This document shows positions 1 through 64,000 of a stretch of 64,000 bases of DNA, in pieces; positions within the stretch are counted from its first letter, which is position 1; each line of letters starts with the position of its first letter. Below the pieces are notes generated by a model that saw only the letters and a program-made list of their open reading frames with translations, was not told the DNA's origin and did not search any database. This stretch comes from Methanobacteriota archaeon (GTDB taxonomy: Archaea > Thermoplasmatota > Poseidoniia > Poseidoniales > Poseidoniaceae), in assembly GCA_018650165.1 (NCBI GenBank), contig JABIGM010000033.1, positions 3,036 through 67,035 on the forward strand. The letters are read 5' to 3'. A program made the translations under genes and the position numbers.

Positions 1-1206
1 GATGAATGCTGATGCAATCGCACTGACCCATAGTATAATCACAAGAGCTGCTACAAATTGGTACTCAGCACTGAAGAAGCCTATCGCCGCTTCAACCTGT
101 GTTCCTATCCAGTTAATCACTCCTAGGTGCTGAAGGGAGTGAATTAGTACAAAGAGACCTGCGAAGAAAATTAGTGTCGTCCATTCAACTTTTTCTAGGG
201 GCTCTTCTAATTCGTGCGGGTCTGTTGCAAGTAGCATCAGTACTGCGCCAACTAACGCTACCCAAGATACTGCGATGTGCAATATTGGATTTAGGAAAAA
301 ACAGAGAATTACTGCACTTAGGATGAAACCAGATATTTTTAGCATGCGCATGTCTTTTATGCCATATTTTGATTCCAATTCTTTCACATCACGAATTCTT
401 TCACCTGCAAATTCATCTGCATACATCCACTTCAACATCATAAATGTAGGAACGATTGTCAATAAAATTCCTGGTGCCAACTCAATGATAAAATCATTGA
501 ATGCCACGCCATCAGATGCTAGGCCGGGATAATTAGATTGGGCAATAGCCGACTCGCTCATCATTGAACCAATAATGATATTTGGTGGGTCACCAATCAT
601 TGTTGCAGTACCACCAATATTGGAGAATATAACTTCAGCAATCAGAATGGGTATTGGGTTGAGATCTAATACCCTTGCAAGTTGAATGGTCACGGGAGTC
701 AGTAGAAGCATAGTTGTGACATTGTCTAAAAACGCAGAAAGAACTGCGGTAACAACACACAAAATTACCACCAGCGACCAAACATTACCTTTGCTTTGTT
801 TGTAAGCCTGAACCGCAAACCATTCGAATAGACCAGTGTGTGAGATGATACCAACCATTACCATCATTCCTAGCAATAGGCCAATAGTTTCCCATTCAAT
901 GAGAGTTGTTGTTTCTGCAAGAGTAAGGGCATCACCTATCTTGTAATAATTCAGAGCTATTATCGCAGCCAATCCTCCGATTGCTGCCGCCAGTGTACGG
1001 TGTACAACTTCACTAATAATCAATGCATAAACGAATAATAGAATGCCAAGACCTACCCATACTGGTTCATTTCCAAGACCTTCTTTGAGTGATATCCCAA
1101 TATCTACTCCCGCTCCACCGCCTGCATTTGATGAAGTGATAAAACTCATCACACCAGCACCAACTAATGCAAGAAGAGCAATCCATTGGGACGGGTGCCG
1201 ATTCAT
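1..1206 (-). CDS. ArsB/NhaD-superfamily (CitMHS/YbiR-like) ion transporter, partial; the C-terminus lies beyond position 1
   Basis: Absent from the ORF track because the frame is open to the window edge. My minus-strand translation from ATG 1206-1204 gives MNRHPSQWIALLALVGAG... with no stops down to position 1. It is multi-TM, and the motifs FLDNVTTMLLLTPV and SNIGGTATMIGDPPNIIIG are typical of this permease superfamily. Confidence 0.75.
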   Translation of the reverse strand, partial: MNRHPSQWIALLALVGAGVMSFITSSNAGGGAGVDIGISLKEGLGNEPVWVGLGILLFVYALIISEVVHRTLAAAIGGLAAIIALNYYKIGDALTLAETTTLIEWETIGLLLGMMVMVGIISHTGLFEWFAVQAYKQSKGNVWSLVVILCVVTAVLSAFLDNVTTMLLLTPVTIQLARVLDLNPIPILIAEVIFSNIGGTATMIGDPPNIIIGSMMSESAIAQSNYPGLASDGVAFNDFIIELAPGILLTIVPTFMMLKWMYADEFAGERIRDVKELESKYGIKDMRMLKISGFILSAVILCFFLNPILHIAVSWVALVGAVLMLLATDPHELEEPLEKVEWTTLIFFAGLFVLIHSLQHLGVINWIGTQVEAAIGFFSAEYQFVAALVIILWVSAIASAFI

Positions 1207-1263
1207 GATACGGTTGGTACGCATGACCATCCCAGTAATGTCGCCTCTATGAGCATTGGGTCA

Positions 1264-1530
1264 CTACTTAGACCACAAAACACCAACATTTCCTCTTACG
1301 AGGACAATCACAGATGATGTTGCATTTGCAAGATGCTCCCAAACTAGAAGCTTATCGCCCCGCTCGTAAATGCCTTTGTTGATTTTTATTTTTACCAACT
1401 TTCTTTTTGCCAATTGACCATTAATTTCATCAATTAGATTGTCGGTAATACCAGTCTTGCCAATACGTACACTTGGTTGGAAATTCCGGTCCATTGCTTG
1501 CCGTTTAATGGTAGAGGGAATGTTAGTCAT
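1264..1530 (-). CDS. YhbY/CRS1-type RNA-binding protein (88 aa, using internal Met 83 of the 170-aa ORF)
   Basis: MTNIPSTIKRQAMDRNFQPSVRIGKTGITDNLIDEINGQLAKRKLVKIKINKG matches the YhbY pattern (KP.V.IGK.G.T..., L.KRELIKVK). The start ATG 1530-1528 overlaps the rnp4 stop by 8 nt. Confidence 0.7.
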   Translation of the reverse strand: MTNIPSTIKRQAMDRNFQPSVRIGKTGITDNLIDEINGQLAKRKLVKIKINKGIYERGDKLLVWEHLANATSSVIVLVRGNVGVLWSK

Positions 1531-1867
1531 CAGACGACCCCCTGTGAGATTTTGGTCCGCCTCCAAGGCGTCTAACCCTGCCACACTCGAGGCAAGTAGT
1601 AGTTCGCTGACCGGCACGGATTCTAACCCGTGCAGTAGTCCCTGGAACCAATAGCACTGTGCAACCGCGACATATCCAGTGGCGTTGAGATACTGGCAAT
1701 GGTAGTCGGTTTCTTGAAGATGTTTTGACCAAATGTCTTGCTGCATTACGCCTTGCAACCATTGGCATAGAAACATCAGAGATTACTGAAGACAGATGCT
1801 GCTGCGCTTCAAGTGCATTTTGATGGCGCTGAACTTTCGCCTTCACGCGTCCCTTGTTTCGACTCAT
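1523..1867 (-). CDS. rnp4: RNase P protein component 4 (Rpp21/RPR2 family)
   Basis: The 114-aa product is basic. It has the C-terminal zinc ribbon RHWICRGCTVLLVPGTTARVRI...TTCLECGRVRR characteristic of archaeal Rpp21. Confidence 0.75.
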   Translation of the reverse strand: MSRNKGRVKAKVQRHQNALEAQQHLSSVISDVSMPMVARRNAARHLVKTSSRNRLPLPVSQRHWICRGCTVLLVPGTTARVRIRAGQRTTTCLECGRVRRLGGGPKSHRGSSDD

Positions 1868-1876
1868 AATTTCAAC

Positions 1877-2509
1877 TCACTTTAGTGCACTCAGAATATC
1901 AGTAGTAATTTCATCAATTGCTCGGTCCCCATCGATTTGATGGAAAATCCCTCTCTCAATATACCATTTAGCAAGTGGAGATGTTTGTTCATGGTATGCA
2001 CTAAGACGACTCAGAACAGTGTCTGCATTGTCATCAGCACGTCGCTTGAACTCAGTCGAGTCACAATTATCACAAAATCCATCTTTGGTTGTAGGATTGA
2101 AAGTATCGTGGTATACCGAACTACAGTTTCCGCAAGTATAACGCCCACATATTCGCTCTACAATTCTCTCATCAGGAACATCGATTGCAATCACATGTGA
2201 TACTTCTGTTATTTTTGATAGAGCTTCTGCCTGGGGAATGGTACGAGGAAAACCGTCAAACATTACTCCATTCGTTGCATCAGGATCTTGAATTCTGTCG
2301 CAAATTAGTGCAATTATTACTTCATCAGGCACAAGTTTGCCTGCATCCATGAACTTCTTGGCTTCAATACCTGTTGTTGTCCCCGCTGCTACTGCAGCAC
2401 GGAGCATGTCACCGGTACTGACTTGTGGCAACCCGGTTGAGTCCATTATCCTCTGTGCCTGAGTACCCTTGCCGGCACCGGGCGGACCAAACAGAACTAT
2501 GCTCTCCAT
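1877..2509 (-). CDS. adk: Adenylate kinase, long bacterial type with 4-Cys zinc lid
   Basis: MESIVLFGPPGAGKGTQAQ P-loop; lid CGRYTCGNCSSVYH...FCDNCDSTEFKRRADD. The true start ATG is 2509-2507. The 269-aa ORF-track extension overlaps the 3' end of the upstream giant gene. Confidence 0.9.
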   Translation of the reverse strand: MESIVLFGPPGAGKGTQAQRIMDSTGLPQVSTGDMLRAAVAAGTTTGIEAKKFMDAGKLVPDEVIIALICDRIQDPDATNGVMFDGFPRTIPQAEALSKITEVSHVIAIDVPDERIVERICGRYTCGNCSSVYHDTFNPTTKDGFCDNCDSTEFKRRADDNADTVLSRLSAYHEQTSPLAKWYIERGIFHQIDGDRAIDEITTDILSALK

Positions 2510-2534
2510 GTCTTGGCGTGGGCCGTCCCTGTTT

Positions 2535-5500
2535 TCACTGTTGGCCTTGCTGGGCAAGCCATTGGTGTCCGTAATGTTGCCATTGCTCCATCGACCAACC
2601 AGGCGGTAACCCGCTAGGCGGTAACGGAGGACCTGCTGGTACCTGAGGTGGAGTTGGGACCTTCGGAACATCTCCCTGTACAACACTGTCAGAGATATTA
2701 TTGATGACAGTCTGATTTATAGTAACATTTTGAGGATTTGGTGTGGTAATCGCAGGCGGGCGGCCAGTAGGAATAATTGCCGGAGGGGATCCGCTTGGAA
2801 GAGAAGATGGTGGCCGCCCCATTGGAACCACCACTGGCGCACCTGGAGTCGGTAAACTCGGGATTGATTCAGCTAAAGCCTCTGCAATCTCTTCTGCAGA
2901 AACGCCACCACTTGCTAGTGAATCCTGCCCAACAACCGAATCCATGACTGCCTTCATTCGTATTCCATCATCGGGAATTACATGTGCATCAGGGGCTACT
3001 AATTCCTCTCCAGAATAGTCCTTAGGTGCTGATTTCTTAATCCGGCGTGCCACTATCAATACACCCAATATAATCGCACCTACAATAGATGATGCTGCCC
3101 ATAATGGAAGTACGCCAAATAAGCCGCCTTGTGATTGACTATTTTGCACACTTAATTCTATTTCAACGGAAGTTGTTCCACAAGTGAATTGCAGAGTTTC
3201 AATTCCCGCTTTAGTATCACCATTTGGACTCACAGTAACCTCAATTTCAATGCTCTCACCTGCACTTAGATCAGTAACTGTATCTTCGGACAGGCCAACT
3301 TTCCATTCGTTGGCATCTAGTACAGCAGAAATGTTAGCGTCAAGTGGCGCATTACCAATATTATGGATTGTTAGTTTTTGGGAACTTTCTTCATCTCGAA
3401 CAACACCTAGCAAAGGTCGTGATTCTTCATCATATTCAATACTGCAGTGCGAACCAGATTCTACAGATACTGGATATGTTGCTGATACTTGAAGAGTATC
3501 AAAACCATTGTCGATTGTTGCATAAATCCCCAAATCAAAAATTGCATCGGAACTAGGTTGGTAGGCAGGAGGCTTTATCCCAACCTGTAGTTGAACTGAT
3601 TCTCTTGGTTCGAGGTATGTAGGTGGGTCTGCAAAACCTACCTCCCAACCATCAGGCGCAAGTGAATGTGACCACGACAAACTTATTGCAGAATTTCCTG
3701 TATTCTCTACGGTTAAGATATTGTAAGTAAAGTCATCAGTTACCATGGCGTTCAACTTGTAGTTATCGATTGGAGTAAACGCAATGCTAATCTCATCTTT
3801 TACAACTAAAGTAGTTTCATTTATGATAAAATTTGATTGGTCTTGGCTTGTTTTGATTACCAAATGATTTTCATCATTTCTAGCTGCTACTGGCGAAACA
3901 AGAATCTCGAACCGAACTTCAGAAGACTCCCCTGGAAGTACATTTACCTCAACTTCTCTGTTTTCGGTTTGCATACCATGGCTTACTTGGATTGTCCAAG
4001 TTGTTAATTCCGGGTTGATGCGTACTGTAAGATCAAGAACCGCATTACCTGTATTTTCGATAAGTAGTGTGATATTTAGGCGCTCAGCAGTATCGACATT
4101 GATGTCGCGAGCATATGCTGCAGGGCCGACTCCAAGGCCAGTATCGTCAACCAAGGTTGTATCAAACAATTCAAGCGTTTTTACCGTCAATATCACCGTT
4201 TCACTAATATTCAAAGACGGGTCTGTTTCACTAGTTACTGAGCATGTGATTGAATCTGTACTGCCAGAAGCAGGCATGCCATCTGCGACTGGAGGAACAT
4301 AGAGACGGACTTGCATTGGCAAGTACTCCAAAATTTCCAGTGGTTCAAATGAGTATGAAGACGAGTTAGATTGTCCCAACTGGACTTGCCAGCGGTTTTG
4401 GCTGTAACAATCTAGGTCGTAAACCGCAGGTGAATTGCCTGTGTTGCGAACCGAAATCGAGAAAGCCGTACTTCCACCAGGGATTGCTTCAAGGCCATCA
4501 GTTCCCGCTGGTGCAACCTGTACATCCTTAACTTCTTCAACTACCAAACGGAGACGAATTGTGTGTTTGACCGATGGGTTATTCGAATATTTTGCTGTCA
4601 AGTCCATGACATATGTACCTGCCATTGCATAACGTTTTGTGGCACCCGAAAGGTCTGCATCATCATCATTTAGTGTGATATTGAGATACATAGCATCCCC
4701 TCCATCACCCATTGGGGATAACGTAAATGGACCCTCCAAATCTGAATACCGTGACCAATCATCATCTGTAGGCAATAGCATATCGTCTCTTAGGGGATTT
4801 GGCATCTGCACTTGAGAAAGGTGCAACTTGACCGACTGGGTTTCAGTACCTTCGTGCTTCAGAAGTATCGGCCAAGTATAACCTTCTGCAGCCGCTGGAT
4901 TTAGAGTCTGATTGACCATAGTCGAATCTTCGAGACCACTGGCACCCAAGGGCACAAGTCTTACCCCTAGTGCAGAAACAGCTATTGTCATCTCTTCGAT
5001 ATTATTATTCACTCCGTTTGTTTCATCATTGACTTCAATAACATCGGAGTCTACATCAACACTCAGACGCATGTCATGGTCGCCTGTAGTTGTAAATGAG
5101 TGATAGAGAGTTAGTGAATCCATAGAGCCTGGATTCAGATTTGAGCGCACACCATCATAGAGGGTTGTTCCCGCAGTCAAATCTTCAAGTGTAACACGGA
5201 ACTGAGTGGTGCCTGCTGTTCCTTGATTAAGCCATGAAATTCTTAGAGTAATCAAGTCATTTACGAGGGGAGATGTCGATGAAGGAAATATCGAGCCATC
5301 AAATGCAAACAAATCGGCTTTTGCATCAAGTGTGGCATCACCTGTTAGAACGATGGAATAGGATTGATCAAGTCCACCGGTATGTGAAACCTTCACTTGC
5401 CAGTTACCAGAAGGTAGTACTGCATTTGGAGCCAGTCTAATCCGTTCAACATTGTTGATTGAATCATGGACGCCGTTTGGTACTGAGAAACCATTGACAA

Positions 5501-7385
5501 TTACATTACCTTTGTACATTGAGCCGTCGGGAGCAATTAGCAGGAGGTCGAGGTCATTGACTAGACGTGTCTCATTTTGGCCGGCGTTAGCACTGCCGGC
5601 TACATCCGACCATACTAGAGTAATATCGAGCCCGGAAGAGGGATCTAAATCAAATTGGTAAAGTGTTGAAAACCCTGCTGAAAGAGACCTTGAATTGTCA
5701 TGGTATGTCTCCAAATTATTTCCATTGTAAGTGGGAATTACTGTATTTGAAACAGAAATTTGACCCCATCCTTCTTGCGAATTTGGAATATCGGCAGCAC
5801 CCAAATCTATGGCCCCATTGATACTTGCTGCCTTTAGAAGTGAAGCGGAGGGAGAAGTAATTCCCACCTCTTCTCTGATGAATTCTCTGATTAGAGACAC
5901 TGAGCCGCCAGCAACTGCAGTCGCTTGACTCGAACCCGAAAGAGACATGTACAGATCTTCTCCGTTTGAGTGAGTGCCAGTTCCACAACTCAATCCAATT
6001 GTGAGAGATGCATCAACCGAATGACCCGAGCATATTGAAACTCCAGGGGCAACTAAATCTGGCTTTACCCTACCGTCTAGAGAAGGCCCTTGTGCTGAAA
6101 AATTGGCTACTGTGCCCGATGGACTTGTAGTTGTGGCTCCTATTGAAAGTACATTCTTCGCAGTTGATGGAGCCATGACCTTTGACGCATTTTGCCCTAC
6201 ATCATCACCCGCAGAAAATAGTGGCAAGAATTCAGGGTTATCATGAACAAAAACATCCAATGAACGTGAATCGGCAGTGTAGGCACCATAATTACCATTT
6301 AGACCCCAAGCATTTACGGCAATGCGTGATCCTTCTTGTTCTGCATGATTTAACATATCATATATTGAACCAATCCTACCAAAAACACCAGTTGGGTCAT
6401 GTTCCAATGCATATGCAACAATGTAAGCCTCAGGTGCAATTCCAGTAGCGATTGAATCACCACTTCCATCTCCTGCTATGGTCAAGGCGACATGTGTCCC
6501 ATGGCCACCGTTAGAATCAGCAGGGCTTGGGTCCAATCCGAATTGTGTGTAAACTCCAGCAATACGGCCACTGAGGTCAGGGTGTGTTTGGTCTATTCCA
6601 GTATCTGTGAAAGAAATTTTTTCCCCAGAACCATCAAGTCCAAGCGATGAATTAGAAACTTCAGGTAGCCCCACTATCGCTCCAGCCATTGCATTTGTCA
6701 ATTGTAATTCAGCGGTTGGTTCGGACCAGATAATACGGCCGTCAAGAGCCAGTTTTTCAAGATTAGGATGTCCTTTTATTTCGCACAAATGCAATCCACA
6801 CCAAGCCTCATCAGCCCCCATCATTACAAGGTCATGCGCAAGCCCCTCAAGGGCTTCAGGCATCAGGTCAGCCGCAGGTATTGCCGCAATGTAAACCGTG
6901 TTTGAATCTACTAGTGGTGAGACTCTCCAACCAGGCATCATTGAACCAGCCCAGCGAACAGAATCATCACCCTGTATTTTGGGCAAGTCGTTTGGGTGTG
7001 CAAGTCTTACGAGCCATGCTGCAGGTCCAAGGTTATCCAGTACGAATACATTGTATTCATCTACAATATCGTACAATGCACTACCCGTGTGGTGGTTCAA
7101 TTGAATTATGGCCATACCAGAATTCCGGTAGTCTTGATTATCATCGAGACGTGATTTAGGCAGTTCATCGACCAGTGGATCAAAGGAGCCAATTGCCAAG
7201 TGGATTTGGTTATCGGTTACCTTAAGAGGTGATTGAATTGACTCACTGGGTTCCATAGAATGCCAATTACCAGCTGCAATATCAAGTAAATTATTCTCTA
7301 CTGGCTGCTGGTTATCCACGGCACCGGCAATTGGTGCAAGAAGCATCACTGCAAGGATGAATAATGTTCTCCGTCCTGCAAGCAT
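2535..7385 (-). CDS. Giant membrane-anchored subtilisin-like (S8) serine protease with multiple CARDB/Ig-like domains, a C-terminal TM and a cytoplasmic tail (1616 aa)
   Basis: Signal peptide MLAGRRTLFILAVMLLAPIAGA. Catalytic motifs: FTDTGIDQTHPDL (Asp), GHGTHVALTIAG (His), VNAWG (Asn), LSGSSQATAVAGG (Ser). Repeated V.N.GN-type Ig-like modules (VRNTGNSPAVYDL, IENTGNAVLDLTV, VENTGNSAISLSW, IHNIGNAPLDANI). TM LPLWAASSIVGAIILGVLIVARRIKK followed by a Pro-rich tail. Confidence 0.85.
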   Translation of the reverse strand: MLAGRRTLFILAVMLLAPIAGAVDNQQPVENNLLDIAAGNWHSMEPSESIQSPLKVTDNQIHLAIGSFDPLVDELPKSRLDDNQDYRNSGMAIIQLNHHTGSALYDIVDEYNVFVLDNLGPAAWLVRLAHPNDLPKIQGDDSVRWAGSMMPGWRVSPLVDSNTVYIAAIPAADLMPEALEGLAHDLVMMGADEAWCGLHLCEIKGHPNLEKLALDGRIIWSEPTAELQLTNAMAGAIVGLPEVSNSSLGLDGSGEKISFTDTGIDQTHPDLSGRIAGVYTQFGLDPSPADSNGGHGTHVALTIAGDGSGDSIATGIAPEAYIVAYALEHDPTGVFGRIGSIYDMLNHAEQEGSRIAVNAWGLNGNYGAYTADSRSLDVFVHDNPEFLPLFSAGDDVGQNASKVMAPSTAKNVLSIGATTTSPSGTVANFSAQGPSLDGRVKPDLVAPGVSICSGHSVDASLTIGLSCGTGTHSNGEDLYMSLSGSSQATAVAGGSVSLIREFIREEVGITSPSASLLKAASINGAIDLGAADIPNSQEGWGQISVSNTVIPTYNGNNLETYHDNSRSLSAGFSTLYQFDLDPSSGLDITLVWSDVAGSANAGQNETRLVNDLDLLLIAPDGSMYKGNVIVNGFSVPNGVHDSINNVERIRLAPNAVLPSGNWQVKVSHTGGLDQSYSIVLTGDATLDAKADLFAFDGSIFPSSTSPLVNDLITLRISWLNQGTAGTTQFRVTLEDLTAGTTLYDGVRSNLNPGSMDSLTLYHSFTTTGDHDMRLSVDVDSDVIEVNDETNGVNNNIEEMTIAVSALGVRLVPLGASGLEDSTMVNQTLNPAAAEGYTWPILLKHEGTETQSVKLHLSQVQMPNPLRDDMLLPTDDDWSRYSDLEGPFTLSPMGDGGDAMYLNITLNDDDADLSGATKRYAMAGTYVMDLTAKYSNNPSVKHTIRLRLVVEEVKDVQVAPAGTDGLEAIPGGSTAFSISVRNTGNSPAVYDLDCYSQNRWQVQLGQSNSSSYSFEPLEILEYLPMQVRLYVPPVADGMPASGSTDSITCSVTSETDPSLNISETVILTVKTLELFDTTLVDDTGLGVGPAAYARDINVDTAERLNITLLIENTGNAVLDLTVRINPELTTWTIQVSHGMQTENREVEVNVLPGESSEVRFEILVSPVAARNDENHLVIKTSQDQSNFIINETTLVVKDEISIAFTPIDNYKLNAMVTDDFTYNILTVENTGNSAISLSWSHSLAPDGWEVGFADPPTYLEPRESVQLQVGIKPPAYQPSSDAIFDLGIYATIDNGFDTLQVSATYPVSVESGSHCSIEYDEESRPLLGVVRDEESSQKLTIHNIGNAPLDANISAVLDANEWKVGLSEDTVTDLSAGESIEIEVTVSPNGDTKAGIETLQFTCGTTSVEIELSVQNSQSQGGLFGVLPLWAASSIVGAIILGVLIVARRIKKSAPKDYSGEELVAPDAHVIPDDGIRMKAVMDSVVGQDSLASGGVSAEEIAEALAESIPSLPTPGAPVVVPMGRPPSSLPSGSPPAIIPTGRPPAITTPNPQNVTINQTVINNISDSVVQGDVPKVPTPPQVPAGPPLPPSGLPPGWSMEQWQHYGHQWLAQQGQQ

Positions 7386-7443
7386 GTTACTGCCGACACT
7401 GCATTCGTACTTGAAGACAAGCCTCTTATGAGCCCTATAGGGC

Positions 7444-8478
7444 TCACTCGAATAGTGATGAAATTGCAGCGTCTGTCTTGGCAACTGATGCCTTCCAATC
7501 CACCTCAATTCCCATCAGTGCACGTATTGCATCAACATTCTCGGGAATCACATCAGACTCTTGGTGAATTGCTTGGAAGTAGTATAGGGTATTGTCGATT
7601 AATTTTACTCCATCTTCCCATACAAATATCTCATGTAAGTCCCCCCATGTTCGACCCATGTCACGAGCGAATTCCATGACTTCAGCAGTGGTTGTAATTC
7701 CGGTATCTGCGCCATGCATAATCACCACACGCGGTGATTGCCTCCACATCTTTAGAACGCTCTCTGTGGTTAACCCGTGACCTTCAGGAAGTGTTGCAAC
7801 AATCGAATGCACATGCATAATCGTTGTGGGGACAGCAACAGCCAGGGAATTAATTTTAATTTCTGGCTTGACAGTCATTACATCTGGTCCATGGTGACTA
7901 GGAACTTTCAACACTGGCTTTATCGCATTGATTGGGCCTTTCTTTGAGTCGCCAGGATCTGCTGCTCTACGAATCATGGTACATTCGACAGAAAGTTCCC
8001 CGCAGTGTTCATACAATGGAACTAGTGTTCGAGATAAACCGGTAGTATTGCATGATACAACACGGGTCCCTTCGCCATTTAGATTGGCAGAATGATTTGC
8101 GCATGAAGTGTAGGACATTCCCGTCATAGCATGTTTTTCGCCACCCTGGAATATCCATTTTATTCCTGCTGCTTGGTATATTGCTTTGTTATCTGCACCC
8201 ATTTTTCCTGGCGAACAGTCGACAACTATGTCGGCGGCTGCCAAGAGGTCTGATAATCCGCCATGGCACTCATACCCTGCACTACCGAAAGCAGCGATTT
8301 TTTCAGCATCGTCAAAAGTACAGTACAAGGGATATCCTTTGCGCACAGCAAGGTCACAGCCAAATGCTGGCCGTGTCTTTGTAACTCCAATAATTTCCAT
8401 ATCATCTTGGCAGGCAACTGCGTCAGCAACTCGCTTGCCTATTGTTCCGTACCCGTTGATTGCAACCTTGATGGTCAT
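7444..8478 (-). CDS. gap: Glyceraldehyde-3-phosphate dehydrogenase, archaeal type II
   Basis: MTIKVAINGYGTIGKRVADAV Rossmann N-terminus; VVSCNTTGLSRTL active-site Cys region; the length (344 aa) is typical of archaeal GAPDH. ATG at 8478-8476. Confidence 0.9.
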   Translation of the reverse strand: MTIKVAINGYGTIGKRVADAVACQDDMEIIGVTKTRPAFGCDLAVRKGYPLYCTFDDAEKIAAFGSAGYECHGGLSDLLAAADIVVDCSPGKMGADNKAIYQAAGIKWIFQGGEKHAMTGMSYTSCANHSANLNGEGTRVVSCNTTGLSRTLVPLYEHCGELSVECTMIRRAADPGDSKKGPINAIKPVLKVPSHHGPDVMTVKPEIKINSLAVAVPTTIMHVHSIVATLPEGHGLTTESVLKMWRQSPRVVIMHGADTGITTTAEVMEFARDMGRTWGDLHEIFVWEDGVKLIDNTLYYFQAIHQESDVIPENVDAIRALMGIEVDWKASVAKTDAAISSLFE

Positions 8479-8513
8479 GAGGCTCCCTATACCTGTGGCC
8501 TCGCGGCCCTCAC

Positions 8514-10100
8514 ATGAACCTTGCTTCGCGTGTGCAGTGGCCTCGAAGAGGCAAACGGTTGATGAGAGAGAACTCACACGGATGGTTGATGGCAAGTATT
8601 GAGGACGTTGTTGCGAGTTCCATGAGCATCAATTCGAGGCTACCTGCCCAACTTGAAAAAGCACTGGAGAGAAACATCGTACTGCGAATCGGTTGGACTA
8701 CCAATGGCGACCCGGTACCAAAAGATGGTGAGCTCGGACTTTGCCCTAACCTTCCAGACGGTTCTAAGGTGCGCAGTCTTGGCTACCTAGGACCTTTCAC
8801 AGCTGCCTTTGGACAGGGCGGAACATATACTCACCAAGGTGATGTTGGCTCATTCCTGGGCGCCGGCAATAATGGAAACAGAATCACCTGTGAGAGAACG
8901 GCCGGCCCATTTGCAGGATATGGACAAAAAAGTGGGCGTATTACTATCTTGGATGGTACTGGTGATGACGCTGGTGCCAAGATGAGTGGTGGGCTACTAA
9001 TCATTCGAGGAGATGCTGGAATCCGAATTGGCGGGGGCATGAGCGGAGGCGATATTGTCGTTCATGGAGATGTCTCTGGAGACCCCGGAGCAGGGATGAC
9101 CGGTGGCCGAATTATAGTAAATGGCCGTTGCCCTACACCACCTCCTGGAGTACAATTACGCACCCTTGAGAAATCAGAAGTTTCCCAAATTAACAAATTA
9201 CTTGGTGACGACGATTTACACATTCCAGCTGACGCTGTATGTTTGGTGCCAGAAGGGGATTTTGTTGAGGGAGTTATGGCGACATGCAAAGAAGATTTCT
9301 CTGGAATTTCACTCGTGCCCAATAGTTCTAATCACTTGCCAAACTATTCCACATGCGATACTGTTGCTCTAATTGGTAACGAAGAGGCCCTTGCCCTTCC
9401 AATACCCTTGCTCCCATACATACCTAAGGGAGTACAAGATGACTTATTCCATCCATGTTTAGTAAAAGAAAATCCTCGTGATTGTGACATAGTAATTATT
9501 GGTTCAGATAACATTGCTGAGGCGGCTAGGCTAGTGAAAGCGGCTGCCGGTTTTGCAGTAGACATGGATTCTCTGCCTCGATTAGATGGTGCATCAATAG
9601 ATGGATTGTTGGTGGCATTGCGTTGCATCGGAGGCCCTCTTTCAAAGGTCCTGATGGTTCGTGGCGTTGGCCAATCTACGGCGCTTCATGCTGATTCACA
9701 GCACCACGGTGCTGATGCCGCTGTGAGCATTCTAAATGATGGCAGTGGAATCTGCGCTGCTGGCGCTTTGCCAATAGTAGGTCGTTCTGCCACTTCGTCA
9801 CTCGATGAAAATTGCAAGGCCGCACTTTGGTTGCCATGGTCTGCATCTAGTGAAGATTTAGCAATTTTATGTTCCTCGAATATTTCGTTCACTATTTGTC
9901 CGGCCCCAGAAAAAGATGTGGCAGGCTGGATTGCTCAAATTACGGCTGCACTCTCTGCACATTTGAATCGACTTGGTCTAGCATCTATTGACTCACTTAC
10001 AAGAACTAATCTAAGAGCATGCGATCAAGACTCTGCAGCAGTTAGTGGCCTAAGATTAGTAGGCTACGACCGCCCTATGCCACACTGGTTTGCAAGGTGA
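8514..10100 (+). CDS. GXGXG-repeat protein (glutamate synthase domain-3/FwdC-like beta-helix) fused to a divergent GltB-like C-terminal region
   Basis: GNRITCERTAGPFAGYGQKSGRITILDGTGDDAGAKMSGGLLIIRGDAGIRIGGGMSGGDIVVHGDVSGDPGAGMTGGRIIVNG matches the GXGXG beta-helix. The C-terminal half only loosely resembles the FMN barrel (HHGADAAVSILNDGSGICAAGALP). The start is uncertain; alternative ATGs lie at 8562 and 8589. Confidence 0.6.
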   Translation: MNLASRVQWPRRGKRLMRENSHGWLMASIEDVVASSMSINSRLPAQLEKALERNIVLRIGWTTNGDPVPKDGELGLCPNLPDGSKVRSLGYLGPFTAAFGQGGTYTHQGDVGSFLGAGNNGNRITCERTAGPFAGYGQKSGRITILDGTGDDAGAKMSGGLLIIRGDAGIRIGGGMSGGDIVVHGDVSGDPGAGMTGGRIIVNGRCPTPPPGVQLRTLEKSEVSQINKLLGDDDLHIPADAVCLVPEGDFVEGVMATCKEDFSGISLVPNSSNHLPNYSTCDTVALIGNEEALALPIPLLPYIPKGVQDDLFHPCLVKENPRDCDIVIIGSDNIAEAARLVKAAAGFAVDMDSLPRLDGASIDGLLVALRCIGGPLSKVLMVRGVGQSTALHADSQHHGADAAVSILNDGSGICAAGALPIVGRSATSSLDENCKAALWLPWSASSEDLAILCSSNISFTICPAPEKDVAGWIAQITAALSAHLNRLGLASIDSLTRTNLRACDQDSAAVSGLRLVGYDRPMPHWFAR

Positions 10101-10104
10101 TTGA

Positions 10105-11772
10105 ATGCCGACCCTCAGCATCCAACAAGACCTGCTACGAGCACTAGTTGAATCTCGTGGTAGGAAACATGATGTTGCGGACATGGCATTCCGTTTACCC
10201 CTAATGGGAACTGACATAGATTCATGCGATGATGAAACTTTGGATATTGAAATATTCCCTGACCGCCCCGACCTACTCTCTCCTGAGACTCTCGTGCATG
10301 GAATGATGCCATTTTTACATGACTCACCCCCCCAACCACGTTTAGCAATTAATCCTGGGACCATTTCAATGCGAGTTTCCCCCGAAATCAAAAATATACG
10401 ACCAGTGATTTTGGGTGCTGTAATACGAGGCGTAAAGATAACTGAGGAAATAATCAAGCGACTCATGGACCACCAAGAAAAATTACATTTTGCTCTAGGT
10501 CGTGGAAGAAAACGTGCTTCGATAGGGGTACATGATTTAGCAACCCTAACTCCACCTTTCCGAGTCGAAGCGGTTAGCCGTGACCATGCATTCACCCCTT
10601 TGGCAATGGAACAGGATATGAGTATTGAGAAAATACTTTCAGAGCATCCGAAAGGTGTGGATTATGCACATTTATTAGAGGGGATGGAGAAGGTTCCTGT
10701 CATAATAGATGCAAATAATTCAGTATTATCATTCCCACCAATCATAAATGGAAACCATACTACAGTAACTGAAAATACCCGTGACTTATTCATTGATGTT
10801 ACTGGATTTGATTCTCGCGCATGTGAATCTTCGTTAATGCTGATATGCCTGCAACTGGCAGTGCTTGGAGGTAAGATTGAGTCTGTGCGAGTAACAACTT
10901 GCGAGGGTAGTGATTGGAGCATTGATGGCTCTCCAAAAGAGCACTTTGTCGAGAGAAATCTGGTTGAAGGGATTCTTGGAAACGCCTTCACCGATGACCA
11001 AATTGAAGATTCTATTCGAAGGATGGGTGGAGTTTACAACGGAGACACATCTGGAGTTCTTTCGATTTCTATGCCTCGATGGCGATATGACATACTCCAC
11101 CCAATTGACTTAGTTGAAGAAGTAGCAATCGGGCATGGGTATGATGACCTTGCATATGACGTCCCTAAATCTCCACTCACGGCAATTCCGCGAAGCGATG
11201 GACAACTCCGTCGTCGAATTCGCGAAGCTCTACAGGGCTTGAGCCTTATTCAGATTCAATCTTTGACACTTTCAAATGATTCTGACCAATTTACATCAGT
11301 TCGGTGGAAAGCAGATGGCGCAATTACTCGAATGACTAATCCAATAACGACAGAACACACTATACTGCGACAAAATATTCTCCCCGGTCTATTGCGCCTA
11401 CTAGCTGCTAACCGTCATCACGATTTACCGCAAGGCGTCTATGAATTGGGGACTGTTGTTGTCGACCACAAAAACCGTGACCGCTTTGCATTCTTGGTCG
11501 CCGAAAGAACTGGTGGATTCGCATCATTACGAGGGAGAATTCAGGCGCTAATGCGTGACCTGGGATGCTCGAATTGGTCACTGGAAACTATCGAGCGTGG
11601 GCCTTGGCTTCCCGGTAGATCTGCATCTATTGTTGTCGAAGGAGTTGTTATTGGCGAGTGCGGTGAAATCGACCCTCTGGTTTCTGAGTCTTTCGAACTT
11701 AATGTGCCAATGAGTGGGGCACAGATAGACGTCACTGCTCTGGCAAGTGTTCTTGAAGACCCAGTTCACTGA
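10105..11772 (+). CDS. pheT: Phenylalanine--tRNA ligase beta subunit (archaeal type)
   Basis: MPTLSIQQDLLRAL...DIEIFPDRPDLLSPETLV is the B3/B4 N-terminal pattern of archaeal PheT. The product is 555 aa. SD AGGTGA overlaps the upstream stop, 4 nt before the ATG. Confidence 0.9.
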   Translation: MPTLSIQQDLLRALVESRGRKHDVADMAFRLPLMGTDIDSCDDETLDIEIFPDRPDLLSPETLVHGMMPFLHDSPPQPRLAINPGTISMRVSPEIKNIRPVILGAVIRGVKITEEIIKRLMDHQEKLHFALGRGRKRASIGVHDLATLTPPFRVEAVSRDHAFTPLAMEQDMSIEKILSEHPKGVDYAHLLEGMEKVPVIIDANNSVLSFPPIINGNHTTVTENTRDLFIDVTGFDSRACESSLMLICLQLAVLGGKIESVRVTTCEGSDWSIDGSPKEHFVERNLVEGILGNAFTDDQIEDSIRRMGGVYNGDTSGVLSISMPRWRYDILHPIDLVEEVAIGHGYDDLAYDVPKSPLTAIPRSDGQLRRRIREALQGLSLIQIQSLTLSNDSDQFTSVRWKADGAITRMTNPITTEHTILRQNILPGLLRLLAANRHHDLPQGVYELGTVVVDHKNRDRFAFLVAERTGGFASLRGRIQALMRDLGCSNWSLETIERGPWLPGRSASIVVEGVVIGECGEIDPLVSESFELNVPMSGAQIDVTALASVLEDPVH

Positions 11773-11864
11773 ATTTGAACTTTTGACTTTGAAACTGAAA
11801 TACATGTCCGATTCGTCGCACATATATTCCGTTCCATTGAAAGGTAGTACGGTTTCGAGAATTT

Positions 11865-14246
11865 ATGCGCCGCGTCATAATTGTGCTCATTATCCTAATG
11901 ATGCTACCACAAATGCCGGTGAGTGCTGAGGAAAAACCATTCGTGTTTTACCTTGACGAAGATGTAGTAATTCACCCAGGTGAAACTGTTCCATTTAGGG
12001 TGGCATGGCATAATATTGTTGGATTTGAACGGCACTTTGAGATCAGCGTCAATCAAGCACATCAAAATGTAACCGTTGATAATCTTCCTGAAAATGGTAC
12101 ACGTGTTGCATCAGGGAGATTGGGAGAAATGAATATCAATCTAACAGTTGAACCAGATTCTAACTATGAAACAATTCAATTTTCCCTCCTAATCACATGT
12201 CAAGAAGTACCCGATTGGAATGAAACTTTTGAGGTAGATGTATTGGTTTCTCGATGGTCTAATCTAGCATTCGGTGCGAATGATGGCTCATCGTTTTATG
12301 TTCAACAAAATGTGAATACTAGTTTAGCAGTTAATATCTCAAATACTGCTGGATTTGATGATTTTGTGAAAATTAGTATGAGTACATCATCTGAGTGGGA
12401 GTTTGGGTTTGTTGACGATTCTAATGGTGATAATCAAGTACATTTAGATCTACTAAATGGAACAGATGTATTCATTTATTTTTGGATAATAACTCCCTCA
12501 GTTCAAGACGGCGCACCCCTGGCAGGAACTGGTCCAACTTTCCATCTTGAAGCAGAATCGGGGCTGGATAGACAGGTTGCCAGTTGGACCTTTGGTTTGG
12601 AAATGCAAACATTCCATAACATAACTATCGACCAAGTGAATAACAATCTCAGCCTAAACCCGGGAGATAATGGGCGCATTGAAATATCCGTTAGAAATAA
12701 TGGGAATATTGACACGTACCTTGATGCGTCTTTACGACTCGGCTCTATTACAGATGACAGAATTGAACAAGATGGCTGGACAATTGCACTATTCAATGCA
12801 TTTGAGTTCCAAGCTTTGTCACCGAATGAATCAAGAATTATTGAGATCGGATTTGATGCCCCAAACTTGAACAGTGGAGCAAAGGAAGTGGAACTCATTA
12901 TCCGTCCGCTTGCATATCAACAAAGAGTTAGCTCAGTTAGTGTATCTGCTGAGATCGAATGGCAACGCGGTGGCGTACTGGAAATTGATGAAAACACCTG
13001 TTACGCAGTTGCTTGGAATCAGACATGCCAACGATTGGTTACCATACAAAACACTGGTAATTACTTTGATGAGTATTCACTACATTTAGTAGATAGTAGT
13101 GGAATGGATTTTGAAGTTACTTCGAATATGATTGGCCTTTCACGTGGAGGGATTAGTGAAGGTATTCCACTTAATATGACACCTTTCACAAATGCTGAAG
13201 GTTTGCTACCGGCGTCCGTCACCTTAGAATTACACAGTACAGAGGGAGCACTTCTCGATTCAATTACTACTTCGACAAGTACTGCGCCAAGTGTAAATTG
13301 GATTTGGGAGGATGCTAAGAGTACTGTCTCCGATGGTAAACTCGAGGTTGTAATTACTATGCGGAATGAAGGTAATACCGCTGATGGATTAATTGTACGG
13401 ATGTCTTCATCATACTATACAGATATGAGTTTCATACCTCCTACAAATTCTATTGTAGAGGATGGTAGTTCTAACATTAGGTCGTTTGAAATCATAGATA
13501 TATCCAAGGGTGAAAATTTCACATTTAGAGCATGGGCAGATATTCCTGATGACCAAGGAGCAAGTGATGAATTCTTTCTAAATATAACCGCACATAGCCG
13601 TTTAGCCGAAGATCATCCATTCACATATTCTGCAAATTCCTCATTTGATGCGGAAGAAAAAACGGAAGGTGACGATAATTCTGTGATCAATTCACTTTCG
13701 AACTTTGTTTCCGATGTAGGGTCTCTTATATGGGCATGGAAATGGATTGTCATGGCCGCAATGGTTAGTGGAATAATGATTAACAAATCACTTCGTGATA
13801 GACAAGCGCGACTTGAGGAAGAAGCCCTAATGGCGCCGTCAGTTCAAGAAAACCAACAACCTGAAAATTGGATGGAAGAGTTTGCAAACAAGAAACAAAT
13901 TGTACCTGAACCTGTAACTTCTCCGCAAATCCCTGAAAGTGTGTTCACTGGTATGTTCCAAGCAGTTAGTGGTCCTGCGAAACCAAGTGCTGAACCAGTT
14001 GATGCAACTTTAGTCGGTGCAGCAAGTACTGTTCTTGATTATCACGATACCGTTGCCACTAAAGCACGTCTCGATGATTTGACCACTGATATTGCGATTG
14101 AAGGAGTCAGCAAGCCACATGTTGCCAATGTTGCGCTACCTGACAACATCGTTCCAGTTACTGAGAGAACAGTTCCAATCACAAAGGCGTCGCCAGAAAT
14201 TCCTGAAATTCCTGAAATGTTAGATCTTGACGACCTAGATTTGTAG
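11865..14246 (+). CDS. Secreted type-I membrane-anchored surface protein with Ig/CARDB-like repeats (793 aa), function unknown
   Basis: Signal peptide MRRVIIVLIILMMLPQMPVSAEE. Repeated modules: ISVRNNGNIDTYLD, TIQNTGNYFDEYSL, ITMRNEGNTADGLIV. TM WKWIVMAAMVSGIMI, then a tail of about 170 aa ending EIPEIPEMLDLDDLDL. Confidence 0.7.
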   Translation: MRRVIIVLIILMMLPQMPVSAEEKPFVFYLDEDVVIHPGETVPFRVAWHNIVGFERHFEISVNQAHQNVTVDNLPENGTRVASGRLGEMNINLTVEPDSNYETIQFSLLITCQEVPDWNETFEVDVLVSRWSNLAFGANDGSSFYVQQNVNTSLAVNISNTAGFDDFVKISMSTSSEWEFGFVDDSNGDNQVHLDLLNGTDVFIYFWIITPSVQDGAPLAGTGPTFHLEAESGLDRQVASWTFGLEMQTFHNITIDQVNNNLSLNPGDNGRIEISVRNNGNIDTYLDASLRLGSITDDRIEQDGWTIALFNAFEFQALSPNESRIIEIGFDAPNLNSGAKEVELIIRPLAYQQRVSSVSVSAEIEWQRGGVLEIDENTCYAVAWNQTCQRLVTIQNTGNYFDEYSLHLVDSSGMDFEVTSNMIGLSRGGISEGIPLNMTPFTNAEGLLPASVTLELHSTEGALLDSITTSTSTAPSVNWIWEDAKSTVSDGKLEVVITMRNEGNTADGLIVRMSSSYYTDMSFIPPTNSIVEDGSSNIRSFEIIDISKGENFTFRAWADIPDDQGASDEFFLNITAHSRLAEDHPFTYSANSSFDAEEKTEGDDNSVINSLSNFVSDVGSLIWAWKWIVMAAMVSGIMINKSLRDRQARLEEEALMAPSVQENQQPENWMEEFANKKQIVPEPVTSPQIPESVFTGMFQAVSGPAKPSAEPVDATLVGAASTVLDYHDTVATKARLDDLTTDIAIEGVSKPHVANVALPDNIVPVTERTVPITKASPEIPEIPEMLDLDDLDL

Positions 14247-14250
14247 GTGT
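14244..14250 (+). promoter_or_regulatory. Shine-Dalgarno TAGGTGT overlapping the stop of the 793-aa surface protein gene (coupling to rnhB)
   Basis: gatttgTAGGTGTtagaATGaat. Confidence 0.5.
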
Positions 14251-14254
14251 TAGA

Positions 14255-14890
14255 ATGAATATTGGAGTTGATGAAGCGGGACGGGGACCAGTAATTGGCC
14301 CACTTGTCGTATGTGCATTCGCCTCTACATCACAGTCTTTTTTGCGCGAACTTGGTGTCAAGGATTCCAAAGACCTAAGTAAAAAACGGCGAAATGAATT
14401 ATTTGAAACACTATCAAATATGCCTCATAGTGTTGTTATTTGCTCTCCAGAACGTATAGATAAATCCGACAATCTCAATACACTGGAAGTTGAACTATTT
14501 GCAGAGGCGATTTCATCAATGCCAGAAGGTGAAATAATGTTAGATGCTTGCGATGTAAATGCCAACAGATTTGCAAATAATGTTTCGAAACTTTCTGGTC
14601 GTGATTGTGAGGCCGAGCACAAAGCCGATGAAAATCACCCAGAAGTTAGTGCTGCTAGTATTATCGCTAAAGTTACCCGCGACCGATTAATCACTGAACT
14701 TTCACAAGACTTGGGATTTGATATTGGAAGTGGATATCCTTCTGATCCTAAAACTAAGGCAGCCGTTATTGAGTTAGTCAAAGGCGACAAGCCCCACGAT
14801 TGTTTACGATGGTCCTGGAAGACTGTTGAGAATGCCTGGGGAGGAACTCCTCCTCCACGCCCTAATTCTGGACAGCATACCTTATTTTGA
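14255..14890 (+). CDS. rnhB: Ribonuclease HII
   Basis: MNIGVDEAGRGPVIGPLVVCAF (DEAGRG active site), ...SAASIIAKVTRD..., GSGYPSDP. Confidence 0.9.
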   Translation: MNIGVDEAGRGPVIGPLVVCAFASTSQSFLRELGVKDSKDLSKKRRNELFETLSNMPHSVVICSPERIDKSDNLNTLEVELFAEAISSMPEGEIMLDACDVNANRFANNVSKLSGRDCEAEHKADENHPEVSAASIIAKVTRDRLITELSQDLGFDIGSGYPSDPKTKAAVIELVKGDKPHDCLRWSWKTVENAWGGTPPPRPNSGQHTLF

Positions 14891-14915
14891 ATAACTAAAG
14901 GCCCCACGCCCAAAC

Positions 14916-16586
14916 ATGGAGTGGCAGCCGGACCAAGCAATAACGGACCTAATTCGGCACTTAGCATTACAAAATAGTCTACAATACTCCGGCAAGGGAC
15001 AAGCCGGTTCAGTCATTAGTAGAATCATGGGTAGCAGGGCCGATTTGCGGCCATATGGCAAGCACATAGCCCCACTTGTTGCCAAGGCCGTAGCAGAAGC
15101 TAACTCGAAAGCAGAAACGGATGGCTTAGATTCAATTACCGCAATTTTAGAGGCTGAGGCCCCTGAATTGCTAGAACGTAAAATCCAGAAACGCCGAGAA
15201 GGTTTACCAGAACTACCTAATTTAGATGGAAGGAAACCCGTCCTAAGATTTGCACCAAATCCTAACGGCCACCTCTCATTTGGTCATTCACGAGGTCTCG
15301 TAATAAATGGACAATATGCCAAGGAACTAGGTGGTGAACTAATTCTAAGGTTTGATGATACTGACACAACAGTGAAACCCCCAATGATGGCAGCATATGA
15401 TTCAATTCCAAAGCAGCAAGAATGGCTGTGTGGCTTTCCAGCCCACCGCATAGTTATCGCAAGTGAAAGAATGGAATTCTATCATGACCATGCCAGACAA
15501 ATGCTCGAAGGTGGCTTTGGTTATGTGTGCACTTGCTCTGGAGATGATTTCAAAGAGCATCGGGTAGCCATGACAAAATGCCCTTGCCGTGATAATGAAA
15601 TTAGTACCAATTTAGAGAAATGGGGTCTGATGAATGACCCTGCGGCTTACCAGCCGGGCGATGCTGTCCTAAGAGTGAAAACTGATATGACACTGAAAAA
15701 TCCGGCCCTCAGAGATTGGCCTGCTGCCCGAATTCAAATTAATCCCCATCCAAGAGTGGGTAACAAATGGCGTGTTTGGCCACTATTGGATTTCCAATCT
15801 GCTGTCGAAGATCACCTACAAGGAGTTACTCACATTATTAGAGGAAAGGACCTCATGGATTCCACACGCAAACAAACTTTACTCTATGCCCACTTCGGAT
15901 GGACCTATCCTGATACGATTTACTGGGGGCGTGTCAAAGTTCATGAATTCGGTGTATTCTCCACTTCACAAATGCGAAGGGACATTGATGCAGGTCTGTT
16001 TAGTGATTGGGATGACCCTCGTTTACCGACTCTTGCGGCACTATCCCGAAGAGGGATTAAGCCTGATGCTCTTCGTGCATTTTGGATTGAATTAGGCTTG
16101 ACTCAGAAAGATATTGCTGTTCCATTAAGCACATTATACTCCCACAATACAAAGGCGATTGATTCTACATCCCCGCGCCTAGCATTTATCAGGAACCCTG
16201 TGCCACTCGTGCTAACAGGAAATTTGCCGCGTAAGGGAAGTATTACTTCGCATCCAGATACAGATATGCCAACAAGAGATTATTCTATTGATGAGGGTGT
16301 TTGGATTGAAAAAGAAGATTCGGGTAAATCTATTCGCTTGAAAGATTTGTGTGACGTTGATAAAGACGGAAATGTCGAGAGTATCGATAGAAGTGACAAA
16401 CGTGGAATCATTCACTGGGTAGCAGGTGGTAAGCCATCGAAGTTAACAATCGCAGCAGGCCAAGACCTACTTGTGGTCGAAGGTATTTTGGAAGATAATA
16501 ACCATCCAATTGGTACAATTGTTCAATTAGAGAGAATTGGATACGGGATAGTTGAAGAAGACGGCTTGCTCATGGTCCATGATTGA
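14916..16586 (+). CDS. gltX: Glutamate--tRNA ligase (archaeal/eukaryotic type)
   Basis: RFAPNPNGHLSFGHSRG (HIGH-type), RFDDTD, IIRGKD, VFSTSQMR (KMSKS-equivalent). The product is 556 aa. Confidence 0.9.
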   Translation: MEWQPDQAITDLIRHLALQNSLQYSGKGQAGSVISRIMGSRADLRPYGKHIAPLVAKAVAEANSKAETDGLDSITAILEAEAPELLERKIQKRREGLPELPNLDGRKPVLRFAPNPNGHLSFGHSRGLVINGQYAKELGGELILRFDDTDTTVKPPMMAAYDSIPKQQEWLCGFPAHRIVIASERMEFYHDHARQMLEGGFGYVCTCSGDDFKEHRVAMTKCPCRDNEISTNLEKWGLMNDPAAYQPGDAVLRVKTDMTLKNPALRDWPAARIQINPHPRVGNKWRVWPLLDFQSAVEDHLQGVTHIIRGKDLMDSTRKQTLLYAHFGWTYPDTIYWGRVKVHEFGVFSTSQMRRDIDAGLFSDWDDPRLPTLAALSRRGIKPDALRAFWIELGLTQKDIAVPLSTLYSHNTKAIDSTSPRLAFIRNPVPLVLTGNLPRKGSITSHPDTDMPTRDYSIDEGVWIEKEDSGKSIRLKDLCDVDKDGNVESIDRSDKRGIIHWVAGGKPSKLTIAAGQDLLVVEGILEDNNHPIGTIVQLERIGYGIVEEDGLLMVHD

Positions 16587-16836
16587 GAGTAATTGGCTCT
16601 CCATCATCAGTTGTAATCACAAATTTTGGCTGCCATTTGGCACACTCATCTGGCAAAGGGTCTACTAGAACATCTAATTCACAGACACTACCGCAGTTTC
16701 CACTCCTTACGAGGTGTTCTACCAACAGTATGCCGAGAATTTTTTCTTTACCCCAAACGACTAACGCATCGTACATTTCTAGTCGAACTTTGGCTTCATC
16801 AAGTGAATCTTCCGCCCCGATAGTTGAGAATTCCAT
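16570..16836 (-). CDS. Hypothetical small protein (88 aa) with a CBS-like half motif
   Basis: MEFSTIGAEDSLDEAKVRLEMYDALVVWGKEKILGILLVEHL has balanced acidic composition. GGAG lies 4 nt upstream of ATG 16836. The competing plus-strand ORFs are Ser-rich and look like shadows. Converges on and overlaps the gltX 3' end by 17 nt. Confidence 0.4.
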   Translation of the reverse strand: MEFSTIGAEDSLDEAKVRLEMYDALVVWGKEKILGILLVEHLVRSGNCGSVCELDVLVDPLPDECAKWQPKFVITTDDGEPITLNHGP

Positions 16837-16910
16837 ATGCTCCACTCATGGAGTCGGTTCTTGATTATCTCGATAGGTGGTTTCAAGAATGTTGGCGTTT
16901 AGGAGGGACT

Positions 16911-17261
16911 ATGGCAATCGAACGGCTTCTAACAGGAAATCTTGGTTCGCAGGTAAAAGAATTGATGGCAACAGAGGATATTCTAATCGAGGCTGTACGT
17001 GATATGGTCAAAGATGAAATCAAAACTTACATCCGTGAAAAAGTCGATGCTGACGAGGATTTGAAGGGTGAAATTAAGGAAGCAATTTCCTACTATTTCA
17101 ACGCTAAAGCTCGTTCGGTTTATGCAGAATTAAAGGCAAGTAGAGCCGCAGCAAGATTGGGGCTAAGAATTCTGCCAGATGAACTTCAAGGTGAAGTTGG
17201 TGAGGCATTAGTTGGGCTATTTGAAAAAGAACTCGGTAACCTTCTTGAAAAGGCACTTTGA
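16911..17261 (+). CDS. Hypothetical helical cytoplasmic protein (116 aa)
   Basis: A strong SD AGGAGGG (16901-16907) precedes ATG 16911. MAIERLLTGNLGSQVKELMATEDILIEAVRDMVKDEIKTYIREKV... is charged and helical. I recognise no family. Confidence 0.5.
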   Translation: MAIERLLTGNLGSQVKELMATEDILIEAVRDMVKDEIKTYIREKVDADEDLKGEIKEAISYYFNAKARSVYAELKASRAAARLGLRILPDELQGEVGEALVGLFEKELGNLLEKAL

Positions 17262-17333
17262 GCCACTTTGGGCTCAGATGGCCACAGTTTTGAAGAGGGT
17301 TGGACTCACAGACGGTGTTAGGTGAATCCACCT

Positions 17334-19358
17334 ATGCGCACAATACAACCTCTTATCCTGTGCGCAATCTTGCTACTTTCTTGTTATCCAGTTTACCAAG
17401 TTGGGGCAGATTCTGTTGAAGTTTGCTGTGATTCAGGCCCTATCGAGTTGCACCTTATTGGGCCTGCTGCATCAGGAACTTTGTCACCGTTTGATTCTTC
17501 TTTGCTGGCAGAATCTGAAGAGGTGACAATTTCAGACGCAATTGCACAGGAAAGGGAGATTGCAACTTGGTCGATTAACCCTGCATGGGCAGGTAACTAT
17601 CCTTCATCCACATGGGCATTTAGTATCGAGTATGAAGTGGAAAATGCAGGTGGCGCTCAAATCAATGCATCTGTAACGGTTGATATTGGCGGTGATACAT
17701 TTGTAGGAACTACAGACCAATCTAATTCATTTTTACCATCTGGCACGGGATCACTAGCGATTGATGTGAATGTGGAGGCGGGCTCAATCCCCTCTTCAAC
17801 TGCTGTTACTGTAACTCTCACCGCACAAACTATTGTATTCAGTGTCCCGGGTGCCGAGGCAGGGTTAACATTTATTTGGGGTGGCGATGGTGATGACTCA
17901 ACTATCACAGCAGAAATACCCCTTGTTGATTTACTCGTGGATGAGCCTACCACGGAAGGCATGGATGTTTACATTTCAGTCATTGTTGCATCACCATTTG
18001 GGCAAATGGCAGCCGCACATGCAAATAGTCTGGAGGTTCGGGTAAACAGTGGCATGGTCACTGGGGACCCAATCGAGACAAGTAGTGGAGACTTTGTTCG
18101 CCTTACATGGACTTGGAGGGCAACTACAGAGGGTGTCCACAATATCACTGTCGAAGCCAGCATACAATTGCAAGCAGGCACTCCTATGATGTCAGGATTA
18201 ACAGAATTCATGATTGATACCTATGATGATGGAAATAGTGACGGCGGTGTGTATTACCCTACCGAAGCGCCTTTGCGTACCGATGGAGCGGGTTCCCACC
18301 TTAGTGTAGCGATGGATATGAACTTGAATCTCACTGAAGGCCACCTCGTTCTTGAAAGAACAATTCAGCTAAATATCGATGACGAAATCGCATACTGGAT
18401 GCGCTGGGGTATGGATAATATTGGTAGTGACGATGCATCACTGCCACAGCCACTCAGAATATTCAAACCTGGTTTGGTTACTGAAGATGACAGAAGGAAC
18501 CGAATTATCGATGATGTCGAGAGAAATGAATTTGAGAACCAAATGTTTAGCCTTGCAGTCACCTATATGGGTGATGGAATGGCTATTAAACTCGATGAAT
18601 TAGTTGGCAATGATGTTCATAACCTTGAGTACATTGATTTCAAAATTGATCTGCAAGGTGAAAACCGAGTAATACCCCACCCACTGACTCTTACAATTTA
18701 CACACAGGAAATTCTTGAACAAAACCGAACAGAACTTGTTAGAAATTTCGTGATTGTTCAGCCGGTTCCGATTTGGTCAGCATTTGACCTAAGCATTTCT
18801 ATTGAAACTGGAATCATGTCGAGTTTGACAGGCACCACACTTAGCCCAAGTGACAATCCCCTCGATTTTACGCAACGAAGAACACCATTTGGAGAGTCTT
18901 TCGAAATCGAAGCAACAGGCTTAGAACCGGGTGAAAAGTTTACACTATCTGCAATGCCATCTACCAACCCACTCAATGCCCCGTTAAGCCTTACAATGAT
19001 TAGTTCTGCAATTATTATTGGCGGGTTGTGGTTTGCACTTCGCCTTACAAAAAACAAACGCCGCGGCGCACTGTGGATTGAGGCGGGGATGCTCGTCCCA
19101 GTTGTGTTTTTAGCACTGTATCTGGCATACGAGCCATTCATAGTAGGAGTTCTTGCAGCGAGTACTGTGATAATGTGGCTGATAACTGCAATAGCAAGCC
19201 CGCGTAGAAAAGGTGAAAATATTGCAGACACTATTCGTTCTGTATTCCCGATTATTGATTGCCCCGTATGTAGCACACCCAATCCGGTTACATCCGATGA
19301 ACGCCCATTCCGTTTCCCATGTGGTGGATGCAGTCGACCATTGAGGGTAGTTGACTAA
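17334..19358 (+). CDS. Surface protein with a large N-terminal ectodomain, 3 C-terminal TM helices and a cytoplasmic C-terminal zinc ribbon (674 aa)
   Basis: SD AGGTGAA lies 8 nt upstream of ATG 17334. Signal MRTIQPLILCAILLLSCYPVYQVGA. TM helices IIIGGLWFALRL, MLVPVVFLALYLAY, VGVLAASTVIMWLITAIA. The protein ends CPVCSTPNPVTSDERPFRFPCGGCSRPLRVVD. Confidence 0.7.
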   Translation: MRTIQPLILCAILLLSCYPVYQVGADSVEVCCDSGPIELHLIGPAASGTLSPFDSSLLAESEEVTISDAIAQEREIATWSINPAWAGNYPSSTWAFSIEYEVENAGGAQINASVTVDIGGDTFVGTTDQSNSFLPSGTGSLAIDVNVEAGSIPSSTAVTVTLTAQTIVFSVPGAEAGLTFIWGGDGDDSTITAEIPLVDLLVDEPTTEGMDVYISVIVASPFGQMAAAHANSLEVRVNSGMVTGDPIETSSGDFVRLTWTWRATTEGVHNITVEASIQLQAGTPMMSGLTEFMIDTYDDGNSDGGVYYPTEAPLRTDGAGSHLSVAMDMNLNLTEGHLVLERTIQLNIDDEIAYWMRWGMDNIGSDDASLPQPLRIFKPGLVTEDDRRNRIIDDVERNEFENQMFSLAVTYMGDGMAIKLDELVGNDVHNLEYIDFKIDLQGENRVIPHPLTLTIYTQEILEQNRTELVRNFVIVQPVPIWSAFDLSISIETGIMSSLTGTTLSPSDNPLDFTQRRTPFGESFEIEATGLEPGEKFTLSAMPSTNPLNAPLSLTMISSAIIIGGLWFALRLTKNKRRGALWIEAGMLVPVVFLALYLAYEPFIVGVLAASTVIMWLITAIASPRRKGENIADTIRSVFPIIDCPVCSTPNPVTSDERPFRFPCGGCSRPLRVVD

Positions 19359-20288
19359 TCAGAGATGACCGTTTGCGATTAATGAGTCCGCAATGGTACT
19401 GGCGTGCACCTTTGCACCATCGACATCTTCAGGCCAATTACTTGATACCAGGTGAAGTTGACTAGCAATATCGGTTTCCACTCCGGGAATTAGTATACGG
19501 TGCCAAATCAATTCCTCGAGCCGCATAGTAGACATCCCCGTTTCCCGCAAAGCTGGCAACACAAGTTCACTAATTGCAGAACTCCGAGCATCGACATCCA
19601 TGCCTTCCCAACTTTTTGAAAGACGTTTTAGCATCCGTTCAGGCAAACCTGGAATCAGTCCGGGAGCAGGATTAGGTACTTCTGGCAGAGGTCGTACATC
19701 AATTGAGCCTTCAGTATCAAGATGGTCACGTAATAGTGACATTACTGGATCATAGTTTGATTCCATATTCTGTCGAAGCCATGACCCTGCTATGACCATA
19801 TGACGTTGCTTACGGACACGATTACCTTCTGGGGCTAAGATAGCGGATAATGCAGCACATATTGCTACACAGTCCACAGCACCATGGTGCAAGTTGTTGG
19901 AAGTCCCAACTTTTATTTCCACTGAGATGGGTGAGAGATGAATGTAATTCTCTGATATATCCACACTGCTTCGAGATTCTTGAAAGGGGTCGATATGAAT
20001 TACTAAACCATCTACTTCTGGCAATTCATGCACATGGTCTCTTGCAACGTGTTTCCTGGGCGGTAACACACGGCGCCGATAATGTAGTGAATTGTCAAGA
20101 AATGCTGCTTCCAGTTGTGCTAGAGCAAGTATTCCATCAAGATCTGCTGGAGCCATTAACTGAACTAGTTTTGCAGATCTAATTTTCGAGCAAATATCAT
20201 TCAATTGCCCTTCTAGTGAAGTGAAAATTGACGACTGGAGCAGACTGTTCAAAAACTCACCAGCAGTGTCACACCGTAGGTAGTTCAT
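19359..20288 (-). CDS. Hypothetical protein, possibly a degenerate DHH-family (RecJ/Cdc45-like) protein
   Basis: APADLDGILALAQLEAAFLD, GLVIHIDP and MVIAGSWL loosely follow DHH motif spacing, but the catalytic DHH residues are not evident. Sits directly downstream of rps15, a neighbourhood reported for archaeal RecJ homologues. Confidence 0.45.
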   Translation of the reverse strand: MNYLRCDTAGEFLNSLLQSSIFTSLEGQLNDICSKIRSAKLVQLMAPADLDGILALAQLEAAFLDNSLHYRRRVLPPRKHVARDHVHELPEVDGLVIHIDPFQESRSSVDISENYIHLSPISVEIKVGTSNNLHHGAVDCVAICAALSAILAPEGNRVRKQRHMVIAGSWLRQNMESNYDPVMSLLRDHLDTEGSIDVRPLPEVPNPAPGLIPGLPERMLKRLSKSWEGMDVDARSSAISELVLPALRETGMSTMRLEELIWHRILIPGVETDIASQLHLVSSNWPEDVDGAKVHASTIADSLIANGHL

Positions 20289-20304
20289 CAAGTTGAGTGT
20301 TTAA

Positions 20305-20766
20305 TCACTCAACCATCAAGCGAAGTTGGTCACGCTTATACTTCCAATCAGAAGGAAGGCGACCCTCGCCGATGTAGTACTTTGCAAGGCGTCGGATTTT
20401 CGCCTCAGTAAGTTCTAGGGAACGCTTGTTGTGCAAATCCTTGTGGTTACCTGATCCAAGATGATGGATAATTCCAACAGCCTTACGCATCAAATTCATC
20501 ATATCTTCCGGATAAGTACCACCAATATCATTCTCGATTAAAATTGCAGCAATTCTCTTGCCACCTAGGACTGCACGGACATCAGGAACTGCGTGTTGAT
20601 CACGTAGAATTGTACCAATCGCAGCCGATGAATGACCAGACTTACCCAACTCTACAATAAGCGCAGTAACTGCAGAAGAATCGTTGTTAGACCACTCAGG
20701 AGCGGAATCGTTGTGGGGCTTTGTGGAACCGGACTTGCCTTTCCTCTTAGCGTACATGCGTGCCAT
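20305..20766 (-). CDS. rps15: 30S ribosomal protein S15 (uS15; archaeal S15P/eukaryotic S13 type)
   Basis: MARMYAKRKGKSGSTKPH..., C-terminal HNKRSLELTEAKIRRLAKYY. SD GGAGGT lies 8 nt upstream of ATG 20766. Confidence 0.9.
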   Translation of the reverse strand: MARMYAKRKGKSGSTKPHNDSAPEWSNNDSSAVTALIVELGKSGHSSAAIGTILRDQHAVPDVRAVLGGKRIAAILIENDIGGTYPEDMMNLMRKAVGIIHHLGSGNHKDLHNKRSLELTEAKIRRLAKYYIGEGRLPSDWKYKRDQLRLMVE

Positions 20767-20838
20767 AATGGATACCTCCGAGCATTCCGCCGACCTATCA
20801 CCCATTCTTAACCACTACGCATGGTGAAAAGTTTTGAT

Positions 20839-22575
20839 TTACCGTCTTTGGTGCATTTTTGCAAGCCGTCCGGGGGTCCCTTCCCACTCCCAAGCAGGCG
20901 CTGCGGCACGAGCAGAACCGATGCACTGAGAGCCTTGCATTACTAATACGTCTTCGCCACAGCGTATCGATGAATCATAAGATTCGAGGATTACGAGATT
21001 GACATCGCCTTTCCACTTCACATTCGGCTTCAGGTGTATCCGCTTGAGTGAATTGTGCGCGTCGAGAATAGAAATTCCTGCTTTTGAAAGTGAAAAACCA
21101 CCACGTTCTGGAGCCCACATTGCAATTTGTTCACCATCCTTGAGAATCTTCCAACGTGGGAAGCGCCCTCGGATTTCAACTCCATCAAGCCACTCGTCAT
21201 TTAAGTGATGTAATCTAGCAACAGAACGGAAATTATCTAGGTTCGTTCTCTCACCACTTCGCCTCTTAACACGCATATTGTCGAGAACTGCCTGTCCCAG
21301 TCGCTCTAATGCAACATGGCTTGTACCTGAATCGCCTTGCCGTGTATCAATAACATCAATTTCAGAATTATAGTCCATTCCTGAATGATTGATTATCAAA
21401 CGGTAATTGTTCCTTGAAACAAGAGCATCAATCATTTGTGTAACCCTGATTCTTTCATCGGTGGTCCAATCTCCTGTGACGGGTATATCGTAATGGCCAG
21501 CTGGCCAAACTTCTTCCAAGTCACGTGGAACTAACCCCAAAGGAGATGTTACCATGACTTCGTGAGCAGCATTATGGTTCATCGCTCGATGGAACGATTT
21601 ATGACTACGTGAATACGAATATGGTTTCCTTGCAGAACATGGCAGGAGAATCAGAATGTCATCAAGACCTTGCGGTGAAACGTAATCTTCTTTGATAAAT
21701 TTGACCCAGTCTAAGATTAGTGGATCGCTATGCGATTCAACACTGTGCACCCTCAGTGCTGCCGCAGAGTCGACTATTTGTGAAAGCACACCTTCCTTAC
21801 TGGAGATTAAAATGTCATTATATCGCATATGCTCTACCAATCGAGGGCTTGAAAGCGATTGTGATTGAGCGAGTTCCCGAAGAGATTGTGACGAAATTGC
21901 AGAACGTGTTTCAGTAAGAGCTGCTGCCCAGTGGTCAATTTCGGGTTCGTTCTCCGTTCGCATACGCGGCCCATTCCAAGTTAATACAGCACCATGAGCT
22001 TCTGCCTGCTTTGAGCGTGTAGTATCAAACAGATCTATTCCAAACCAAGACATTACTGCACAATTATCAGGGCCCCCAATTCCCGGAGCCCAAAGTAGTG
22101 CGCCGGGGAATCTACGCTTGATTACATGGATTGCTTCCACTAAGCGACCAGGTCGGTTTGCCAACTGAAGTGCATCAGTAAGAACTACAACATGTGGATT
22201 GAGAGTTGGGTCTAGCAATTCCGAATCATGATTCAAAGATTGCCACGATAGTGGTAGAAGGTCGCCTTTTGATGCAACCTCTCCCGCATCGGCTTCGTCG
22301 AGTGACGGTGGCAGAACATGACCAATTGATGCTGAAAGGGTAGGCCCGTTGTCCGGATTTTCCCAAGGGGCAAATGGGGCTCGCGACTCCAGTGTGATTA
22401 TACGAGGTATGGAACCATCATTCGATGTGGAGAATGGTGCCCAGTCAACATCTCTCTCCTCGTTATGGCTAAGGACAAGACCTGGCGTAATTGATGCGAG
22501 TTTTGAGCGGTCACCTAGACCCCACAAACGCGCCATCCTGTGACGTGCCAAAACGGTTCGCCCTAACCCTGCCAT
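20839..22575 (-). CDS. arcS: Archaeosine synthase (ArcS; TGT-like N-terminal domain plus PUA)
   Basis: TGT-like LLWAPGIGGPDNCAVMSWFGIDLFDTT. An exact ArcS signature PC-x3-KPY-x2-S-x2-H is present in LLPCSARKPYSYSRSH. C-terminal PUA-like VLVMQGSQCIGSARAA. ATG at 22575-22573. Confidence 0.85.
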   Translation of the reverse strand: MAGLGRTVLARHRMARLWGLGDRSKLASITPGLVLSHNEERDVDWAPFSTSNDGSIPRIITLESRAPFAPWENPDNGPTLSASIGHVLPPSLDEADAGEVASKGDLLPLSWQSLNHDSELLDPTLNPHVVVLTDALQLANRPGRLVEAIHVIKRRFPGALLWAPGIGGPDNCAVMSWFGIDLFDTTRSKQAEAHGAVLTWNGPRMRTENEPEIDHWAAALTETRSAISSQSLRELAQSQSLSSPRLVEHMRYNDILISSKEGVLSQIVDSAAALRVHSVESHSDPLILDWVKFIKEDYVSPQGLDDILILLPCSARKPYSYSRSHKSFHRAMNHNAAHEVMVTSPLGLVPRDLEEVWPAGHYDIPVTGDWTTDERIRVTQMIDALVSRNNYRLIINHSGMDYNSEIDVIDTRQGDSGTSHVALERLGQAVLDNMRVKRRSGERTNLDNFRSVARLHHLNDEWLDGVEIRGRFPRWKILKDGEQIAMWAPERGGFSLSKAGISILDAHNSLKRIHLKPNVKWKGDVNLVILESYDSSIRCGEDVLVMQGSQCIGSARAAAPAWEWEGTPGRLAKMHQRR

Positions 22576-22640
22576 GAATGTAGGCGGGAAGTATGCTGGT
22601 CTTGAATGATTTGAAGGCTGATGAGTTCTCACCCCCATGT

Positions 22641-24677
22641 ATGGGAAGACCTGTTACCTGCCTGTTGGCAATATTAGTGCTCTTGCCAATGGCCAGCCTT
22701 GGATACTCTAGTGATCAACTGACAGTTGAGGGGATAGCTTGGTTTGATTGTGAGGACTCTTGGGCTAGTATCCACGACTCGAATGGGGTAGAAATCGCAA
22801 ATGCAAGTGATTTTACTGCCAATTTATCTGCAGAAAATCACACCTTTTACATCCCAGAAATAGGCAAGTGCCAAGGTGTAATTCCAGTTACCGAAGAAAT
22901 GCCAGAACTTCGACCAGTGCCTTCCGAACCGTTTTTTTCAATTGAGTCACAAGTCTGTCCACAAGACGGACATTACCTTTCCTGTAACGGGCAGTATACT
23001 ACTGGAGACCTAGTTGGTGATACTTCCGATGTATTTGCCATCAATGTTAGTACAGGTCATATGCTGGCACTCACATTAGTTGCTACTTCTACCGGTATTG
23101 AAGTTGAATTACATTTCCAGAATTCTTCAAGTGAAATAAAGTTGGAGCAGGGTTTTATTCTCCCCTTAAATTCATCAATTGGCTCTAGCAATATCCTATA
23201 TGTTCCAATTTCCGAAGAGGGGAGAGTAATTGTGTCTGTGAGTAGCCCAAATCAAAATACAATTTGGTCAATCCGTAGTGAAATTTTTGAGACATCTATT
23301 CTCCAACCACTAGTTCACCTTGACAACATCATTGGAATTGGCCCTACACCATTTGCTTACCCATTAGGTGCTGATGAATCTCTCGTAATAACAAAGTCAA
23401 CTACGGGTAATGGTGAAGAATTCGTGCCACTAATGTATCGCTATGTGTACTCAGAGTCCGCACAATCAGAGTGGACTAGTGTCAGTTTAAGTGATAGAAT
23501 CGGCGGAATCGATGATGTTGATTACATAGAATTTCAGTGGGATTGTAATTGCCAATGGCTTGCTACAATGTCTCGCTATCGGCATTTTGATGCTGGTTGG
23601 GGCATGGATGCTCCGGGCCTATTACCTCTTAGCATAACGAGTGATAATTCATCACATCCTCTTATTGTAATGGATGGGCATAGTGAAACGGGAGAATTAA
23701 CCCTGCATATGAATGACTACCAAGATATTTTGCGTGTAGAAACGACAGGATGGGATGAGTCTATTCATCTGGTAGACGTTATTGTTGAAGGTGATATTTA
23801 TGATTTGGAAGTTACCATTTGGAACATAGATCAGAATAAATGGGAAATTATTGATGAAGCAACATCAACATATTCGATGAACAAAATCGCAGTATCTCTA
23901 AGTGTCGATAGAGGGACGCATTTCATCCGTATTCAACATGTCAATGGCAGCGCTGCAATCAGCGAGGATGCAGACCCTGTAGAATGGCAAATTAGAGTCA
24001 CTACAGCAGTCCTTGATGAAGGTGAAGAGCCTTGGTTCGCTGCATCTGAAAGTGTGAAAGATGCTGCATCAATTTTCTATTGGCTGATTGGTTTAGTTTT
24101 GATTCTTCCATTCATCATATTCTATTTATCTGTCAAAAAGGAGCAACGATATGCACATGAGTTTGCGAGTCGAAAGAATAGACTAGAGTGGCTGAGTTCT
24201 AAACTAGACAAAGGCGACTTTGTGCCTAGCGATTTATCGCGTGCCCTACGAGCTGTATCAAGTTTAGATTGGGATGAAGCACTGAAGGTATGGGGCGAGC
24301 CAACAATACGTCACTTTACACTCGGTATTGATATGGCTGTTTGGGTATTAGATGATCGACTTGCAGAAGAGGGAGGCTGGCCACTTCTGATTGGTATGCG
24401 TCCACAAGAACTTGAATGGAGTGTAGCGGCCCTAAGATTTGAAGCACCTGAAGGGAAACTTTGGAGTGTCAATAGTACGGAGCCCAGATTACTTTCCCGT
24501 GAAAACGAAATATTCCTTGACACTATTCATCAGAATTCACGGCTTTTCGTTCAAGTAACACTCGATGGACAAGGAGATGCCCTTGACATTCATCTTTCAG
24601 GTATGGCTGGCGGTGAGCCAATGGCGGCTAAACCTGCAAAGACCATTTACCGAAGTGAAAATAACTCCGAAGAGTGA
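22641..24677 (+). CDS. Type-I membrane-anchored surface protein with PPC-like (pre-peptidase C-terminal) domains and a cytoplasmic domain of about 180 aa
   Basis: Signal MGRPVTCLLAILVLLPMASLG. PPC-like TTGDLVGDTSDVFAINVSTGHMLALTL and ETGELTLHMNDYQDILRVE. TM IFYWLIGLVLILPFIIFYLSV. Start 22641 is preferred over 22593, which would leave only 17 nt to the divergent arcS. Confidence 0.7.
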   Translation: MGRPVTCLLAILVLLPMASLGYSSDQLTVEGIAWFDCEDSWASIHDSNGVEIANASDFTANLSAENHTFYIPEIGKCQGVIPVTEEMPELRPVPSEPFFSIESQVCPQDGHYLSCNGQYTTGDLVGDTSDVFAINVSTGHMLALTLVATSTGIEVELHFQNSSSEIKLEQGFILPLNSSIGSSNILYVPISEEGRVIVSVSSPNQNTIWSIRSEIFETSILQPLVHLDNIIGIGPTPFAYPLGADESLVITKSTTGNGEEFVPLMYRYVYSESAQSEWTSVSLSDRIGGIDDVDYIEFQWDCNCQWLATMSRYRHFDAGWGMDAPGLLPLSITSDNSSHPLIVMDGHSETGELTLHMNDYQDILRVETTGWDESIHLVDVIVEGDIYDLEVTIWNIDQNKWEIIDEATSTYSMNKIAVSLSVDRGTHFIRIQHVNGSAAISEDADPVEWQIRVTTAVLDEGEEPWFAASESVKDAASIFYWLIGLVLILPFIIFYLSVKKEQRYAHEFASRKNRLEWLSSKLDKGDFVPSDLSRALRAVSSLDWDEALKVWGEPTIRHFTLGIDMAVWVLDDRLAEEGGWPLLIGMRPQELEWSVAALRFEAPEGKLWSVNSTEPRLLSRENEIFLDTIHQNSRLFVQVTLDGQGDALDIHLSGMAGGEPMAAKPAKTIYRSENNSEE

Positions 24678-25802
24678 TTATCGACGTCTATCATCAGCAT
24701 CATCAGTTATTTTGTCAATAATATCTTCACTACCGCCGAGTTTAGATCTCAATTCATCAAGGGCTTTTTTTGTTCCCTTATCGAATTTTTTAGGCATATG
24801 AAGTTTGCAAAGAACAACAACATCGCCCCTTCCTACACCTCTACTAGATGGTAGGCCTCTACCGGCAATCGTAATCGTGTCCCCTGAATTAGTCCCAGAT
24901 GGTACTTTGACAACTAGATCCTTATCATCGACATGTGGAATAGTTACTGTTGTACCAAGAGCTAAATCACTATACCCTAAGGGTAATGACATAATCAAAT
25001 CCATACCATTACGTTCAAACCATGCGTGTTCTTTTACAACTAACTCGATGAATAAATCTCCGGGAATTCCATTCCCATTTGGAGCAGGTTGACCCTTGCC
25101 ACGCATGCGTAGCCGAGTTCCATCCTGGGCACCGGGCGGCAATGTGAACCTCAAAACCTGTGATACGGACTGTAAGCCATCACCTGCACACCCCTTACAG
25201 CGCGACGCTGCAGTTCTACCCGCTCCAGCACAATGCTGACATGGTTGTACTGAATCTTGTACGAAAGGGCCGATTTGTTGACGGACTCTCACTTGACCCG
25301 CTCCATCACATTCTCCGCACTGTTTTGTAACACCATCTTTCGCACCAGTTCCTTCACAGTCAGAACAAGGAGTTGGTAATTCAACTTCGGCCTCATCACT
25401 TCCGCCTTCCAAAACTGATTTCAAATTGATTTCATGGCGAATTAGAATGTCATGACCTTGGCGTTGTGCAGACCGGCGCCGACCTCCTCCGAAGATATTG
25501 GAAAAGAAATCACCACCCAGTATGTCGTCAAGATTGATATTAAATCCTTGGAAACCACCTGGTCCGAAAGGTGAACCACCTGGAGAATTGTGTCCGAATC
25601 TGTCATAATTTCGACGCTTCTCAGAATCCGATAGAACCGCATACGCCTCTTGGATTTCTTTGAATTTCTCATCGGCATCAGGAGCATCATTCTTATCAGG
25701 ATGGTATTTTCGTGCTAGTGAACGAAATGATTTTTTCAATTCACCGCTATCTGCTTGTTTTGAAACGCCCAGGACTTCGTAGTAGTCTCGCTTTTCAGAC
25801 AT
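24678..25802 (-). CDS. dnaJ: Molecular chaperone DnaJ (type I Hsp40)
   Basis: J domain [33 protein letters not shown], a G/F region, and four Cys-x2-Cys pairs, two in canonical CxxCxGxG form ([32 protein letters not shown]). SD GAGGTGG lies 5 nt upstream of ATG 25802. No dnaK or grpE is adjacent. Confidence 0.9.
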
Positions 25803-25857
25803 ATTGACCACCTCGTGTATTACATGGGGGGGCGGAGGGGGTTCTTCAGTTCAACGC

Positions 25858-26781
25858 TCAGATATCGCTTCCACAATTTGCACAGAATCTCTCTCCAACA
25901 GGGTTCGAAGCACCACAAGTCTTGCAAGATGGCAAGGGTGAGAAATTAGACTTAGCACCGATAGTGCCAACTTTAGGTGCCGCAGTACCAAATGCCATTT
26001 CTTCGATTGTCATCTCCCTCACTACGGGAGCGATGATCTCATTAGTATCCTCATCGATGGTTACAGTTTCAGCACCGGAATCCGTCATTGAAGTCATTTC
26101 CATTGGCATTGGCTTTTTCTCTTCCGATTCAATCGGTTGTATAGGGGCGATTGGTCGTTGAGCTATCACAGGGGTTTCTTGACTTCGAGCCGATAGAGTG
26201 GCTGTTTTTTGTGCATTTCTTTCTTCCCTTCGATTTCTGCCGCGGAAAGATGCAATCCAATCTAAGAAAGTGTCCATCGGGGAATTTTTTCTAACCGCAC
26301 CGATGGTTGCATGGACACTACCATCATCGAATTGCTCATTGCCTACTAGGCGTGCCTGCGCCTTTCGCACATGCTCAGAATCGATTAGCATTTCAACTTC
26401 AACTTCATCAGAAACCTCACTTGATTCATCACTTTTGGTAGTTCCAACCATTCCCTTGACTTGCCCCTTTAGATTTGCTTCAGCCTCGACTGAAAGTTGA
26501 GTATCCATGACTATATCCTTCTCCCAAACACCTTTGTCTTCAGCCTTGAAGTGACCGCCAACTGATTTGACCGCTTTGGCACGTTGCCATTCATGGTCCC
26601 TAACAACTCGAGTTTTTCTAAATAGAACAATACCAATCGCTATAGAGATTATGTGCAAAATAATGTCAAAGATATATGATACGGCCATCATTTCACCAAG
26701 AGGGGTAACGATTAATCGCAGTGCATTAAGAACCAAAATAGGGGTCAGCAGGAGAATTACCGATGTCAATTGCCGAGCCAT
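25858..26781 (-). CDS. Membrane protein with 2 N-terminal TM helices, a long disordered region and a C-terminal zinc ribbon
   Basis: MARQLTSVILLLTPILVLNAL..., SYIFDIILHIISIAIGIVLF; ends CKTCGASNPVGERFCANCGSDI. Confidence 0.6.
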   Translation of the reverse strand: MARQLTSVILLLTPILVLNALRLIVTPLGEMMAVSYIFDIILHIISIAIGIVLFRKTRVVRDHEWQRAKAVKSVGGHFKAEDKGVWEKDIVMDTQLSVEAEANLKGQVKGMVGTTKSDESSEVSDEVEVEMLIDSEHVRKAQARLVGNEQFDDGSVHATIGAVRKNSPMDTFLDWIASFRGRNRREERNAQKTATLSARSQETPVIAQRPIAPIQPIESEEKKPMPMEMTSMTDSGAETVTIDEDTNEIIAPVVREMTIEEMAFGTAAPKVGTIGAKSNFSPLPSCKTCGASNPVGERFCANCGSDI

Positions 26782-26823
26782 TAAAATCACTGTTCTTGTA
26801 TTTCACCAATGAAGGTTTGCGCT

Positions 26824-27855
26824 TTATGGGCGGTCACTAGGTACTCTCCCAGTACGAAATATCCCATCGAACAGACCGATGGTGAATGACGTATGCAGAA
26901 TGATAAGACATAATGGAATTCCAAGGACAGCGGAAAACCCTGAATCCTTTGGCCGATAAATTAAGCCCATCAATAGCAATGCTGCACCATATACAGCAGG
27001 GGCCCACCACCACGTTTCAAGTAAAAATATCAGGACCAAACCGATGAGTGGTAGTAATTCTCTGATATCAAACCGTTTTGGATGTTTTAGAATTACCTTT
27101 GTCCTCCAAAATCCATACCTGTGACTCATTTTCCACCAACTGGTTAGTGTAGAGCGTTTATGCATGTAAACACAAGATGAGTCAGAACGCCATAGTTGCC
27201 ACCCTGCAGAAATCATCCGCATCGATAAATCGCTATCTTGGCTTGTAATGAATCTTTCATCCCAGCCCTCTACGTCACGCAAAGCCTCGACTCGGTGCAA
27301 ACAAAAAGCAGGTACTTTTGTTTTTTCACAGCCTTTGAAGGGCTTGAATTGGCCGCCTCCAGAGCCGATAGGAGACGACAATGCACCTTCTACCCACTGG
27401 GATATTGCCCCTTTGGAATCGCCGGCTTTAGTGCGACAACCAATAGCACCAATTTTCATTCCAATTCGTTTCTCGACTTGGAGTAGTTCTTTTATTCGTA
27501 TTTCGACATGGTCAGGGTCAATCCACGAATGCCCAATTATCTCGAGACAGTGAGTTATATCCTCGCTAATGTGCTGCAACGCGAGGTTTCTTGCTTGTGC
27601 AACTCGTTTCCCTGGATTATCAATCACTACAATTGAATCGCCATATTTTGACAAATGGTCAAGTGTTCCATCATTAGAACCTCCATCCAATACAAGAATA
27701 TCGATTGGAACGGTTTGTGCTAGCAGGCTATCGATACAACGTTTGATGAATTTTCCTTCATTTAGGACGGGTACGACAGCACAAACCCGAACTTCCATGA
27801 ATTGCTGTGTTTCGACAAAGAATGTGAAGGTTGGCCTATCAACTTCATTGCCCAT
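26824..27855 (-). CDS. Family-2 glycosyltransferase with C-terminal TM helices (candidate Agl-pathway enzyme)
   Basis: VCAVVPVLNEGKFIKRCIDSLLAQT...ILVLDGGSNDGT is the GT2 (GT-A) N-terminus, with a DSD motif (SQDSDLSMR). C-terminal hydrophobic segments LLPLIGLVLIFLL and VLGIPLCLIILHTSF. An alternative start lies at 27798. Confidence 0.8.
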   Translation of the reverse strand: MGNEVDRPTFTFFVETQQFMEVRVCAVVPVLNEGKFIKRCIDSLLAQTVPIDILVLDGGSNDGTLDHLSKYGDSIVVIDNPGKRVAQARNLALQHISEDITHCLEIIGHSWIDPDHVEIRIKELLQVEKRIGMKIGAIGCRTKAGDSKGAISQWVEGALSSPIGSGGGQFKPFKGCEKTKVPAFCLHRVEALRDVEGWDERFITSQDSDLSMRMISAGWQLWRSDSSCVYMHKRSTLTSWWKMSHRYGFWRTKVILKHPKRFDIRELLPLIGLVLIFLLETWWWAPAVYGAALLLMGLIYRPKDSGFSAVLGIPLCLIILHTSFTIGLFDGIFRTGRVPSDRP

Positions 27856-27872
27856 GGGTTTCTGGCACTGTT

Positions 27873-28379
27873 ATGGCGCGCCTCAAACTGAATGGTGTCA
27901 ATGAGAATCTGTCAGTTCTGGTTTCTTCTAAACTCACAGGTGCCGATGATCCAGAAATAGTTCTCGATGCAATCTTGACGATATTTCCCGAATTCAGGTG
28001 TGGCTTGCCTAGTAAACCAACATTTCCAACTCTGCAAAATGACATTATAGCAGCAGAGGGTGTCCCGCTAGATGGATTTCTAGATGCAATTCACCGTCAA
28101 GCTATTTTGGATACATCACTCGATTTCATGTCAACAAACCTAGATTCGACAGGGACTATGTTTCAAATTTCAAGACAGGCTGCAATGTCTGGAAAAGTGG
28201 CATTTCCTTTACCCGGAGACACACCTCTTGGCGGCGTAATTGTTGTCGAAATCGGAGGCGAAAATCTAGAGGATTGGCTCGAAGCCGCCACTTGGCACAA
28301 TGGCCGTGAAAATATTCCACGACGTGTTCGTGATGAATTCACAATGGATGGCCAAGGTGAGGCCGTCACCTGGCACTAA
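27873..28379 (+). CDS. UPF0201/COG1931-like conserved archaeal protein (predicted RNA-binding)
   Basis: MARLKLNGVNENLSVLVSSKLTGADDPEIVLDAILTIFPE... plus SRQAAMSGKVAFPLPGDTPLGGVIVVEI match the family pattern (PTED..KV..A....FP ... KQAA..G...F....PLG.I). Assigned from memory of the family. Confidence 0.55.
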   Translation: MARLKLNGVNENLSVLVSSKLTGADDPEIVLDAILTIFPEFRCGLPSKPTFPTLQNDIIAAEGVPLDGFLDAIHRQAILDTSLDFMSTNLDSTGTMFQISRQAAMSGKVAFPLPGDTPLGGVIVVEIGGENLEDWLEAATWHNGRENIPRRVRDEFTMDGQGEAVTWH

Positions 28380-29289
28380 TTGCTTCTGCGATTTCGCGGT
28401 CCGGTCCGAGCCATTCCACCTCATCTGGACCGGTACACCATCGAAACTTGTCATGCACATGCAGAACCATATCTCCACTTACTATTCTGCAAATCATTAC
28501 ATGCAATCGAACGACTACATCATCATGGTCAAAAATCCACGTACCGATTTTATTCCCCACTTCAACTTCCAATTCCAACTCTTCTCTTATTTCGCGTACT
28601 AAACACGCTGCAGCGTCTTCTCCATCTTCGAATTTACCACCAGGAAACTCCCACCAACCTGCGTGTTTTTCGTTTGGCGCTCGACGAGCAGCTAGAAATT
28701 TGCCACCCTGAATAATCGCTCCTGCACCAACGTCAATACAAGCAGGACGTAGCATTCTATCAATGCATTGCAGGACCAAACCGTTGGCATCATTTTGCTC
28801 CAAGGGGAGGTGTAAAAAGAAACATGGTGTGTCATTTTTTAGTGCATACAGGGTACGATAGAGAGTCTCATTGCAGAGGAACTCTCCCGCATCATTGCTG
28901 AGTATTGGGGAATCAATCATTCGATCAATATCCCAATCATTTGGCTTTATTGTTGAATACAAATCTCCAGTACCAGTAATTGTGGAATCCCTGATTTGCC
29001 TTCCATAATTATCAGGTATTCGGAAATCGAGGATGTCCTTTGCTCTCATCTCTATCTGGGGACTTTCAGCATTTTCTGCCAGACCGAGATGGATTATTGC
29101 TGCGAATTTTTGTTCACTCGTTCGGTTCGCTACCGCTATTGAACCAGTCTCATCTACAGACAGAACCATTGATTCAATGACGTGGTTACGCACGGTCAAT
29201 CCATCCAATGCGAGAGCAACATCTCCAGAAATATTGGTAGTATGTCCGCCGAACGGTTCGAACCCAGTGACCAAAATTGGCTCCTCCAT
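28366..29289 (-). CDS. Fusion protein: pyrrolidone-carboxylate (pyroglutamyl) peptidase I domain plus NUDIX (MutT-like) hydrolase domain
   Basis: N-terminal half: ILVTGFEPFGGHTTNISG, IEMRAKD (Glu), DAGEFLCNETLY (Cys), FFLHLP (His). C-terminal half: NUDIX box GGKFEDGEDAAACLVREIREELELEV. ATG at 29289-29287. Confidence 0.8.
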   Translation of the reverse strand: MEEPILVTGFEPFGGHTTNISGDVALALDGLTVRNHVIESMVLSVDETGSIAVANRTSEQKFAAIIHLGLAENAESPQIEMRAKDILDFRIPDNYGRQIRDSTITGTGDLYSTIKPNDWDIDRMIDSPILSNDAGEFLCNETLYRTLYALKNDTPCFFLHLPLEQNDANGLVLQCIDRMLRPACIDVGAGAIIQGGKFLAARRAPNEKHAGWWEFPGGKFEDGEDAAACLVREIREELELEVEVGNKIGTWIFDHDDVVVRLHVMICRIVSGDMVLHVHDKFRWCTGPDEVEWLGPDREIAEAISAR

Positions 29290-29364
29290 AGTAGGCTTTG
29301 ATTCGTCCCCTTCAATGACATTTGCGTCGTCACATTGACAAGCGGTCACGGTTAGGACTTGTTA

Positions 29365-29694
29365 ATGCAGTATGATGATGAGGTCTTGGAGGTCGTAGTA
29401 CCAGTACAAGAAGAACACATCGATGCTACAGCACTTGGGAAAACTATCTGGAATGAAATTACTGCGGGAGTCGGTATTTGGGGTGCATTTAGACCGATTG
29501 TTGCAGTATTGCTATCACTGGTACCATTCCTGTTTCTTGGTCAACACTTTAACAGAAATCACCAACGTGGAACCGATTGGTTTTTGCTACAAATACCACT
29601 TGCTTTCACACTTGTGCTCTGGGTAGGATTGTACCTGTGGTCAATCGTTGTTGCTTGGAAAGATTCAAGCGTTATTGTGTCTGAAAATTCATGA
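29365..29694 (+). CDS. Small 2-TM membrane protein (109 aa), hypothetical
   Basis: Acidic N-terminus followed by GVGIWGAFRPIVAVLLSLVPFLFLG and LLQIPLAFTLVLWVGLYLWSIVVAW. Confidence 0.5.
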   Translation: MQYDDEVLEVVVPVQEEHIDATALGKTIWNEITAGVGIWGAFRPIVAVLLSLVPFLFLGQHFNRNHQRGTDWFLLQIPLAFTLVLWVGLYLWSIVVAWKDSSVIVSENS

Positions 29695-30447
29695 CCATAA
29701 CTGTTTGTTACACTCTAGGTCACCACTAGCCATTCCTTCTAGGTCTGCCTTGTCATCATCATCGAACTCATCGGGTAAATTTCCTGTAATAAAATTGCCA
29801 ACATCACTACTTTCAATTGCCCAATACATAACTGAATTATCATTATTCGAATGACCCTTGTGGGATGAATCTTCGTGATCGATAGGTGAGTTGTACACTA
29901 AATTTACCAAACCTAAGAGATGGCCGGTTTCGTGAATCGTAACTGCACGCTCAACTTCTTCATTCGATGGTCGTCCAAATAATCCCTCGGCTTCATCGAC
30001 TGAATCTTTGAAAATTGCTACTGTGGAAGCATCGACTGCGACTCCGAGTACCGATTCATCTGAGTGCGTTCCTGCAGGGAATAAGAAATACCAGTGTAGT
30101 GTATTTGACCCCATTGCATCTCCACCATGTTTCCAGCGAGCATCTCTTACATCGTCTGAAGTCCAAGCCGTGTCTATTGCAAAGTTTGTTTCTTCCGCTT
30201 TTATTGTAATACCACCGGGTTTGTCACACACTTCTTGTAATCGTGATTTAACTAAGTCCATTGCAATTGGGTCATAGTCCTCTTCATAGAGAAAATGTAT
30301 TTCCATTTTTTCAAACCCAGTGTCCTGAAGACAAGCTAAAGCCAACCCACCTGGAATCCCATGTTCTTCATCTAACCATTCGTCACTACCAAAGCAACCT
30401 GATAATGTTGAAGTTATTAACAAAAATACCAAAAAATATTGTCGCAT
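29689..30447 (-). CDS. Lipoprotein zinc metalloprotease (metzincin-like, HExxH)
   Basis: Lipobox-like signal MRQYFLVFLLITSTLSGC. HETGHLLGLV with a downstream Met-turn-like SVMYW. SD TAGGTGAT overlaps the upstream stop. Confidence 0.7.
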   Translation of the reverse strand: MRQYFLVFLLITSTLSGCFGSDEWLDEEHGIPGGLALACLQDTGFEKMEIHFLYEEDYDPIAMDLVKSRLQEVCDKPGGITIKAEETNFAIDTAWTSDDVRDARWKHGGDAMGSNTLHWYFLFPAGTHSDESVLGVAVDASTVAIFKDSVDEAEGLFGRPSNEEVERAVTIHETGHLLGLVNLVYNSPIDHEDSSHKGHSNNDNSVMYWAIESSDVGNFITGNLPDEFDDDDKADLEGMASGDLECNKQLWS

Positions 30448-30450
30448 ATT

Positions 30451-30458
30451 ATCACCTA
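30451..30458 (-). promoter_or_regulatory. Shine-Dalgarno TAGGTGAT overlapping the stop of the 140-aa gene (coupling to the metzincin gene)
   Basis: The minus strand reads gaattcTAGGTGATaatATGcga. Confidence 0.55.
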
Positions 30459-30878
30459 GAATTCTTCGGGAATCTCCGTTGGACTGAACAGTTGACCTGG
30501 CCCTGATGCTTGAGATAATTGCCCTCTGACCAAATGCTCCCAAGAGCGCATTACGCCAAGTGCATCACTGACTAGCATCTCTTCCTCTTCTAAAGTAACC
30601 CGGATTAAAGTATCGAGGATGTCCATACGGTCTCTGTCAACCAGTGACAGAGCCTTTTCTAAATCAAATGTAGATTCGCTAGTTACTGGTTCCGAATCGA
30701 GTGGCCATGGAGCAGCAAGGTTTTCGGGTACAGTATTCGAATGGTCCTGTAGTTGTCGCAATAGCCGGTTTGTCCAACGAGAAATGACCAAACTTGACTC
30801 GAGTACAGGCATGCTTAGTTGGTTAATCAAATTCACCAAACGTTCCTGTAAGGTAACCATCGTTTGGGATCCGGTCAT
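30456..30878 (-). CDS. Hypothetical acidic cytoplasmic protein (140 aa), translationally coupled to the giant gene upstream
   Basis: No signal peptide or TM. MTGSQTMVTLQERLVNLINQL...EIPEEF. SD TAGGTGG overlaps the giant gene's TAG stop, 7 nt before ATG 30878. Confidence 0.6.
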   Translation of the reverse strand: MTGSQTMVTLQERLVNLINQLSMPVLESSLVISRWTNRLLRQLQDHSNTVPENLAAPWPLDSEPVTSESTFDLEKALSLVDRDRMDILDTLIRVTLEEEEMLVSDALGVMRSWEHLVRGQLSQASGPGQLFSPTEIPEEF

Positions 30879-30885
30879 CACACTA

Positions 30886-30892
30886 CCACCTA
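30886..30892 (-). promoter_or_regulatory. Shine-Dalgarno TAGGTGG overlapping the giant gene stop codon (translational coupling to the 140-aa gene)
   Basis: The minus strand reads aaaaagTAGGTGGtagtgtgATG. GGTG(A/G) is complementary to the conserved archaeal 16S 3' end. Confidence 0.55.
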
Positions 30893-33800
30893 CTTTTTGG
30901 GGACCAGCGACTCAATGTATTGGTGCCCATAGTGTGACCATTGGTCCATTGTCCAGCCTGTAGGTAATCCCGACGGAGGAATTGGCGGGCCAGGTGCTAA
31001 TGGAACTGCACCCTCAACATTCGGAGTTTCGGCTTGGCCGATAGATGGCACTAACTTTCCATCCATGTTTTCCTCAACTTCCGCAGTATGGTCCGATTCA
31101 TCTACTTCCTCACCACGTCTAATCTTTCTAATTTGGACCATTGTCCAAACTGCATAAGACATCGCACCGAGTGCAATTAGATACATTACAACAGACAATT
31201 GTGAGTCGGCAACTTGGTTTGCAAGTGCCGTACCATCTCTGTCTACTTCTCCCTTAATCAAGAGTGGAGTAATAGATATCCTTTCCTTTTCCACACCGGA
31301 ATCAAGGAGGAGGAGGCGGTGATCTAGAGTGTCTCCGACCTCGCCATCTGCAATAGCCAATAGCTTCACTTGGATTGTTTTTCCAGATGATACCGAAATA
31401 TCTACTGAAGATAATGTCTCCCAGTTTTCACCACTGGTCAGGCGTTGCAGAACAAATGTCACATTTCCTGAAGCCCCTGAATTCCTCGCCTCAACAGTGA
31501 GGGAAACCGACTCGTCAACAATCGGTGTAGGATTTGACCAAGACCACAACGTATCTGCTGCTCTGAGGCTTACATCCGGTCCTGTCAGAGCAAGAGGCCA
31601 TGATGCAAGTGGTGCTTCGAGTGTGTTACCGTCGCTGTCGTAAGGATTTCCAGAAGCATCTGAGCCAGTAACCCAGACATCAATTGTATATGATGGAAGA
31701 AGCATTGTCGCTCCACCATCGGTTAAATCGATGTAACCAGTCCAAAAGAATTGGTCCTCAAATGGAGTGGTATCAGGTAGTGGTGATGAACCTCTACTTA
31801 TCTCGGCTTCCCCAGCACGTACAAGATAGTGCATTACTGCTGGGTTTTCAATAGTAAATCCTTGGTCATCACGGGTTTCGAGCATTACTTGTAGATTTCC
31901 TGCAAGTGAAATAGGTATATCTTCACCTGGAGCAATTCCTGCTAAGTATACTGCATGGATAGTTGGTCGTTCACTGTCAACCGCTAGTCGCAAACGTGGT
32001 TTGAATTCGGATTCATCCTCTGCCAGACCAGGTAGATCTACTAGTTTCGCTCGCAAATCTAAATGGCCACTACGGACATCAGGAACTAGCATGTCAATAC
32101 TGAAATATCCACCATCTCGACTGGTAGTTGTCCATTCGTTTTCGTAGTCACCTAGAACGATTGTGAAAGTACCTGATGGAGCGGGTGTCTCATCTTCAGC
32201 GAAAAGTACACGGCCACTGAATCGCAGTGCTTGGCCAGCTCCGATTAGGGTCTCATCAAATTCAGGGTTGTAGTGGTTGGTTCCATCTCGTAATTCAATT
32301 GCCAAAATGTGTCCTGGCTGTGTATCGAACCGCAAATCATTGTCTAGGCTCCATAAGTCATTCCCTAATCCTGCTTTGTGAATATTACAAGGAACATTAT
32401 CCTCTAATCCACATGGCTTATCTTCAACCCAAACCTTTGGGATGAAATGCGATTCACCGTTTGTATCCCAGATTTCAGGGAAATTCCAAGTCAACTGGAA
32501 TTTTATCGATACAATCATTCGAGATTCGTTTTCCGGATCGAGGATAACAGAGGAGTACAGATTAGAAACTGCTAATCCAGAACCGCCACTTTCTAAAAAT
32601 AATTCTGGTAAGCCATCATTGGTCTTTGACAGGTAGGCAAAAATTGAGGTTTCATCATCATCAAAATCACCTGCGAGTGCTAATTGGACATAGTCAACAT
32701 CCCACCAGCCATTGATGTCTGAAACCATGAACGTAGCGGTATAAGACACACCAGGATGGAGAGGCTCTAGGTCATCGTGGCCCATGATTGTTGAATTATC
32801 AACATCCATTACTGGTTCAAATTCTTCACGTATCACATACCAGGATAGTGAATTATCCCATTCGGGAATTACTTCTCCCGGTCTGTCGCCACAATATTGT
32901 TCGCTAGACATGTCACAGACTGGTGCACCACCCATTGCAATCACATTTCCTTGCCCATCTTGGCCGGTAATATAGAATGCAACTTTGTCACCATGCAATA
33001 GCATTGAATCGTCTATCAGTCCATTGAAAATATTGAGACCACCCGCCCTTATTTCTGGTGTAGTCAGTGTTTTTGAACGGTATTCAATTGGTTCGGGAAG
33101 ACCATTAAAATTGGAATCGTCACACTTCTCATGCTCTCCTGCTTCACAACCCACCCAATAGTGTAGGTCTGCGGTTTGAGGAGGGTCTACCGAATCTTGT
33201 ATGATAACCTCAATTGCTTGCCCGCCAGGAGATGGTGGTCCCTTGTGCATTTCTGCAGATTTGGTTGGGCTAGCAAACAAAACAAGCGGAGCATTTCCAT
33301 CAAAAATCAATTTAATTGTATTATATCCGGGATTTACATAGGTTGAACCGGTTGCCAAATTTATAGCTTCAACCCTCAGAACCATTCCGCCAGGAGCAGA
33401 TTCAATAGGTGAAGTGAAGGTAATATTATATTGGCCAAATGCGGGATTTCCTTCTGAGTGAAGAACACTAGGTTCTCCAATTGGGACTCCATCGAAAGTT
33501 ACATTTTGGCCTAGTACTCGTAAATCAAATTCACCTGCTAAAGGTGAAAATGCAGAATTCTCAAAGTTTATTGCTCCAGCAATTGAAAGATTAAATCCGC
33601 CTCTAACCCAGTCACCTGGGTACAATTCTCTGCCGGTCTCTTCCCAAACGCGCATTCCATCTAACTGAATGTCATTCTCGATGTTAAGTGACAAAGTATC
33701 AGTTGTCCATGCAGTGATTTGAGGACCTAGATCATCATTCATCGAAACGATTGCTTCCATCCGCCTTTCATCATCCCATGTCCAGTTTACACGCATTGGC

Positions 33801-36238
33801 ATCTTCACAGATACCGTGCCTTCACTATCCATTGTCGAGGTGCAATTTCCAACATCAAAACTCACTATTTCATTAACATCATCTACAACACTACATGAAT
33901 CTCCACGTAGCCATTTGAATGCAGGATTGCCTCCATGTGAATTGTTTAATCCGATTGTTGCTTCAGTCACTTTATCGACCAAATCACCATGACCAAGTCG
34001 AACTACTAGGTTTCGATAAACGCCGTCAGGAGTTACCAGTCCCCCCTCTAGACTTGCATCGAGCACACGTGTCTTCAATCGATATTCAATATTTAATTCA
34101 GTCAGTTTTACTCTTCCGGGAGTATTTGCTTTGACTGCAATTGTAATTTCCACGGTTCCAACGCCATTATCAGGAATGTGGCTGTTGAAAGCATCAACCA
34201 ATCCGGGAGCTTCTGAAACAACACTTCCAACAGGTGAATCATCAGATGCAACCACTGAACTTTCGTTGAGGAAAAGGATAGATTTCCAATCCCACACGTT
34301 GTCATCTCCTACATCCAGTTGGGGTGCGTCTGGATATCCTTCTTCATACCAGAGAATGAAAGAGTCCACTTTCGGCGTCAGAGAGTTATCACTTGTCGCT
34401 AACAATACCGAATAAAGTAATTCATTTCCAGCACCTTGAGTTGAAAATGAAACTTCTTGATTATTGATTGCATCTTCCCAAGTTGTGCCATTATCATTGG
34501 AAACCTTGACTTCTAATGACGATGATGTAGGCTCATCAGCCTGCCATACGGCCCGAACTTTACCGACATTTGTTCCGGTTGAAACACGCTGACTAGTCCA
34601 ATCACCTGTTGTGTCATATGAGGTAGCATATTCCAGAGAGAGCCACCAAGAAACAGCAGAAGAACCAATCAGTTGCATTTTCCAAATTAATTCATTTCCT
34701 GGATGTGCGAAGTGGATAGTTTGGTTTTTCTCAACAGCTTCCCAGTGGGTACCATTATCGGCACTAACCCAGTAATCAACTCGATCTCCCTGGCTTGGTG
34801 CTGACCAGTGATTTTGTACATTTACTGCAATAACATCATCCGTAGTGACAATTGTATCTCCAACCCATGTAGTTGTACCAGGAGCAGGGGTTGTTGAATA
34901 GGAAAGCCCCATACCTAGTTCACGATAGTATAGAGTTTTAGAGCCCCATGTCGAATAGCCAGTATCAACTGTAATCAACCTCTGTCCGTCATAGTGCAGT
35001 CCAAATCCTTTGGCTGTGATGTCGATTGACCCTGCTTGTGGCACTAGTGATGATGACGTTCCAGATAGAGCCCATGCACTAATTTGGTCGGTGTCTGTGT
35101 AGTACAATCCCTTCATACAACGCATGTAGAAATAGTTAGAGTGTACAGTCAAGCCATGAACATTGCTTGTGGATTTGCCACATTCAGTGGATGAAGATGC
35201 CCCAGCTGAGAATGAATACATTTCTTCGCCCTTAGTAAATTGTCCATTATCTCCAAAGTCGTATGATACAATACGCCTTTGCTGTCCATGAACTATCCAG
35301 ATTTTGTCAGTTTCTCGATCATATGAGATTCCATTATATTCTCCATATGGCTGTCCAATGTCATAGGAATCTATACAATTCCATGTCCAATCATTTGAGA
35401 CATCAATTGCAAGAACTCTGAGGTGCTGTGTTGGAGTTGATGATGAATAAGAATATTTGTAGGTCGAAAATATACCATATAGGATTTCTTCATCAGTTAT
35501 TGTCCAGTCCTTGAAACCATAGGCCTTGTAGTAAGTTGAACTTGGGTCTTGAGGGAGAGCACACGCTGCTTCACGTTGTAAATCAACAACAATATCTCTG
35601 CTAACATTATTCGGGTGCATACGGTTGACTACTTTGTCAAATGAGGTCCCAGTAAAGGTTGACATGAAGAGCCAATCATGGTTACGAATGATTGCACCTT
35701 GGCCCTGTGCCATAAAGTTTTGACTTGTCATCTTTATTTGATTGCTGAATCGATTTTCAGTTGAGTTTGAAGTATGCGGTTGTCTAACTGCAAAACTACC
35801 ATTGTCGAGCCAAGATGATGTTCCGGAATTGATATCCTCATCGACCGCATGCGGTGCAAATATTACGTCTCCAGAATCAAATCCAAGAGTCAAATCACCA
35901 CTTCGTGAATCAGCCCGATTTGCTTCTCCATCCATCCATTCTTCATACGTGTCAGTAGAAACCTGCGACCAACCTGTCGATGACGCCCCCGAAAGTGTAA
36001 CTTGTACATCAAGAACCTCAGCCCCCTTCGGAATTGCAACTTTCGTGGTCTTATCCGAACCACCTTGATAGAGAGCAATATTCTCTATACTGCCATCTGA
36101 AAAGGTATAGATGTGCCTCGATGAACCTGCTGCTTCAGCCTCGCCCACAAAGGTTTCTGAAAGCGGGCTCAACGGTGTTAGTACTAGTAGCAAAAGCATC
36201 ATTATCAGGGCTGCACGGGAAGTAAAACTCTGCGACAT
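30890..36238 (-). CDS. Giant type-I surface protein (1782 aa) with propeller-like N-terminal region, Asp-box (BNR) modules, Ig-like domains, a TM and a conserved cytoplasmic tail
   Basis: Signal MSQSFTSRAALIMMLLLLVLTPLSPLS. Asp-boxes SADNGTHW and SNDNGTTW. TM LSVVMYLIALGAMSYAVWTMVQIRKIRR. The tail ends PPIPPSGLPTGWTMDQWSHYGHQYIESLVPKK. SD TAGGTGT lies 5 nt upstream of ATG 36238. Confidence 0.85.
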   Translation of the reverse strand: MSQSFTSRAALIMMLLLLVLTPLSPLSETFVGEAEAAGSSRHIYTFSDGSIENIALYQGGSDKTTKVAIPKGAEVLDVQVTLSGASSTGWSQVSTDTYEEWMDGEANRADSRSGDLTLGFDSGDVIFAPHAVDEDINSGTSSWLDNGSFAVRQPHTSNSTENRFSNQIKMTSQNFMAQGQGAIIRNHDWLFMSTFTGTSFDKVVNRMHPNNVSRDIVVDLQREAACALPQDPSSTYYKAYGFKDWTITDEEILYGIFSTYKYSYSSSTPTQHLRVLAIDVSNDWTWNCIDSYDIGQPYGEYNGISYDRETDKIWIVHGQQRRIVSYDFGDNGQFTKGEEMYSFSAGASSSTECGKSTSNVHGLTVHSNYFYMRCMKGLYYTDTDQISAWALSGTSSSLVPQAGSIDITAKGFGLHYDGQRLITVDTGYSTWGSKTLYYRELGMGLSYSTTPAPGTTTWVGDTIVTTDDVIAVNVQNHWSAPSQGDRVDYWVSADNGTHWEAVEKNQTIHFAHPGNELIWKMQLIGSSAVSWWLSLEYATSYDTTGDWTSQRVSTGTNVGKVRAVWQADEPTSSSLEVKVSNDNGTTWEDAINNQEVSFSTQGAGNELLYSVLLATSDNSLTPKVDSFILWYEEGYPDAPQLDVGDDNVWDWKSILFLNESSVVASDDSPVGSVVSEAPGLVDAFNSHIPDNGVGTVEITIAVKANTPGRVKLTELNIEYRLKTRVLDASLEGGLVTPDGVYRNLVVRLGHGDLVDKVTEATIGLNNSHGGNPAFKWLRGDSCSVVDDVNEIVSFDVGNCTSTMDSEGTVSVKMPMRVNWTWDDERRMEAIVSMNDDLGPQITAWTTDTLSLNIENDIQLDGMRVWEETGRELYPGDWVRGGFNLSIAGAINFENSAFSPLAGEFDLRVLGQNVTFDGVPIGEPSVLHSEGNPAFGQYNITFTSPIESAPGGMVLRVEAINLATGSTYVNPGYNTIKLIFDGNAPLVLFASPTKSAEMHKGPPSPGGQAIEVIIQDSVDPPQTADLHYWVGCEAGEHEKCDDSNFNGLPEPIEYRSKTLTTPEIRAGGLNIFNGLIDDSMLLHGDKVAFYITGQDGQGNVIAMGGAPVCDMSSEQYCGDRPGEVIPEWDNSLSWYVIREEFEPVMDVDNSTIMGHDDLEPLHPGVSYTATFMVSDINGWWDVDYVQLALAGDFDDDETSIFAYLSKTNDGLPELFLESGGSGLAVSNLYSSVILDPENESRMIVSIKFQLTWNFPEIWDTNGESHFIPKVWVEDKPCGLEDNVPCNIHKAGLGNDLWSLDNDLRFDTQPGHILAIELRDGTNHYNPEFDETLIGAGQALRFSGRVLFAEDETPAPSGTFTIVLGDYENEWTTTSRDGGYFSIDMLVPDVRSGHLDLRAKLVDLPGLAEDESEFKPRLRLAVDSERPTIHAVYLAGIAPGEDIPISLAGNLQVMLETRDDQGFTIENPAVMHYLVRAGEAEISRGSSPLPDTTPFEDQFFWTGYIDLTDGGATMLLPSYTIDVWVTGSDASGNPYDSDGNTLEAPLASWPLALTGPDVSLRAADTLWSWSNPTPIVDESVSLTVEARNSGASGNVTFVLQRLTSGENWETLSSVDISVSSGKTIQVKLLAIADGEVGDTLDHRLLLLDSGVEKERISITPLLIKGEVDRDGTALANQVADSQLSVVMYLIALGAMSYAVWTMVQIRKIRRGEEVDESDHTAEVEENMDGKLVPSIGQAETPNVEGAVPLAPGPPIPPSGLPTGWTMDQWSHYGHQYIESLVPKK

Positions 36239-36300
36239 AGAATACACCTACACACCGCTCAGACGCCATAACTCTTGAATTAACCGGCGCCTGGTCAGTT

Positions 36301-36321
36301 CAAAAATCTCCTTTAGGAGAT
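36301..36321 (-). terminator. Candidate terminator hairpin plus T-run after the TSP3 giant gene
   Basis: The minus strand reads ATCTCC-TAAA-GGAGAT followed by TTTTTG, starting 9 nt after the stop at 36331-36333. Oligo-T tracts are known archaeal termination signals. Confidence 0.45.
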
Positions 36322-36330
36322 AAATTGGCT

Positions 36331-39300
36331 TCAAGCGGTATTTCGACTGTCATATCGAATCGGTGAAGAATCGCCTCTAAGGCCATCAACCTCATCGTCC
36401 TTGACTTCAAACCAATCAACTAGCCAGTCTCCATCTGTATCCCAATTCAAAGGATCGCTGCCTTCCGCAATATGGTCATCATCCAAATCGAGGAGGTACC
36501 AACCCTTTTCGTGTTCGCCCAATTCAATTGCGGGAGCCCGATTTAAGTTTCCAACATAGTAAACATCCCAATCATCTGTAAGATCACCAGAACACAAGGT
36601 TACATCGTCCCCTACATCCAATACCAAGAAATCGGTGTCCATGTCATTGATGATTAGTGCATAACTCTCATCTGCGATATTCTTCTTATTCATTCCAAGA
36701 TAATTTGTTGTATCTTCAGTAACCTCACCCAAGCCGAGGGTGAAGGCTCTAAATTGCCACCACTCGGTGATAACTGAGCCATTCCAAGTTTCCCCAGAAA
36801 GTCTTACGGAGTCGGGAGAATCTAGGTTAGGGTCTGCTATTGCATAAAATTCCATGAAGTTAGTGTATGGAGTATAGACGCAAGTAGCACTGCAATCCCA
36901 GTTCCCATCTTGATCAGGATCATAGTTAGCATCCGCAGGATTTGCGGGATTAAATGTAGCCCAGGCCCATCCTAATGCCGGTCGAGAAAGTGTACCTAGG
37001 TTTTGAGAGAGGGGTCGGCATGAAGAGGTATTTGAGGTACAGCTCCCACCTGTTGAAGCATCGATCCATTGTACCTCAATATTCAATCGCGAGGAGTAGT
37101 TGTCATTACTTTCATTCCACCCTTTTGCATACTCATACCAATCAGGTAGCATATCGCCATCTGTATCATTATCCATTGGGTTTATTCCATATTTGAAAAC
37201 TTCACGACCATCTGAAAGATTCCAGTCTCGGTCGTGAGATATCACCATACCGCCTGCTACTTCTGTGTTGAAAGTTACTGAATCGCCATCAGAGTCATTT
37301 GTATCCGGTCTTGTACCATTCAAGTATTCCATATGGTTTGTAAATGGAAGGTCGCCAATTCCATTTTGGATGACCTCCCCTGAAGGAGTAAATTGTCGAT
37401 TCTCCCATGTACCTTGAACTGCAGGACTATCAAATGAAGTTCGATTATACCATCCATCACTATCAGGGTCATAGTCGATGTCGAATGGATTTACTGGATT
37501 GGTTGCCCAATGGTTCTGAGTTGTTGGATCTGGCATCCCATAAACCGCATAACAGAATTCCCAACCATCATCAATTCCATCTTGGTCCGAGTCAACGTTG
37601 GTTGGGTCTGTAATTCCAAATAAGGTCCGGTTGAAAGTATTGGGATCTTCAGAATTAATCATATCCATTCTTGCTGTGGAAGCGGAATCCTTACTTCGGA
37701 AATTATTGTAAATCGCCCTGCGTGCTTCAAGTTCAGTACTACCTTCTTCGACATATGCATCTACTGCATCATCACCAAATCCGATTAGTCCTGCACCAGT
37801 GGATAAACGAGTGTCATATTTACCATATACGCGAGATTCATATTCTCTTTTATTCGTAAATTGTTCTTCAAGTGAAATATTTCCATCTGCATTACAATCA
37901 ACTGAATCTAAATCACTGTCGAGCCATTGGTCAGAGTCGATTAGTGGATTCATCGACCAACGGTTATTTTCAAGGTCCCAAGATGTAAACCAATATTCGA
38001 ATCCATCAATCATTCCATCACTGTCAGTATCTGCTAGTGTTGGGTCGGTAATTCCCATTAGAGTTGAGATGAAAGTATTAGCAATTCCAGTAGATTGCCA
38101 CTCTTGGAATTCTTCAAGATGGCGTTTACCTCTCTGACCCTTATCGATAATTATTGAGTAGACTCTTTGTGCTTTTTGTGTTGGATCATTAATATCACCA
38201 TCAACATGCATCAATGGAGCATCAAGCGGATGGTTTTCACCATTTTCGGGATTTGTGACTGCTAAGGAGAATTCTTGTGCATCTGTCAGTGCATCATTAT
38301 CTGCATCGAATGAACCATCACCGGGGACTAGTGGATTGAGAGTCCAAGTTTGTGCAGTATCATTCCATGCTGTGAAAAGTAATTCCAAACCATCAAGGAA
38401 GCCATCGGAGTCTGTGTCGGGATTAGTTGGGTCAGTAGTCCAGCCCGATACATTGATCAAATCTTGTCCGACAAATGAACCGAACGACTCAGGATTTGTG
38501 ATTCCTGGCCATTGCTGTAGAGTATATCCTGTGCCAATGGTGGTCACAAACCATTGCGGGCTTGTTCGGTTGGCATTTGTCTCTGATAGCGCAGGGTCGA
38601 TTGTATTGTATTCTTCCCAGTTACTCATTCCATCATCATCAGAATCATCCCACCTATCGGTTGCATCCAATGGATCAAGTGACCACTGTGAATCCAATAG
38701 TTGCCAACGTGCATACCAGATTTCCCACCCATCTGGCATACCATCAGAATCGGTGTCGGAATCTGTGGGATCTCCAGTTAAATCACCATCACCAAAGGTT
38801 GACTCTGGAGTCGCCCAATCAGATACATTTCGAAACAAGTCGGTTGAGAAATTATTTGGAATTACTTCTCCATCTAAACTCATGTTGCCATCAAATAAGT
38901 TGTCCTTAATATTGTACTCGAGCCAATTAACAAATGCTTCATTTTCATCGATTACGCCATTGTGATTGATATCATATCCATCTCCATCTGGATTCTCAAA
39001 TGCATCACTACCATTCAATGGGTTGATTCCAATTCGGCTAACATCCCATGTGCAAGCACCTCTCGCTTCCCAGCCATCGGGCAAATCATCACCATCAGAA
39101 TCTACATTATTAGGGTCAGAATCAGACCATGCCATTGCAGCGACTTCAGATTCATAGTGGCTTTCAAGTAAATCACCAGCAACACCTGCTGCCTTGATAA
39201 GTGTCCACTGATATTCACAAAGGTTGCTTAGACCATCGCCATCCGCATCCCAATTTGCATCAGCAGGGTCAAGTGGATCCATGGTCCAATTATTCGAACC

Positions 39301-42018
39301 AGTGAAAGAAGTTCCAATCCATCTTCGATGTTTAATTTCCCATCCGTCAGGCATTCCATCACCATCTGAATCAGGATTTGTTGCATCGGTTCCAGAATCA
39401 ATTCCAAGTGATGCTAGGTATGTTGCATTCGCTGCTTGGCCTGCAGCATCATCACAAATATGTTCAAAATCATATTGATTTGTGTAGTGGCACCAAAGTG
39501 GAGTCTCTTCATGGAACAGACCGAAATATTCAGCTCCATCACCAACACCATCGCCATCTGAATCAACAACTCGTGGGTCTGTCGCATTGTACCCTAGGCT
39601 TGTGCGCGCTGTGTAACGGAATTCGTCTAAATTACGCCATAATCTTTCGTTTATGGGGTCGGAGTCGAGATTTACGCCATCACCATCCGCATCAAGTAAT
39701 GCATCCCAAGGATCTGTTGGGTCCAAACCATAGCGGACCTCCCAACCATCTAGCATACCATCCGAATCCGAATCATTGGCCATAGGATCCATCAGCTCAA
39801 GATTAGAATATTTACCAGGTCCTATTCCGAGGAATACTGTGTCTACTCCAGAAACTTGATGAATCTCAATCGCTGAAATATGCCCGGGTACCCATTCTTG
39901 ATTGGTCATCCCATATACTGCGGAATAACCACCGTTTAAAGCCCACATTCCCCAACCGGAACCAACAATAATTTCGTTACCAGTAGAGCCTATAGAATAG
40001 ATTTCATTTGTAGCAGCAACTGTAGTGCCATCAATACCCTGGTGCTCATAATCTCCACTGTGGGTGATCAAACCAGAAAGTAAGTCCATTCGATGTAATC
40101 CCGAAGGTGTTCCAACCCAAACCACTTGCATTGCACCGCCTTCGGGCCCATCTGGAACCAAGTCGTTAACAGTCGCAGGATTCCCTCCACCCAATGCTCC
40201 AATTGCTCGTAATTCATCGATATTGGAAGCGATTGATGTTGGTTCGAATGAATAGTAGAATTTCCAATTTGGAATTGCTGCATCTCTTGCAGAAGCGGTT
40301 TCAACTGTGAATAAACCAACATCTGTACCAACGTATAGCGTAAGCGGCCCCGAAGAAACATCAACATGCGCTATGGAAGTAGCAGTTGCGTTCCCACTAT
40401 TCATGGCATCAGAAATTCCATTGCCCATGGCCAATTGGGTTACTCCTAGTTCGTTAAATTGGAATACTGAACCAAACCCTCCAAAACCAAGAGCAATAAC
40501 ATACTGGTCGCCACCGTCATTCACAAGTTGAGCGCCTGCTGTATAGCGGCCAGCGAAATATGTCCACTCTGAAATATCATCGAGTATCCCGTCATCTACT
40601 TCTGAAACCCAAACTCCCGCTTCTGTAACCATAACGAGATAGTTGTCTAACAGAATCATGTCATTGAGATCATGTCCTTGTGGGAGTTCATAATTCACAG
40701 AGGTCGATTCTTCAAAATCAATAACTGTAATTCCTAATTTTGTGCCAACCCATAAATTAGTTCCGTTCGAAATTAATTCTCTCACATCATGGTTAATGAT
40801 AGAAATATCATCTTCACTTGCTTCTGCTGTTAGCTCTGGTGTTAGAAGATATTCTGCATAAGTCCCTTCGCTAGCACCTAATTCAACAGAACGCATTCCC
40901 GATTTTACAGTATTGCCATCATCTAAATGCACAAAATACTCTTCGAGAGTTGAAAGTTGTTCACCCACGCCGAGTGCTTCTTCAGAGCGTGCAGCATCTG
41001 CACTAATTATTCCATCACGGTTAGCATCCCAGCCATCGTTATCTAAATCCACCAGTGCATTTGAGCGGTTGAGAGGATTTAGTCCAAAGTGTATCTCCCA
41101 CCCGTCACTGATTCCATCTCCACTAGAAGGGAATAGTCTGCGATATTTTTCTCCATCGTAGTAGTACCGGTCACTATCCTCCCCAACTGGGTTTGTTCCC
41201 AGCCAGAGATATTCATCAATGGTATCGACAGTGCCATTGCGAGCACATGCAGATAGTATATTTTCAAGTAATGTAATATTTAAGTTCAAAGAAATGAACG
41301 GCCAGTCATATAGAATTGAAGATTCTGGACCAGGTGAATAACACCTCAGACCATCTAATTCAGTAGTCCAGTTAGCCGGTGCACCAAAAGAATACTCTTC
41401 CGGTGAAGTCAATAATTCATCAACAGTAAGGAAACCGTCACGATTTACATCGAATCCGTCTTCATCGGGGTCACTCTCAGCATCACTTGCATTCAGCGGG
41501 TCGAATTCATCACAGCGATACATTTTTTCCTCGGAATCAAAGCCTCCAAGTCTCTCGCACATATGAGCCTCGAAACCATCAGGCATACCGTCTCCATCAG
41601 TATCAGCAATCCTTGGATCGAGATACCATCGCTTTCCCGACTCGTTCAAGACACCGGTAAGTCCCCTCGTAAATCCGGGATCAACACACTGAGCCGGATA
41701 GGGCCAACAATATTCTTCGGTTGCATTTAGACCATCGATATCTATATCGACATAGGCATCGGATGCATTGTACCTATCCATACCTTTCATCACTACTGCA
41801 CGCCCATCTGTTGATGAGAAATTTACCCACTCACCGAATAGATTCTCGTGAACATCCGGGATCTTATCACCATCAGAATCTGTGGCTGGTGGACCTTCTC
41901 CTTCTGTTAGATTAGGGTTGGTTGTGGCTACATTCGAAATAGCAGGTAACTGTGAAACAAAAAACAGTCCAGATATTACTAGGAAGGTCATCAGAAGTGT
42001 TGACTGTGAGCGGCGCAT
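36331..42018 (-). CDS. Giant secreted or N-terminally anchored protein (about 1895 aa) with more than 20 thrombospondin type-3-like calcium-binding repeats and a central beta-propeller-like region
   Basis: N-terminal MRRSQSTLLMTFLVISGLFFVS. Repeats DTDGDGMPDGFE, DSDGDGMPDGWE, DTDSDGMPDGWE, DTDSDGFLDGLE, DTDSDGMIDGFE, DSDQDGIDDGWE, DTDGDMLPDWYE, DTDGDWLVDWFE. Propeller-like LWVGTKLGITVIDF, LYVGTDVGLFTV, VWVGTPSGLHRMD. No C-terminal TM. An alternative ATG lies at 42057. Confidence 0.85.
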   Translation of the reverse strand: MRRSQSTLLMTFLVISGLFFVSQLPAISNVATTNPNLTEGEGPPATDSDGDKIPDVHENLFGEWVNFSSTDGRAVVMKGMDRYNASDAYVDIDIDGLNATEEYCWPYPAQCVDPGFTRGLTGVLNESGKRWYLDPRIADTDGDGMPDGFEAHMCERLGGFDSEEKMYRCDEFDPLNASDAESDPDEDGFDVNRDGFLTVDELLTSPEEYSFGAPANWTTELDGLRCYSPGPESSILYDWPFISLNLNITLLENILSACARNGTVDTIDEYLWLGTNPVGEDSDRYYYDGEKYRRLFPSSGDGISDGWEIHFGLNPLNRSNALVDLDNDGWDANRDGIISADAARSEEALGVGEQLSTLEEYFVHLDDGNTVKSGMRSVELGASEGTYAEYLLTPELTAEASEDDISIINHDVRELISNGTNLWVGTKLGITVIDFEESTSVNYELPQGHDLNDMILLDNYLVMVTEAGVWVSEVDDGILDDISEWTYFAGRYTAGAQLVNDGGDQYVIALGFGGFGSVFQFNELGVTQLAMGNGISDAMNSGNATATSIAHVDVSSGPLTLYVGTDVGLFTVETASARDAAIPNWKFYYSFEPTSIASNIDELRAIGALGGGNPATVNDLVPDGPEGGAMQVVWVGTPSGLHRMDLLSGLITHSGDYEHQGIDGTTVAATNEIYSIGSTGNEIIVGSGWGMWALNGGYSAVYGMTNQEWVPGHISAIEIHQVSGVDTVFLGIGPGKYSNLELMDPMANDSDSDGMLDGWEVRYGLDPTDPWDALLDADGDGVNLDSDPINERLWRNLDEFRYTARTSLGYNATDPRVVDSDGDGVGDGAEYFGLFHEETPLWCHYTNQYDFEHICDDAAGQAANATYLASLGIDSGTDATNPDSDGDGMPDGWEIKHRRWIGTSFTGSNNWTMDPLDPADANWDADGDGLSNLCEYQWTLIKAAGVAGDLLESHYESEVAAMAWSDSDPNNVDSDGDDLPDGWEARGACTWDVSRIGINPLNGSDAFENPDGDGYDINHNGVIDENEAFVNWLEYNIKDNLFDGNMSLDGEVIPNNFSTDLFRNVSDWATPESTFGDGDLTGDPTDSDTDSDGMPDGWEIWYARWQLLDSQWSLDPLDATDRWDDSDDDGMSNWEEYNTIDPALSETNANRTSPQWFVTTIGTGYTLQQWPGITNPESFGSFVGQDLINVSGWTTDPTNPDTDSDGFLDGLELLFTAWNDTAQTWTLNPLVPGDGSFDADNDALTDAQEFSLAVTNPENGENHPLDAPLMHVDGDINDPTQKAQRVYSIIIDKGQRGKRHLEEFQEWQSTGIANTFISTLMGITDPTLADTDSDGMIDGFEYWFTSWDLENNRWSMNPLIDSDQWLDSDLDSVDCNADGNISLEEQFTNKREYESRVYGKYDTRLSTGAGLIGFGDDAVDAYVEEGSTELEARRAIYNNFRSKDSASTARMDMINSEDPNTFNRTLFGITDPTNVDSDQDGIDDGWEFCYAVYGMPDPTTQNHWATNPVNPFDIDYDPDSDGWYNRTSFDSPAVQGTWENRQFTPSGEVIQNGIGDLPFTNHMEYLNGTRPDTNDSDGDSVTFNTEVAGGMVISHDRDWNLSDGREVFKYGINPMDNDTDGDMLPDWYEYAKGWNESNDNYSSRLNIEVQWIDASTGGSCTSNTSSCRPLSQNLGTLSRPALGWAWATFNPANPADANYDPDQDGNWDCSATCVYTPYTNFMEFYAIADPNLDSPDSVRLSGETWNGSVITEWWQFRAFTLGLGEVTEDTTNYLGMNKKNIADESYALIINDMDTDFLVLDVGDDVTLCSGDLTDDWDVYYVGNLNRAPAIELGEHEKGWYLLDLDDDHIAEGSDPLNWDTDGDWLVDWFEVKDDEVDGLRGDSSPIRYDSRNTA

Positions 42019-42106
42019 CGGAATCACCGTCGAGCGCGGTAGCACCCAACTAGACATGAACCATTGAACCAGCCTTAATACAGTGATGGAGCATTGTTCA
42101 GACTAG

Positions 42107-42123
42107 GATTACCTACGGTAATC
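42107..42123. promoter_or_regulatory. Perfect 7-bp inverted repeat GATTACC-TAC-GGTAATC in a divergent intergenic region
   Basis: Seen directly. Extends to 10 bp per arm with 1 mismatch (TAGGATTACC / GGTAATCTAA). Lies between the TSP3 giant (minus) and the MBL/pilin-like operon (plus). Confidence 0.4.
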
Positions 42124-42209
42124 TAAACTAACAACCAAAAACAGACCGAAATACAACTTTTTCAGGGGTGGGTTCAAGGGCTAAACGCGATACCCTCTGA
42201 AGGTTAGCC

Positions 42210-43028
42210 ATGCCATTGTCATTCACACACCTTGGAACAGGAAGTCGCGGTAACGCGACACTTGTTGAAAGTGGTGAAGCGAAAATTCTGATCGACCAGG
42301 GGTTTAGTGGAAAGCAACTGGAAAAACGCTTGGCCCGAATGGAAATAAAACCAGACGAAATTGATGCGATTGTTTTGACACACCATCACGGCGACCACGG
42401 CGGTGGTGCTTCAATTGCTCAGAGGAGATGGAATATTCCAATTTACTGCAATGACAGAACGGCCACTGCCCTCAACTTGGACCTCAAAGGTGTACATTTA
42501 TTCGAAGGACTAGATGCATTGGAGTTTGCAGACGACCTAGCCCTACTCCCGGTTCCAGTCCCACACAGTGGCGCTGATAATGTGGCATTCATCGCAAGCC
42601 ATCGTGGTGAAAGAGGAGCCGTGATTACAGATCTTGGCTCTTGGACTGATGAATTGGTTAACCATGTAACGGGATGTCAGCACATTTCGATCGAAGCAAA
42701 TTATGACCATCAACGTCTGTGGAATGGTCCGTATCCTATGCGTTTGAAGGACAGAATCTCAGGAAGAGGTGGGCATCTTTCTAATGACCAAACTGGCCAA
42801 TTTCTTTCGCAGGTTGTAACTAGTGAAACACGGTCTCTGGTGCTAACACATCTTTCAGAAAAAAACAATGCGCCACACCTAGCGGAGTCTACTGTTTTGT
42901 ACCATGTGGATGATCTTTTCGAAGGTGATATCCGAATCTCGCTTCAAGATGGCCCGGAGTTCACGCACCACATTGGCCAATGTGAATCTGAACGGGTACC
43001 CCAAGAGGGAATCTCCCTTCGAAGATGA
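42210..43028 (+). CDS. MBL-fold metallo-hydrolase
   Basis: MPLSFTHLGTGSRGNATLV..., HxHxDH motif in VLTHHHGDHGGG, and a late His in LVLTHLS. The product is 272 aa. Confidence 0.85.
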   Translation: MPLSFTHLGTGSRGNATLVESGEAKILIDQGFSGKQLEKRLARMEIKPDEIDAIVLTHHHGDHGGGASIAQRRWNIPIYCNDRTATALNLDLKGVHLFEGLDALEFADDLALLPVPVPHSGADNVAFIASHRGERGAVITDLGSWTDELVNHVTGCQHISIEANYDHQRLWNGPYPMRLKDRISGRGGHLSNDQTGQFLSQVVTSETRSLVLTHLSEKNNAPHLAESTVLYHVDDLFEGDIRISLQDGPEFTHHIGQCESERVPQEGISLRR

Positions 43029-43087
43029 GCCCTGTAAGGGCTCTCCTTGGTCAAACCATAAGAGGGGTGATGATTCTCTTCTGTCCG

Positions 43088-44128
43088 ATGAGGTCCAGCC
43101 GTAAAGCCGATGAGGACCTCGCCGTCAGCGAGGTTATCGGCGTAGTCATGCTTCTAGCCATGGTTATAACCATGATGGGAGGGGTTTTTTTGATGCTGAC
43201 CCCCTACGTCAACGACTTTCAAGACAATACCGCATGGGCGAATGCAAATGGAATTGCTGAGCGCCTTGATGGACGCATCGATGTTGTTGCAGGCGCAAGT
43301 GCTGACACCGGCATTAGAACCACAGTACCTTCGGTTAGCAGTGCGATTATTCCAATTTCAAACATTGAAAGCTGGACTGTTGCAGCAGATTTAACAGATT
43401 CAGAATCGGTTACTGTGTCATATCTAAACCAAACTGCATTTAGTGTGTTTGCCCAAAATGAAAAGGCCACTAGTGCAACTATTTGGACTCCAAATGGCGA
43501 ACAGACTTTCACTTTTGAGCCTAGCAATGAACCAGTTTTAATTGACCATGAATTGAATGTACTTCACTTGTACATCGTTACAGTTCATGATGCCGATGAT
43601 CAACCACTACACCGCCAAGCAGGTATCTCGATTTCAGGATTGCTAATTAAAACAAAAGTACAGGGTGGCGAGCACACAATAGGTCTGATAAATGATGCAC
43701 GCTATGATAAATTTTCTAATGAACCATGGACAATCGCTTCATCCCCCGGTATCAAAATTGAGGAACTTTTCGATGGAACAATGCGTGCAAGTTTGTCATT
43801 GCGAGATGTGAGTGTAATAGGGTCGGTACCTGATGGAAGAAATGCAATTTTTGACATTAGTTCTGCTGGGCCAATCGAATTATTCAGTGGTGATGCATGG
43901 AACTTTAGATTCAATTTTGATTCTACCCTTGGCCCTACAATCGCACCACAAATGAATGAGGGGTGGCTCACTGATTACACACTACACCGTGCTGCAGATA
44001 CGCTCGACCAACACCGTGGAATAAGCCCCTGGCTAAGAGCGAGTGGCTCAGATGGGATGACTATCGACAAAGGTAATTCAGTGATTGATTTGGAAATTGA
44101 TTTGCAATTAGTGGAGGTTCGTGAATGA
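43088..44128 (+). CDS. Archaeal type IV pilin-like protein (class III signal peptide, DUF1628-like N-terminus) with a large globular domain
   Basis: MRSSRKADEDLA/VSEVIGVVMLLAMVITMMGGVF is a short charged leader followed by a hydrophobic helix, typical of prepilin-peptidase substrates. An alternative upstream ATG at 43025 forms an ATGA overlap with the MBL gene stop. Confidence 0.6.
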   Translation: MRSSRKADEDLAVSEVIGVVMLLAMVITMMGGVFLMLTPYVNDFQDNTAWANANGIAERLDGRIDVVAGASADTGIRTTVPSVSSAIIPISNIESWTVAADLTDSESVTVSYLNQTAFSVFAQNEKATSATIWTPNGEQTFTFEPSNEPVLIDHELNVLHLYIVTVHDADDQPLHRQAGISISGLLIKTKVQGGEHTIGLINDARYDKFSNEPWTIASSPGIKIEELFDGTMRASLSLRDVSVIGSVPDGRNAIFDISSAGPIELFSGDAWNFRFNFDSTLGPTIAPQMNEGWLTDYTLHRAADTLDQHRGISPWLRASGSDGMTIDKGNSVIDLEIDLQLVEVRE

Positions 44129-46173
44129 TTTCCAATAACCTTCAACGTGGTGATGAGGCAGTAAGTGCAGCTGTTGCAACTGTCCTGCTGTTTGGTGGAG
44201 TAATATCTATCATAGGGTTAATGCTACTTTCAATGATGCCCGTCATCCAAGAATTAGAAGGGTCACTAAAGCGTAATGACATGCAGGCACAGATGCAAAT
44301 AATGGGTCACGAAATTACAACTCTTTCTGAAGCCGGTGTGCCGGGAGATTCATCACAAGTTGAACTAATACCAGTCGATGGAGAACTAAGGTGGGATAGA
44401 TTGCGTGGCGGAATGTGGTACTCCGCATCTTGGTATGAGGATGACACATTCAGAATAAGGGGCGCTCTTGACCTCAACCGAAATCTCGAAATCCGACACG
44501 CTGAAAGTAACGTACAAGCGGTTTGTTACCAAGATCTACGCTTAGGCCCCGACCGTCCGTTCCTGTTTACCCCAACCACCCAGGCTGATTCTATTCTTGT
44601 CACTCCCAAGCATGGATTAACTATTCCATTAGGTCCTGTCCTAATCGAACAAGATGGATCTGATTATTCATTATCGATTGGAGAAGTACTACGACTTAAT
44701 GCAGACTCCCCATTTAGCTCTAGTCACGATTTGATGGGACTACAACTTAACGGAGAAGGGGGTTCTTCAATAGTCCCTCCTACAAAATCCAATCCTGCTA
44801 CAGGAAAGGGGCAGCATTGGGCTGTTCCCTTGCCAGCAGGAAATTCTACATTGGAAATATTTGCTGATGATGATATCTTAGTTCAATGGTCACTTGCAGG
44901 GCAAAGTGGAGATGAGGCTGTTGTTCAATCCCCTGCTGTGAGACTAGCCAACTCTTGGACAAAGGAAGTTTCGCTTTCAGAAGATACAATTCTGGAGATA
45001 GTTACAGATGTGGATGCACAACTACTGATTAGCCATGAAGACAAGGGTAAAACATCGTTGCTTGGTGAAGAGGGCAACTTCATTTCTAAACATTTCATAG
45101 CACCATATTCCACAGGTAATCTGACAATAATAAACCCTAGTGAAAATGCCGCAACCATCACTTGGCGGAACGGTGGGACATCTGTACCTGTTAACCAAAC
45201 AGGAACAGTATCTTGGCCTCCAATCGGGATCGAAAGTGCTGCTACCATCGAGAGCAGTGAAAATGTAATTATCCAATGGAGTACAGGTGAGGGGGGTATG
45301 GCAATCCTTCCAGCAACTGATACTGGGCAAGTAACGGGTAATGAATTCATACTGGACGACTCCGAAAACTTTGATAATTTCACTTCCGAATTTGAAGATT
45401 ATACTTCGGTTATGGGATACACTGGCAACGATGGTCTCATCATTCTAGAGGATGATGGTGCTATGCGCTGTATAGGAATTAACCAAACTGCATCTGGTTG
45501 GATTTCCACTACACTACCTTGGAAAACAATGGACGGCTTGCCTGAAGGGCAAATCATCACCGCATGGCAGAATGGGCTACATCCTGCGAGTTTGGAAATT
45601 ACTCTAATTGGAGTAGAAGGCGAAGCGACTCATGCTAACCTTGCCAATGCATGGGCCTTCCACATATCACGCCTAACCTATGAATTTGACACATCGATTA
45701 GTGGGCTTGAAGTCGCTTGGAGTGCTGGAGCTATTGTTACAAACCATCCTGAAATGAATCCTGCAATTCTAGTCGGACCGACCGATAGACAAGGCCCTGG
45801 TCCACGATTTAGTGCAACTGTACCTTCGATACATCCAACAAAAACTTCTGCTTCTGGTGCAGGAAATATGAATCTTGACCTTGAATTAACAATGCGTGAA
45901 AGTCTTGTATCGACTATTGCACATGATGTGAGAAGAGGCTGGGTAGGTCCATATGGCAATGCTATTGCCGCATGGTCCAGCAATGGACTCGAATCTTCTG
46001 AAGATTGGATTGTAAATCCAGGGAGATTGGATTTGCTTTCAGATTATACTGGTTGGGTACCAATTCCATCCCATGGACCAAGTGAGGCTGTTTGGCACAC
46101 ATCAGGCCAACCTATTCAATTTAATTTACAGATTAGTAGTATCGATGTACACCTAACGGAGGCTTCATCATGA
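44125..46173 (+). CDS. Archaeal type IV pilin-like protein (class III signal peptide), 682 aa
   Basis: MISNNLQRGDEA/VSAAVATVLLFGGVISIIGLML. ATGA overlap with the upstream gene, and SD GGAGG 7 nt upstream. Confidence 0.6.
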   Translation: MISNNLQRGDEAVSAAVATVLLFGGVISIIGLMLLSMMPVIQELEGSLKRNDMQAQMQIMGHEITTLSEAGVPGDSSQVELIPVDGELRWDRLRGGMWYSASWYEDDTFRIRGALDLNRNLEIRHAESNVQAVCYQDLRLGPDRPFLFTPTTQADSILVTPKHGLTIPLGPVLIEQDGSDYSLSIGEVLRLNADSPFSSSHDLMGLQLNGEGGSSIVPPTKSNPATGKGQHWAVPLPAGNSTLEIFADDDILVQWSLAGQSGDEAVVQSPAVRLANSWTKEVSLSEDTILEIVTDVDAQLLISHEDKGKTSLLGEEGNFISKHFIAPYSTGNLTIINPSENAATITWRNGGTSVPVNQTGTVSWPPIGIESAATIESSENVIIQWSTGEGGMAILPATDTGQVTGNEFILDDSENFDNFTSEFEDYTSVMGYTGNDGLIILEDDGAMRCIGINQTASGWISTTLPWKTMDGLPEGQIITAWQNGLHPASLEITLIGVEGEATHANLANAWAFHISRLTYEFDTSISGLEVAWSAGAIVTNHPEMNPAILVGPTDRQGPGPRFSATVPSIHPTKTSASGAGNMNLDLELTMRESLVSTIAHDVRRGWVGPYGNAIAAWSSNGLESSEDWIVNPGRLDLLSDYTGWVPIPSHGPSEAVWHTSGQPIQFNLQISSIDVHLTEASS

Positions 46174-46640
46174 AAGGGGACTTTGTAAGCGATGAATCTG
46201 GAGCAAGTACCGAACTGGGATATATTTTCACTTTTTTACTTGGAGTAATTTTCCTTTCAATGTTCAGTGTGTGGGCATTTGGAATTGAAACTGCAACCAG
46301 AGAAAATTGGAATACGACTGCCGTTGATGTCAATATGGCAGATTTAGTTGGGGCTGTTGAACGTGCTGATCTTGCTAGCAGAGATGACGGCGATATTCGC
46401 TATGCAGAAGCAGTCAAATGGCGAGCTACGGAGGCAGATGAATCCCTATTCATTTTGACTCTTGATGATCAAGGTCTTCACTTAGACCATACTGAAAATG
46501 TTCTTGATAGAGATGTTTCAATTTCTGCCACAGGCGCTGGGACATATGATGGAAAAATCACCTTGTCAGGTATTACAGAAATCTGGGTTGTTTACGAAGA
46601 TGGCGTAACTTATCTCAGTAGTAAACGTCCTGATTTCTAA
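46170..46640 (+). CDS. Archaeal pilin-like protein (class III signal-like N-terminus), 156 aa
   Basis: MKGDFVSDESGA/STELGYIFTFLLGVIFLSMFSVWAF. ATGA overlap with the upstream gene, and SD GGAGG 7 nt upstream. Confidence 0.55.
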   Translation: MKGDFVSDESGASTELGYIFTFLLGVIFLSMFSVWAFGIETATRENWNTTAVDVNMADLVGAVERADLASRDDGDIRYAEAVKWRATEADESLFILTLDDQGLHLDHTENVLDRDVSISATGAGTYDGKITLSGITEIWVVYEDGVTYLSSKRPDF

Positions 46641-49166
46641 TCATCGGCCCATCACGGCAGTGTGAACCATCATCTGAACTTCGCGCATTCTGGTTTGCGC
46701 ACCTAATTCCCGGAACACAGAAAGAGCACGTTGTAGGTATTCCGTCCTTCTTTGTCTATCAGGGGCAACACCACCTAACCTTGCAAGAAGTTCACCAATC
46801 TGCATACGCAAGTCATTTGCTTCTGAAATAATCAAGGCTTCACGGTAACGTTCGAGTGCTTCTTCTATCTTGCCACTGTCTTGTAGAACTTCGCCAAGCA
46901 GGATTGAAACTTCCACCAATGCGAGTGGATCTCCTGCCTCGCCCATGGTTGCAAGAGCGTCTGTATAGTGGTGGAGAGCGAGATCTGCATCTCCGGATTT
47001 GGCATAATACCGACCTAGCACGGCGCGAGCACGTGCATGCAAAATCGGGTCATCTGATGATTCTGAACGCTCATACGCTGACAAAGCATGGTCACGGGCT
47101 CGTGTATGCTCACCCAAATCTAACAAGGAACGTGCAAGAACTATTTCTGCAGAGATTAGGCTGAGTGAGTCATCAGATGCGAGAATAGATTCTACCTCAG
47201 AATATGCTTCCAATGCCTTGACTTTATCGCCACTCCTTCGCAAAATGTAGCCCATATTATTGTATGATCTAGCGGCACCGACTGCATCACCGATTTCAAT
47301 ATATAATTCCAACGACTTACGGTGCATGCTCAAACTTGAGTTCGAGTCACCGCGCTTCAGAGCAATGTCGGCAAGGTTCGAAAGTATGTCTGCAATTACA
47401 TCTTTCAAACCTGCGGCTTCAGCAGGAGGTCTTGCTTTGCTAAATGCTTCTTCGGCCTCATCAAATCTTCCCAATAAAGACAATACTTCACCACGAATTC
47501 TATCAATTCGGCAAGAACTTTCAGCGACTATCGAGTTGGTATCGATTGATTCTAGTAAACCAAGAAGTTCAATGTGTCCTTCTTTAATCAGATTACGACC
47601 TTGCTCAATCACAATTTGTGTCGCTTCCTCATGGCGCGAAGAGGCTATTAAATGGTAAATTAATTCCAAAGAAATATGGCTCCCAGCACTCTGTTTCTGG
47701 TACCATGATACCGCTTTGTTGTGCAACTCTTCTTTGGATTGTTCATCGAGACTTTGGAGCAAGAATTCTCTAATCAGGTCGTGAACGTCATAGGCATCAG
47801 AATCAGCATGCCTAGCTAACCCCGATTCGACGAGCGAATCTAGTTCGTCGATATTTAATCCCTGTTCGGTAATCGCTTCAAGGGGAATTGGTTCTCTGAA
47901 AATTGAGAGAGCGCCCAATAGTCGCTTCTGCTCTCCAGAGAGTTTGGAAAAGATTTCGATGTTGACATAGTTTTCTAGGGACTCGTGGAATGCACCCGCT
48001 GATGCACCCCGGTTGATTAACTCGAGAACTAAGGGGTGTCCACGGCTCAATGAGTGAATATAGAGTAACTTTTCCTGATCTAAATCATCAAATGCTGAAA
48101 GTAATGAGCGGGTCGATTCTTGGTCGAGTCCTTCCAGTGGAAGGACCAATGACACAATGCGACCATCTGCATCTTTTAGTGGCACTACTTGACGGAAAGA
48201 CCGTGAAAAAATTACTAATCCTACATCTCCTTCAAACTCTACAAGGTCACGTGATATCGCCTGTATGGTTTGATGAAGCACCTTGTCGTTTACCTTGTGG
48301 TAGTCATCTATGACAATCAAGGCAGAAGAACCAGAGAGCGCATCAGTGATTATTCGAGCTGCATCTACTGCTTGTGGTACCGGAGTTGCCGAAATGTAAT
48401 CAGCGAGCATAGGGTCTCCAATACTAGATAGCCAGTCTGCTATGCTCTCAAAGAATGCACGACTTCCATCCCAATCTTGACATCTATGATACAATAAATT
48501 TCTTCGGTGCATGAAGGATTCGATTACTTTAGCTGCCATCGATGTTTTTCCAATTCCTGCAATTCCTGGAATCATCAAGGTGGTGGATCTCGCTTCAAGT
48601 AAATTAACCATATTTTCGAGTTCGGTCGAGCGACCATAAAAATGCCTGAGCCGAGGTAAATCACCTAGGCTAGTAACCAATTGTTTCTCAACATGTTTAG
48701 ATAAATCACGTTCAACTAAATCGGCAGAGAGAGAACGTACATCGAGTACTCCGTTATCATTGAGGTACCGAATTACATCCACTGGACGCATTGTAAATGG
48801 TATCTTATCCTGTATCTCACCAAGAGTAGAGGTGATTGTAGTCCCATCAGGAAGAATCGCTCTAAGCGGGAATTCACGAAGCCTCTTCCAAGTTTCTTCG
48901 GCAACATTCATTCCAGAATCCGTCAAGAAGTATGCCTTACGTTTACGGCTAACTCCCTGAACATGTGCTTGTCGTTCGACGAGGAAACCTTGGTCTTTCA
49001 ATCCAGAGATTGCTCTTGGCACGTTTGACCTTGCTATTGATACTGCATTTGCAATACCCATTTGCGATAACGCAAATGGTACTTCGACTGAACTCATGAA
49101 ATCTGAAAAATCAGACAAATGGAGCAGTATTCTCTCATGCACTCCTGGTTTTGGTCGTACAACCAT
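46641..49166 (-). CDS. wHTH - STAND/AAA P-loop NTPase - TPR signal-transduction regulator (841 aa)
   Basis: N-terminal winged helix: LSQMGIANAVSIARSNVPRAISGLKDQGFLVERQAHVQGVSRKRKAYFLTDSG. Walker A MIPGIAGIGKTSMA; Walker B ALIVIDDYHKV. C-terminal TPR-like repeats: ARSYNNMGYILRRSGDKVKALEAY, AVLGRYYAKSGDADLALHHY. SD GGAGGGTGA upstream. Confidence 0.8.
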   Translation of the reverse strand: MVVRPKPGVHERILLHLSDFSDFMSSVEVPFALSQMGIANAVSIARSNVPRAISGLKDQGFLVERQAHVQGVSRKRKAYFLTDSGMNVAEETWKRLREFPLRAILPDGTTITSTLGEIQDKIPFTMRPVDVIRYLNDNGVLDVRSLSADLVERDLSKHVEKQLVTSLGDLPRLRHFYGRSTELENMVNLLEARSTTLMIPGIAGIGKTSMAAKVIESFMHRRNLLYHRCQDWDGSRAFFESIADWLSSIGDPMLADYISATPVPQAVDAARIITDALSGSSALIVIDDYHKVNDKVLHQTIQAISRDLVEFEGDVGLVIFSRSFRQVVPLKDADGRIVSLVLPLEGLDQESTRSLLSAFDDLDQEKLLYIHSLSRGHPLVLELINRGASAGAFHESLENYVNIEIFSKLSGEQKRLLGALSIFREPIPLEAITEQGLNIDELDSLVESGLARHADSDAYDVHDLIREFLLQSLDEQSKEELHNKAVSWYQKQSAGSHISLELIYHLIASSRHEEATQIVIEQGRNLIKEGHIELLGLLESIDTNSIVAESSCRIDRIRGEVLSLLGRFDEAEEAFSKARPPAEAAGLKDVIADILSNLADIALKRGDSNSSLSMHRKSLELYIEIGDAVGAARSYNNMGYILRRSGDKVKALEAYSEVESILASDDSLSLISAEIVLARSLLDLGEHTRARDHALSAYERSESSDDPILHARARAVLGRYYAKSGDADLALHHYTDALATMGEAGDPLALVEVSILLGEVLQDSGKIEEALERYREALIISEANDLRMQIGELLARLGGVAPDRQRRTEYLQRALSVFRELGAQTRMREVQMMVHTAVMGR

Positions 49167-49220
49167 ATCTCACCCTCCGTTCTTATCCCCTTAGAGTATT
49201 TTGTATCCCTGCGTGAAGGA

Positions 49221-52200
49221 TTACTCTTGCGGTGGTGTGTAATTTGGATCTGCAACCCACTGGTTAGTTTGAGCATCCCAAATCCAGCCAGGGTGTTGAG
49301 GTTGAGCCGCAGGCATAGGAGCTGCTGCTGGTACCAAATCACCCGAAATAACTGAGTCGTGGAGATTGACATTCACATTTTGGACCATTGTTCCAGCAAC
49401 TGCTTGCTCTGCGGCTCTCGCTTTAGCCCAGGCGTAAGGATCTTCTTCCTTCTGTTGCTCTTGTGTCATTTCTGCAGCATCATCAAATTCTTCAAATTCG
49501 AGGAAGAAAAAGGTTCCAACTCCCAGAAGTACAGCCAGTGAAACAATTGCGATTACAACCCATAACCACGTTGGCATGCCTGCAGTTTCAGGCTCGCCGC
49601 TAGTGAGCATGATACTTGTTCCATCATTCTTACCGATTGTTTGGTCATTTTGGTCGAAATAGATACCATAACTTCCATCATCTCCTAACTGCGATGTAGA
49701 GATTTCCATTTTCCATGTCCCATCATCTTTGACCGTAGTTGAGTTCAAGTGTAAATCACCGCTAACAAGCCTAGCTTTAACTTGAGAACCGGGTAATCCA
49801 GTTCCTGTAAATAGGGCAGTGTCCTCAAAGGTTACAATTCCCACATCGGCTCTCTGTGCTGAAAATGTAACACCCTTGACAATGAAATTTACCTGATACG
49901 AATAAGAAACAGAATCATGAATATCCCTCGCTTCAAACATTACTCCAGACATCGACCAATCTGAGATTTCATTTGAAGATTGATACATTGAGTCCATTGG
50001 ATTGTAAATTGCTTTACCATCCGGAGTGATGCGAATATGGTAGGCATAATCATTGTCAATTGCTGTTTGTGGGTCATCATATATGTCGAATAGCAAGTGG
50101 CTCGATTCTGGACCTACGCCATCGGAGTCATTGAAGTAATCAAGCAAGTTGATTTCTAACCCTACTCCACACTTGTCGAATGAACTAGATTTTTCGTCAC
50201 AGAAAATTGTAATTGTTTCTATCCACCCAGATTCGTTGAAAGTTGGGGCGATATTATCAGCATCGGTCGGATTATCAATTACAACTCTGACAGTTTCAAT
50301 AATTGAATAATCGACACCGTCATATGACTTCACTTGGATTTCATATTGCTGGTCATGAATCAAGTCGCTGGTATCCCAATAAGTCTGCCATGCACCATTT
50401 GGCAAGAACGAAGTTACTGGGTCAGGTCCATTATTCAATTCGATACCACTAGCTAAATCTAAGATAGTAATCTCAACACGAGTTACTTGGCCATCATTGT
50501 CACGTGCTACACCACTGATGATGGTCTCTTCATCGGCTCTTACGCTTTCCATTGGCAGTGGCTCACTGATCTGGATAATCGGTATTCGGTTATCATTATC
50601 GATTGTGATTGTGACAGTAGCCGGGGTACAAATATCGATTATCTCATGGCAATAGTTTGAATCGCTTGCCCAAACTGCAAACGAATAATCACCACTAGGT
50701 AGGGATGAGAAATTCCAAGAATCAGACCAAACGGTTCCACCACCACTGTTTGCTGGATAGTTTGCCGAGTAATTATTTGGTCCAGTTACGCTGAACCAAA
50801 TATCTCTAATGTCACTACCCTGGACACCTTGATAGTCATCTGAAGAAGTCCCACTGAACAATACTTCTTGGCCATCGTGAGTTGAACCATCTAGAGGAGA
50901 TTCTAAAATAATGCTTGGAGGAGCAATATTCAACTTGAATACACGTGTGGTAACAATCGATTCATCTAGCCCATCATATGAGCGGACACGGAATGTTACA
51001 TCCTCTTCAAAGTGGTTTGCCATATCCCAATCAAAAGACCAAGTCTTGAATGGCCAGTTAGTCTTAGTCATCTCACCATTTGCGCCAGAGGTATCCGTTG
51101 CAAGGTACCAGTCGAGGCTTGCATGCGGTTGGATTTCGACTTTCTTAATGTCACCGAACTGTTTCAACCATGAATCATAGTCATTGAAATATGCTGGACC
51201 AATTCCATCGTGTGCCGAACCAGTAATTGTGATTGTTTGGGCAAAGGAAGTTCCATCATTTTGGTCAACACTTACCGATGGTGCCGTATTCGAAAGGTGA
51301 ATTACCTCATCGACCATTCCAGTCAAGGTGAACTCGTGCACTGATGTGCCTTTGCTGAATTTCTTTGCATCAACCGAGTATGTTGGCATTTCACGGTTTC
51401 CATTTTGACAATCAGGGTCCTGCCCATCAATCAATGTGTCACCATCATTATCTGCTCCATCTCCACAGGAGTCCTCTCCTGTATCCGTTGCAAGATGGTT
51501 CCAATTGGTGTCGATATGGAAATTAGATGGCAAAGTTACCCATGGAGTGAATCCATAAGCATCTGTTGTAACATTGTAAAGTGGCTTACCATTTGCATCC
51601 TTCATTGTGACGAGCGCTTCAGCAACTTGAGAATTGTCAGCCTTAACTTGGTAACGGACTAGCTCTCCTTGCTCTACCTGCACACCCCATGCGGTATTCT
51701 GGTTTTGGATGTGTATTTTGGAGCGGTCGAAATTTTGTATATCGGAATAAGTAAATGTAGTTGCATTCTGATTAACTTCCATTGACAGCGGCATGAAACG
51801 TGGTGGCCAATCTGCTGTAAGTGGGGCTTTGATACACTCAGTGAGATCCCATGGGCACTCTGCACCCATCCATGATAGTGAAACCGGATACATAATTCCT
51901 GCACCTGGGTCTGGCATGAATTCACTTTGAACAGCGACTCGAGACTCAGTAACATTGTAGATTTGAGTAGCGTTGGTGTAGGTATTACCAGAAAAGTATG
52001 CTATTGATGCATACTTGTTACCATAATTATCATCATAAAGTGAAATATTTGCGGCAAATTCTCCTACTTCGATATCGTTGTCTTGAGCATTTACAATTCC
52101 GCCCTTGATTCTGAATCCATCGCCTGCATTGTTAGTAACAGTGTTACCAATAAAAGTTGCAGATGACATGTATACATGGAAGGCTGGACATTGGAAGTCT

Positions 52201-53558
52201 CCACCGTACATGTAATCTGAATTACAGACTCCTGTATTGTCGGCGACTATATTGTTAGCAAAGTAAAGTCTGGCCTTGGTAGGTTGTGGTACATTCCATC
52301 CCTGGTCTTTATGGTGGTATTCTCCAATCAATACTGGCTCCTTTGCAGTACCGGTGATAGTATTGTTTTCCGCAGAAACATCTGATTCGCCATAAATCCA
52401 GATTCCATTCCAGCCACCAATCGGCCCGATTACGTTATTGTTAATCACAACCATTGATGCGCGTATTCCGAAACCAGAACCTTCAGCGGAACCAGAGATT
52501 GTATTCCTTTCAGCTACTACAATCGCACCATCATAAGCAGTTATTCCAGCACCATCTGTTGGACTAATTGTATTGTCTGAGATGATGAATTTGTGAGTTT
52601 GGCCATTGGTCACAAGGTGGGAATTCGTGTCAATTGCATTGCACTTTGTTGAGACTGTTGAGTTAGTCAAATAGCCACTACTTGACCGCAAGAACGCCCC
52701 ATATGAGTTCTGAGAAATAGAGATTGTATCCATTCGCACGAATGAGTCTTCCAGATAAATCGCTGAGCGACCGCCACCCTGGGCGCCACAATCGGTTTCT
52801 TCACCAGTGAATGCAGAATTCAAGACTTGCATTACAACTAACCCAGCACCAGCGCCATATGCTTGTATGGCAGCACCATGATATCCTTGTCCATCTATTC
52901 CAACTACAAAGGTCCCACCATCAAGGGTAGGCGAAGCACCATTGAATGCAAGTATATTCGTAGTATTGATGTCTTTGAATGTTGGATTTGTAACACTGAG
53001 ACTTGCACCATCAAAAATCATTGCACCGTATTTGATAGTTCCTTGGCCGTCGAGATCAACTGGTATCCCATAGGCTCCATCAAGTGTAACGTGGTTCATT
53101 CGTGTTAGAGATTGGTCGATAGTTTCTGCGAGGTAAAGACCCGAGCCGCATGCCATGTCAGGATTCCAAACTCCAGTCACATAGCAGCGCCCGGTTTGAT
53201 TTGGAGCAGGTGCTGCTGGTGCGCCCCAAATGAAGCGAACCGGCGAACCGGTACTGGCTTGTGAAGCACCACAAGCAGAATCTCCCGCGCAAATCGAACC
53301 CTGTATCTGAATATTTTTATCCGCAGGGATATTGATTGTAGTACCTGCATTTATGATAAGTTTCGCACCACCGGCAACAAGTAGATCCCCATCAAGATTC
53401 ATTACTCCTGTCCAGGTTTCTGTTCCAGTAATCGTACCAGATGTAGTTTCATTAACTGCAGTGACGACTGGAACAGTAGAAACCATTGTCACGAATAGCG
53501 ATAATAGAAATATACTGATTAGTCCCAAACTCTTACTTTTTTGAACATTGATAGACAT
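49221..53558 (-). CDS. Giant type-I surface protein (1445 aa) with right-handed parallel beta-helix (PbH1) repeats, Ig/cadherin-like domains, a TM and a W-rich cytoplasmic tail
   Basis: Signal MSINVQKSKSLGLISIFLLSLFVTMVSTVPVVTA. PbH1-like NTISGSAEGSGFGI, NNVIGPIGGWNGIWI, NNTITGTAKE, GNTVTNNAGDGFRI. Cys-rich CGDGADNDGDTLIDGQDPDC. TM WLWVVIAIVSLAVLLGVGTFFFL. The tail ends HPGWIWDAQTNQWVADPNYTPPQE. Confidence 0.85.
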   Translation of the reverse strand: MSINVQKSKSLGLISIFLLSLFVTMVSTVPVVTAVNETTSGTITGTETWTGVMNLDGDLLVAGGAKLIINAGTTINIPADKNIQIQGSICAGDSACGASQASTGSPVRFIWGAPAAPAPNQTGRCYVTGVWNPDMACGSGLYLAETIDQSLTRMNHVTLDGAYGIPVDLDGQGTIKYGAMIFDGASLSVTNPTFKDINTTNILAFNGASPTLDGGTFVVGIDGQGYHGAAIQAYGAGAGLVVMQVLNSAFTGEETDCGAQGGGRSAIYLEDSFVRMDTISISQNSYGAFLRSSSGYLTNSTVSTKCNAIDTNSHLVTNGQTHKFIISDNTISPTDGAGITAYDGAIVVAERNTISGSAEGSGFGIRASMVVINNNVIGPIGGWNGIWIYGESDVSAENNTITGTAKEPVLIGEYHHKDQGWNVPQPTKARLYFANNIVADNTGVCNSDYMYGGDFQCPAFHVYMSSATFIGNTVTNNAGDGFRIKGGIVNAQDNDIEVGEFAANISLYDDNYGNKYASIAYFSGNTYTNATQIYNVTESRVAVQSEFMPDPGAGIMYPVSLSWMGAECPWDLTECIKAPLTADWPPRFMPLSMEVNQNATTFTYSDIQNFDRSKIHIQNQNTAWGVQVEQGELVRYQVKADNSQVAEALVTMKDANGKPLYNVTTDAYGFTPWVTLPSNFHIDTNWNHLATDTGEDSCGDGADNDGDTLIDGQDPDCQNGNREMPTYSVDAKKFSKGTSVHEFTLTGMVDEVIHLSNTAPSVSVDQNDGTSFAQTITITGSAHDGIGPAYFNDYDSWLKQFGDIKKVEIQPHASLDWYLATDTSGANGEMTKTNWPFKTWSFDWDMANHFEEDVTFRVRSYDGLDESIVTTRVFKLNIAPPSIILESPLDGSTHDGQEVLFSGTSSDDYQGVQGSDIRDIWFSVTGPNNYSANYPANSGGGTVWSDSWNFSSLPSGDYSFAVWASDSNYCHEIIDICTPATVTITIDNDNRIPIIQISEPLPMESVRADEETIISGVARDNDGQVTRVEITILDLASGIELNNGPDPVTSFLPNGAWQTYWDTSDLIHDQQYEIQVKSYDGVDYSIIETVRVVIDNPTDADNIAPTFNESGWIETITIFCDEKSSSFDKCGVGLEINLLDYFNDSDGVGPESSHLLFDIYDDPQTAIDNDYAYHIRITPDGKAIYNPMDSMYQSSNEISDWSMSGVMFEARDIHDSVSYSYQVNFIVKGVTFSAQRADVGIVTFEDTALFTGTGLPGSQVKARLVSGDLHLNSTTVKDDGTWKMEISTSQLGDDGSYGIYFDQNDQTIGKNDGTSIMLTSGEPETAGMPTWLWVVIAIVSLAVLLGVGTFFFLEFEEFDDAAEMTQEQQKEEDPYAWAKARAAEQAVAGTMVQNVNVNLHDSVISGDLVPAAAPMPAAQPQHPGWIWDAQTNQWVADPNYTPPQE

Positions 53559-53626
53559 AAAGACCCCTCTAACAAGCCCCCCACAGCCAAGTCCGCCTTA
53601 ACACATTGGTACAGGAAACTACCGTT

Positions 53627-53691
53627 TAGTATCAAATAACTACTTTTGTATCACATTATTTGGCTCTAAAAAATAACATAGTATCAAATAA
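53627..53691. repeat. Two exact 13-bp direct repeats TAGTATCAAATAA (53627-53639 and 53679-53691) in an AT-rich intergenic region
   Basis: The two copies are separated by 52 bp start to start. Related ATAGTA copies lie at 53705 and 53712, a GTATCA at 53648, and an (ATA)n run at 53690-53702. All are upstream of the beta-helix giant gene on the minus strand. Confidence 0.6.
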
Positions 53692-53750
53692 TAATAATAA
53701 TATCATAGTAAATAGTAATCTCAAACACCTCAGTACAACGAATAAGGCAT

Positions 53751-54965
53751 TTAGCAGATGTTGGCAAGGCGGATTTCATCCAACCAATCGCTTCCATCTA
53801 TCGATCCGTATCCCCATTGAGAGTCGTGCTCAATATCGGCTTCAAGAGATTCAGCAGAAACCATCAGAGCTTCCTTTACTTGAGTAATACATTCAAGTGA
53901 AGGATTGTCTTTCAAGTTTGGTTCAGCCTCTAAGATTAGTGCTAATATTCCCGACACAAATACGGTGGCATCGCTTGTGCCAGTGGATGAATAGTATTCT
54001 CCACCTTTGGCTGTCGAGATTATACCGACACCAGGTGCTGAAATTTCTGGTTTAAGGTGCGGACTTACTCTTTCATCACCACTACTGTCGACAGGTGCGC
54101 CAATTGACGAACCACTCCACACAGTACCATCTCTTTCCAAAGCTGCCACTGAGATAACCTCGGCAACATTTGACGGTGTCGAAACGCGGCCATCATCTGA
54201 AACTCCACCATCGTTGCCTGCTGCTGCAACAACATAGACGCCATTTGCTAGAGCAAGACGTACGGCATTAGTAGTCGGTCCTTCTCGCTCAGCCTCTGGG
54301 TCGCTTTCACCACCTAAAGAAAGTGAGATTATATCGGCTTCAAAGGTTCTCCAACACCATTCAATTGCATTTGCAACTAATTGTTCATCACCACTGTTTC
54401 CCCCAGAACCATCTTCTCCGAGGGCTGCAGCCATACCAAGTGTCACTCTAGGAGCCACCCCCTGAAGATAACCATCGGCTACCAGTATACCGGCCATCAT
54501 TGTCCCATGGGCAAGTAAACCGTAGTCAACCGGACCACTCGAACCTGAAATGAAATCCTTGAAGACTAAATCTACGCCCGCTAAATCCGGATGAGTGGTG
54601 TCGATTCCAGTATCTACCATGCAGACTCTGACGTCGGAACCAGTAAGCCCAGAATCCTGTAAATCTCTTGCTCCAACCTCTTCAAAAGCCCATTCTGAAG
54701 TAGGAGGTGGTAAATCGATTAGCAAATACTGGGAAACAGCCCAGAAAATAATTACAATGAGTACTAGTATACCAGTATTAGCAATCCTTTGCGAATTTCT
54801 ACGTTGACGAGAGATAACTGGAACCGGTTCAGGGTCCCACCCCAGAACTTCACTGCGCCAACCCTCCTGGTGCCCGATGGTATTAGGATCGGTAGCAGAG
54901 AGAATTCGTGAATCTGTAGGTTCAGGAATAAACTCGACTCCCTTGAGTTCATTATCCTCCCACAT
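53751..54965 (-). CDS. Type-II membrane-anchored subtilisin-like (S8) serine protease (404 aa)
   Basis: Cytoplasmic N-tail, then SRQRRNSQRIAN plus TM TGILVLIVIIFWAVSQYLLI. Catalytic motifs: MVDTGIDTTHPDL (Asp), AHGTMMAGIL (His), STGTSDATVFVSG (Ser). Confidence 0.85.
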   Translation of the reverse strand: MWEDNELKGVEFIPEPTDSRILSATDPNTIGHQEGWRSEVLGWDPEPVPVISRQRRNSQRIANTGILVLIVIIFWAVSQYLLIDLPPPTSEWAFEEVGARDLQDSGLTGSDVRVCMVDTGIDTTHPDLAGVDLVFKDFISGSSGPVDYGLLAHGTMMAGILVADGYLQGVAPRVTLGMAAALGEDGSGGNSGDEQLVANAIEWCWRTFEADIISLSLGGESDPEAEREGPTTNAVRLALANGVYVVAAAGNDGGVSDDGRVSTPSNVAEVISVAALERDGTVWSGSSIGAPVDSSGDERVSPHLKPEISAPGVGIISTAKGGEYYSSTGTSDATVFVSGILALILEAEPNLKDNPSLECITQVKEALMVSAESLEADIEHDSQWGYGSIDGSDWLDEIRLANIC

Positions 54966-55015
54966 AGTTCAACGCTAACGCCTTCAATGCTTGAACATAT
55001 GTCTCTAACCAGTTG

Positions 55016-55035
55016 AAAAACACCCTTCAAGAAGG
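55016..55035 (-). terminator. Candidate terminator after aglB
   Basis: The minus strand reads CCTTC-TT-GAAGG, then GTGTTTTTC, beginning 21 nt downstream of the aglB stop. Confidence 0.35.
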
Positions 55036-55056
55036 ATGCATTCAAACAGATATTGC

Positions 55057-58000
55057 TCAGAACCGGCTTGAGGAACCCTTGCGAGCAGTCTTGTATCCAC
55101 CATAAAGTACCAGTATGGTCAAAATCACAACTACAATCATCAAATACGAGTCATTACCATCGCCATCAGCCACATTGGAGAACTTTATCTTGAAGTCGAC
55201 ATCTGAGACATCTTCGCTCGGTGTTCCAATTACCTCGAGGGACACTGTTAATCCTGCAGGTCCAGGTGGCATGTTAGAATATGGGAATTCTGCAAACGCT
55301 GTTCCATTTGCTGGAACAGTGATTGTAGTTTGCTTTTGGGTGTACTCCGTTCCATCCTGTGCAACGAGATAGACAATTACATCACTCGCTGTTAGGAAAC
55401 CATTATTCTGGATTGGAATTCGGAAGATACCGTTTTCATTAGCCAAAGCATCTGAAGCCCTTGGTTCAATTGAATCTTCTAGGATTACCAACTTTGCAAT
55501 TGAAATGATCGCAGTAGTAGAGCCTGTTTGTGTTTCAACATCGCCCTCACTTTCGGCAGTATAGTCAATATCACATTCATCAACTGTAGAATTAGTTGGT
55601 GCGTAAATTGTGAAAGATTGGCTACGGGTACTGTCTGCTGCAACTGTCAGATTAGAAATTGGTGGAGCCACCAACCAACCTGCATCGATACAAGATTGTT
55701 CAAGCATTGATTGCACAGTAATTGCGTCATCACCATTTCCTGAGTTAGAAACCGTCAAGGTAACAGTGGTTTCGCCACCATCTCCAACACCAATCGCTGC
55801 TGGAGCGCCACTCAAACTGATATTGAATTGTTGTGGCACTGCTACACGTACACTCGCTTCACTTAGGCCGCTATCAGAGGCAAAACGCATGTTTACCGCG
55901 TGTCCATCATCATAAGTACGTGTTTGGTTTTGTAGCGGAAGAGTAATTCGAACATCAATTTCACGGTACAATACTTGGTTTGCATCGCTATTATTCAATC
56001 CGATACCCATTGTGACATCCATTATGCTAGTCCAATTCCCATCACCGGTACTGTTGAGGTATTCGATAGTCCAATCATCTGAATCTTGAGACACACCAAC
56101 TCCTGCAGATGCAGTAAATTCATCTGAAACCTCAGTACCCTCGTAGGTCAGACTCAGCTTCATGGTGATTACCTTGTAGTCATTATCTTCGCCTTCAAGC
56201 GCTGTGATTTCAGTGAAATTTCCACTAGTGAAACTAGCAGTAGTTGCGTCAACTGATATTACTTCAACAACCATGTCTGAATTAACTCTGCGTGAGAAAT
56301 CCATGACTCTATCTTCAGCAGTATCCTGTCCAACGTTAATTGAAAGTCCAGAACTATAATCCATTGTCAGATTCAAATCGTGCTGTACTGTATCGAACTC
56401 GCTGTTCAAATCAACACAACTGGTCGGAGTATCACACGCAGGTAGAACCAGACTGAGTTCACCATTCTCATCAAATTGGGCCATCCATGAAACTCCATCA
56501 CCAAGGTCGACTTCCACATCGATACCAGATGCGTTGTTGACTGTAGTACCTACTAAGTTGGTCCATGTTGTCGTGAGTGACAATCTTCCACCAAGTTCCA
56601 TTACTAGGTCAAGTGATGCTCCCTCTTGTACCGAGGCTTCTAAGAGACCAATTACGATACCTCCTCCGTTATCGTTGGAGTCAGAACCTTCAACAACAAC
56701 GACCCAATTTCCAGGCTGTATTACCCCGTTCCACGAAAGTGTATCATTTTCATAAGAAGTGGTTAGGTCTGTCACTGGGCTGCGTACAATTCCGCTTGCC
56801 GGATACAAGGTTACAGTTGCACCATCTAAGCGCAGACTGTCTGGATTGTTGTCAGTAACATTACCAGAAACTGCAACGACACCAGCACTCATTTCGAAAT
56901 CTCGGCTTTCATGGGTATCATTTACCACAAAGAATGAACTGTAGTTATCAGAATAAGTTACTGAAGTAAATCCAGCCTTTGAGGCATTGACTGTGTAATT
57001 ATCACGGATTGGAACGAATAGAGACCATACTCCGTCTACATCAGTCACAAGTGATTCGTTTAATCCACTAGCACTAGTGACTGAGACATTTGCGCCCTCG
57101 ATTCCTTCACTTGCAGAAGGCATATCGTTTTCGTCAAGGTCCCAGAAGAATTTACCGCCTATTTTAACCGATTTATCGACAGAAATATTGGCTTCCCAAA
57201 CTCCGTTTACCATTGCAGTTGCTGAGTAGTAGACTCCTGTATCCAAATTCCACATTTCTAAATTCTCAGTTCGATTCAATTCAAGAGTCCAGTTACCAGG
57301 CATAAGAACTTCAGTAATCATACCTTCATTATCTGAAGGGCCCAAACTGACATTGCCTAGCCCATCAAGACTGACTGCAGTGATACGCGTACCAGCAATA
57401 TTGACACCGGTAATTGCTTCTTGCAGGTTTAATGTAACATTCATTGCTGTCGTTGTCTGCCAGTCAATATCCGAAACAGCCCCATCCACTGTGATAAAGT
57501 CACGATAGATTTCAGTAGCATTGCTATCGTCAGCTTGGAAGTGTGCAACCTCTACATACCAATCTCCTTGTGGGATATATTCTGCAAAAGTTCCATTTTC
57601 ATCTGTTACAAGAGGATGGAAATCATTTCCAGCCTCGTTACGTAGCCAAACGGTTGAGTTTTCCATGGCAAAATCATTTTCCATAGTGACATTTCCACTT
57701 ACTAAGTATTCTGGTGAAAGCATGATGTCAACCGATTCACCAGGTGGTGCAAGACCGATTCCAAGACCAGGCAGTGCATCTGCATGCCTGCGGTAGTCGC
57801 TCGCATTTTCGTCACGAGGGTCATCTTCTGACAGGTATATGATGTAATTTCCAACTGACAATTCTACTGTCAGCTCTCCGGTAACCGCATCATACATATC
57901 TTCTGTAACTTCTAGATCGAGTCCAAAGTCATCAACTGCGGTGATATTGAACATTGGGGATATAGCGGTACCATTTTCCCAAGCGCCATCAAAGGCTGTA

Positions 58001-61000
58001 TCTAAGAAGACACGGAATGTTAGTGAAATATTTGCAGGGTTAGCAATCAACTCAACTTGACCTGAATAATTTTCAGTATCGATTGTAACAGGGGCTACAT
58101 TCATGTCGGTGTTGGAGACAGTGAATGTCCAGTTACCAACATCAAGGTGCATAATGAAAGTTCCAACAGCATCAATCTCTTCACGCCATTCGAGTCCATT
58201 TTCATCTGTTGCAATTACTTCAGTTCCTTCAGAACCAGTGATTCCTTCACCCCACTGGGTGCCATTATCTAGTGTTGAATTACGCAACCAAACTGTTCCT
58301 TGAATCAAATTGGTACTTACCAAGTACAAATCAGCATCAGTAACTAGAGAAGCGTTCTCAATAAGTAATCCTGCTGTAAGAGTATTCGAACCAGCGAAAG
58401 TATCTGCTGTAATGTGGAATTGTATTCCCTCAGGCAGACGCAATGAGTAGGTTCCGTTTGAATCTGTGGTAGCAGATAGAATAATCGCTCCCGAACGTGC
58501 CTCTACATCAACATTAGTTGCTGCTTCCCTGTCGATTTCAGGGATTTCAGATGGGCTGTTAAATTGGCCTGTACTAATTAGCAGTTCATCGAATGACCAA
58601 ACAGTTCCGTTTACCCAAACACTGACTGAATAGTTTAGATCTAATTCCAAGTCTTCTGTTGTTATTTCAAATTCCTGCCATAGAACATAGTCTGGGTCTG
58701 TTTCATCTGAGATAATCCATTCACCCATGTCTATTTCTGCATAGACAATTCCATTTTCATCAGAGACAGCGGAAACCGAATAATCGTTCAAATCGGTACT
58801 CTCTGTGTTGGTAAAGGTAATTGTTCGATTTGCTAGAACAAACTCTGAATCTCCACCACCAAGGTTGAGGGTTATGTCACGCTTAGTAGGAACTGACCTA
58901 GATAAGGTTACATTTTCTGAATCCAATCCAACGGAGAAGTTCTCTTCGATTTCATACCATCCATCTTGATCTATGTCCACGCGCCACTGGTAAGCACCAG
59001 TTGCAAGAGGGCCATAACTGAATGAACCATTTTCATCTGTTAAGATTTCAACAGGTGCCGTCTCATCTGGCAACTCAAAGTCAATTAGTTCAATTGTTGC
59101 ATTTGGTAACGGCGTTGGTTCACTATCGGTAAGATAATCTGCATACAGTATATCTTCAAAGATTGAACCTGGCATGGTCATCTCAAGTCCCGAAGTTGGT
59201 GAAATTGTAACATCGACAGGGTCTGGAAGTAAGATTTCTCGTCCACTTCCCATCATTGCAATCATATTGTAAGTACCTGGCATTAATCCAGTCTTGTAAA
59301 ATGAACCTGGTGCAACCATTGGTCCAGAGAAGGTTCCTTCCCCAATGAATTGTCCAGTACCGTTAGCAGTACCGATTCCTTGATAGATTCCAGTTCCTTC
59401 AAAGGTTTCTCCGTCTAAGTCTTTGACAACTATGACTTGACCATCTGCGGTCATTCTACCACTGGCGTTGATGGTTCCAGCAAACAAGTAAGTGTTCTCT
59501 TCATCTGTCAAACAAGCTGTATGTGTCATGTTTACAGTTTCACCCTCAGTTCCATTTTCAACGGCTTCTTCCCAAGTAGGCATTACTTGCGAAGTGACAT
59601 TGCCAAGTGTTTCAGTATCACAATCTGGTGCAGCATAATCAATCCATGTTGCTACAATAGAACCTGCTCCATCGAATGAAGCGTTTGCGGTATAGGAACG
59701 ACCATCCATTACAGCACGTGTGTAATTTCCTGTAAATCCACGTACGATTCCTGTGTTTCCTTGGGTATCGAATGTACCCTCACTGGTGAATATTACTTCT
59801 CCGGTTCCTGGAATTATTCTTGTTTGTCCAGGTTCCGTAGTGAATGACCCACTCGTTGTGGTTACAGTATAGTTTTCAGTCATGTCCCATATATTACGTA
59901 GAACAAATTCTACATCATCGATTGCTTGGCCTTCGAATGATTCATGGCCAGACCATGTGACGGTTCCTGCAATACCACTTGATGGAACAGTAATGTCAAA
60001 GTTTCCATCGAAAGGTGCCAATCTGTCTGCTTGTTGGCCTGTGACGTTGTATGTTGATTCACCCATCCATGACATGTTCGAAACCTTTCCAAGAAGTGCC
60101 GTAATGATGTTAGTGTCACGCTCTTCGTTAGTTTCAACAGTCAAGTCGCCTAGTCCACTTGCGTACTCGCCAGTCTTGAAGACATCCTTTGCTGCAAGAT
60201 CATCGAATTCACCTGCAAATGCAGATACTCTGATTTTTCCAGCAGGTACTGTGTATGACCACTCGCCATTTTCATCTGAATCGGTGTATCCGATTGGAAT
60301 CCAATAGGTGTCAGAGTCTTCGTCGGTAACTCCTTCACCAGAGAATGCATCTCTTTCGAGAAGCATTCGAACATTTGGCAATGGTGCACCATCATCAGAC
60401 ATTGTGACGGTTCCACCGACTTCAACACCAGGATAGTACTTCATTATCTTGACAAGTGTATTTGCTTGACCAAGAGTATCGAATTCATTATCTGGGTTAT
60501 ACCAGTTAGAAATCGTGAAGTGGTTCATCATTGCACCCGGTAGAGGTACAGCATTAGTCATCATTGTGTTTGGAGTTCCTGACTGTCCAAAGTGTTGGCC
60601 TGGTTGCTCTGTCGTTTCAAATCCGAGTGATGAAGCGCCATACCCCACATAGGTACGGGCGAGCATAGTATCAAAGAATACAGGGGTATGGTCGATTCTT
60701 ATGTCGACCAAACTTAATGGGTCAAATGTCGCACCAGATTGCTGGTTCAACACATCCTTTCGCATCTCAGCATCGAATTCTTCACGGGTCATCTCATCAC
60801 TGAATTGGCCACGTGTGGTCATGTAAACCTCATCCATAAAGGTAGAGAAATCCTGTCCTGACAAAATCGTTGGAGCAGCGAAAATACCAGTTGGATTTCC
60901 GCCACTGTATTCGGAACTGTATAGTCCACCACGTGGGTACAAACGGTTGTCGATTGCAAGATATCTAATTTCGTGGTCTCTTGTAATCATTTCACCAGGT

Positions 61001-63948
61001 GCGCCATTGTAGTCTTGTACAGAATAAACGGCATTATCAGATAAGTCAGCGTAAAGAGAGTGTAATTCTTCAGAGTCAAGAGATGATGTTAGCATCTGTG
61101 TGATCAAAGCAATTGCAGCATTCTTTCGGTGGATTCCTGTACTAACCGAATCATATTCTTCGATTAAATCAGCAGTGTACCAATAGTCGCCAACGATGTA
61201 GTGTGTTGTGTTTTCCTCATTATCAACTGGTGATCTAACATTATTGTTGAATATTGCCTCAGCATCAAGTTTATCGGAAAATGCGTCCCCAGTACAAGAG
61301 GTTAGGTCTTCCTCTCCAGAGATACAAGGTAGTATAACTCCGTTCTCGTACACTTTGTACAAGGTAGAAGATTCTGCAACAACGCCATCAACAACTGCTT
61401 GACCTTCAGCCATAACCATATCGCCATTGACAAGAGTTACCATGAATACACGGTCGATTACATCTTCAGATTCCATGTTTGTTTGAATCTTCGTAAACTC
61501 TAACTTTTGGTCTTCAGAAAGATGAGCTCCAAGGGAACTCATGAATGAAGCGGTATGTACACGGTTATCATCTTGGGCTTCGCTATATGCCAAATCAGCC
61601 TCAGAGAGTCTCCAGATGAACATTGCAGCAAGGTCATCTTGGTTTCTAGCAAGTAGCATATTTCCTGTTGCAGGAATTCCAGACTGGAAGTTATCCGATA
61701 CAGATGGGTGGTCTCCGGTTTCTAATGCCTGGAATCCATAATCCCACCAAGAGACAAACGCAGGTCTGTCTGAATATGATTGGTCTTTATCTTGATTAGA
61801 TAACCATTCATAGGCTTGGTTCCATCCACGGTCATTGAATCCTGAACCAAATGAGCCCAGGTACCATCGAGACTCTTCATCGTATGCATCATCATTTAGT
61901 AGTGAGAATCCAAAATCATTCCATCGTAGAATGTCAGGTATTACATTGTAAATTGTATTGTCCATTTCAGCTTCATGATTTGAAGAAGATGGCATAGCAG
62001 CATCAATTCCATAGGTTGCATGTTGGCCGATGAGCATAATTAGAACCATTCCGATTGCGCTGAACTGAGGGGTTCGCCATAGTGCCTTTCGAGCATTCGA
62101 AATTCTTTCACCCGGCGTTCGTATTCCCATGCGCCTCCAAGAACGAGCCATGTTTCCAGCACCACTAGCTTTCCAAAGAGTCACGATACCCCATGAACCC
62201 ATTATTGCCATAGCCGGAGAGGCGTTGAACAGGAATCTTCCTGCGGACCAAGCCATGTAAGAGGCGACTATAACCCACATTCCAAGAATTAAACGCGATT
62301 GGTTCTTCTTTACGATTCCATCCCATAGTGCAAGTAATCCCATTACGATTGCAAGTATGAAAACAACTGGTCCGAATGATGCAAAGAGTTGCCCACGCTT
62401 AGGGGCGCTTGCTTCAGCAATGGTACCGAAAATCTTGTTCTTTGTGAAGTAACCAGATCCTGTAGTCAATACATTCCATGCATTTGAAATATCTAATATC
62501 TGTAATGCATAAAGTATACCCCCAAAAGCAATACCTCCAGTTAATAGTGAACCGAAGACCAATAGCCACGGCTTGTCACGGAATCCAGTTGTAATCCATG
62601 CGATTGCAAGAGTAAAGCCACCAATAAACAATAGAGGTTGTAGTCCGGTTGAATTTAGAATCAAATCCAACTGTGGGTGACCATAGAATGGTAGAACCAT
62701 AAGGAAGATTGTTCCAAGCATCAGAATATTCATTGTTGAAAGGATAGTACTATCTTTTCTCCTGAACATATTCATTACTACTTGCACGAAGTATGCAAGG
62801 AAGATAATTGCTGGGCCGTAAACGAATCCTTTCCACCCCAGAGCCACAATACTGAAACAAACACCAGAGGCAATTGCATTGGCAGATGCCTTTCTTCGGT
62901 GCTTTAGAACATCCGCCATAGCACGAATGATTCCGGAAGGCGATGCATTTGTGTTACGTGTAAGACGTTCGTCTCCACCTGCTTTAACAGCCCTTAGATA
63001 GAACATGAATGCAGCAGTCAAGAATAACAATACATACGAATCGTGGTCAGCCATAGCCCAAGTAGACTTCTGAACGTGTGTTGGCATGAAAGCAATAAGC
63101 CAAGCAGCGATTACTCCAGCTCCCTTTCCGAAATGGTCCTTGGCAATAGCCCCCATTGGGAAGATGATTAGAGCACCATATACTGCAGGTAGTGCAAGCA
63201 TTGCATACCAAACCGCATCTCCGGAACCTAGTCCCAGATTTGCGAGAAGCATTCCAACCAAAGCAATTGACCAAGAGAACAATGGCGGACGAGGATTGAT
63301 TCCCCCAACTGGGTAATTACGATCGGCATCCCAAATCAGGTGTGCATTCTCTGCAATTACATAGTCGACTACACGCTTCATGTACCAAGGGTCAGAACCT
63401 CCAGTAAGGTCCCATGATTCTAGACCCGATGAGTTCATTGAAGGTACGAAATACCATTGTATCCTAATCGCTAATGCGACCATAAAAGCCATGAAAGTCA
63501 TAATTCCAGCCCAGTGGTTAGACCAAAATACACGAGCCTGACTCGGTTCGTGGAGTTCACGGTTCATCCAGCCACCATATGTCTCATGGGTTGAAAACCA
63601 ATAGATTACAACACCGATGAAGAAGGTGATTCCGAACCAAATCCATACTGCCCAGGTTCCTTCGAGATTGTCACTAGACCAATGTCCAGATTCATACAGT
63701 GATGAAACCATATACAAAATCCACATTGAACTGAGCATTAATGCACGTGTAAACCATCTCTCAGCACACATCCATGCACAACAAAGAGCAATAACACCAG
63801 TTAGTGCTGCTGGCCAGAATCCAATGTAACCGTGGTACCCTTCGACAGACCAAATTGCCAAGATATCTAAATCTCCAAGGCTGTTGAAGTAGGCCATTAT
63901 TGCAACGTGAGTTGCTGCCCAAACCGCCAAAGCAATTTGTAGAGGCAT
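55057..63948 (-). CDS. aglB: Dolichyl-phosphooligosaccharide-protein glycotransferase AglB (STT3 family), at least 2963 aa, with a huge C-terminal extension and a terminal TM anchor
   Basis: Multi-TM N-terminal region with GGSDPWYMKR (first acidic loop) and WAMADHDSYV. WWDYG motif at complement(61735..61749) in SWWDYGFQALETGDHPSVSDNFQSG. At least 8 CarboxypepD_reg-like repeats (e.g. TDENGSFSYGPLATGAYQWRV, TDSNGTYSLRLPEGIQFHI, TDENGTFAEYIPQGDWYVEV, TDVDGVWSLFVPIRDNYTVNASKAGF). C-terminal TM YLMIVVVILTILVLYGGYKTARK. The frame has no stop between 63949 and 64000, so the true start may lie outside the window. Confidence 0.85.
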   Translation of the reverse strand: MPLQIALAVWAATHVAIMAYFNSLGDLDILAIWSVEGYHGYIGFWPAALTGVIALCCAWMCAERWFTRALMLSSMWILYMVSSLYESGHWSSDNLEGTWAVWIWFGITFFIGVVIYWFSTHETYGGWMNRELHEPSQARVFWSNHWAGIMTFMAFMVALAIRIQWYFVPSMNSSGLESWDLTGGSDPWYMKRVVDYVIAENAHLIWDADRNYPVGGINPRPPLFSWSIALVGMLLANLGLGSGDAVWYAMLALPAVYGALIIFPMGAIAKDHFGKGAGVIAAWLIAFMPTHVQKSTWAMADHDSYVLLFLTAAFMFYLRAVKAGGDERLTRNTNASPSGIIRAMADVLKHRRKASANAIASGVCFSIVALGWKGFVYGPAIIFLAYFVQVVMNMFRRKDSTILSTMNILMLGTIFLMVLPFYGHPQLDLILNSTGLQPLLFIGGFTLAIAWITTGFRDKPWLLVFGSLLTGGIAFGGILYALQILDISNAWNVLTTGSGYFTKNKIFGTIAEASAPKRGQLFASFGPVVFILAIVMGLLALWDGIVKKNQSRLILGMWVIVASYMAWSAGRFLFNASPAMAIMGSWGIVTLWKASGAGNMARSWRRMGIRTPGERISNARKALWRTPQFSAIGMVLIMLIGQHATYGIDAAMPSSSNHEAEMDNTIYNVIPDILRWNDFGFSLLNDDAYDEESRWYLGSFGSGFNDRGWNQAYEWLSNQDKDQSYSDRPAFVSWWDYGFQALETGDHPSVSDNFQSGIPATGNMLLARNQDDLAAMFIWRLSEADLAYSEAQDDNRVHTASFMSSLGAHLSEDQKLEFTKIQTNMESEDVIDRVFMVTLVNGDMVMAEGQAVVDGVVAESSTLYKVYENGVILPCISGEEDLTSCTGDAFSDKLDAEAIFNNNVRSPVDNEENTTHYIVGDYWYTADLIEEYDSVSTGIHRKNAAIALITQMLTSSLDSEELHSLYADLSDNAVYSVQDYNGAPGEMITRDHEIRYLAIDNRLYPRGGLYSSEYSGGNPTGIFAAPTILSGQDFSTFMDEVYMTTRGQFSDEMTREEFDAEMRKDVLNQQSGATFDPLSLVDIRIDHTPVFFDTMLARTYVGYGASSLGFETTEQPGQHFGQSGTPNTMMTNAVPLPGAMMNHFTISNWYNPDNEFDTLGQANTLVKIMKYYPGVEVGGTVTMSDDGAPLPNVRMLLERDAFSGEGVTDEDSDTYWIPIGYTDSDENGEWSYTVPAGKIRVSAFAGEFDDLAAKDVFKTGEYASGLGDLTVETNEERDTNIITALLGKVSNMSWMGESTYNVTGQQADRLAPFDGNFDITVPSSGIAGTVTWSGHESFEGQAIDDVEFVLRNIWDMTENYTVTTTSGSFTTEPGQTRIIPGTGEVIFTSEGTFDTQGNTGIVRGFTGNYTRAVMDGRSYTANASFDGAGSIVATWIDYAAPDCDTETLGNVTSQVMPTWEEAVENGTEGETVNMTHTACLTDEENTYLFAGTINASGRMTADGQVIVVKDLDGETFEGTGIYQGIGTANGTGQFIGEGTFSGPMVAPGSFYKTGLMPGTYNMIAMMGSGREILLPDPVDVTISPTSGLEMTMPGSIFEDILYADYLTDSEPTPLPNATIELIDFELPDETAPVEILTDENGSFSYGPLATGAYQWRVDIDQDGWYEIEENFSVGLDSENVTLSRSVPTKRDITLNLGGGDSEFVLANRTITFTNTESTDLNDYSVSAVSDENGIVYAEIDMGEWIISDETDPDYVLWQEFEITTEDLELDLNYSVSVWVNGTVWSFDELLISTGQFNSPSEIPEIDREAATNVDVEARSGAIILSATTDSNGTYSLRLPEGIQFHITADTFAGSNTLTAGLLIENASLVTDADLYLVSTNLIQGTVWLRNSTLDNGTQWGEGITGSEGTEVIATDENGLEWREEIDAVGTFIMHLDVGNWTFTVSNTDMNVAPVTIDTENYSGQVELIANPANISLTFRVFLDTAFDGAWENGTAISPMFNITAVDDFGLDLEVTEDMYDAVTGELTVELSVGNYIIYLSEDDPRDENASDYRRHADALPGLGIGLAPPGESVDIMLSPEYLVSGNVTMENDFAMENSTVWLRNEAGNDFHPLVTDENGTFAEYIPQGDWYVEVAHFQADDSNATEIYRDFITVDGAVSDIDWQTTTAMNVTLNLQEAITGVNIAGTRITAVSLDGLGNVSLGPSDNEGMITEVLMPGNWTLELNRTENLEMWNLDTGVYYSATAMVNGVWEANISVDKSVKIGGKFFWDLDENDMPSASEGIEGANVSVTSASGLNESLVTDVDGVWSLFVPIRDNYTVNASKAGFTSVTYSDNYSSFFVVNDTHESRDFEMSAGVVAVSGNVTDNNPDSLRLDGATVTLYPASGIVRSPVTDLTTSYENDTLSWNGVIQPGNWVVVVEGSDSNDNGGGIVIGLLEASVQEGASLDLVMELGGRLSLTTTWTNLVGTTVNNASGIDVEVDLGDGVSWMAQFDENGELSLVLPACDTPTSCVDLNSEFDTVQHDLNLTMDYSSGLSINVGQDTAEDRVMDFSRRVNSDMVVEVISVDATTASFTSGNFTEITALEGEDNDYKVITMKLSLTYEGTEVSDEFTASAGVGVSQDSDDWTIEYLNSTGDGNWTSIMDVTMGIGLNNSDANQVLYREIDVRITLPLQNQTRTYDDGHAVNMRFASDSGLSEASVRVAVPQQFNISLSGAPAAIGVGDGGETTVTLTVSNSGNGDDAITVQSMLEQSCIDAGWLVAPPISNLTVAADSTRSQSFTIYAPTNSTVDECDIDYTAESEGDVETQTGSTTAIISIAKLVILEDSIEPRASDALANENGIFRIPIQNNGFLTASDVIVYLVAQDGTEYTQKQTTITVPANGTAFAEFPYSNMPPGPAGLTVSLEVIGTPSEDVSDVDFKIKFSNVADGDGNDSYLMIVVVILTILVLYGGYKTARKGSSSRF

Positions 63949-64000
63949 GGTTGCACGATTCCAGTTGCCATCGTGTGCCTTGATGTAACCAAACCATCCC

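What the first reader, a model, noticed from the sequence alone, without database searches (positions are those of the whole stretch)
2538..2612. Conserved extreme C-terminal cytoplasmic peptide shared by two unrelated giant surface proteins (copy 1, S8 protease giant)
The S8 giant ends ...PPLPPSGLPPGWSMEQWQHYGHQWLAQQGQQ*. The 1782-aa Asp-box giant (nt 30893..30970) ends ...PPIPPSGLPTGWTMDQWSHYGHQYIESLVPKK*. Over 25 aligned residues, 18 are identical and the rest are conservative, giving the consensus PP[LI]PPSGLPxGW[ST]M[ED]QWxHYGHQ[WY][LI]. The ectodomains have different architectures. In both proteins the peptide follows a TM helix, a basic stop-transfer (RRIKK / RKIRR) and a Pro-rich linker, so it should face the cytoplasm. 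It does not resemble the archaeal C-terminal sorting signals I know (PGF-CTERM and PEF-CTERM are themselves terminal TM segments). LPxGW[ST]M resembles the first strand of a WW domain (LPxGWEM), and the preceding PPLP-type stretch resembles a WW ligand. A docking or self-association module linking giant adhesins to a cytoplasmic partner is therefore plausible, but this is inference.
Basis: partly seen in the sequence, partly recalled or inferred. Interest (0 to 1): 0.78.

Follow-up and report, generated by a model that had tools for sequence, protein, structure and literature searches.

The report
Shared cytoplasmic tail of Poseidoniales surface proteins
Many unrelated cell-surface proteins of the abundant marine archaea Poseidoniales carry the same nearly invariant 26-residue peptide on their intracellular side, an undescribed module that probably serves as a common internal docking handle for the cell's surface proteins.

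Summary
Both window giants end in G-P-P-[LIV]-P-x-x-G-L-P-x-G-W-[TS]-M-[ED]-Q-W-x-[HYW]-Y-G-x-[QE]-[WY]-[LI]. This is their only significant similarity (E=2e-7). The same module, with invariant spacing, occurs in 214 ORFs across 196 fetched genome loci and in 601 cluster representatives out of 1.84 billion proteins. As far as sampled, all are in Poseidoniales (both families). It sits on at least 10 unrelated carrier types, including S8 proteases, PKD/CARDB, TSP3, beta-propeller and CxxCH proteins. It lies after a single TM helix with a basic flank and a 24-151 aa Pro/Ala-rich linker. It also occurs N-terminal to the TM helix in a type II protein, fused to SAP domains, and in a loop of a multipass protein. 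So it is specific to the cytoplasmic side, not to the C-terminus. Selection acts on the peptide, because all synonymous codons are used. Pfam, NCBIfam, PDB and the literature have no match. AlphaFold predicts a Pro-rich stretch followed by one helix, not a WW sheet. I infer a cytoplasmic docking mini-domain whose partner is unknown. Side finding: one carrier family adds an FtsZ-tail-like acidic end and is always followed by a divergent SepF gene.

The parts
2535..7385 (-). Carrier 1: S8 subtilase surface protein. Probable start is the ATG at 7385 (the listed ORF runs to a TTG at 7508). Stop codon 2535..2537. Signal peptide MLAGRRTLFILAVMLLAPIAGAV.
   Evidence: ORF list; translation; Pfam Peptidase_S8 E=3.6e-40, CARDB, NPCBM_assoc; start positions
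3048..3104 (-). Carrier 1: single C-terminal TM helix LWAASSIVGAIILGVLIVA, followed by RRIKK
   Evidence: positive-inside statistics across 95 carriers
2634..3047 (-). Carrier 1: basic stop-transfer plus a 138-aa Pro/Ala/Ser-rich, poorly conserved linker
   Evidence: linker composition and low conservation
2556..2633 (-). Carrier 1: conserved module GPPLPPSGLPPGWSMEQWQHYGHQWL
   Evidence: (HMM E=1.6e-16); AlphaFold pLDDT 83-87 with helix MEQWQHYGHQWLAQQG
2538..2555 (-). Carrier 1: variable post-module end AQQGQQ
   Evidence: short-end class
30890..36238 (-). Carrier 2: 1782-aa surface giant with no Pfam domain and two Asp-box-like motifs. Probable ATG at 36238. Stop codon 30890..30892. Signal peptide present.
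   Evidence: orthologue in L025 at 83% identity
31136..31198 (-). Carrier 2: single C-terminal TM helix LSVVMYLIALGAMSYAVWTMV, followed by QIRKIRR
30992..31135 (-). Carrier 2: basic stop-transfer plus a 48-aa acidic/Pro-rich linker
30914..30991 (-). Carrier 2: conserved module GPPIPPSGLPTGWTMDQWSHYGHQYI
   Evidence: (HMM E=3.8e-16)
30893..30913 (-). Carrier 2: variable post-module end ESLVPKK

Best explanation
The peptide is the core of a small, autonomous cytoplasmic module of about 26 residues that is restricted to Poseidoniales. It consists of a Pro-rich stretch (PP[LIV]PxxGLPxG) leading into one aromatic-rich helix (W[TS]MEQWx[HY]YGxQ[WY]L). It hangs on a flexible, poorly conserved 24-151 aa tether on the intracellular side of many unrelated membrane-anchored surface proteins. 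I think it most likely works as a common docking handle. One shared cytoplasmic partner, or a small set of partners, would recognise the same module on the S8 proteases, PKD/CARDB proteins, TSP3 and beta-propeller proteins and the rest, and so could position, cluster or retain much of the surface proteome from inside the cell. Shown: the conservation, the distribution, selection at the peptide level, and the absence of any known match. Inferred from sequence features: the cytoplasmic location. Predicted: the Pro-stretch-plus-helix shape. Inferred: that it binds a protein. Unknown: the partner.
For: Conservation: 96 instances in the first 80 loci have invariant spacing and near-invariant columns that the search patterns did not select. 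A looser scan left the inter-Trp positions free, yet they are T/S 65/70, M 57/70, E/D 65/70 and Q 67/70. Module identity between unrelated carrier families is 72%, against 18-20% for ectodomain, TM helix and linker. All synonymous codons are used at invariant residues across 206 nucleotide versions. Breadth: 223 tblastn-confirmed loci in species-representative genomes; 116 of 119 loci from the loose scan are true modules; 601 representatives at E<=1e-3. Carriers are diverse. Cytoplasmic side: positive-inside rule, SAP fusions, the type II protein L140 with SAP and module N-terminal to the TM helix, and a loop position in the multipass protein P0082. Structure: AlphaFold pLDDT 83-87 over the module with a single helix, and least-conserved positions +7, +11 and +15, a period of 4. 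Conserved polar residues (E, Q) and a net charge of -1.6 argue for specific recognition over lipid binding. Precedent within the same tails: one family appends a second short peptide that resembles a known docking ligand (the FtsZ C-terminal peptide) and is always next to SepF.
Against: No partner has been identified. No conserved cytoplasmic gene neighbours most carriers, and the window neighbours are housekeeping genes. The 141-aa ORF recurs only in the syntenic locus. The AlphaFold model rests on six sequences, and I could not inspect its coordinates, so packing of the Pro-rich stretch on the helix is not shown. No complex prediction was possible. Topology is inferred, not measured. A shared partner and tail-to-tail self-association cannot be told apart with these data.
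Confidence: 0.45

Rival explanations
1. Homotypic or heterotypic self-association: the modules bind each other and cluster different surface proteins into patches or a coat, with no separate partner.
For: The module is the only element common to all carriers. No dedicated partner gene is found beside them. An aromatic helix with an invariant Gly in the middle of its conserved face would allow close helix-helix packing. Tandem pairs of carriers are common.
Against: No oligomer prediction or experiment is available. The module also occurs with SAP domains in a protein with no TM segment in the sequence on record (P0045, 164 aa, may be a fragment) and in a type II protein (L140), where clustering of surface proteins is a less obvious role. 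The net negative charge does not favour self-association.
Confidence: 0.2
2. In-plane membrane anchor: the Trp/Tyr-rich helix lies at the cytoplasmic membrane interface and stabilises the single-pass anchor.
For: Trp and Tyr favour membrane interfaces, the helix has a hydrophobic face, and the tether would let it fold back to the membrane.
Against: The mean hydrophobic moment is only 0.28 with mean hydrophobicity about 0. The net charge is -1.6 and there is no basic flank. The polar residues E and Q are nearly invariant, which lipid binding would not require. Tethers of up to 151 aa are unnecessary for this role.
Confidence: 0.08
3. Nascent-chain element: a Pro-rich, Trp-containing peptide that pauses the ribosome near the end of translation so that the TM helix and the giant ectodomain finish insertion and export.
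For: Conservation acts on the peptide, not the DNA. The motif is Pro-rich. In the first 80 loci it lies at least 47 residues after the TM helix, so the helix would be out of the ribosome tunnel when the module is decoded.
Against: The module also lies N-terminal to the TM helix (L140), in a loop (P0082), in a 164-aa SAP protein with no TM segment in the sequence on record (P0045), and up to 93 residues or a whole SAP domain before the stop codon. Small carriers have linkers of only 24-43 aa. AlphaFold gives it a confident fold. PP[LIV]P is not among the strong stalling contexts (my own knowledge).
Confidence: 0.07
4. A truncated or divergent WW domain, with its own PPLP ligand upstream.
For: The only PDB sequence matches of the module profile are WW domains of Salvador homologue 1, over PLxxxGLPPGW. 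By eye, a loose colinearity continues (W..., G, aromatic, aliphatic).
Against: Those matches are not significant (E=0.68-6.9). Pfam WW gives no hit at E<=10. There is no second Trp 20-22 residues on and no trailing Pro. In most carriers only 3-8 residues follow the block. AlphaFold predicts a helix and no strand. The least-conserved positions have period 4, not 2. Foldseek finds no PDB match.
Confidence: 0.05
5. A sorting or processing signal recognised by a sortase-like or secretion system, analogous to PGF-CTERM/archaeosortase or a type 1 secretion C-terminal signal.
For: Like those signals, it is a lineage-specific signature near the C-terminus of many unrelated secreted proteins.
Against: The motif lies 24-151 residues beyond the TM helix on the cytoplasmic side, not just before it. 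It occurs N-terminally and internally. NCBIfam sorting-signal models give no hit. Carriers have ordinary N-terminal signal peptides, so export needs no C-terminal signal.
Confidence: 0.05
6. A chance match, a recent gene conversion, or a conserved DNA/RNA element that overlaps the gene ends.
For: None beyond the initial two-copy observation.
Against: E=2e-7 pairwise. Hundreds of independent instances. Synonymous sites are saturated. There is no overlap with the downstream adenylate kinase gene, whose ATG lies 16 nt after the S8 stop codon.
Confidence: 0.01

Closest known systems
C-terminal sorting signals of prokaryotic surface proteins (PGF-CTERM/archaeosortase A, PEP-CTERM/exosortase, LPXTG/sortase)
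   Same: A short, lineage-specific signature shared by many unrelated secreted surface proteins and located in the C-terminal region near a TM helix and a basic cluster.
   Different: In those systems the motif precedes the TM helix, faces outward and is cleaved. Here it lies 24-151 residues after the TM helix on the cytoplasmic side, can be N-terminal or internal, and matches none of the NCBIfam models.
Chemoreceptor C-terminal pentapeptide (NWETF) on a flexible arm that tethers CheR/CheB (my own knowledge)
   Same: A short aromatic docking peptide at the end of a disordered cytoplasmic tether on a membrane protein. This is the best functional analogy for the layout.
   Different: That system is bacterial, uses 5 residues and has a known partner. 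There is no sequence similarity. The module here is 26 residues, is predicted to fold, and sits on proteins with unrelated ectodomains.
WW domain (Pfam PF00397)
   Same: It begins with LPxGW, is rich in Trp, and is associated with Pro-rich sequence. The weakest-possible PDB hits are WW domains.
   Different: It lacks the second Trp and the trailing Pro, is too short, is predicted to be helical, and gives no Pfam hit.
PP-fold and Trp-cage miniproteins (avian pancreatic polypeptide, exendin-4 Trp-cage; my own knowledge)
   Same: A polyproline stretch joined by a turn to an aromatic amphipathic helix within about 30-36 residues. This is what the AlphaFold secondary structure and sequence suggest.
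   Different: There is no homology, and those are vertebrate hormones or designed peptides. Packing of the Pro stretch on the helix could not be verified here, and Foldseek gave no hits.
FtsZ C-terminal peptide binding to SepF (Pende et al. 2021, PMC8178401)
   Same: This applies only to the extended tail class. An acidic-hydrophobic C-terminal peptide (LLDDLDL, DDLDLDF, LLDGLDL) on a disordered spacer resembles LDDFI/DLDV and the GID-centred archaeal FtsZ tail, and a SepF gene lies directly downstream in 40 of 40 cases.
   Different: The peptide is on surface proteins, not on FtsZ. Binding is untested. The class is not present in the window. The association is confounded by synteny within one family.
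Cytoplasmic tails of eukaryotic adhesion receptors (integrin NPxY-talin, cadherin-catenin; my own knowledge)
   Same: The concept of a conserved intracellular tail motif that couples diverse ectodomains to an internal scaffold.
   Different: These are eukaryotic with unrelated sequences. No archaeal counterpart has been described, to my knowledge or in the searched literature.

Membership tests
WW domain | Significant match to the family profile | tested here: not met
   Pfam hmmscan of both tails at E<=10 gave no family. The PDB profile search gave only SAV1 WW domains at E=0.68-6.9, over 13-17 residues.
WW domain | Two conserved Trp 20-22 residues apart, with a conserved Pro 2-3 residues after the second Trp | tested here: not met
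   The module's Trp residues are at +1, +6 and +13. No conserved Trp or Pro follows. Most proteins end 3-8 residues after the block.
WW domain | Three-stranded antiparallel beta-sheet | tested here: not met
   AlphaFold2 predicts one helix and no strand. Conservation has period 4. Foldseek found no PDB match. This is a prediction only, from a shallow alignment.
PGF-CTERM / archaeosortase-type sorting signal | Signature motif immediately N-terminal to a C-terminal TM helix, followed by a short basic tail at the extreme C-terminus | tested here: not met
   The motif is 24-151 residues C-terminal to the TM helix and can be N-terminal or internal.
PGF-CTERM / archaeosortase-type sorting signal | Match to curated sorting-signal models | tested here: not met
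   NCBIfam scan of TM helix plus tail at E<=10 gave no sorting-signal family.
GYF domain | About 60-aa beta-beta-alpha-beta-beta domain with the signature W-x-Y-x6-11-GPF-x4-M-x2-W-x3-GYF | tested here: not met
   There is no Pfam hit. Only M-x2-W and YG resemble it, and the upstream sequence is a Pro-rich linker.
PP-fold / Trp-cage miniprotein (structural class, not homology) | Polyproline-II segment packed against an aromatic amphipathic helix | not testable with these tools
   The secondary structure and the pLDDT of 83 over the Pro-rich stretch are compatible with this. Coordinates and contacts could not be inspected, and Foldseek gave no match.
Membrane-targeting amphipathic helix | High hydrophobic moment with a basic or neutral polar face | tested here: not met
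   Mean hydrophobic moment 0.28, z=1.1 versus shuffles, net charge -1.6.
SepF (applies to the ORF downstream of extended-tail carriers, not to the module) | N-terminal amphipathic helix, flexible linker, and a C-terminal beta-alpha-beta-alpha-beta-beta core superposable on SepF structures | tested here: met
   AlphaFold core pLDDT 81-89 with this topology. The top 9 Foldseek PDB hits are all SepF (3zig_A TM 0.82, RMSD 2.2 A, probability 1.00). JGI names members SepF-like. The Pfam SepF model and a PDB sequence profile search both miss it.
FtsZ C-terminal peptide (applies to the acidic ends of extended tails) | Binds the SepF groove | not testable with these tools
   There is only sequence resemblance to LDDFI/DLDV/GID and 40/40 adjacency to SepF. 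No Poseidoniales FtsZ was found in the fetched DNA.

The most novel reading that the evidence does not exclude
The module is the common handle of an archaeal cortex that couples the surface proteome to internal machinery. Diverse exoproteins would be tethered through it to one cytoplasmic scaffold. Specialised tails would add a SepF-binding FtsZ-mimic peptide, linking envelope proteins to the division ring, or a SAP domain, linking them to nucleic acid. This would be the first inside-out organising system for surface proteins described in Archaea. A weaker variant of this reading is that the module is a helical relic or convergent copy of the WW/PPxP recognition pair.
Probability: 0.15. Interest if true: 0.9.

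Novelty: new variant of a known kind. Interest (0 to 1): 0.7.

Why it matters
Poseidoniales (Marine Group II) are among the most abundant planktonic archaea. They are uncultured, and nothing in the searched literature describes their envelope or these anchored surface proteins. Their large surface proteases and adhesin-like proteins are thought to drive degradation of particles and proteins. A single, almost invariant intracellular module on all these proteins implies one shared internal interaction governing their placement, retention or turnover. It gives a concrete 26-residue bait for finding that partner by pull-down or AlphaFold-Multimer screening. It gives a sequence tag that identifies the anchored surface proteome in metagenomes. 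With the SepF-adjacent FtsZ-like tails, it also offers a testable link between envelope proteins and the archaeal divisome. It would merit a new family entry in the domain databases.

Tried and rejected
1. The word-indexed protein search with the tails found only 4 fragments, so I switched to degenerate DNA scans and the exhaustive HMM search.
2. Pfam and NCBIfam on the tails gave nothing.
3. Foldseek of the 49-residue model against PDB gave no hits.
4. The 141-aa ORF downstream of the second giant, proposed as a partner, has no Pfam family and recurs only in the syntenic locus L025, so I rejected it as a general partner.
5. The neighbourhood analysis of 80 loci found only family-specific synteny: adenylate kinase and GAPDH beside the S8 carriers, SepF beside the PKD/CARDB carriers. 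No neighbour is common to all carrier families.
6. The third giant's W-rich tail is not a module relative. It is a separate conserved tail.
7. The viral contig scan found no module.
8. My SepF guess for the downstream ORF at first failed by Pfam and by a PDB sequence profile. It was then confirmed by structure prediction plus Foldseek.
9. A search for FtsZ in the 2 Mb of fetched DNA, to compare C-termini, found none.
10. Two early literature queries were too loose and returned irrelevant papers.
11. Matches in Streptomyces, Dormibacteraeota and Deinococcus were chance pattern hits.
12. I could not run complex or multimer predictions, inspect model coordinates, or count copies in a complete genome.
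Full report
OBSERVATION. On the minus strand, the S8 subtilase giant (ORF 2535..7508; probable ATG at 7385) ends ...GPPLPPSGLPPGWSMEQWQHYGHQWLAQQGQQ*. The 1782-aa giant (30890..36238) ends ...GPPIPPSGLPTGWTMDQWSHYGHQYIESLVPKK*. The motif occurs exactly twice in the six-frame translation. A module HMM hits only these two ORFs (E about 1e-16; the next hit is E=0.6). BLASTP of the whole proteins gives the tail as the only significant similarity (E=2e-7). A faint Ig-like match at E=0.018 comes next. The two DNA copies differ at many synonymous sites, including AGC versus TCG for Ser. In both proteins the order is signal peptide, ectodomain, one TM helix, RRIKK or RKIRR, Pro-rich linker (138 and 48 aa), then the module. 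The conserved block starts 7 residues upstream of the coordinates given.

HOW WIDESPREAD. A degenerate scan of one genome per GTDB species found 321 pattern matches, of which 223 were confirmed by tblastn. The 80 loci returned hold 94 instances. The three failures are chance matches in Streptomyces, Dormibacteraeota and Deinococcus. All true hits are on contigs labelled Poseidoniales, Poseidoniaceae, Thalassarchaeaceae or generic 'Euryarchaeota/Methanobacteriota/Thermoplasmatota archaeon' marine MAGs. A few are on bacterial-labelled MAG or SAG contigs that carry typical Poseidoniales carriers, which is probably binning contamination. An exhaustive HMM search of 1.84 billion cluster representatives gave 601 hits at E<=1e-3 and 94 at E<=1e-10. 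Most of these are C-terminal fragments from short metagenome contigs. No viral contig encodes the module. Several assemblies have three or more carriers even in these truncated samples, and the window has two in 64 kb.

ANATOMY AND CONSERVATION. The spacing is invariant in all instances. The consensus is G-P-P-[LVI]-P-x-x-G-L-P-x-G-W-[TS]-M-[ED]-Q-W-x-[HYW]-Y-G-x-[QE]-[WY]-[LI]. Columns the search patterns did not constrain are still nearly fixed. These are PP[LVI]P, YG and [WY]L in the first scan, and T/S, M, E/D and Q between the two Trp residues in the loose scan. Between unrelated carrier families the module is 72% identical, whereas the ectodomain, TM helix and linker are 18-20% identical. 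At invariant residues all four Pro, all four Gly and all six Leu codons are used across 206 nucleotide versions. So selection acts on the peptide, not on a DNA or RNA element.

CARRIERS. BLAST clustering and Pfam identify S8 proteases, a large PKD/CARDB family of about 1200 aa (often in tandem pairs), arylsulfotransferase/TSP3 proteins, TSP3 proteins, beta-propeller proteins, Ig-like proteins, proteins of about 360 aa with a CxxCH motif, the Asp-box giant of the window, and families with no Pfam domain. Of the complete ORFs, 73 of 78 have an N-terminal hydrophobic signal.

WHICH SIDE OF THE MEMBRANE. K+R average 3.17 in the 15 residues after the TM helix and 0.37 before it. The module is fused to SAP domains, an intracellular nucleic-acid-binding fold. 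SAP follows the module in P0069, P0089 and P0145 and precedes it in P0045 (Pfam E about 1e-10). In L140 the order is SAP, module, TM helix, then a 540-aa C-terminal domain. That is a type II layout with the module on the N-terminal side. In P0082 the module lies between TM segments of a multipass protein. The module is therefore tied to the cytoplasmic side and not to the C-terminus.

STRUCTURE. AlphaFold2, using six sequences, gives pLDDT 83-87 across the module. It predicts a non-regular Pro-rich stretch followed by a single helix, MEQWQHYGHQWLAQQG, and no strand. Independently, the least-conserved module positions are +7, +11 and +15. That period of 4 is what an exposed helix stripe would give. 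The helix has a modest hydrophobic moment (0.28), a net charge of -1.6 and no basic flank. Foldseek finds no PDB match. The layout recalls PP-fold or Trp-cage miniproteins (my own knowledge). I could not inspect coordinates, so that packing is unverified.

COMPARISON WITH KNOWN FAMILIES. Pfam (E<=10), NCBIfam (E<=10) and the literature (motif strings; Poseidoniales envelope) give nothing. A profile search of PDB sequences returns only non-significant hits (E=0.68-6.9) to WW domains of Salvador homologue 1, over PLxxxGLPPGW. PGF-CTERM-type signals differ in topology and position.

MECHANISM. The best-supported reading is a cytoplasmic docking mini-domain on a flexible tether, recognised by a shared intracellular partner (confidence 0.45). 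Self-association of tails is the main rival (0.2). The less likely rivals are an interfacial membrane helix, a translational pausing element, a WW relative and a processing signal. Each is weakened by specific results given in the rival section. That the module binds a protein is inference. No partner was found, and gene neighbourhoods are family-specific.

SIDE FINDING. After the module, one PKD/CARDB family carries a low-complexity spacer and an acidic-hydrophobic end: LLDDLDL in 14 cases, DDLDLDF in 10, LLDGLDL in 6, and others. All 40 such carriers are followed within 900 nt, often within 0-10 bp, by a conserved 165-210 aa ORF. None of the 171 short-tail carriers is. Pfam and a PDB sequence profile miss this ORF. 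However, JGI names some members SepF-like. AlphaFold gives an N-terminal helix, a disordered linker and a beta-alpha-beta-alpha-beta-beta core. The top nine Foldseek hits are SepF structures (3zig_A TM 0.82, RMSD 2.2 A). Pende et al. (PMC8178401) show that SepF binds the FtsZ C-terminal peptide (LDDFI or DLDV, GID-centred) through Asp-Arg/Lys pairs and hydrophobic contacts. The carrier ends resemble that ligand. This suggests, but does not show, that these surface proteins dock on SepF. The association is confounded by synteny within one family, and it is not present in the window.

VERDICT. This is a real, strongly selected, lineage-restricted and undescribed cytoplasmic module. Its function is inferred and its partner is unknown.

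Noticed in passing
L016:12774-13325, L002:9311-9874 and 30 further loci (not in the window): A divergent SepF lies 0-10 bp downstream of the PKD/CARDB module carriers. Pfam misses it, but AlphaFold plus Foldseek identify it (3zig_A TM 0.82). All 40 carriers whose tails end in an FtsZ-tail-like acidic peptide (LLDDLDL, DDLDLDF, LLDGLDL) have it downstream; none of 171 short-tail carriers do.
   Followed up: yes
window 49224..49292 (-), C-terminus of the 1445-aa beta-helix giant 49221..53558: A second, different conserved tail, QHPGW[IL]WDAx[ST]NQW[VI]xDPN[YF]xPPQQ*, is found in 9 orthologous Poseidoniales giants. Here the TM helix is followed by an acidic flank (FFFLEFEEFDD), not a basic one, so its topology is unclear.
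   Followed up: partly
P0069, P0089, P0145, P0045; L140:1042-3465: SAP (Rho_N-like) domains are fused to the module. They sit at the C-terminus of carrier tails, and at the N-terminus of a type II membrane protein whose layout resembles ToxR/CadC-type membrane-bound DNA binders.
   Followed up: partly
L082:6633-7709, L125, L156, L159, L164, L172, L124: A family of small module carriers (about 360-385 aa) has a signal peptide and a CxxCH motif (CAGSCHG or CGGACHG). This may be a membrane-anchored extracellular haem-binding protein. It has no Pfam family.
   Followed up: no
window 55057..63948 (-): A 2963-aa protein fuses an N-terminal STT3/AglB oligosaccharyltransferase to a very long ectodomain with CarboxypepD_reg repeats. 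It ends in a TM helix plus KGSSSRF and has no module.
   Followed up: no
window 36331..42057 (-): A 1908-aa TSP3-repeat giant lies directly upstream of carrier 2 and has no C-terminal TM helix or module. The pair is syntenic in L025.
   Followed up: partly
window 43025..46637 (+): A cluster of three archaeal type IV pilin-like genes (Pilin_N, DUF7289, DUF7266) lies beside a metallo-beta-lactamase-fold gene.
   Followed up: no
window 46644..49166 (-): An 841-aa STAND-type NTPase with an N-terminal HTH and C-terminal TPR repeats (MalT-like) sits between the pilin cluster and the beta-helix giant.
   Followed up: no
window 53754..54965 (-): A second, small S8 subtilase (404 aa) has an internal N-proximal hydrophobic segment and no module.
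   Followed up: no
L047, L060, L086, L133, L146, L163, L062: Contigs in MAGs or SAGs labelled Salinimicrobium, Salipiger bermudensis, Verrucomicrobiales, Yoonia and Deltaproteobacteria carry typical Poseidoniales module carriers. This probably reflects binning or sorting contamination in those public assemblies.
   Followed up: partly
P0082 (325 aa): The module lies between TM segments of a multipass membrane protein with no Pfam family. This may be a genuine loop context or a gene fusion or assembly artefact.
   Followed up: no
window carrier 1 ectodomain (e.g. LAPDGWEVGFADPP) and ectodomains in L095, L104, L105, L115: LPxGW-like strings also recur in the extracellular Ig-like repeats of the carriers and give weak secondary HMM domains. 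This is unrelated to the cytoplasmic module but is a trap for regex searches.
   Followed up: partly

What the first reader, a model, noticed from the sequence alone, without database searches (positions are those of the whole stretch)
30893..30970. Copy 2 of the tail peptide: codon-level evidence for selection rather than recent DNA exchange
I compared the coding DNA of the two tails: ccg tta ccg cct agc ggg tta ccg cct ggt tgg tcg atg gag caa tgg caa cat tac gga cac caa tgg, versus cca att cct ccg tcg gga tta cct aca ggc tgg aca atg gac caa tgg tca cac tat ggg cac caa tac. At least ten codons differ only synonymously (Pro, Ser, Gly, His, Tyr codons) while the amino acids are kept. The similarity is therefore maintained at the protein level and is not a recent gene-conversion tract.
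Basis: seen in the sequence. Interest (0 to 1): 0.7.

Follow-up and report, generated by a model that had tools for sequence, protein, structure and literature searches.

The report
Conserved cytoplasmic tail on archaeal surface proteins
Two unrelated giant surface proteins of a marine group II archaeon end in the same ~27-residue tail on the inside of the cell. Selection, not DNA copying, keeps it the same, and it proves to be an undescribed tag carried by many membrane-anchored proteins across this abundant, uncultured ocean lineage.

Summary

- **The two copies.** Copy 2 (window 30914-30991, minus strand) ends a 1785-aa surface protein. Copy 1 (2556-2633) ends a 1657-aa membrane-anchored S8 protease. 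Over 26 codons, 19 residues are identical, yet 12 of those 19 codons differ synonymously. Independent codon choice would give 10.1, so no DNA-level similarity remains (pS 0.84, pN 0.20).
- **Orthologues.** All 37 metagenomic and 3 genomic orthologues of the copy-2 protein keep the tail. So do all 8 orthologues of the protease that were aligned.
- **Selection.** Over 8 independent pairs with unsaturated dS, dN/dS is 0.07 for the motif and 0.28 for the linker (p = 9e-6).
- **Distribution.** The consensus is GPP[LIV]PxxGLPxGW[TS]MEQWx[HY]YGxQ[WY]L. It occurs in at least 357 places in Poseidoniales genomes, in 626 protein clusters, and on at least 9 unrelated ectodomain families.
- **Placement.** It always sits beyond a transmembrane helix and a variable linker, on the inferred cytoplasmic side. 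In one family it is at the N-terminus of a type II protein.
- **Prior knowledge.** Pfam, NCBIfam, the PDB and the searched literature do not describe it.

The most likely role is a small proline-arm plus aromatic-helix unit that docks surface proteins to a shared cytoplasmic partner. That partner is unknown.

The parts
30890..36247 (-). Gene for the copy-2 protein (1785 aa as listed; likely ATG start at 36238). It is a giant surface protein with no Pfam or NCBIfam domain, laid out as signal peptide, ectodomain, one TM helix, then a cytoplasmic tail.
36131..36238 (-). Signal-peptide-like N-terminus of the copy-2 protein (MSQSFTSRAALIMMLLLLVLTPLSPLSETFVGEAEA).
   Evidence: Read from the translation. 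Inferred from hydrophobicity, not tested with a predictor.
31136..31198 (-). Single transmembrane helix of the copy-2 protein (LSVVMYLIALGAMSYAVWTMV). It is followed by the basic cluster QIRKIRR (31115..31135), which places the tail in the cytoplasm by the positive-inside rule.
   Evidence: dN/dS 0.035 in orthologues.
30992..31135 (-). 48-aa acidic cytoplasmic linker of the copy-2 protein. It varies in sequence and in length (41-73 aa) among 38 orthologues.
   Evidence: dN/dS 0.281. AlphaFold pLDDT is below 50 for the modelled part.
30914..30991 (-). Copy 2 of the tail module, the subject of the finding: GPPIPPSGLPTGWTMDQWSHYGHQYI.
   Evidence: HMM E 6.6e-21; predicted helix MDQWSHYGHQYIESL, pLDDT about 77; dN/dS 0.072
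30893..30913 (-). Variable last 7 residues after the motif (ESLVPKK), before the stop codon at 30890..30892.
2535..7508 (-). Gene for the copy-1 protein (likely ATG start at 7385). It is a membrane-anchored subtilisin-like protease (Peptidase_S8 at aa 293-582, then CARDB and Ig-like domains) with one TM helix and a 138-aa proline-rich cytoplasmic linker.
3048..3122 (-). Transmembrane helix of the copy-1 protein (LFGVLPLWAASSIVGAIILGVLIVA), followed by RRIKK (3033..3047).
2556..2633 (-). Copy 1 of the tail module: GPPLPPSGLPPGWSMEQWQHYGHQWL. It is followed by AQQGQQ and the stop codon.
   Evidence: HMM E 3.5e-20; predicted helix at residues 17-32, mean pLDDT 78

Best explanation
The feature is copy 2 of a roughly 27-residue cytoplasmic tail module with the consensus G-P-P-[LIV]-P-x-x-G-L-P-x-G-W-[TS]-M-E-Q-W-x-[HY]-Y-G-x-Q-[WY]-L. 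Marine group II archaea (Poseidoniales) place it at the membrane-distal end of the cytoplasmic segment of many unrelated, single-pass, membrane-anchored surface proteins.

Shown:
- The motif is under strong purifying selection.
- It is inherited vertically with each protein family.
- It always follows a TM helix and a variable linker.

Inferred:
- It lies in the cytoplasm. After the TM helix come R/K clusters, and in one family the motif is N-terminal, ahead of a K/R-flanked signal anchor.
- It forms a proline-rich extended arm followed by a capped amphipathic helix. One face of that helix carries M, W, Y/G, W and L.
- This small unit is a docking site for a shared cytoplasmic partner. The partner could be a scaffold, a cytoskeletal or membrane-microdomain protein, or a sorting or turnover factor. 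Docking would let the cell position, retain, cluster or regulate its whole set of anchored proteases and adhesin-like proteins through one interface.
For: **Selection**
- Window paralogues: pS 0.84, pN 0.20. 12 synonymous-different codons observed against 10.1 expected from independent codon choice.
- Motif dN/dS 0.072 against linker 0.281, p = 8.7e-6.
- Motif retained in 37/37 metagenomic orthologues of the copy-2 giant plus its 3 genomic orthologues, and in all 8 aligned orthologues of the copy-1 protease.

**Breadth**
- At least 357 tblastn-confirmed stretches in species-representative genomes. The best 80 loci are all Poseidoniales; two apparent exceptions are mis-binned contigs.
- 626 protein clusters at 50% identity with E<=1e-3 in an exhaustive HMMER search.

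**Modularity**
- At least 9 unrelated ectodomain families carry it: S8 protease, PKD/CARDB proteins, NPCBM_assoc, NHL/TSP3, arylsulfotransferase and domain-less giants.
- The two window proteins share nothing else of significance.

**Position rule**
- 80 of 82 long ORFs have a TM helix within 200 aa upstream of the motif. Linkers are 34-136 aa and rich in Pro and Ala.
- R/K residues follow the TM directly.
- P0098 is a separate gene on 4 contigs that carries the motif at its N-terminus, before a KR-flanked TM helix and an ectodomain.
- P0151 has an N-terminal TM helix, then the motif, then a SAP domain.
- The motif therefore follows the cytoplasmic side of the membrane, not the C-terminus as such.

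**Specific recognition rather than bulk chemistry**
- Polar residues (E17, Q18) and glycines (G9, G13, G23) are invariant or nearly so, as are the aromatic residues.

**Structure**
- AlphaFold2 gives a helix over M-E-Q-W...L in both copies, with pLDDT about 77-87. The preceding arm is non-regular and the linker is disordered.
Against: - No partner has been identified.
- No ORF family is recurrently adjacent to three or more different tail-bearing families, so genomic linkage gives no clue.
- The cytoplasmic orientation rests on the positive-inside rule and on architecture, not on experiment.
- The structure models use only 6 sequences and reach moderate confidence. Whether the proline arm packs on the helix could not be inspected.
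- Foldseek found no analogue.
- Self-association or membrane-interface binding would fit most of the same data.
- The lineage is uncultured, so nothing about function has been tested.
Confidence: 0.55

Rival explanations
1. The tail acts without a separate partner. Its aromatic amphipathic helix either lies on the cytoplasmic face of the membrane or binds other copies of itself, and so clusters the anchored surface proteins into patches or a lattice.
For: The helix has a hydrophobic face made of M, W, Y/G, W and L (sequence). Several tail-bearing proteins occur per genome: up to 3 among the top 80 loci, and 2 in this window. No linked partner gene was found.
Against: The hydrophobic moment is modest (0.24-0.43 per residue), mean hydrophobicity is about 0, and net charge is -1 to -2 with no flanking basic residues. 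From general knowledge, that is a poor fit for binding an anionic membrane surface. Polar positions E17 and Q18 and three glycines are invariant, which points to a defined fold or interface. The motif sits at the far end of a 34-136-aa flexible linker, not next to the membrane.
Confidence: 0.2
2. The tail is a turnover or quality-control tag (degron). A cytoplasmic or membrane-bound protease or unfoldase recognises it and so controls the level of surface proteins.
For: It is terminal, exposed on a disordered linker, and shared by many membrane proteins. Many family members add a second terminal acidic-hydrophobic peptide, LLDDLDF.
Against: From general knowledge, known degrons are short and loosely defined; this is a 27-residue block with about 13 near-invariant positions. 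In many proteins a 28-81-aa extension follows the motif, so it is not always terminal. No direct evidence exists.
Confidence: 0.1
3. The tail works as a nascent chain inside the ribosome. Its polyproline and tryptophan residues would pause translation, coupling the end of synthesis to membrane insertion or to expression of a downstream gene.
For: The block is about as long as the ribosomal exit tunnel holds (general knowledge). It contains PP[LIV]PP-type stretches and conserved Trp, and usually ends 2-10 residues before the stop codon. Some tail-bearing genes lie in tandem.
Against: The motif also occurs at the N-terminus of a type II protein and 28-81 residues before the stop in many proteins. 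Downstream genes are unrelated between families, for example adenylate kinase after copy 1. The distance from the TM helix varies from 34 to 136 aa, which does not fit a force-sensing pause.
Confidence: 0.05
4. The tail is a C-terminal sorting signal of the archaeosortase, exosortase or sortase kind, cleaved off while the protein is attached to the envelope.
For: It is a short C-terminal homology region shared by many otherwise unrelated surface proteins within one lineage, several per genome. That is how such signals were first recognised (PMC1569441, abstract listed).
Against: The order of elements is wrong. Here the TM helix and basic cluster come first, and the motif follows 34-136 aa later on the cytoplasmic side. 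No NCBIfam CTERM model matches. One family carries the motif at the N-terminus.
Confidence: 0.04
5. The similarity comes from recent DNA exchange (gene conversion) or a DNA-level repeat, not from protein function.
For: Two copies lie 28 kb apart on the same strand.
Against: DNA identity is only 52/78. Synonymous sites are saturated (pS 0.84), and the synonymous differences equal the random expectation. Tails follow protein family, not genome. dN/dS is 0.07.
Confidence: 0.01

Closest known systems
Tripartite C-terminal sorting signals (PGF-CTERM/archaeosortase A, PEP-CTERM/exosortase, LPXTG/sortase, MYXO-CTERM/myxosortase, GlyGly-CTERM/rhombosortase)
   Same: A short conserved terminal homology region found on many unrelated surface proteins of one lineage, several per genome, next to a single C-terminal TM helix.
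   Different: In those systems the signature motif precedes the TM helix on the outer side. The protein then ends with a few basic residues, and the tag is cleaved. Here the motif lies 34-136 residues after the TM helix and basic cluster, on the inferred cytoplasmic side, and can also be N-terminal. No CTERM model matches, and no processing enzyme is implied.
WW domain (Pfam PF00397)
   Same: Both start with (G)LPxGW(S/T/E)M. The only PDB profile hits, all sub-significant, are WW domains of Salvador and Itch (E 0.03-0.4). The PP[LIV]P arm resembles the PPLP ligands of class II WW domains; that comparison is from memory and is only a lead.
   Different: The similarity covers only 8 profile columns (hhalign probability 27%). 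Pfam WW does not match. The block is too short for three strands and lacks the second Trp-x-x-Pro. AlphaFold predicts a helix, not a sheet.
PP-fold (pancreatic polypeptide) and Trp-cage miniproteins
   Same: About 30 residues that combine a proline-rich extended arm with an amphipathic helix carrying aromatic residues. From general knowledge, that can be a self-contained fold.
   Different: There is no sequence homology and no Foldseek match. Packing of the arm on the helix could not be checked here. Those peptides are secreted hormones or designed molecules, not membrane-tethered tails.
Conserved cytoplasmic tails of eukaryotic surface-protein families (Giardia VSP CRGKA tail; Plasmodium TRAP tail with a subterminal Trp linked to the motor, PMC3406075 abstract listed; integrin and cadherin tails)
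   Same: Variable ectodomains, one TM helix, and a conserved cytoplasmic tail that couples a whole family of surface proteins to a common intracellular machinery. This is the closest analogy for how it may work.
   Different: Those are eukaryotic systems with unrelated sequences and known partners. No such system is described for archaea in the literature searched.
Acidic-hydrophobic C-terminal hub peptides (bacterial SSB tip DDDIPF, FtsZ C-terminal peptide)
   Same: The ...LLDDLDF/L extension that follows the motif in one large subfamily has the same character.
   Different: The resemblance is recalled from memory and was not tested. This extension is absent from both window copies.

Membership tests
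Poseidoniales cytoplasmic tail module (family defined here) | Match to the consensus GPP[LIV]PxxGLPxGW[TS]MEQWx[HY]YGxQ[WY]L | tested here: met
   Both window copies score E about 1e-20 against the tail HMM. The consensus comes from 225 unique tails.
Poseidoniales cytoplasmic tail module (family defined here) | Tethered by a variable linker to a single TM helix, on the side that carries the basic cluster | tested here: met
   Copy 2: TM at 31136..31198, then QIRKIRR and a 48-aa linker. Copy 1: TM at 3048..3122, then RRIKK and a 138-aa linker. The same layout holds in 80 of 82 long homologues.
Poseidoniales cytoplasmic tail module (family defined here) | Purifying selection on the motif, stronger than on the linker | tested here: met
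   dN/dS 0.072 against 0.281, p = 8.7e-6.
Archaeosortase/exosortase/sortase-type C-terminal sorting signals | Signature motif immediately N-terminal to the TM helix (extracytoplasmic side) | tested here: not met
   The motif lies 34-136 aa C-terminal to the TM helix.
Archaeosortase/exosortase/sortase-type C-terminal sorting signals | Protein ends with a short basic tail directly after the TM helix | tested here: not met
   About 80-170 more residues follow the basic cluster.
Archaeosortase/exosortase/sortase-type C-terminal sorting signals | Match to a curated CTERM model (NCBIfam/TIGRFAM) | tested here: not met
   No such hit for either whole protein or either tail at E<=1.
Archaeosortase/exosortase/sortase-type C-terminal sorting signals | Co-occurrence with a dedicated sorting enzyme | not tested
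   No whole-genome phylogenetic profiling is possible with these tools.
WW domain (PF00397) | Match to the Pfam WW model | tested here: not met
   No Pfam family at E<=10 for six tail sequences.
WW domain (PF00397) | About 35-40 residues with two signature Trp 20-22 apart and a C-terminal Pro | tested here: not met
   The Trp residues are at motif positions 14, 19 and 26. In most proteins the chain ends 2-10 residues later.
WW domain (PF00397) | Profile-profile similarity over the whole domain | tested here: not met
   hhalign aligns 8 columns (LPxGWxM) with probability 27%. PDB profile hits have E 0.03-0.4.
WW domain (PF00397) | Three-stranded antiparallel sheet | tested here: not met
   AlphaFold2 predicts a 15-16-residue helix in both copies, at moderate confidence.
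PP-fold / Trp-cage-like miniprotein (analogy, not homology) | Polyproline arm packed against the aromatic face of an amphipathic helix | tested here: inconclusive
   The arm-plus-helix layout is predicted. Coordinates could not be inspected, and Foldseek gave no match.

The most novel reading that the evidence does not exclude
The tail is the handle of an undescribed archaeal system. In it, one cytoplasmic hub (a scaffold, cytoskeletal element or membrane-microdomain protein) holds the whole anchored surface proteome of marine group II archaea through a single 27-residue docking module. This would be a prokaryotic counterpart of adhesion-receptor tails in eukaryotes. It might couple outside events, such as particle attachment or protein degradation, to the cell interior. 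In the SAP-fused variant it might tether the membrane to DNA.
Probability: 0.3. Interest if true: 0.85.

Novelty: new variant of a known kind. Interest (0 to 1): 0.6.

Why it matters
Poseidoniales are described as the most abundant planktonic archaea in ocean surface waters and have no cultured member (PMC6461757). How their large proteases and adhesin-like proteins are held and organised is therefore unknown.

A single motif under strong selection, shared by at least nine families of membrane-anchored surface proteins, gives three things:
- a sequence signature for cataloguing the anchored surface proteome of the lineage;
- a defined 34-residue bait that can be synthesised to search for the intracellular partner without a culture;
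- an example of a cytoplasmic tag on prokaryotic surface proteins, whereas the known sorting tags lie on the outer side of the anchor.

It also shows that a conserved terminal peptide in giant proteins can be told apart from gene conversion by codon analysis alone.

Tried and rejected
- **Word-indexed protein search with the two tails.** It returned only 4 short fragments, so it was no use for measuring distribution. It was replaced by the genome scan and the exhaustive HMMER search.
- **Pfam and NCBIfam on whole proteins and on isolated tails.** No model covers the tail.
- **Literature.** No paper holds the strings GWTMEQW, GWSMEQW and similar. The Poseidoniales comparative-genomics paper (PMC6461757) does not contain the words 'C-terminal', 'transmembrane' or 'archaeosortase'. 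Several broad searches returned only unrelated eukaryotic or bacterial papers.
- **Linked partner gene.** All ORFs of 80 loci plus the window were clustered. No family lies next to three or more different tail-bearing families.
- **Viral contigs.** No copy was found, so there is no sign that viruses borrow the tag.
- **Foldseek of the 34-residue model against the PDB.** Nothing useful came back; the model is too short.
- **WW-domain membership.** Rejected.
- **Pairwise dN/dS against distant orthologues.** dS was saturated, so ratios were undefined. This was solved by fetching closer metagenomic orthologues and pooling independent pairs.
- **Bacterial-looking hits L059 and L052.** These are mis-binned Poseidoniales contigs.
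- **A regex for the different Trp-rich tail of ORF 49221..53558.** It found no second example in the loci held.
Full report
**What is at the coordinates.** The finding lies on the minus strand, at the 3' end of ORF 30890..36247 (1785 aa). The protein ends ...GAVPLAPGPPIPPSGLPTGWTMDQWSHYGHQYIESLVPKK*. The conserved block is 30914..30991. The other quoted string matches exactly at 2559..2627(-), with none expected by chance. It lies at the end of ORF 2535..7508, which ends ...AGPPLPPSGLPPGWSMEQWQHYGHQWLAQQGQQ*.

**Codon check.** Over the 26-codon block, 7 codons are identical, 12 differ only synonymously and 7 differ non-synonymously. That is 26 of 78 nucleotides. Nei-Gojobori counting gives pS 0.84, which is saturated, and pN 0.20. 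If the 19 conserved residues were encoded by two independent draws from the window's own codon usage, 10.1 codons would differ; 12 do. No DNA similarity remains beyond what the amino acids impose, so recent gene conversion is excluded.

**The two carriers are otherwise unrelated.**
- Copy 1 sits on a subtilisin-like protease: Peptidase_S8 at E 3.6e-40, plus CARDB and Ig-like domains.
- The copy-2 protein has no Pfam or NCBIfam hit at all.
- BLASTP between the two finds only the tail at a significant level (23/44 identical, E 2e-7), plus one marginal Ig-like segment.
- A six-frame HMM scan of the window finds exactly these two copies.
- Both proteins have a signal-peptide-like N-terminus, a very large ectodomain and one TM helix, followed directly by a basic cluster (QIRKIRR, RRIKK). 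A linker of 48 or 138 residues then leads to the motif. By the positive-inside rule the tail is cytoplasmic. This is an inference.

- A genome scan and a metagenome scan recovered orthologues of both giants.
- Every one of 37 metagenomic orthologues of the copy-2 protein (60-98% identity over the last 300 residues) keeps the motif. Its 3 genomic orthologues do too. The linker changes sequence and length (41-73 aa).
- All 8 aligned orthologues of the protease, at about 45-75% identity, keep the motif as well.
- Against distant orthologues dS is saturated. Even so, motif dN (0.03-0.23) is 2-6.6 times lower than linker dN (0.15-0.63) in 11 of 11 comparisons.
- Pooling 8 phylogenetically independent pairs with unsaturated dS gives the values below.

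| Region | dN/dS |
|---|---|
| Ectodomain | 0.099 |
| TM helix | 0.035 |
| Linker | 0.281 |
| Motif | 0.072 |

- The motif differs from the linker with Fisher p = 8.7e-6. It is as constrained as the ectodomain.

**It is a lineage-wide module, not a pair.**
The best 80 loci are Poseidoniales, from both Poseidoniaceae and Thalassarchaeaceae.
- Two loci labelled Verrucomicrobiales and Salinimicrobium are 96% and 82% identical at the DNA level to Poseidoniales loci over many kilobases. They are mis-binned contigs.
- An exhaustive HMMER search of 1.84 billion representative proteins found 626 clusters at E<=1e-3. The match is almost always at the extreme C-terminus.
- In the 80 loci the motif sits on 91 ORFs. 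By ectodomain they fall into at least 9 unrelated groups: PKD/CARDB proteins that often lie in tandem pairs, two groups with no significant or only sub-threshold Pfam matches, the S8 proteases, NPCBM_assoc/CARDB proteins, the copy-2 giants, an NHL/TSP3 protein, an arylsulfotransferase-like protein and one other.
- The consensus from 225 unique tails is GPP[LIV]PxxGLPxGW[TS]MEQWx[HY]YGxQ[WY]L. Positions that were not used to select the sequences are also almost invariant: P3, P4, P6, G9, L10, M16 and L27.
- Tails are more alike within an ectodomain family across genomes (0.77) than between families inside one genome (0.64-0.75). They therefore descend with their proteins and are not homogenised.

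**The position rule.**
- In 80 of 82 long ORFs a TM helix lies within 200 residues upstream of the motif. Linkers are 34-136 aa and rich in Pro and Ala.
- R/K residues follow the helix directly.
- Two variant architectures are informative.
  - P0098 (237 aa) begins MEAAPPVPPGGIPVGWTMEQWNHYGHQWL..., then has a K/R-flanked TM helix and an ectodomain. It is a separate gene on four independent contigs, 35 nt downstream of an unrelated gene.
  - P0151 and P0088 carry the motif and then a C-terminal SAP domain (Pfam E 4e-12). P0151 has an N-terminal TM helix; P0088 is a shorter sequence that lacks that end.
- The motif therefore follows the cytoplasmic side of the membrane, not the C-terminus as such. 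This argues against a C-terminal processing signal.

**Shape.**
- AlphaFold2 used a shallow 6-sequence alignment. For copy 1 it predicts a non-regular proline arm (residues 1-16) and a helix (17-32), with pLDDT about 86 over residues 11-30.
- For copy 2 it predicts a helix over MDQWSHYGHQYIESL with pLDDT about 77. The linker is below 50.
- The [ST]-M-E-Q start reads as a helix capping box, and M, W, Y/G, W and L fall on one face. Both points are read from the sequence.
- The helix is weakly amphipathic and carries a net negative charge.
- Foldseek found nothing.

**Comparison with what is known.**
- Neither Pfam nor NCBIfam has a model that matches the tail.
- A profile search of the PDB gives only sub-significant hits to WW domains through GLPxGW. 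Profile-profile alignment covers 8 columns at 27% probability. The block is also too short for a WW domain and is predicted to be helical, so it is not one.
- It resembles archaeosortase and exosortase tags in being a terminal tag shared by a lineage's surface proteins. The order of elements is inverted, and no CTERM model matches.
- The nearest analogues in how it may work are the conserved cytoplasmic tails of eukaryotic surface-protein families.
- No paper in the searchable library contains the motif strings. The main comparative study of the order does not mention such tails.

**Mechanism.**
- I commit to a cytoplasmic docking module for a shared partner (about 0.55). The reasons are the invariant polar and glycine positions, its presence on many unrelated families, its placement at the end of a flexible tether on the cytoplasmic side in both membrane orientations, and the second terminal peptide (LLDDLDF) found in one subfamily.
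- Against this, no partner is known, and no linked gene was found.
- The rivals are self-association or membrane binding (0.2), a turnover tag (0.1), a nascent-chain pause (0.05), a cleaved sorting signal (0.04) and DNA exchange (0.01, refuted).

**Verdict.** The feature is a real, strongly selected and apparently undescribed tail module of marine group II archaea. Its function remains open.

Noticed in passing
window 49221..53558 (-), tail at about 49224..49300: A third giant (1445 aa; Beta_helix and Big_7 domains) also ends with a TM helix and a cytoplasmic tail. That tail is a different Trp-rich peptide, ...QPQHPGWIWDAQTNQWVADPNYTPPQE*. The tail HMM does not detect it, and no second example was found in the loci held.
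   Followed up: partly
window 55057..63948 (-) and 36331..42057 (-): The 2963-aa ORF ends with a TM helix and only a short basic tail (KTARKGSSSRF). The 1908-aa ORF, rich in TSP3-like repeats, has no C-terminal TM helix. Not every giant in the window carries the motif.
   Followed up: partly
L012:8097-11732, L020, L031 and others; P0022, P0074, P0080, P0142: In one large subfamily a 28-81-aa extension rich in Pro, Gln and Ala follows the motif. The extension ends in a conserved acidic-hydrophobic peptide, ...LLDDLDF/L. This may be a second short docking motif.
   Followed up: no
P0151, P0088 (representative proteins): Small proteins in which the tail motif is followed by a C-terminal SAP domain (Pfam SAP E 4e-12); P0151 also has an N-terminal TM helix. 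A membrane-tethered, putatively DNA-binding module in an archaeon is unusual.
   Followed up: partly
L081:781-1494 (also L082, L083, L084); P0098: A type II membrane protein that carries the motif at its extreme N-terminus. It is its own gene, with a 35-nt AT-rich spacer, on four independent metagenome contigs.
   Followed up: yes
window 2634..3047 (-) and orthologues L001, L003, L023, L036, L048, L062, L078, L080: The S8-protease family has a second conserved cytoplasmic block just after the TM helix (ELVAPDAH..PD..G.RR.E..D....LTSGEVS.EEIA.A..QS). Its linker contains GLPP/GMPP proline repeats.
   Followed up: no
L059 and L052: Contigs deposited in bins labelled Verrucomicrobiales and Salinimicrobium are 96.4% and 82% identical over 7.7-12.9 kb to Poseidoniales contigs. 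They are probably mis-binned.
   Followed up: yes
window 46641..49166 (-): An 841-aa protein with STAND-type AAA ATPase, TPR repeats and an N-terminal HTH-like segment lies between the giant surface-protein genes.
   Followed up: no
L012, L041, L042, L054, L055, L059, L065, L068, L069, L071: Two paralogous tail-bearing PKD/CARDB proteins of about 1200 aa lie in tandem. One has the short tail ending and the other has the LLDDLDF extension.
   Followed up: no

Follow-up and report, generated by a model that had tools for sequence, protein, structure and literature searches.

A giant AglB-type oligosaccharyltransferase of Poseidoniales with an additional N-terminal membrane module and a predicted beta-sandwich stalk tethered at both ends

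The characterised AglB oligosaccharyltransferases are proteins of roughly 600-1,050 amino acid residues, which begin at transmembrane helix 1 (TM1) and finish with a compact globular domain; the A. fulgidus AglB-L chain (PDB: 3WAJ) has 875 aa. In the eukaryotic oligosaccharyltransferase (OST), the accessory parts are separate polypeptides. NOMO, which belongs to the BOS complex, is a rod of transthyretin/CarboxypepD_reg-like beta-sandwich domains with a single C-terminal transmembrane (TM) anchor. The gene described here lies at positions 55057..64000 of the minus strand of the window, a stretch of 64,000 nucleotides from a Methanobacteriota archaeon. Compared with the characterised AglBs, its product shows an extra ~360 aa with 10 predicted TM helices ahead of TM1, and adds a stalk of ~1,750 aa and a second predicted membrane anchor. 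The likeness to the eukaryotic OST consists of the STT3 catalytic subunit family and, by analogy only, of extra TM helices and lumenal or extracellular beta-domains around it; however, the giant AglB has everything in one chain.

The giant AglB gene is real and intact. The window edge cuts it, and 2,980 of its 3,183 codons are found inside the window as an uninterrupted frame from 63999 to 55060 (minus strand, as all the features of the protein given below), followed by a stop codon at 55057-55059. The first 202 codons of the full gene lie beyond base 64000, and its ATG is preceded, at a distance of 15 nt, by a stop in the same frame; at the locus L001, the gene starts at position 10001 and the window edge corresponds to position 10606. 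The frame was open at the window edge, as the sequence-only reading of this DNA had stated, and the proposed size of about three times that of a normal AglB is borne out by a full-length product (P0001) of 3,183 aa, which is ~3-4 times the size of the characterised AglBs. P0001 differs from the window product in one 1-residue indel and one substitution, and the intact 3,183-aa frame is present on two independent assemblies.

Collinear proteins were found in 126 cluster representatives of Poseidoniales (Marine Group II), with a length of 3,185 ± 16 aa, and the giant AglB is a conserved protein, present in every Marine Group II archaeon examined. More than 120 homologues are full-length and collinear, with sequence identities between 46 and 100%, and over 120 clusters drawn from ENA, NCBI, JGI, Logan and TARA contain intact frames. 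A second tier of uncharacterised AglBs (tier 2), of 2,000-2,800 aa, contains the stalk and the anchor and lacks the 10-TM N-terminal module. It was found in the genomes of no fewer than 465 species of Thermoplasmatota, including Methanomassiliicoccales, DHVE2 and the cultured Aciduliprofundum, MGIII and the halo- and acidophilic 'plasma' lineages. In most of 80 species loci from GTDB, the tier-2 AglB is encoded by a single uninterrupted frame of 2,000-2,500 aa. The design is like that of the giant AglB, with an STT3 core, a CarboxypepD_reg-like run, two CARDB-like modules and a TM helix with a basic tail, and core identity between both tiers is 29-38%; however, the tier-2 proteins are ~1,000 aa shorter, and their WWDYG motif is located at ~570-710 instead of ~950.

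The N-terminal module of the giant AglB comprises ~360 aa, for which 10 TM helices and an N-in topology are predicted, and its distal part lies in the window at 63517..63999 (window residues 1-161, full-protein residues 203-363). Residues 4-17 of A. fulgidus AglB-L align with residues 359-370 of the full protein, so ~355-363 aa precede the canonical TM1. The extra N-terminal helices proposed from the window had thus been recognised correctly, but their extent was understated as ~190 aa with five helices. An AF2 model of residues 1-400 of P0001 shows the 10 helices plus TM1 (pLDDT 76.8, pTM 0.76). Loops of the module obey the positive-inside rule, with eight K+R residues inside versus two outside (family means of 7.5 versus 1.1). 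According to Pfam, the module shows no match; neither a fold match in the PDB (best E=0.8) nor a homologue outside the giant AglB gene family was found. It is specific to Poseidoniales.

Downstream of this module is the GT-C/STT3 transmembrane core of ~13 TM helices (61996..63516), assigned by Pfam and by alignment to 3WAJ. The protein matches Pfam STT3 (PF02516) with an E-value of 3e-15 and 57.1 bits, above the cut-off of 24.5, A. fulgidus AglB-L in a phmmer search (E=2.9e-10) and yeast STT3 (PDB: 6C26, E=7e-4); in the AglB-L comparison the GT-C/STT3 region, TM1 and external loop 1 are aligned. Residues 371-989 match the NCBIfam model TIGR04154 (archaeo_STT3) with 174.6 bits (E=3.3e-51), short of the 450 bits set as its trusted cut-off, and the giant AglB is a relative of this archaeosortase-A-associated subfamily rather than a member of it. 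The first acidic motif, GGSDPWY, is found in external loop 1 at 63382-63402 (residues 402-408); it pairs with GGNDPWY of 3WAJ, reaches a conservation of at least 90% among the family members, and contains the Asp corresponding to D47 of AfAglB-L. The second acidic motif, ADHDS, of the DxD/DxH type, is found in external loop 2 at 63037-63051 (residues 519-523) and pairs with NDHHI of 3WAJ, sharing with it the DH[DH] pattern; A-D-H-D is nearly invariant (at least 90%) in the family alignment. The TIAE motif (TIXE/SVSE type) of external loop 5, at 62413-62424 (residues 728-731), was placed by motif and conservation; the residue-level alignment to the solved structure stops short of it. Among the giant AglBs, the conservation of its T, A and E is 90% or higher, and TIAEAQ, the pattern used to scan the tier-2 AglBs, is kept in these. 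Finally, the catalytic and sequon-binding motif WWDYG, common to A. fulgidus AglB-L, is found at 61735..61749 (residues 953-957); it does not vary among 58 aligned homologues or among 50 tier-2 proteins. It begins at residue 751 from the window edge, that is, at residue 734 from the first in-window ATG (63948), exactly where the sequence-only reading had placed it. Judged from its sequence, the catalytic core is intact in all four motifs, and along the protein the conservation profile is highest over the TM core and the WWDYG region.

WWDYG belongs to an extracellular catalytic (C-terminal globular) domain at 60406..61995, which was delimited by PDB matches around the motif to the AglB C-terminal domains 3VGP and 3VU0, the conservation profile and the AF2 secondary structure. 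This domain contains a lineage-specific insertion of ~205 aa (60991-61605). A conserved RYLAIDNRL segment (60940-60966, residues 1214-1222) is a candidate equivalent, on sequence grounds, of the DK/MI motif, which helps to form the +2 Ser/Thr pocket; its consensus in both tiers, RY[LF]A[IV]D[NS]RL, reads DxxL instead of DxxK or MxxI. Unlike in the characterised AglBs, ~260 aa separate WWDYG from the RY[LF]A[IV]D segment. The junction between this domain and the stalk (residues 1206-1600) ranks with the best-conserved regions and is predicted by AF2 to be folded, rather than a linker.

A total of 2,225 aa follow WWDYG, in agreement with the extension of more than 2,200 aa first described. The stalk occupies residues 1401-3150 (~1,750 aa), made up of ~1,510 aa of beta-sandwich modules at 55870..60405, identified by Pfam, motif count, hhalign repeats and AF2, and of two C-terminal modules. 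CarboxypepD_reg (PF13620) reaches 78.2 bits against a cut-off of 32.3, and Pfam alone detects about four significant stretches (three in the whole-protein search, two plus two in segments). The signature TD-x-[DN]-G is present in nine CarboxypepD_reg/transthyretin-like modules, so the count of at least eight such repeats holds at the motif level. Furthermore, the stalk includes a highly conserved long-strand beta domain at 59299-59841, and hhalign detects repeats within the stalk. The AF2 model is of moderate confidence (pLDDT 75.7). The stalk would be a rod of ~14-15 beta-sandwich domains. Its best Foldseek matches are the Gram-positive pilins and adhesins TIE, SpaA, BcpA, SdrD and RrgB. A likeness to S. 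acidocaldarius SlaB (8qox_B, E=1.9e-7) comes from Foldseek alone, with no lattice-forming partner identified for the giant AglB, and the NOMO1-like Pfam matches are weak and below thresholds. Neither SlaB nor NOMO is fused to an enzyme, and each has a single anchored end, whereas the giant AglB is fused and predicted to be anchored twice.

Sequons of the N-X-S/T type are enriched 2.7-fold in residues 1401-3150, with 55 observed versus 20.2 ± 3.9 expected (z=8.9); none of 2,000 shuffles reached the observed count, and the family median z is 7.2. Fifteen of these sites recur in 80% or more of the homologues.

The two C-terminal modules (55189..55869), which contain TVTLTVSNSGNGDD, are Ig-like and resemble CARDB, as had been noticed in the window; however, the Pfam score (PF07705, E=0.0027, 18.3 bits) is below the cut-off of 22.7 and indicates a resemblance only. 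The NCBIfam 'choice-of-anchor T' model (NF041740) also matches them (E=2.6e-11), with 43 bits under a cut-off of 70. The chain ends in a TM helix and tail at 55060..55155 (hydropathy 2.17), with the helix proper at 55093-55146 and a short basic, predicted cytoplasmic tail at 55060-55092 whose last residue is Phe. This arrangement, already recognised in the sequence-only reading, is kept in 125 of the 126 family members, in which the TM helix is followed by a K/R tail and an [RKP]F end. The helix is predicted to be a second membrane anchor, which would tether the extracellular part at both ends. Among 99 related representatives that measure 2,000 aa or more, 97 likewise have a C-terminal TM helix with a basic tail. 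Tails of the giant AglBs end in [RK]F, while those of tier 2 end in R/K runs. The PGF tripeptide of archaeosortase A substrates is absent directly before the C-terminal helix of the window protein, which reads ...GDGNDSYLMIVVV... in this position, whereas nine tier-2 representatives carry PGF or PSF. In some tier-2 AglBs the tail is PGF-CTERM-like and in this resembles that of archaeal surface glycoproteins.

Directly downstream of the giant AglB, at 53751..54965 of the same strand, is a gene encoding a membrane-anchored S8 subtilase (PF00082, E=1.6e-39) with a hydrophobic segment at residues 58-87. Homologous loci whose proteins are 46 and 61% identical retain the order of both genes, and a functional link between them may exist. 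None of the 12 tier-2 loci checked has the subtilase neighbour, and a small CARDB-like membrane protein is found downstream instead; in the Methanomassiliicoccales-type loci, this protein consists of a signal peptide, a CARDB-like domain and a TM helix.

On balance, we consider it probable that the protein is an active AglB oligosaccharyltransferase permanently built into a large, glycosylated cell-surface arch. The 10-helix Poseidoniales-specific module would start and end in the cytoplasm and lead to the canonical 13-TM GT-C core; this would be followed by the extracellular catalytic domain bearing WWDYG and by the rod of ~14-15 beta-sandwich domains, and the C-terminal TM helix with its short basic tail would bring the chain back into the membrane. 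The extracellular part would thus form an arch tethered at both ends. The core would transfer lipid-linked glycans onto the Asn of N-X-S/T sequons in exported proteins, and its own stalk, with ~55 sequons of which 15 are positionally conserved, is probably also a substrate. Such a protein may act as a heavily glycosylated envelope element of fixed length, either a glycocalyx or a spacer, and would keep the glycosylation site within the surface layer. The stalk had been called adhesin-like, but its fixed length and collinearity are more in keeping with a structural element of the envelope than with an adhesin, which would vary. A second AglB of ordinary size, if present in the same genomes, could hold the general OST role. 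Aciduliprofundum boonei, which is in culture and related to the DHVE2 lineage of tier 2, has an S-layer; if this is real, the main protein of the envelope may not be the giant AglB.

Another explanation, which we regard as unlikely, is that the protein is a polyprotein, made as one chain and then cut on the outer face into an OST of normal size and a tail-anchored surface glycoprotein. The cut could be made by the S8 subtilase in Poseidoniales, whose N-terminal hydrophobic anchor and retained position next to AglB would fit, or by an archaeosortase at the PGF-like tails of some relatives, as PGF-CTERM-like tails are cleaved in known archaeosortase substrates; the resemblance of the stalk to surface-layer and pilin rods also agrees with this explanation. 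If it were true, the fusion would ensure 1:1 synthesis and the co-translational glycosylation of the surface glycoprotein. However, a conserved linker or cleavage motif was not identified, the junction is conserved and predicted to be folded, and the subtilase is missing at the tier-2 loci checked. Since synteny is broad among these genomes, the adjacency of AglB and S8 is by itself weak evidence.

More doubtful still is the possibility that the protein is an adhesin whose STT3 part is a vestigial enzyme serving as a mere multi-pass anchor, with a different AglB carrying out glycosylation. The structural matches of the stalk to Gram-positive pilins and adhesins, and the presence in the window of several giant surface proteins and a pilin-like cluster, are in its favor. 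Nevertheless, over the range of 46-100% identity and into the tier of 30% identity, all the catalytic motifs show little or no variation, and it is the TM core and the WWDYG region which are most conserved. Furthermore, adhesins usually vary in repeat number, whereas here the length is fixed (± 16 aa) and the stalk collinear, and tethering at both ends would be unusual for an adhesin which has to reach out. As for an artefact, in which a frameshift or a chimeric join fused an ordinary AglB with a neighbouring surface-protein gene, its probability is negligible. Two JGI assemblies (3300046170 and 3300046167) do call the locus as two or three genes, e.g., 365+895+1908 aa; however, the split points differ in place and the neighbouring purD and CarS are broken too, therefore indel errors in those assemblies are the probable cause of these splits. 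A stop or frameshift separating AglB from the stalk is excluded by the two independent assemblies and the collinear homologues, and the uninterrupted tier-2 frames of most GTDB loci agree with a single gene.

AglB homologues of this size are common in databases, in Poseidoniales and in other Thermoplasmatota, and apparently undescribed in the literature: full-text searches found no publication describing the giant AglB architecture. Of the objection raised beforehand, that such proteins might be common and already described, the first half stands, and these searches gave nothing for the second. An OST transcript has been reported as enriched in active MGIIb, with the gene size not given (PMC9723583).

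Finally, the window also contains a pilin-like cluster and several further giant surface proteins. Many neighbouring genes had been described as giant and sequon-rich; several of the neighbouring ORFs are indeed large, and there are sequon-rich ones among them.

The gene at window 55057-64000 (-) encodes a giant AglB oligosaccharyltransferase (OST). Its minus-strand translation, from window 63999 to 55060, has 2,980 codons with no internal stop and ends in ...KTARKGSSSRF; the first ATG inside the window is found at 63948 and the frame remains open up to the window edge. Counted from this edge, GGSDPWY is residue 200, and the WWDYG motif, correctly located by the sequence-only reading at residue 734 from the first in-window ATG, is residue 751. 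A strongly hydrophobic segment of 18 residues is present at residues 2952-2969 of the window product, followed by a basic tail. A single substitution and a one-residue indel separate the window product from the full-length protein obtained by database search (P0001, 3,183 aa, used for full-protein numbering). In its locus, L001, the start codon lies at position 10001 and the window edge at 10606, which leaves 202 codons outside the window, and an in-frame stop is located 15 nt 5' of the ATG. Since the same uninterrupted gene is found on two independent assemblies (ENA ERZ4231644 NODE_297 and Logan SRR12939245), the misassembly or frameshift fusion considered in the sequence-only reading is excluded, and with it the alternative that an ordinary AglB had been artefactually fused to its neighbour.

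In a few JGI assemblies, the giant gene is called as two or three pieces. These splits were attributed to indel errors because the break points vary and the damage extends to housekeeping genes nearby: in L007 (JGI 3300046170, 695 kb) and L008 (JGI 3300046167, 108 kb), the giant gene, purD and CarS are all broken by apparent indels. Proteins predicted from assemblies of this kind enter the databases as N-terminal modules or stalks that only seem to be "stand-alone".

Pfam analysis of the window product shows an STT3 domain (PF02516, E=3e-15, above threshold). The GT-C core spans full-protein residues 364-870 and carries GGSDPWY (402), ADHD (519) and TIAE (728); according to the alignment with the A. 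fulgidus AglB-L structure (PDB: 3WAJ), the first two are matched to GGNDPWY and NDHH, respectively. The extracellular catalytic domain, at residues 871-1400, contains WWDYG at 953, followed by an insertion of approximately 205 aa with lower conservation, and a conserved RYLAIDNRL segment at 1214. Given the strong purifying selection on its catalytic motifs, the giant AglB is most likely an active OST.

Residues 4-17 of A. fulgidus AglB-L align to full-protein residues 359-370, and the sequence before this point was therefore counted as extra. This N-terminal module (residues 1-363) is modelled by AlphaFold2 as ten TM helices and a beta-hairpin ahead of the TM1-equivalent helix, and the model, built on an alignment of 69 sequences, is compact (pLDDT 76.8, pTM 0.76). 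The inside loops hold eight Lys+Arg residues versus two in the outside loops (family averages of 7.5 and 1.1), and a predicted N-in topology follows by the positive-inside rule; the even number of helices fits a TM1 entering from the cytoplasm. No match was obtained for the module in Pfam at E<=1 or in the PDB with Foldseek below E=0.8, and hhalign detected neither an internal duplication nor similarity to the STT3 core. Residues 1-361, used as a query, retrieved only fragments of the same gene, with no homologue outside the giant-AglB family. Two apparently stand-alone N-terminal genes on long contigs, P0301 and P0316, were rejected as frameshift splits in error-prone assemblies. The 10-TM module is the most lineage-specific and most novel part of the giant AglB.

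Downstream of the catalytic domain, residues 1401-2913 form a stalk of beta-sandwich modules. The window product matches CarboxypepD_reg (PF13620, 78 bits), and a TD-x-[DN]-G signature is found in nine stalk modules (at 1441, 1857, 1949, 2048, 2134, 2335, 2425, 2522, and 2712). Starting from two well-defined modules, hhalign recovered few of the others (best E of about 1e-5, the remainder between about 1e-3 and 2e-2) owing to the strong divergence between modules; their number was therefore based on the signature motif and the AlphaFold2 secondary structure. A domain with long beta strands at approximately 1589-1769 is highly conserved and was modelled at a pLDDT of about 90. In Foldseek, the modelled part of the stalk matched pilin and adhesin rods of Gram-positive bacteria (TIE 6FWV, E=1e-11; SpaA, BcpA, SdrD, and RrgB) as well as SlaB, the stalk protein of the S. 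acidocaldarius S-layer (E=2e-7). Two Ig-like modules follow at residues 2914-3140, with sub-threshold matches to CARDB and to the NCBIfam model "choice-of-anchor T", and the C-terminal anchor (3151-3183) consists of a TM helix and a basic tail whose last residue is Phe. A PGF-CTERM assignment was rejected for the window protein, as the signal is absent from its C-terminal sequence. About 24 TM helices are predicted in the whole protein. From approximately 14-15 beta-domains at an assumed 3.5-4 nm each, we infer a length of about 50 nm for the fully extended stalk, which, tethered at both ends, could form an arch some 20-25 nm above the membrane.

Residues 1401-3150 contain 55 N-X-S/T sites, compared with 20.2 +/- 3.9 in composition-preserving shuffles (z=8.9), and none of 2,000 shuffles reached 55. 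This enrichment is family-wide (median z 7.2), and 15 stalk sequon positions are kept in at least 80% of homologues, which argues for real occupancy of these sites by glycans. Examples of conserved stalk sequons are N1510, N1520, N1578, N1749, N2212, and N2268 in full-protein numbering. The stalk sites would probably be glycosylated by the giant AglB itself.

The best 120 matches of the full-length query have 2,716-3,245 residues, coverage of at least 91% and identities of 46-100%; all exceed 3,100 aa except one truncated entry, and the named ones are Poseidoniaceae, Poseidoniales or "Euryarchaeota" MAGs. Local alignment of 126 Poseidoniales (Marine Group II, MGII) proteins with the 10-TM module, named tier 1, shows that they are collinear and 3,185 +/- 16 aa long. 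Their conservation is highest around WWDYG (0.89), with 0.78 for segment 1206-1400 and 0.76 for the TM core; the proximal stalk reaches nearly the same level (0.72), and lower values apply to the N-terminal module, at 0.60, and to the distal stalk, at 0.46-0.62. The C-terminal Phe is found in 125 of the 126.

When the core was used as a HMMER query in an exhaustive search of 1.84 billion cluster representatives, 827 relatives were retrieved. Among the best 150 of these, 99 have at least 2,000 aa, and 97 of the 99 end in a TM helix and a basic tail. The proteins from other Thermoplasmatota (tier 2) have 2,040-2,775 aa and a core identity of 29-38%; they lack the N-terminal module, and in most of them WWDYG is located at about residue 570-710. 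A scan of GTDB species genomes found relatives in at least 465 genomes, including Methanomassiliicoccales, the DHVE2 group, Marine Group III, Ca. Halarchaeoplasma, Natronoplasma, Saliniplasma, and Lutacidiplasma; most of the 80 GTDB loci examined show a single open frame of 2,000-2,500 aa with a C-terminal anchor. The cultured Aciduliprofundum sp. MAR08-339 has a 2,081-aa member annotated as [quoted passage not shown]. Nine tier-2 representatives (P0144, P0154, P0159, P0161, P0165, P0182, P0203, P0217, and P0222) carry PGF-/PSF-type tails (PGFE or PSFE), and the nearest NCBIfam model is an "archaeosortase A system-associated" OST; judging from these tails, the OST may be an archaeosortase substrate in those lineages. 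A PGF-CTERM-like tail was also seen at the tier-2 locus L060.

Fixed length, collinearity and double anchoring fit better with a structural, glycosylated element of the envelope than with a variable adhesin. These features also weigh against the possibility that the giant protein is an adhesin carrying a vestigial enzyme, which we regard as very improbable. Post-translational cleavage, by which the giant AglB would yield an OST and a separate surface protein, is unlikely. A more far-reaching proposal, to which we give only a small chance, extends the structural element to a principal one: the Poseidoniales OST, and in simpler form that of other Thermoplasmatota, would form a fixed-length arch that glycosylates itself and determines how thick the glycocalyx or pseudo-periplasm is, with the 10-TM module as a new accessory membrane domain. 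This module might then handle or flip lipid-linked glycans, or dock the secretion machinery, and would correspond in function to the accessory subunits of eukaryotic OST, fused in one chain.

In the surface ocean, few archaea are more abundant than Marine Group II, for which no culture and no described cell envelope are known to us. Conserved and approximately 340 kDa in size, the enzyme-plus-rod protein is a concrete candidate component of the MGII envelope and a target for metaproteomics or cryo-ET. To glycobiology, the protein would be an example of a single-chain OST able to bear large accessory membrane and extracellular modules, and of an OST that is naturally fused to what is likely its substrate; the shorter form in cultured Aciduliprofundum opens the idea to experiment now. 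Public databases contain many members of this family, labelled uninformatively or wrongly as "hypothetical protein", "glycosyltransferase family 39", "carboxypeptidase regulatory-like domain-containing protein" or "peptide transporter". In the full-text literature searched, including a 2024 review of archaeal N-glycosylation, we found no AglB of such size or architecture, although an earlier mention is possible. OST transcripts were described as enriched in active MGIIb, their size being left uncommented (PMC9723583).

CarS and purD are located upstream of the giant gene. Directly downstream is an S8 subtilase (window 53751-54965 (-)) with a strongly hydrophobic signal-anchor segment at residues 58-87, followed by a beta-helix surface protein of 1,445 aa (49221-53558 (-)), a STAND-type AAA/TPR NTPase (46641-49166 (-)) and three consecutive genes with archaeal type IV pilin-like N-termini (Pilin_N, DUF7289, and DUF7266; 43025-46640 (+)). 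The neighbour order, including the position of the subtilase, is retained in loci at 61 and 46% protein identity. The subtilase contains no sequons, and the pilin-like trio beside the STAND NTPase is also retained in distant Poseidoniales loci. The subtilase was rejected as a universal partner, its gene being absent in the 12 tier-2 loci examined. Methanomassiliicoccales-type tier-2 loci (L009, L011, L016, L044, L055, L069, L078, and L086) show instead a gene of about 250-290 aa that overlaps or abuts the giant-AglB stop codon (approximately 9387-10481). The encoded protein, a candidate for a conserved partner subunit, combines a signal peptide with sequon-rich CARDB-like domains, a TM helix and a K/R tail.

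Elsewhere in the window, ORFs 11865-14246 (+), which had no match in Pfam, and 36331-42057 (-) show N-terminal signal-like segments and contain 20.2 and 17.8 sequons per 1,000 residues, respectively, the giant AglB having 20.9. The giant ORFs of 1,657 aa (2535-7508 (-)), with S8 peptidase and CARDB domains, 1,785 aa (30890-36247 (-)) and 1,445 aa (49221-53558 (-)) are built alike: each begins with a signal peptide and a large extracellular region, followed by a C-terminal TM helix and then some 90-170 aa of cytoplasmic tail. Two of the three end in the motif PPxPPSGLPxGWxxxQWxHYGHQ and the third in a looser form, HPGWIWDAQTNQW; this common tail may be a cytoplasmic docking or sorting tail for the large surface proteins of the organism.
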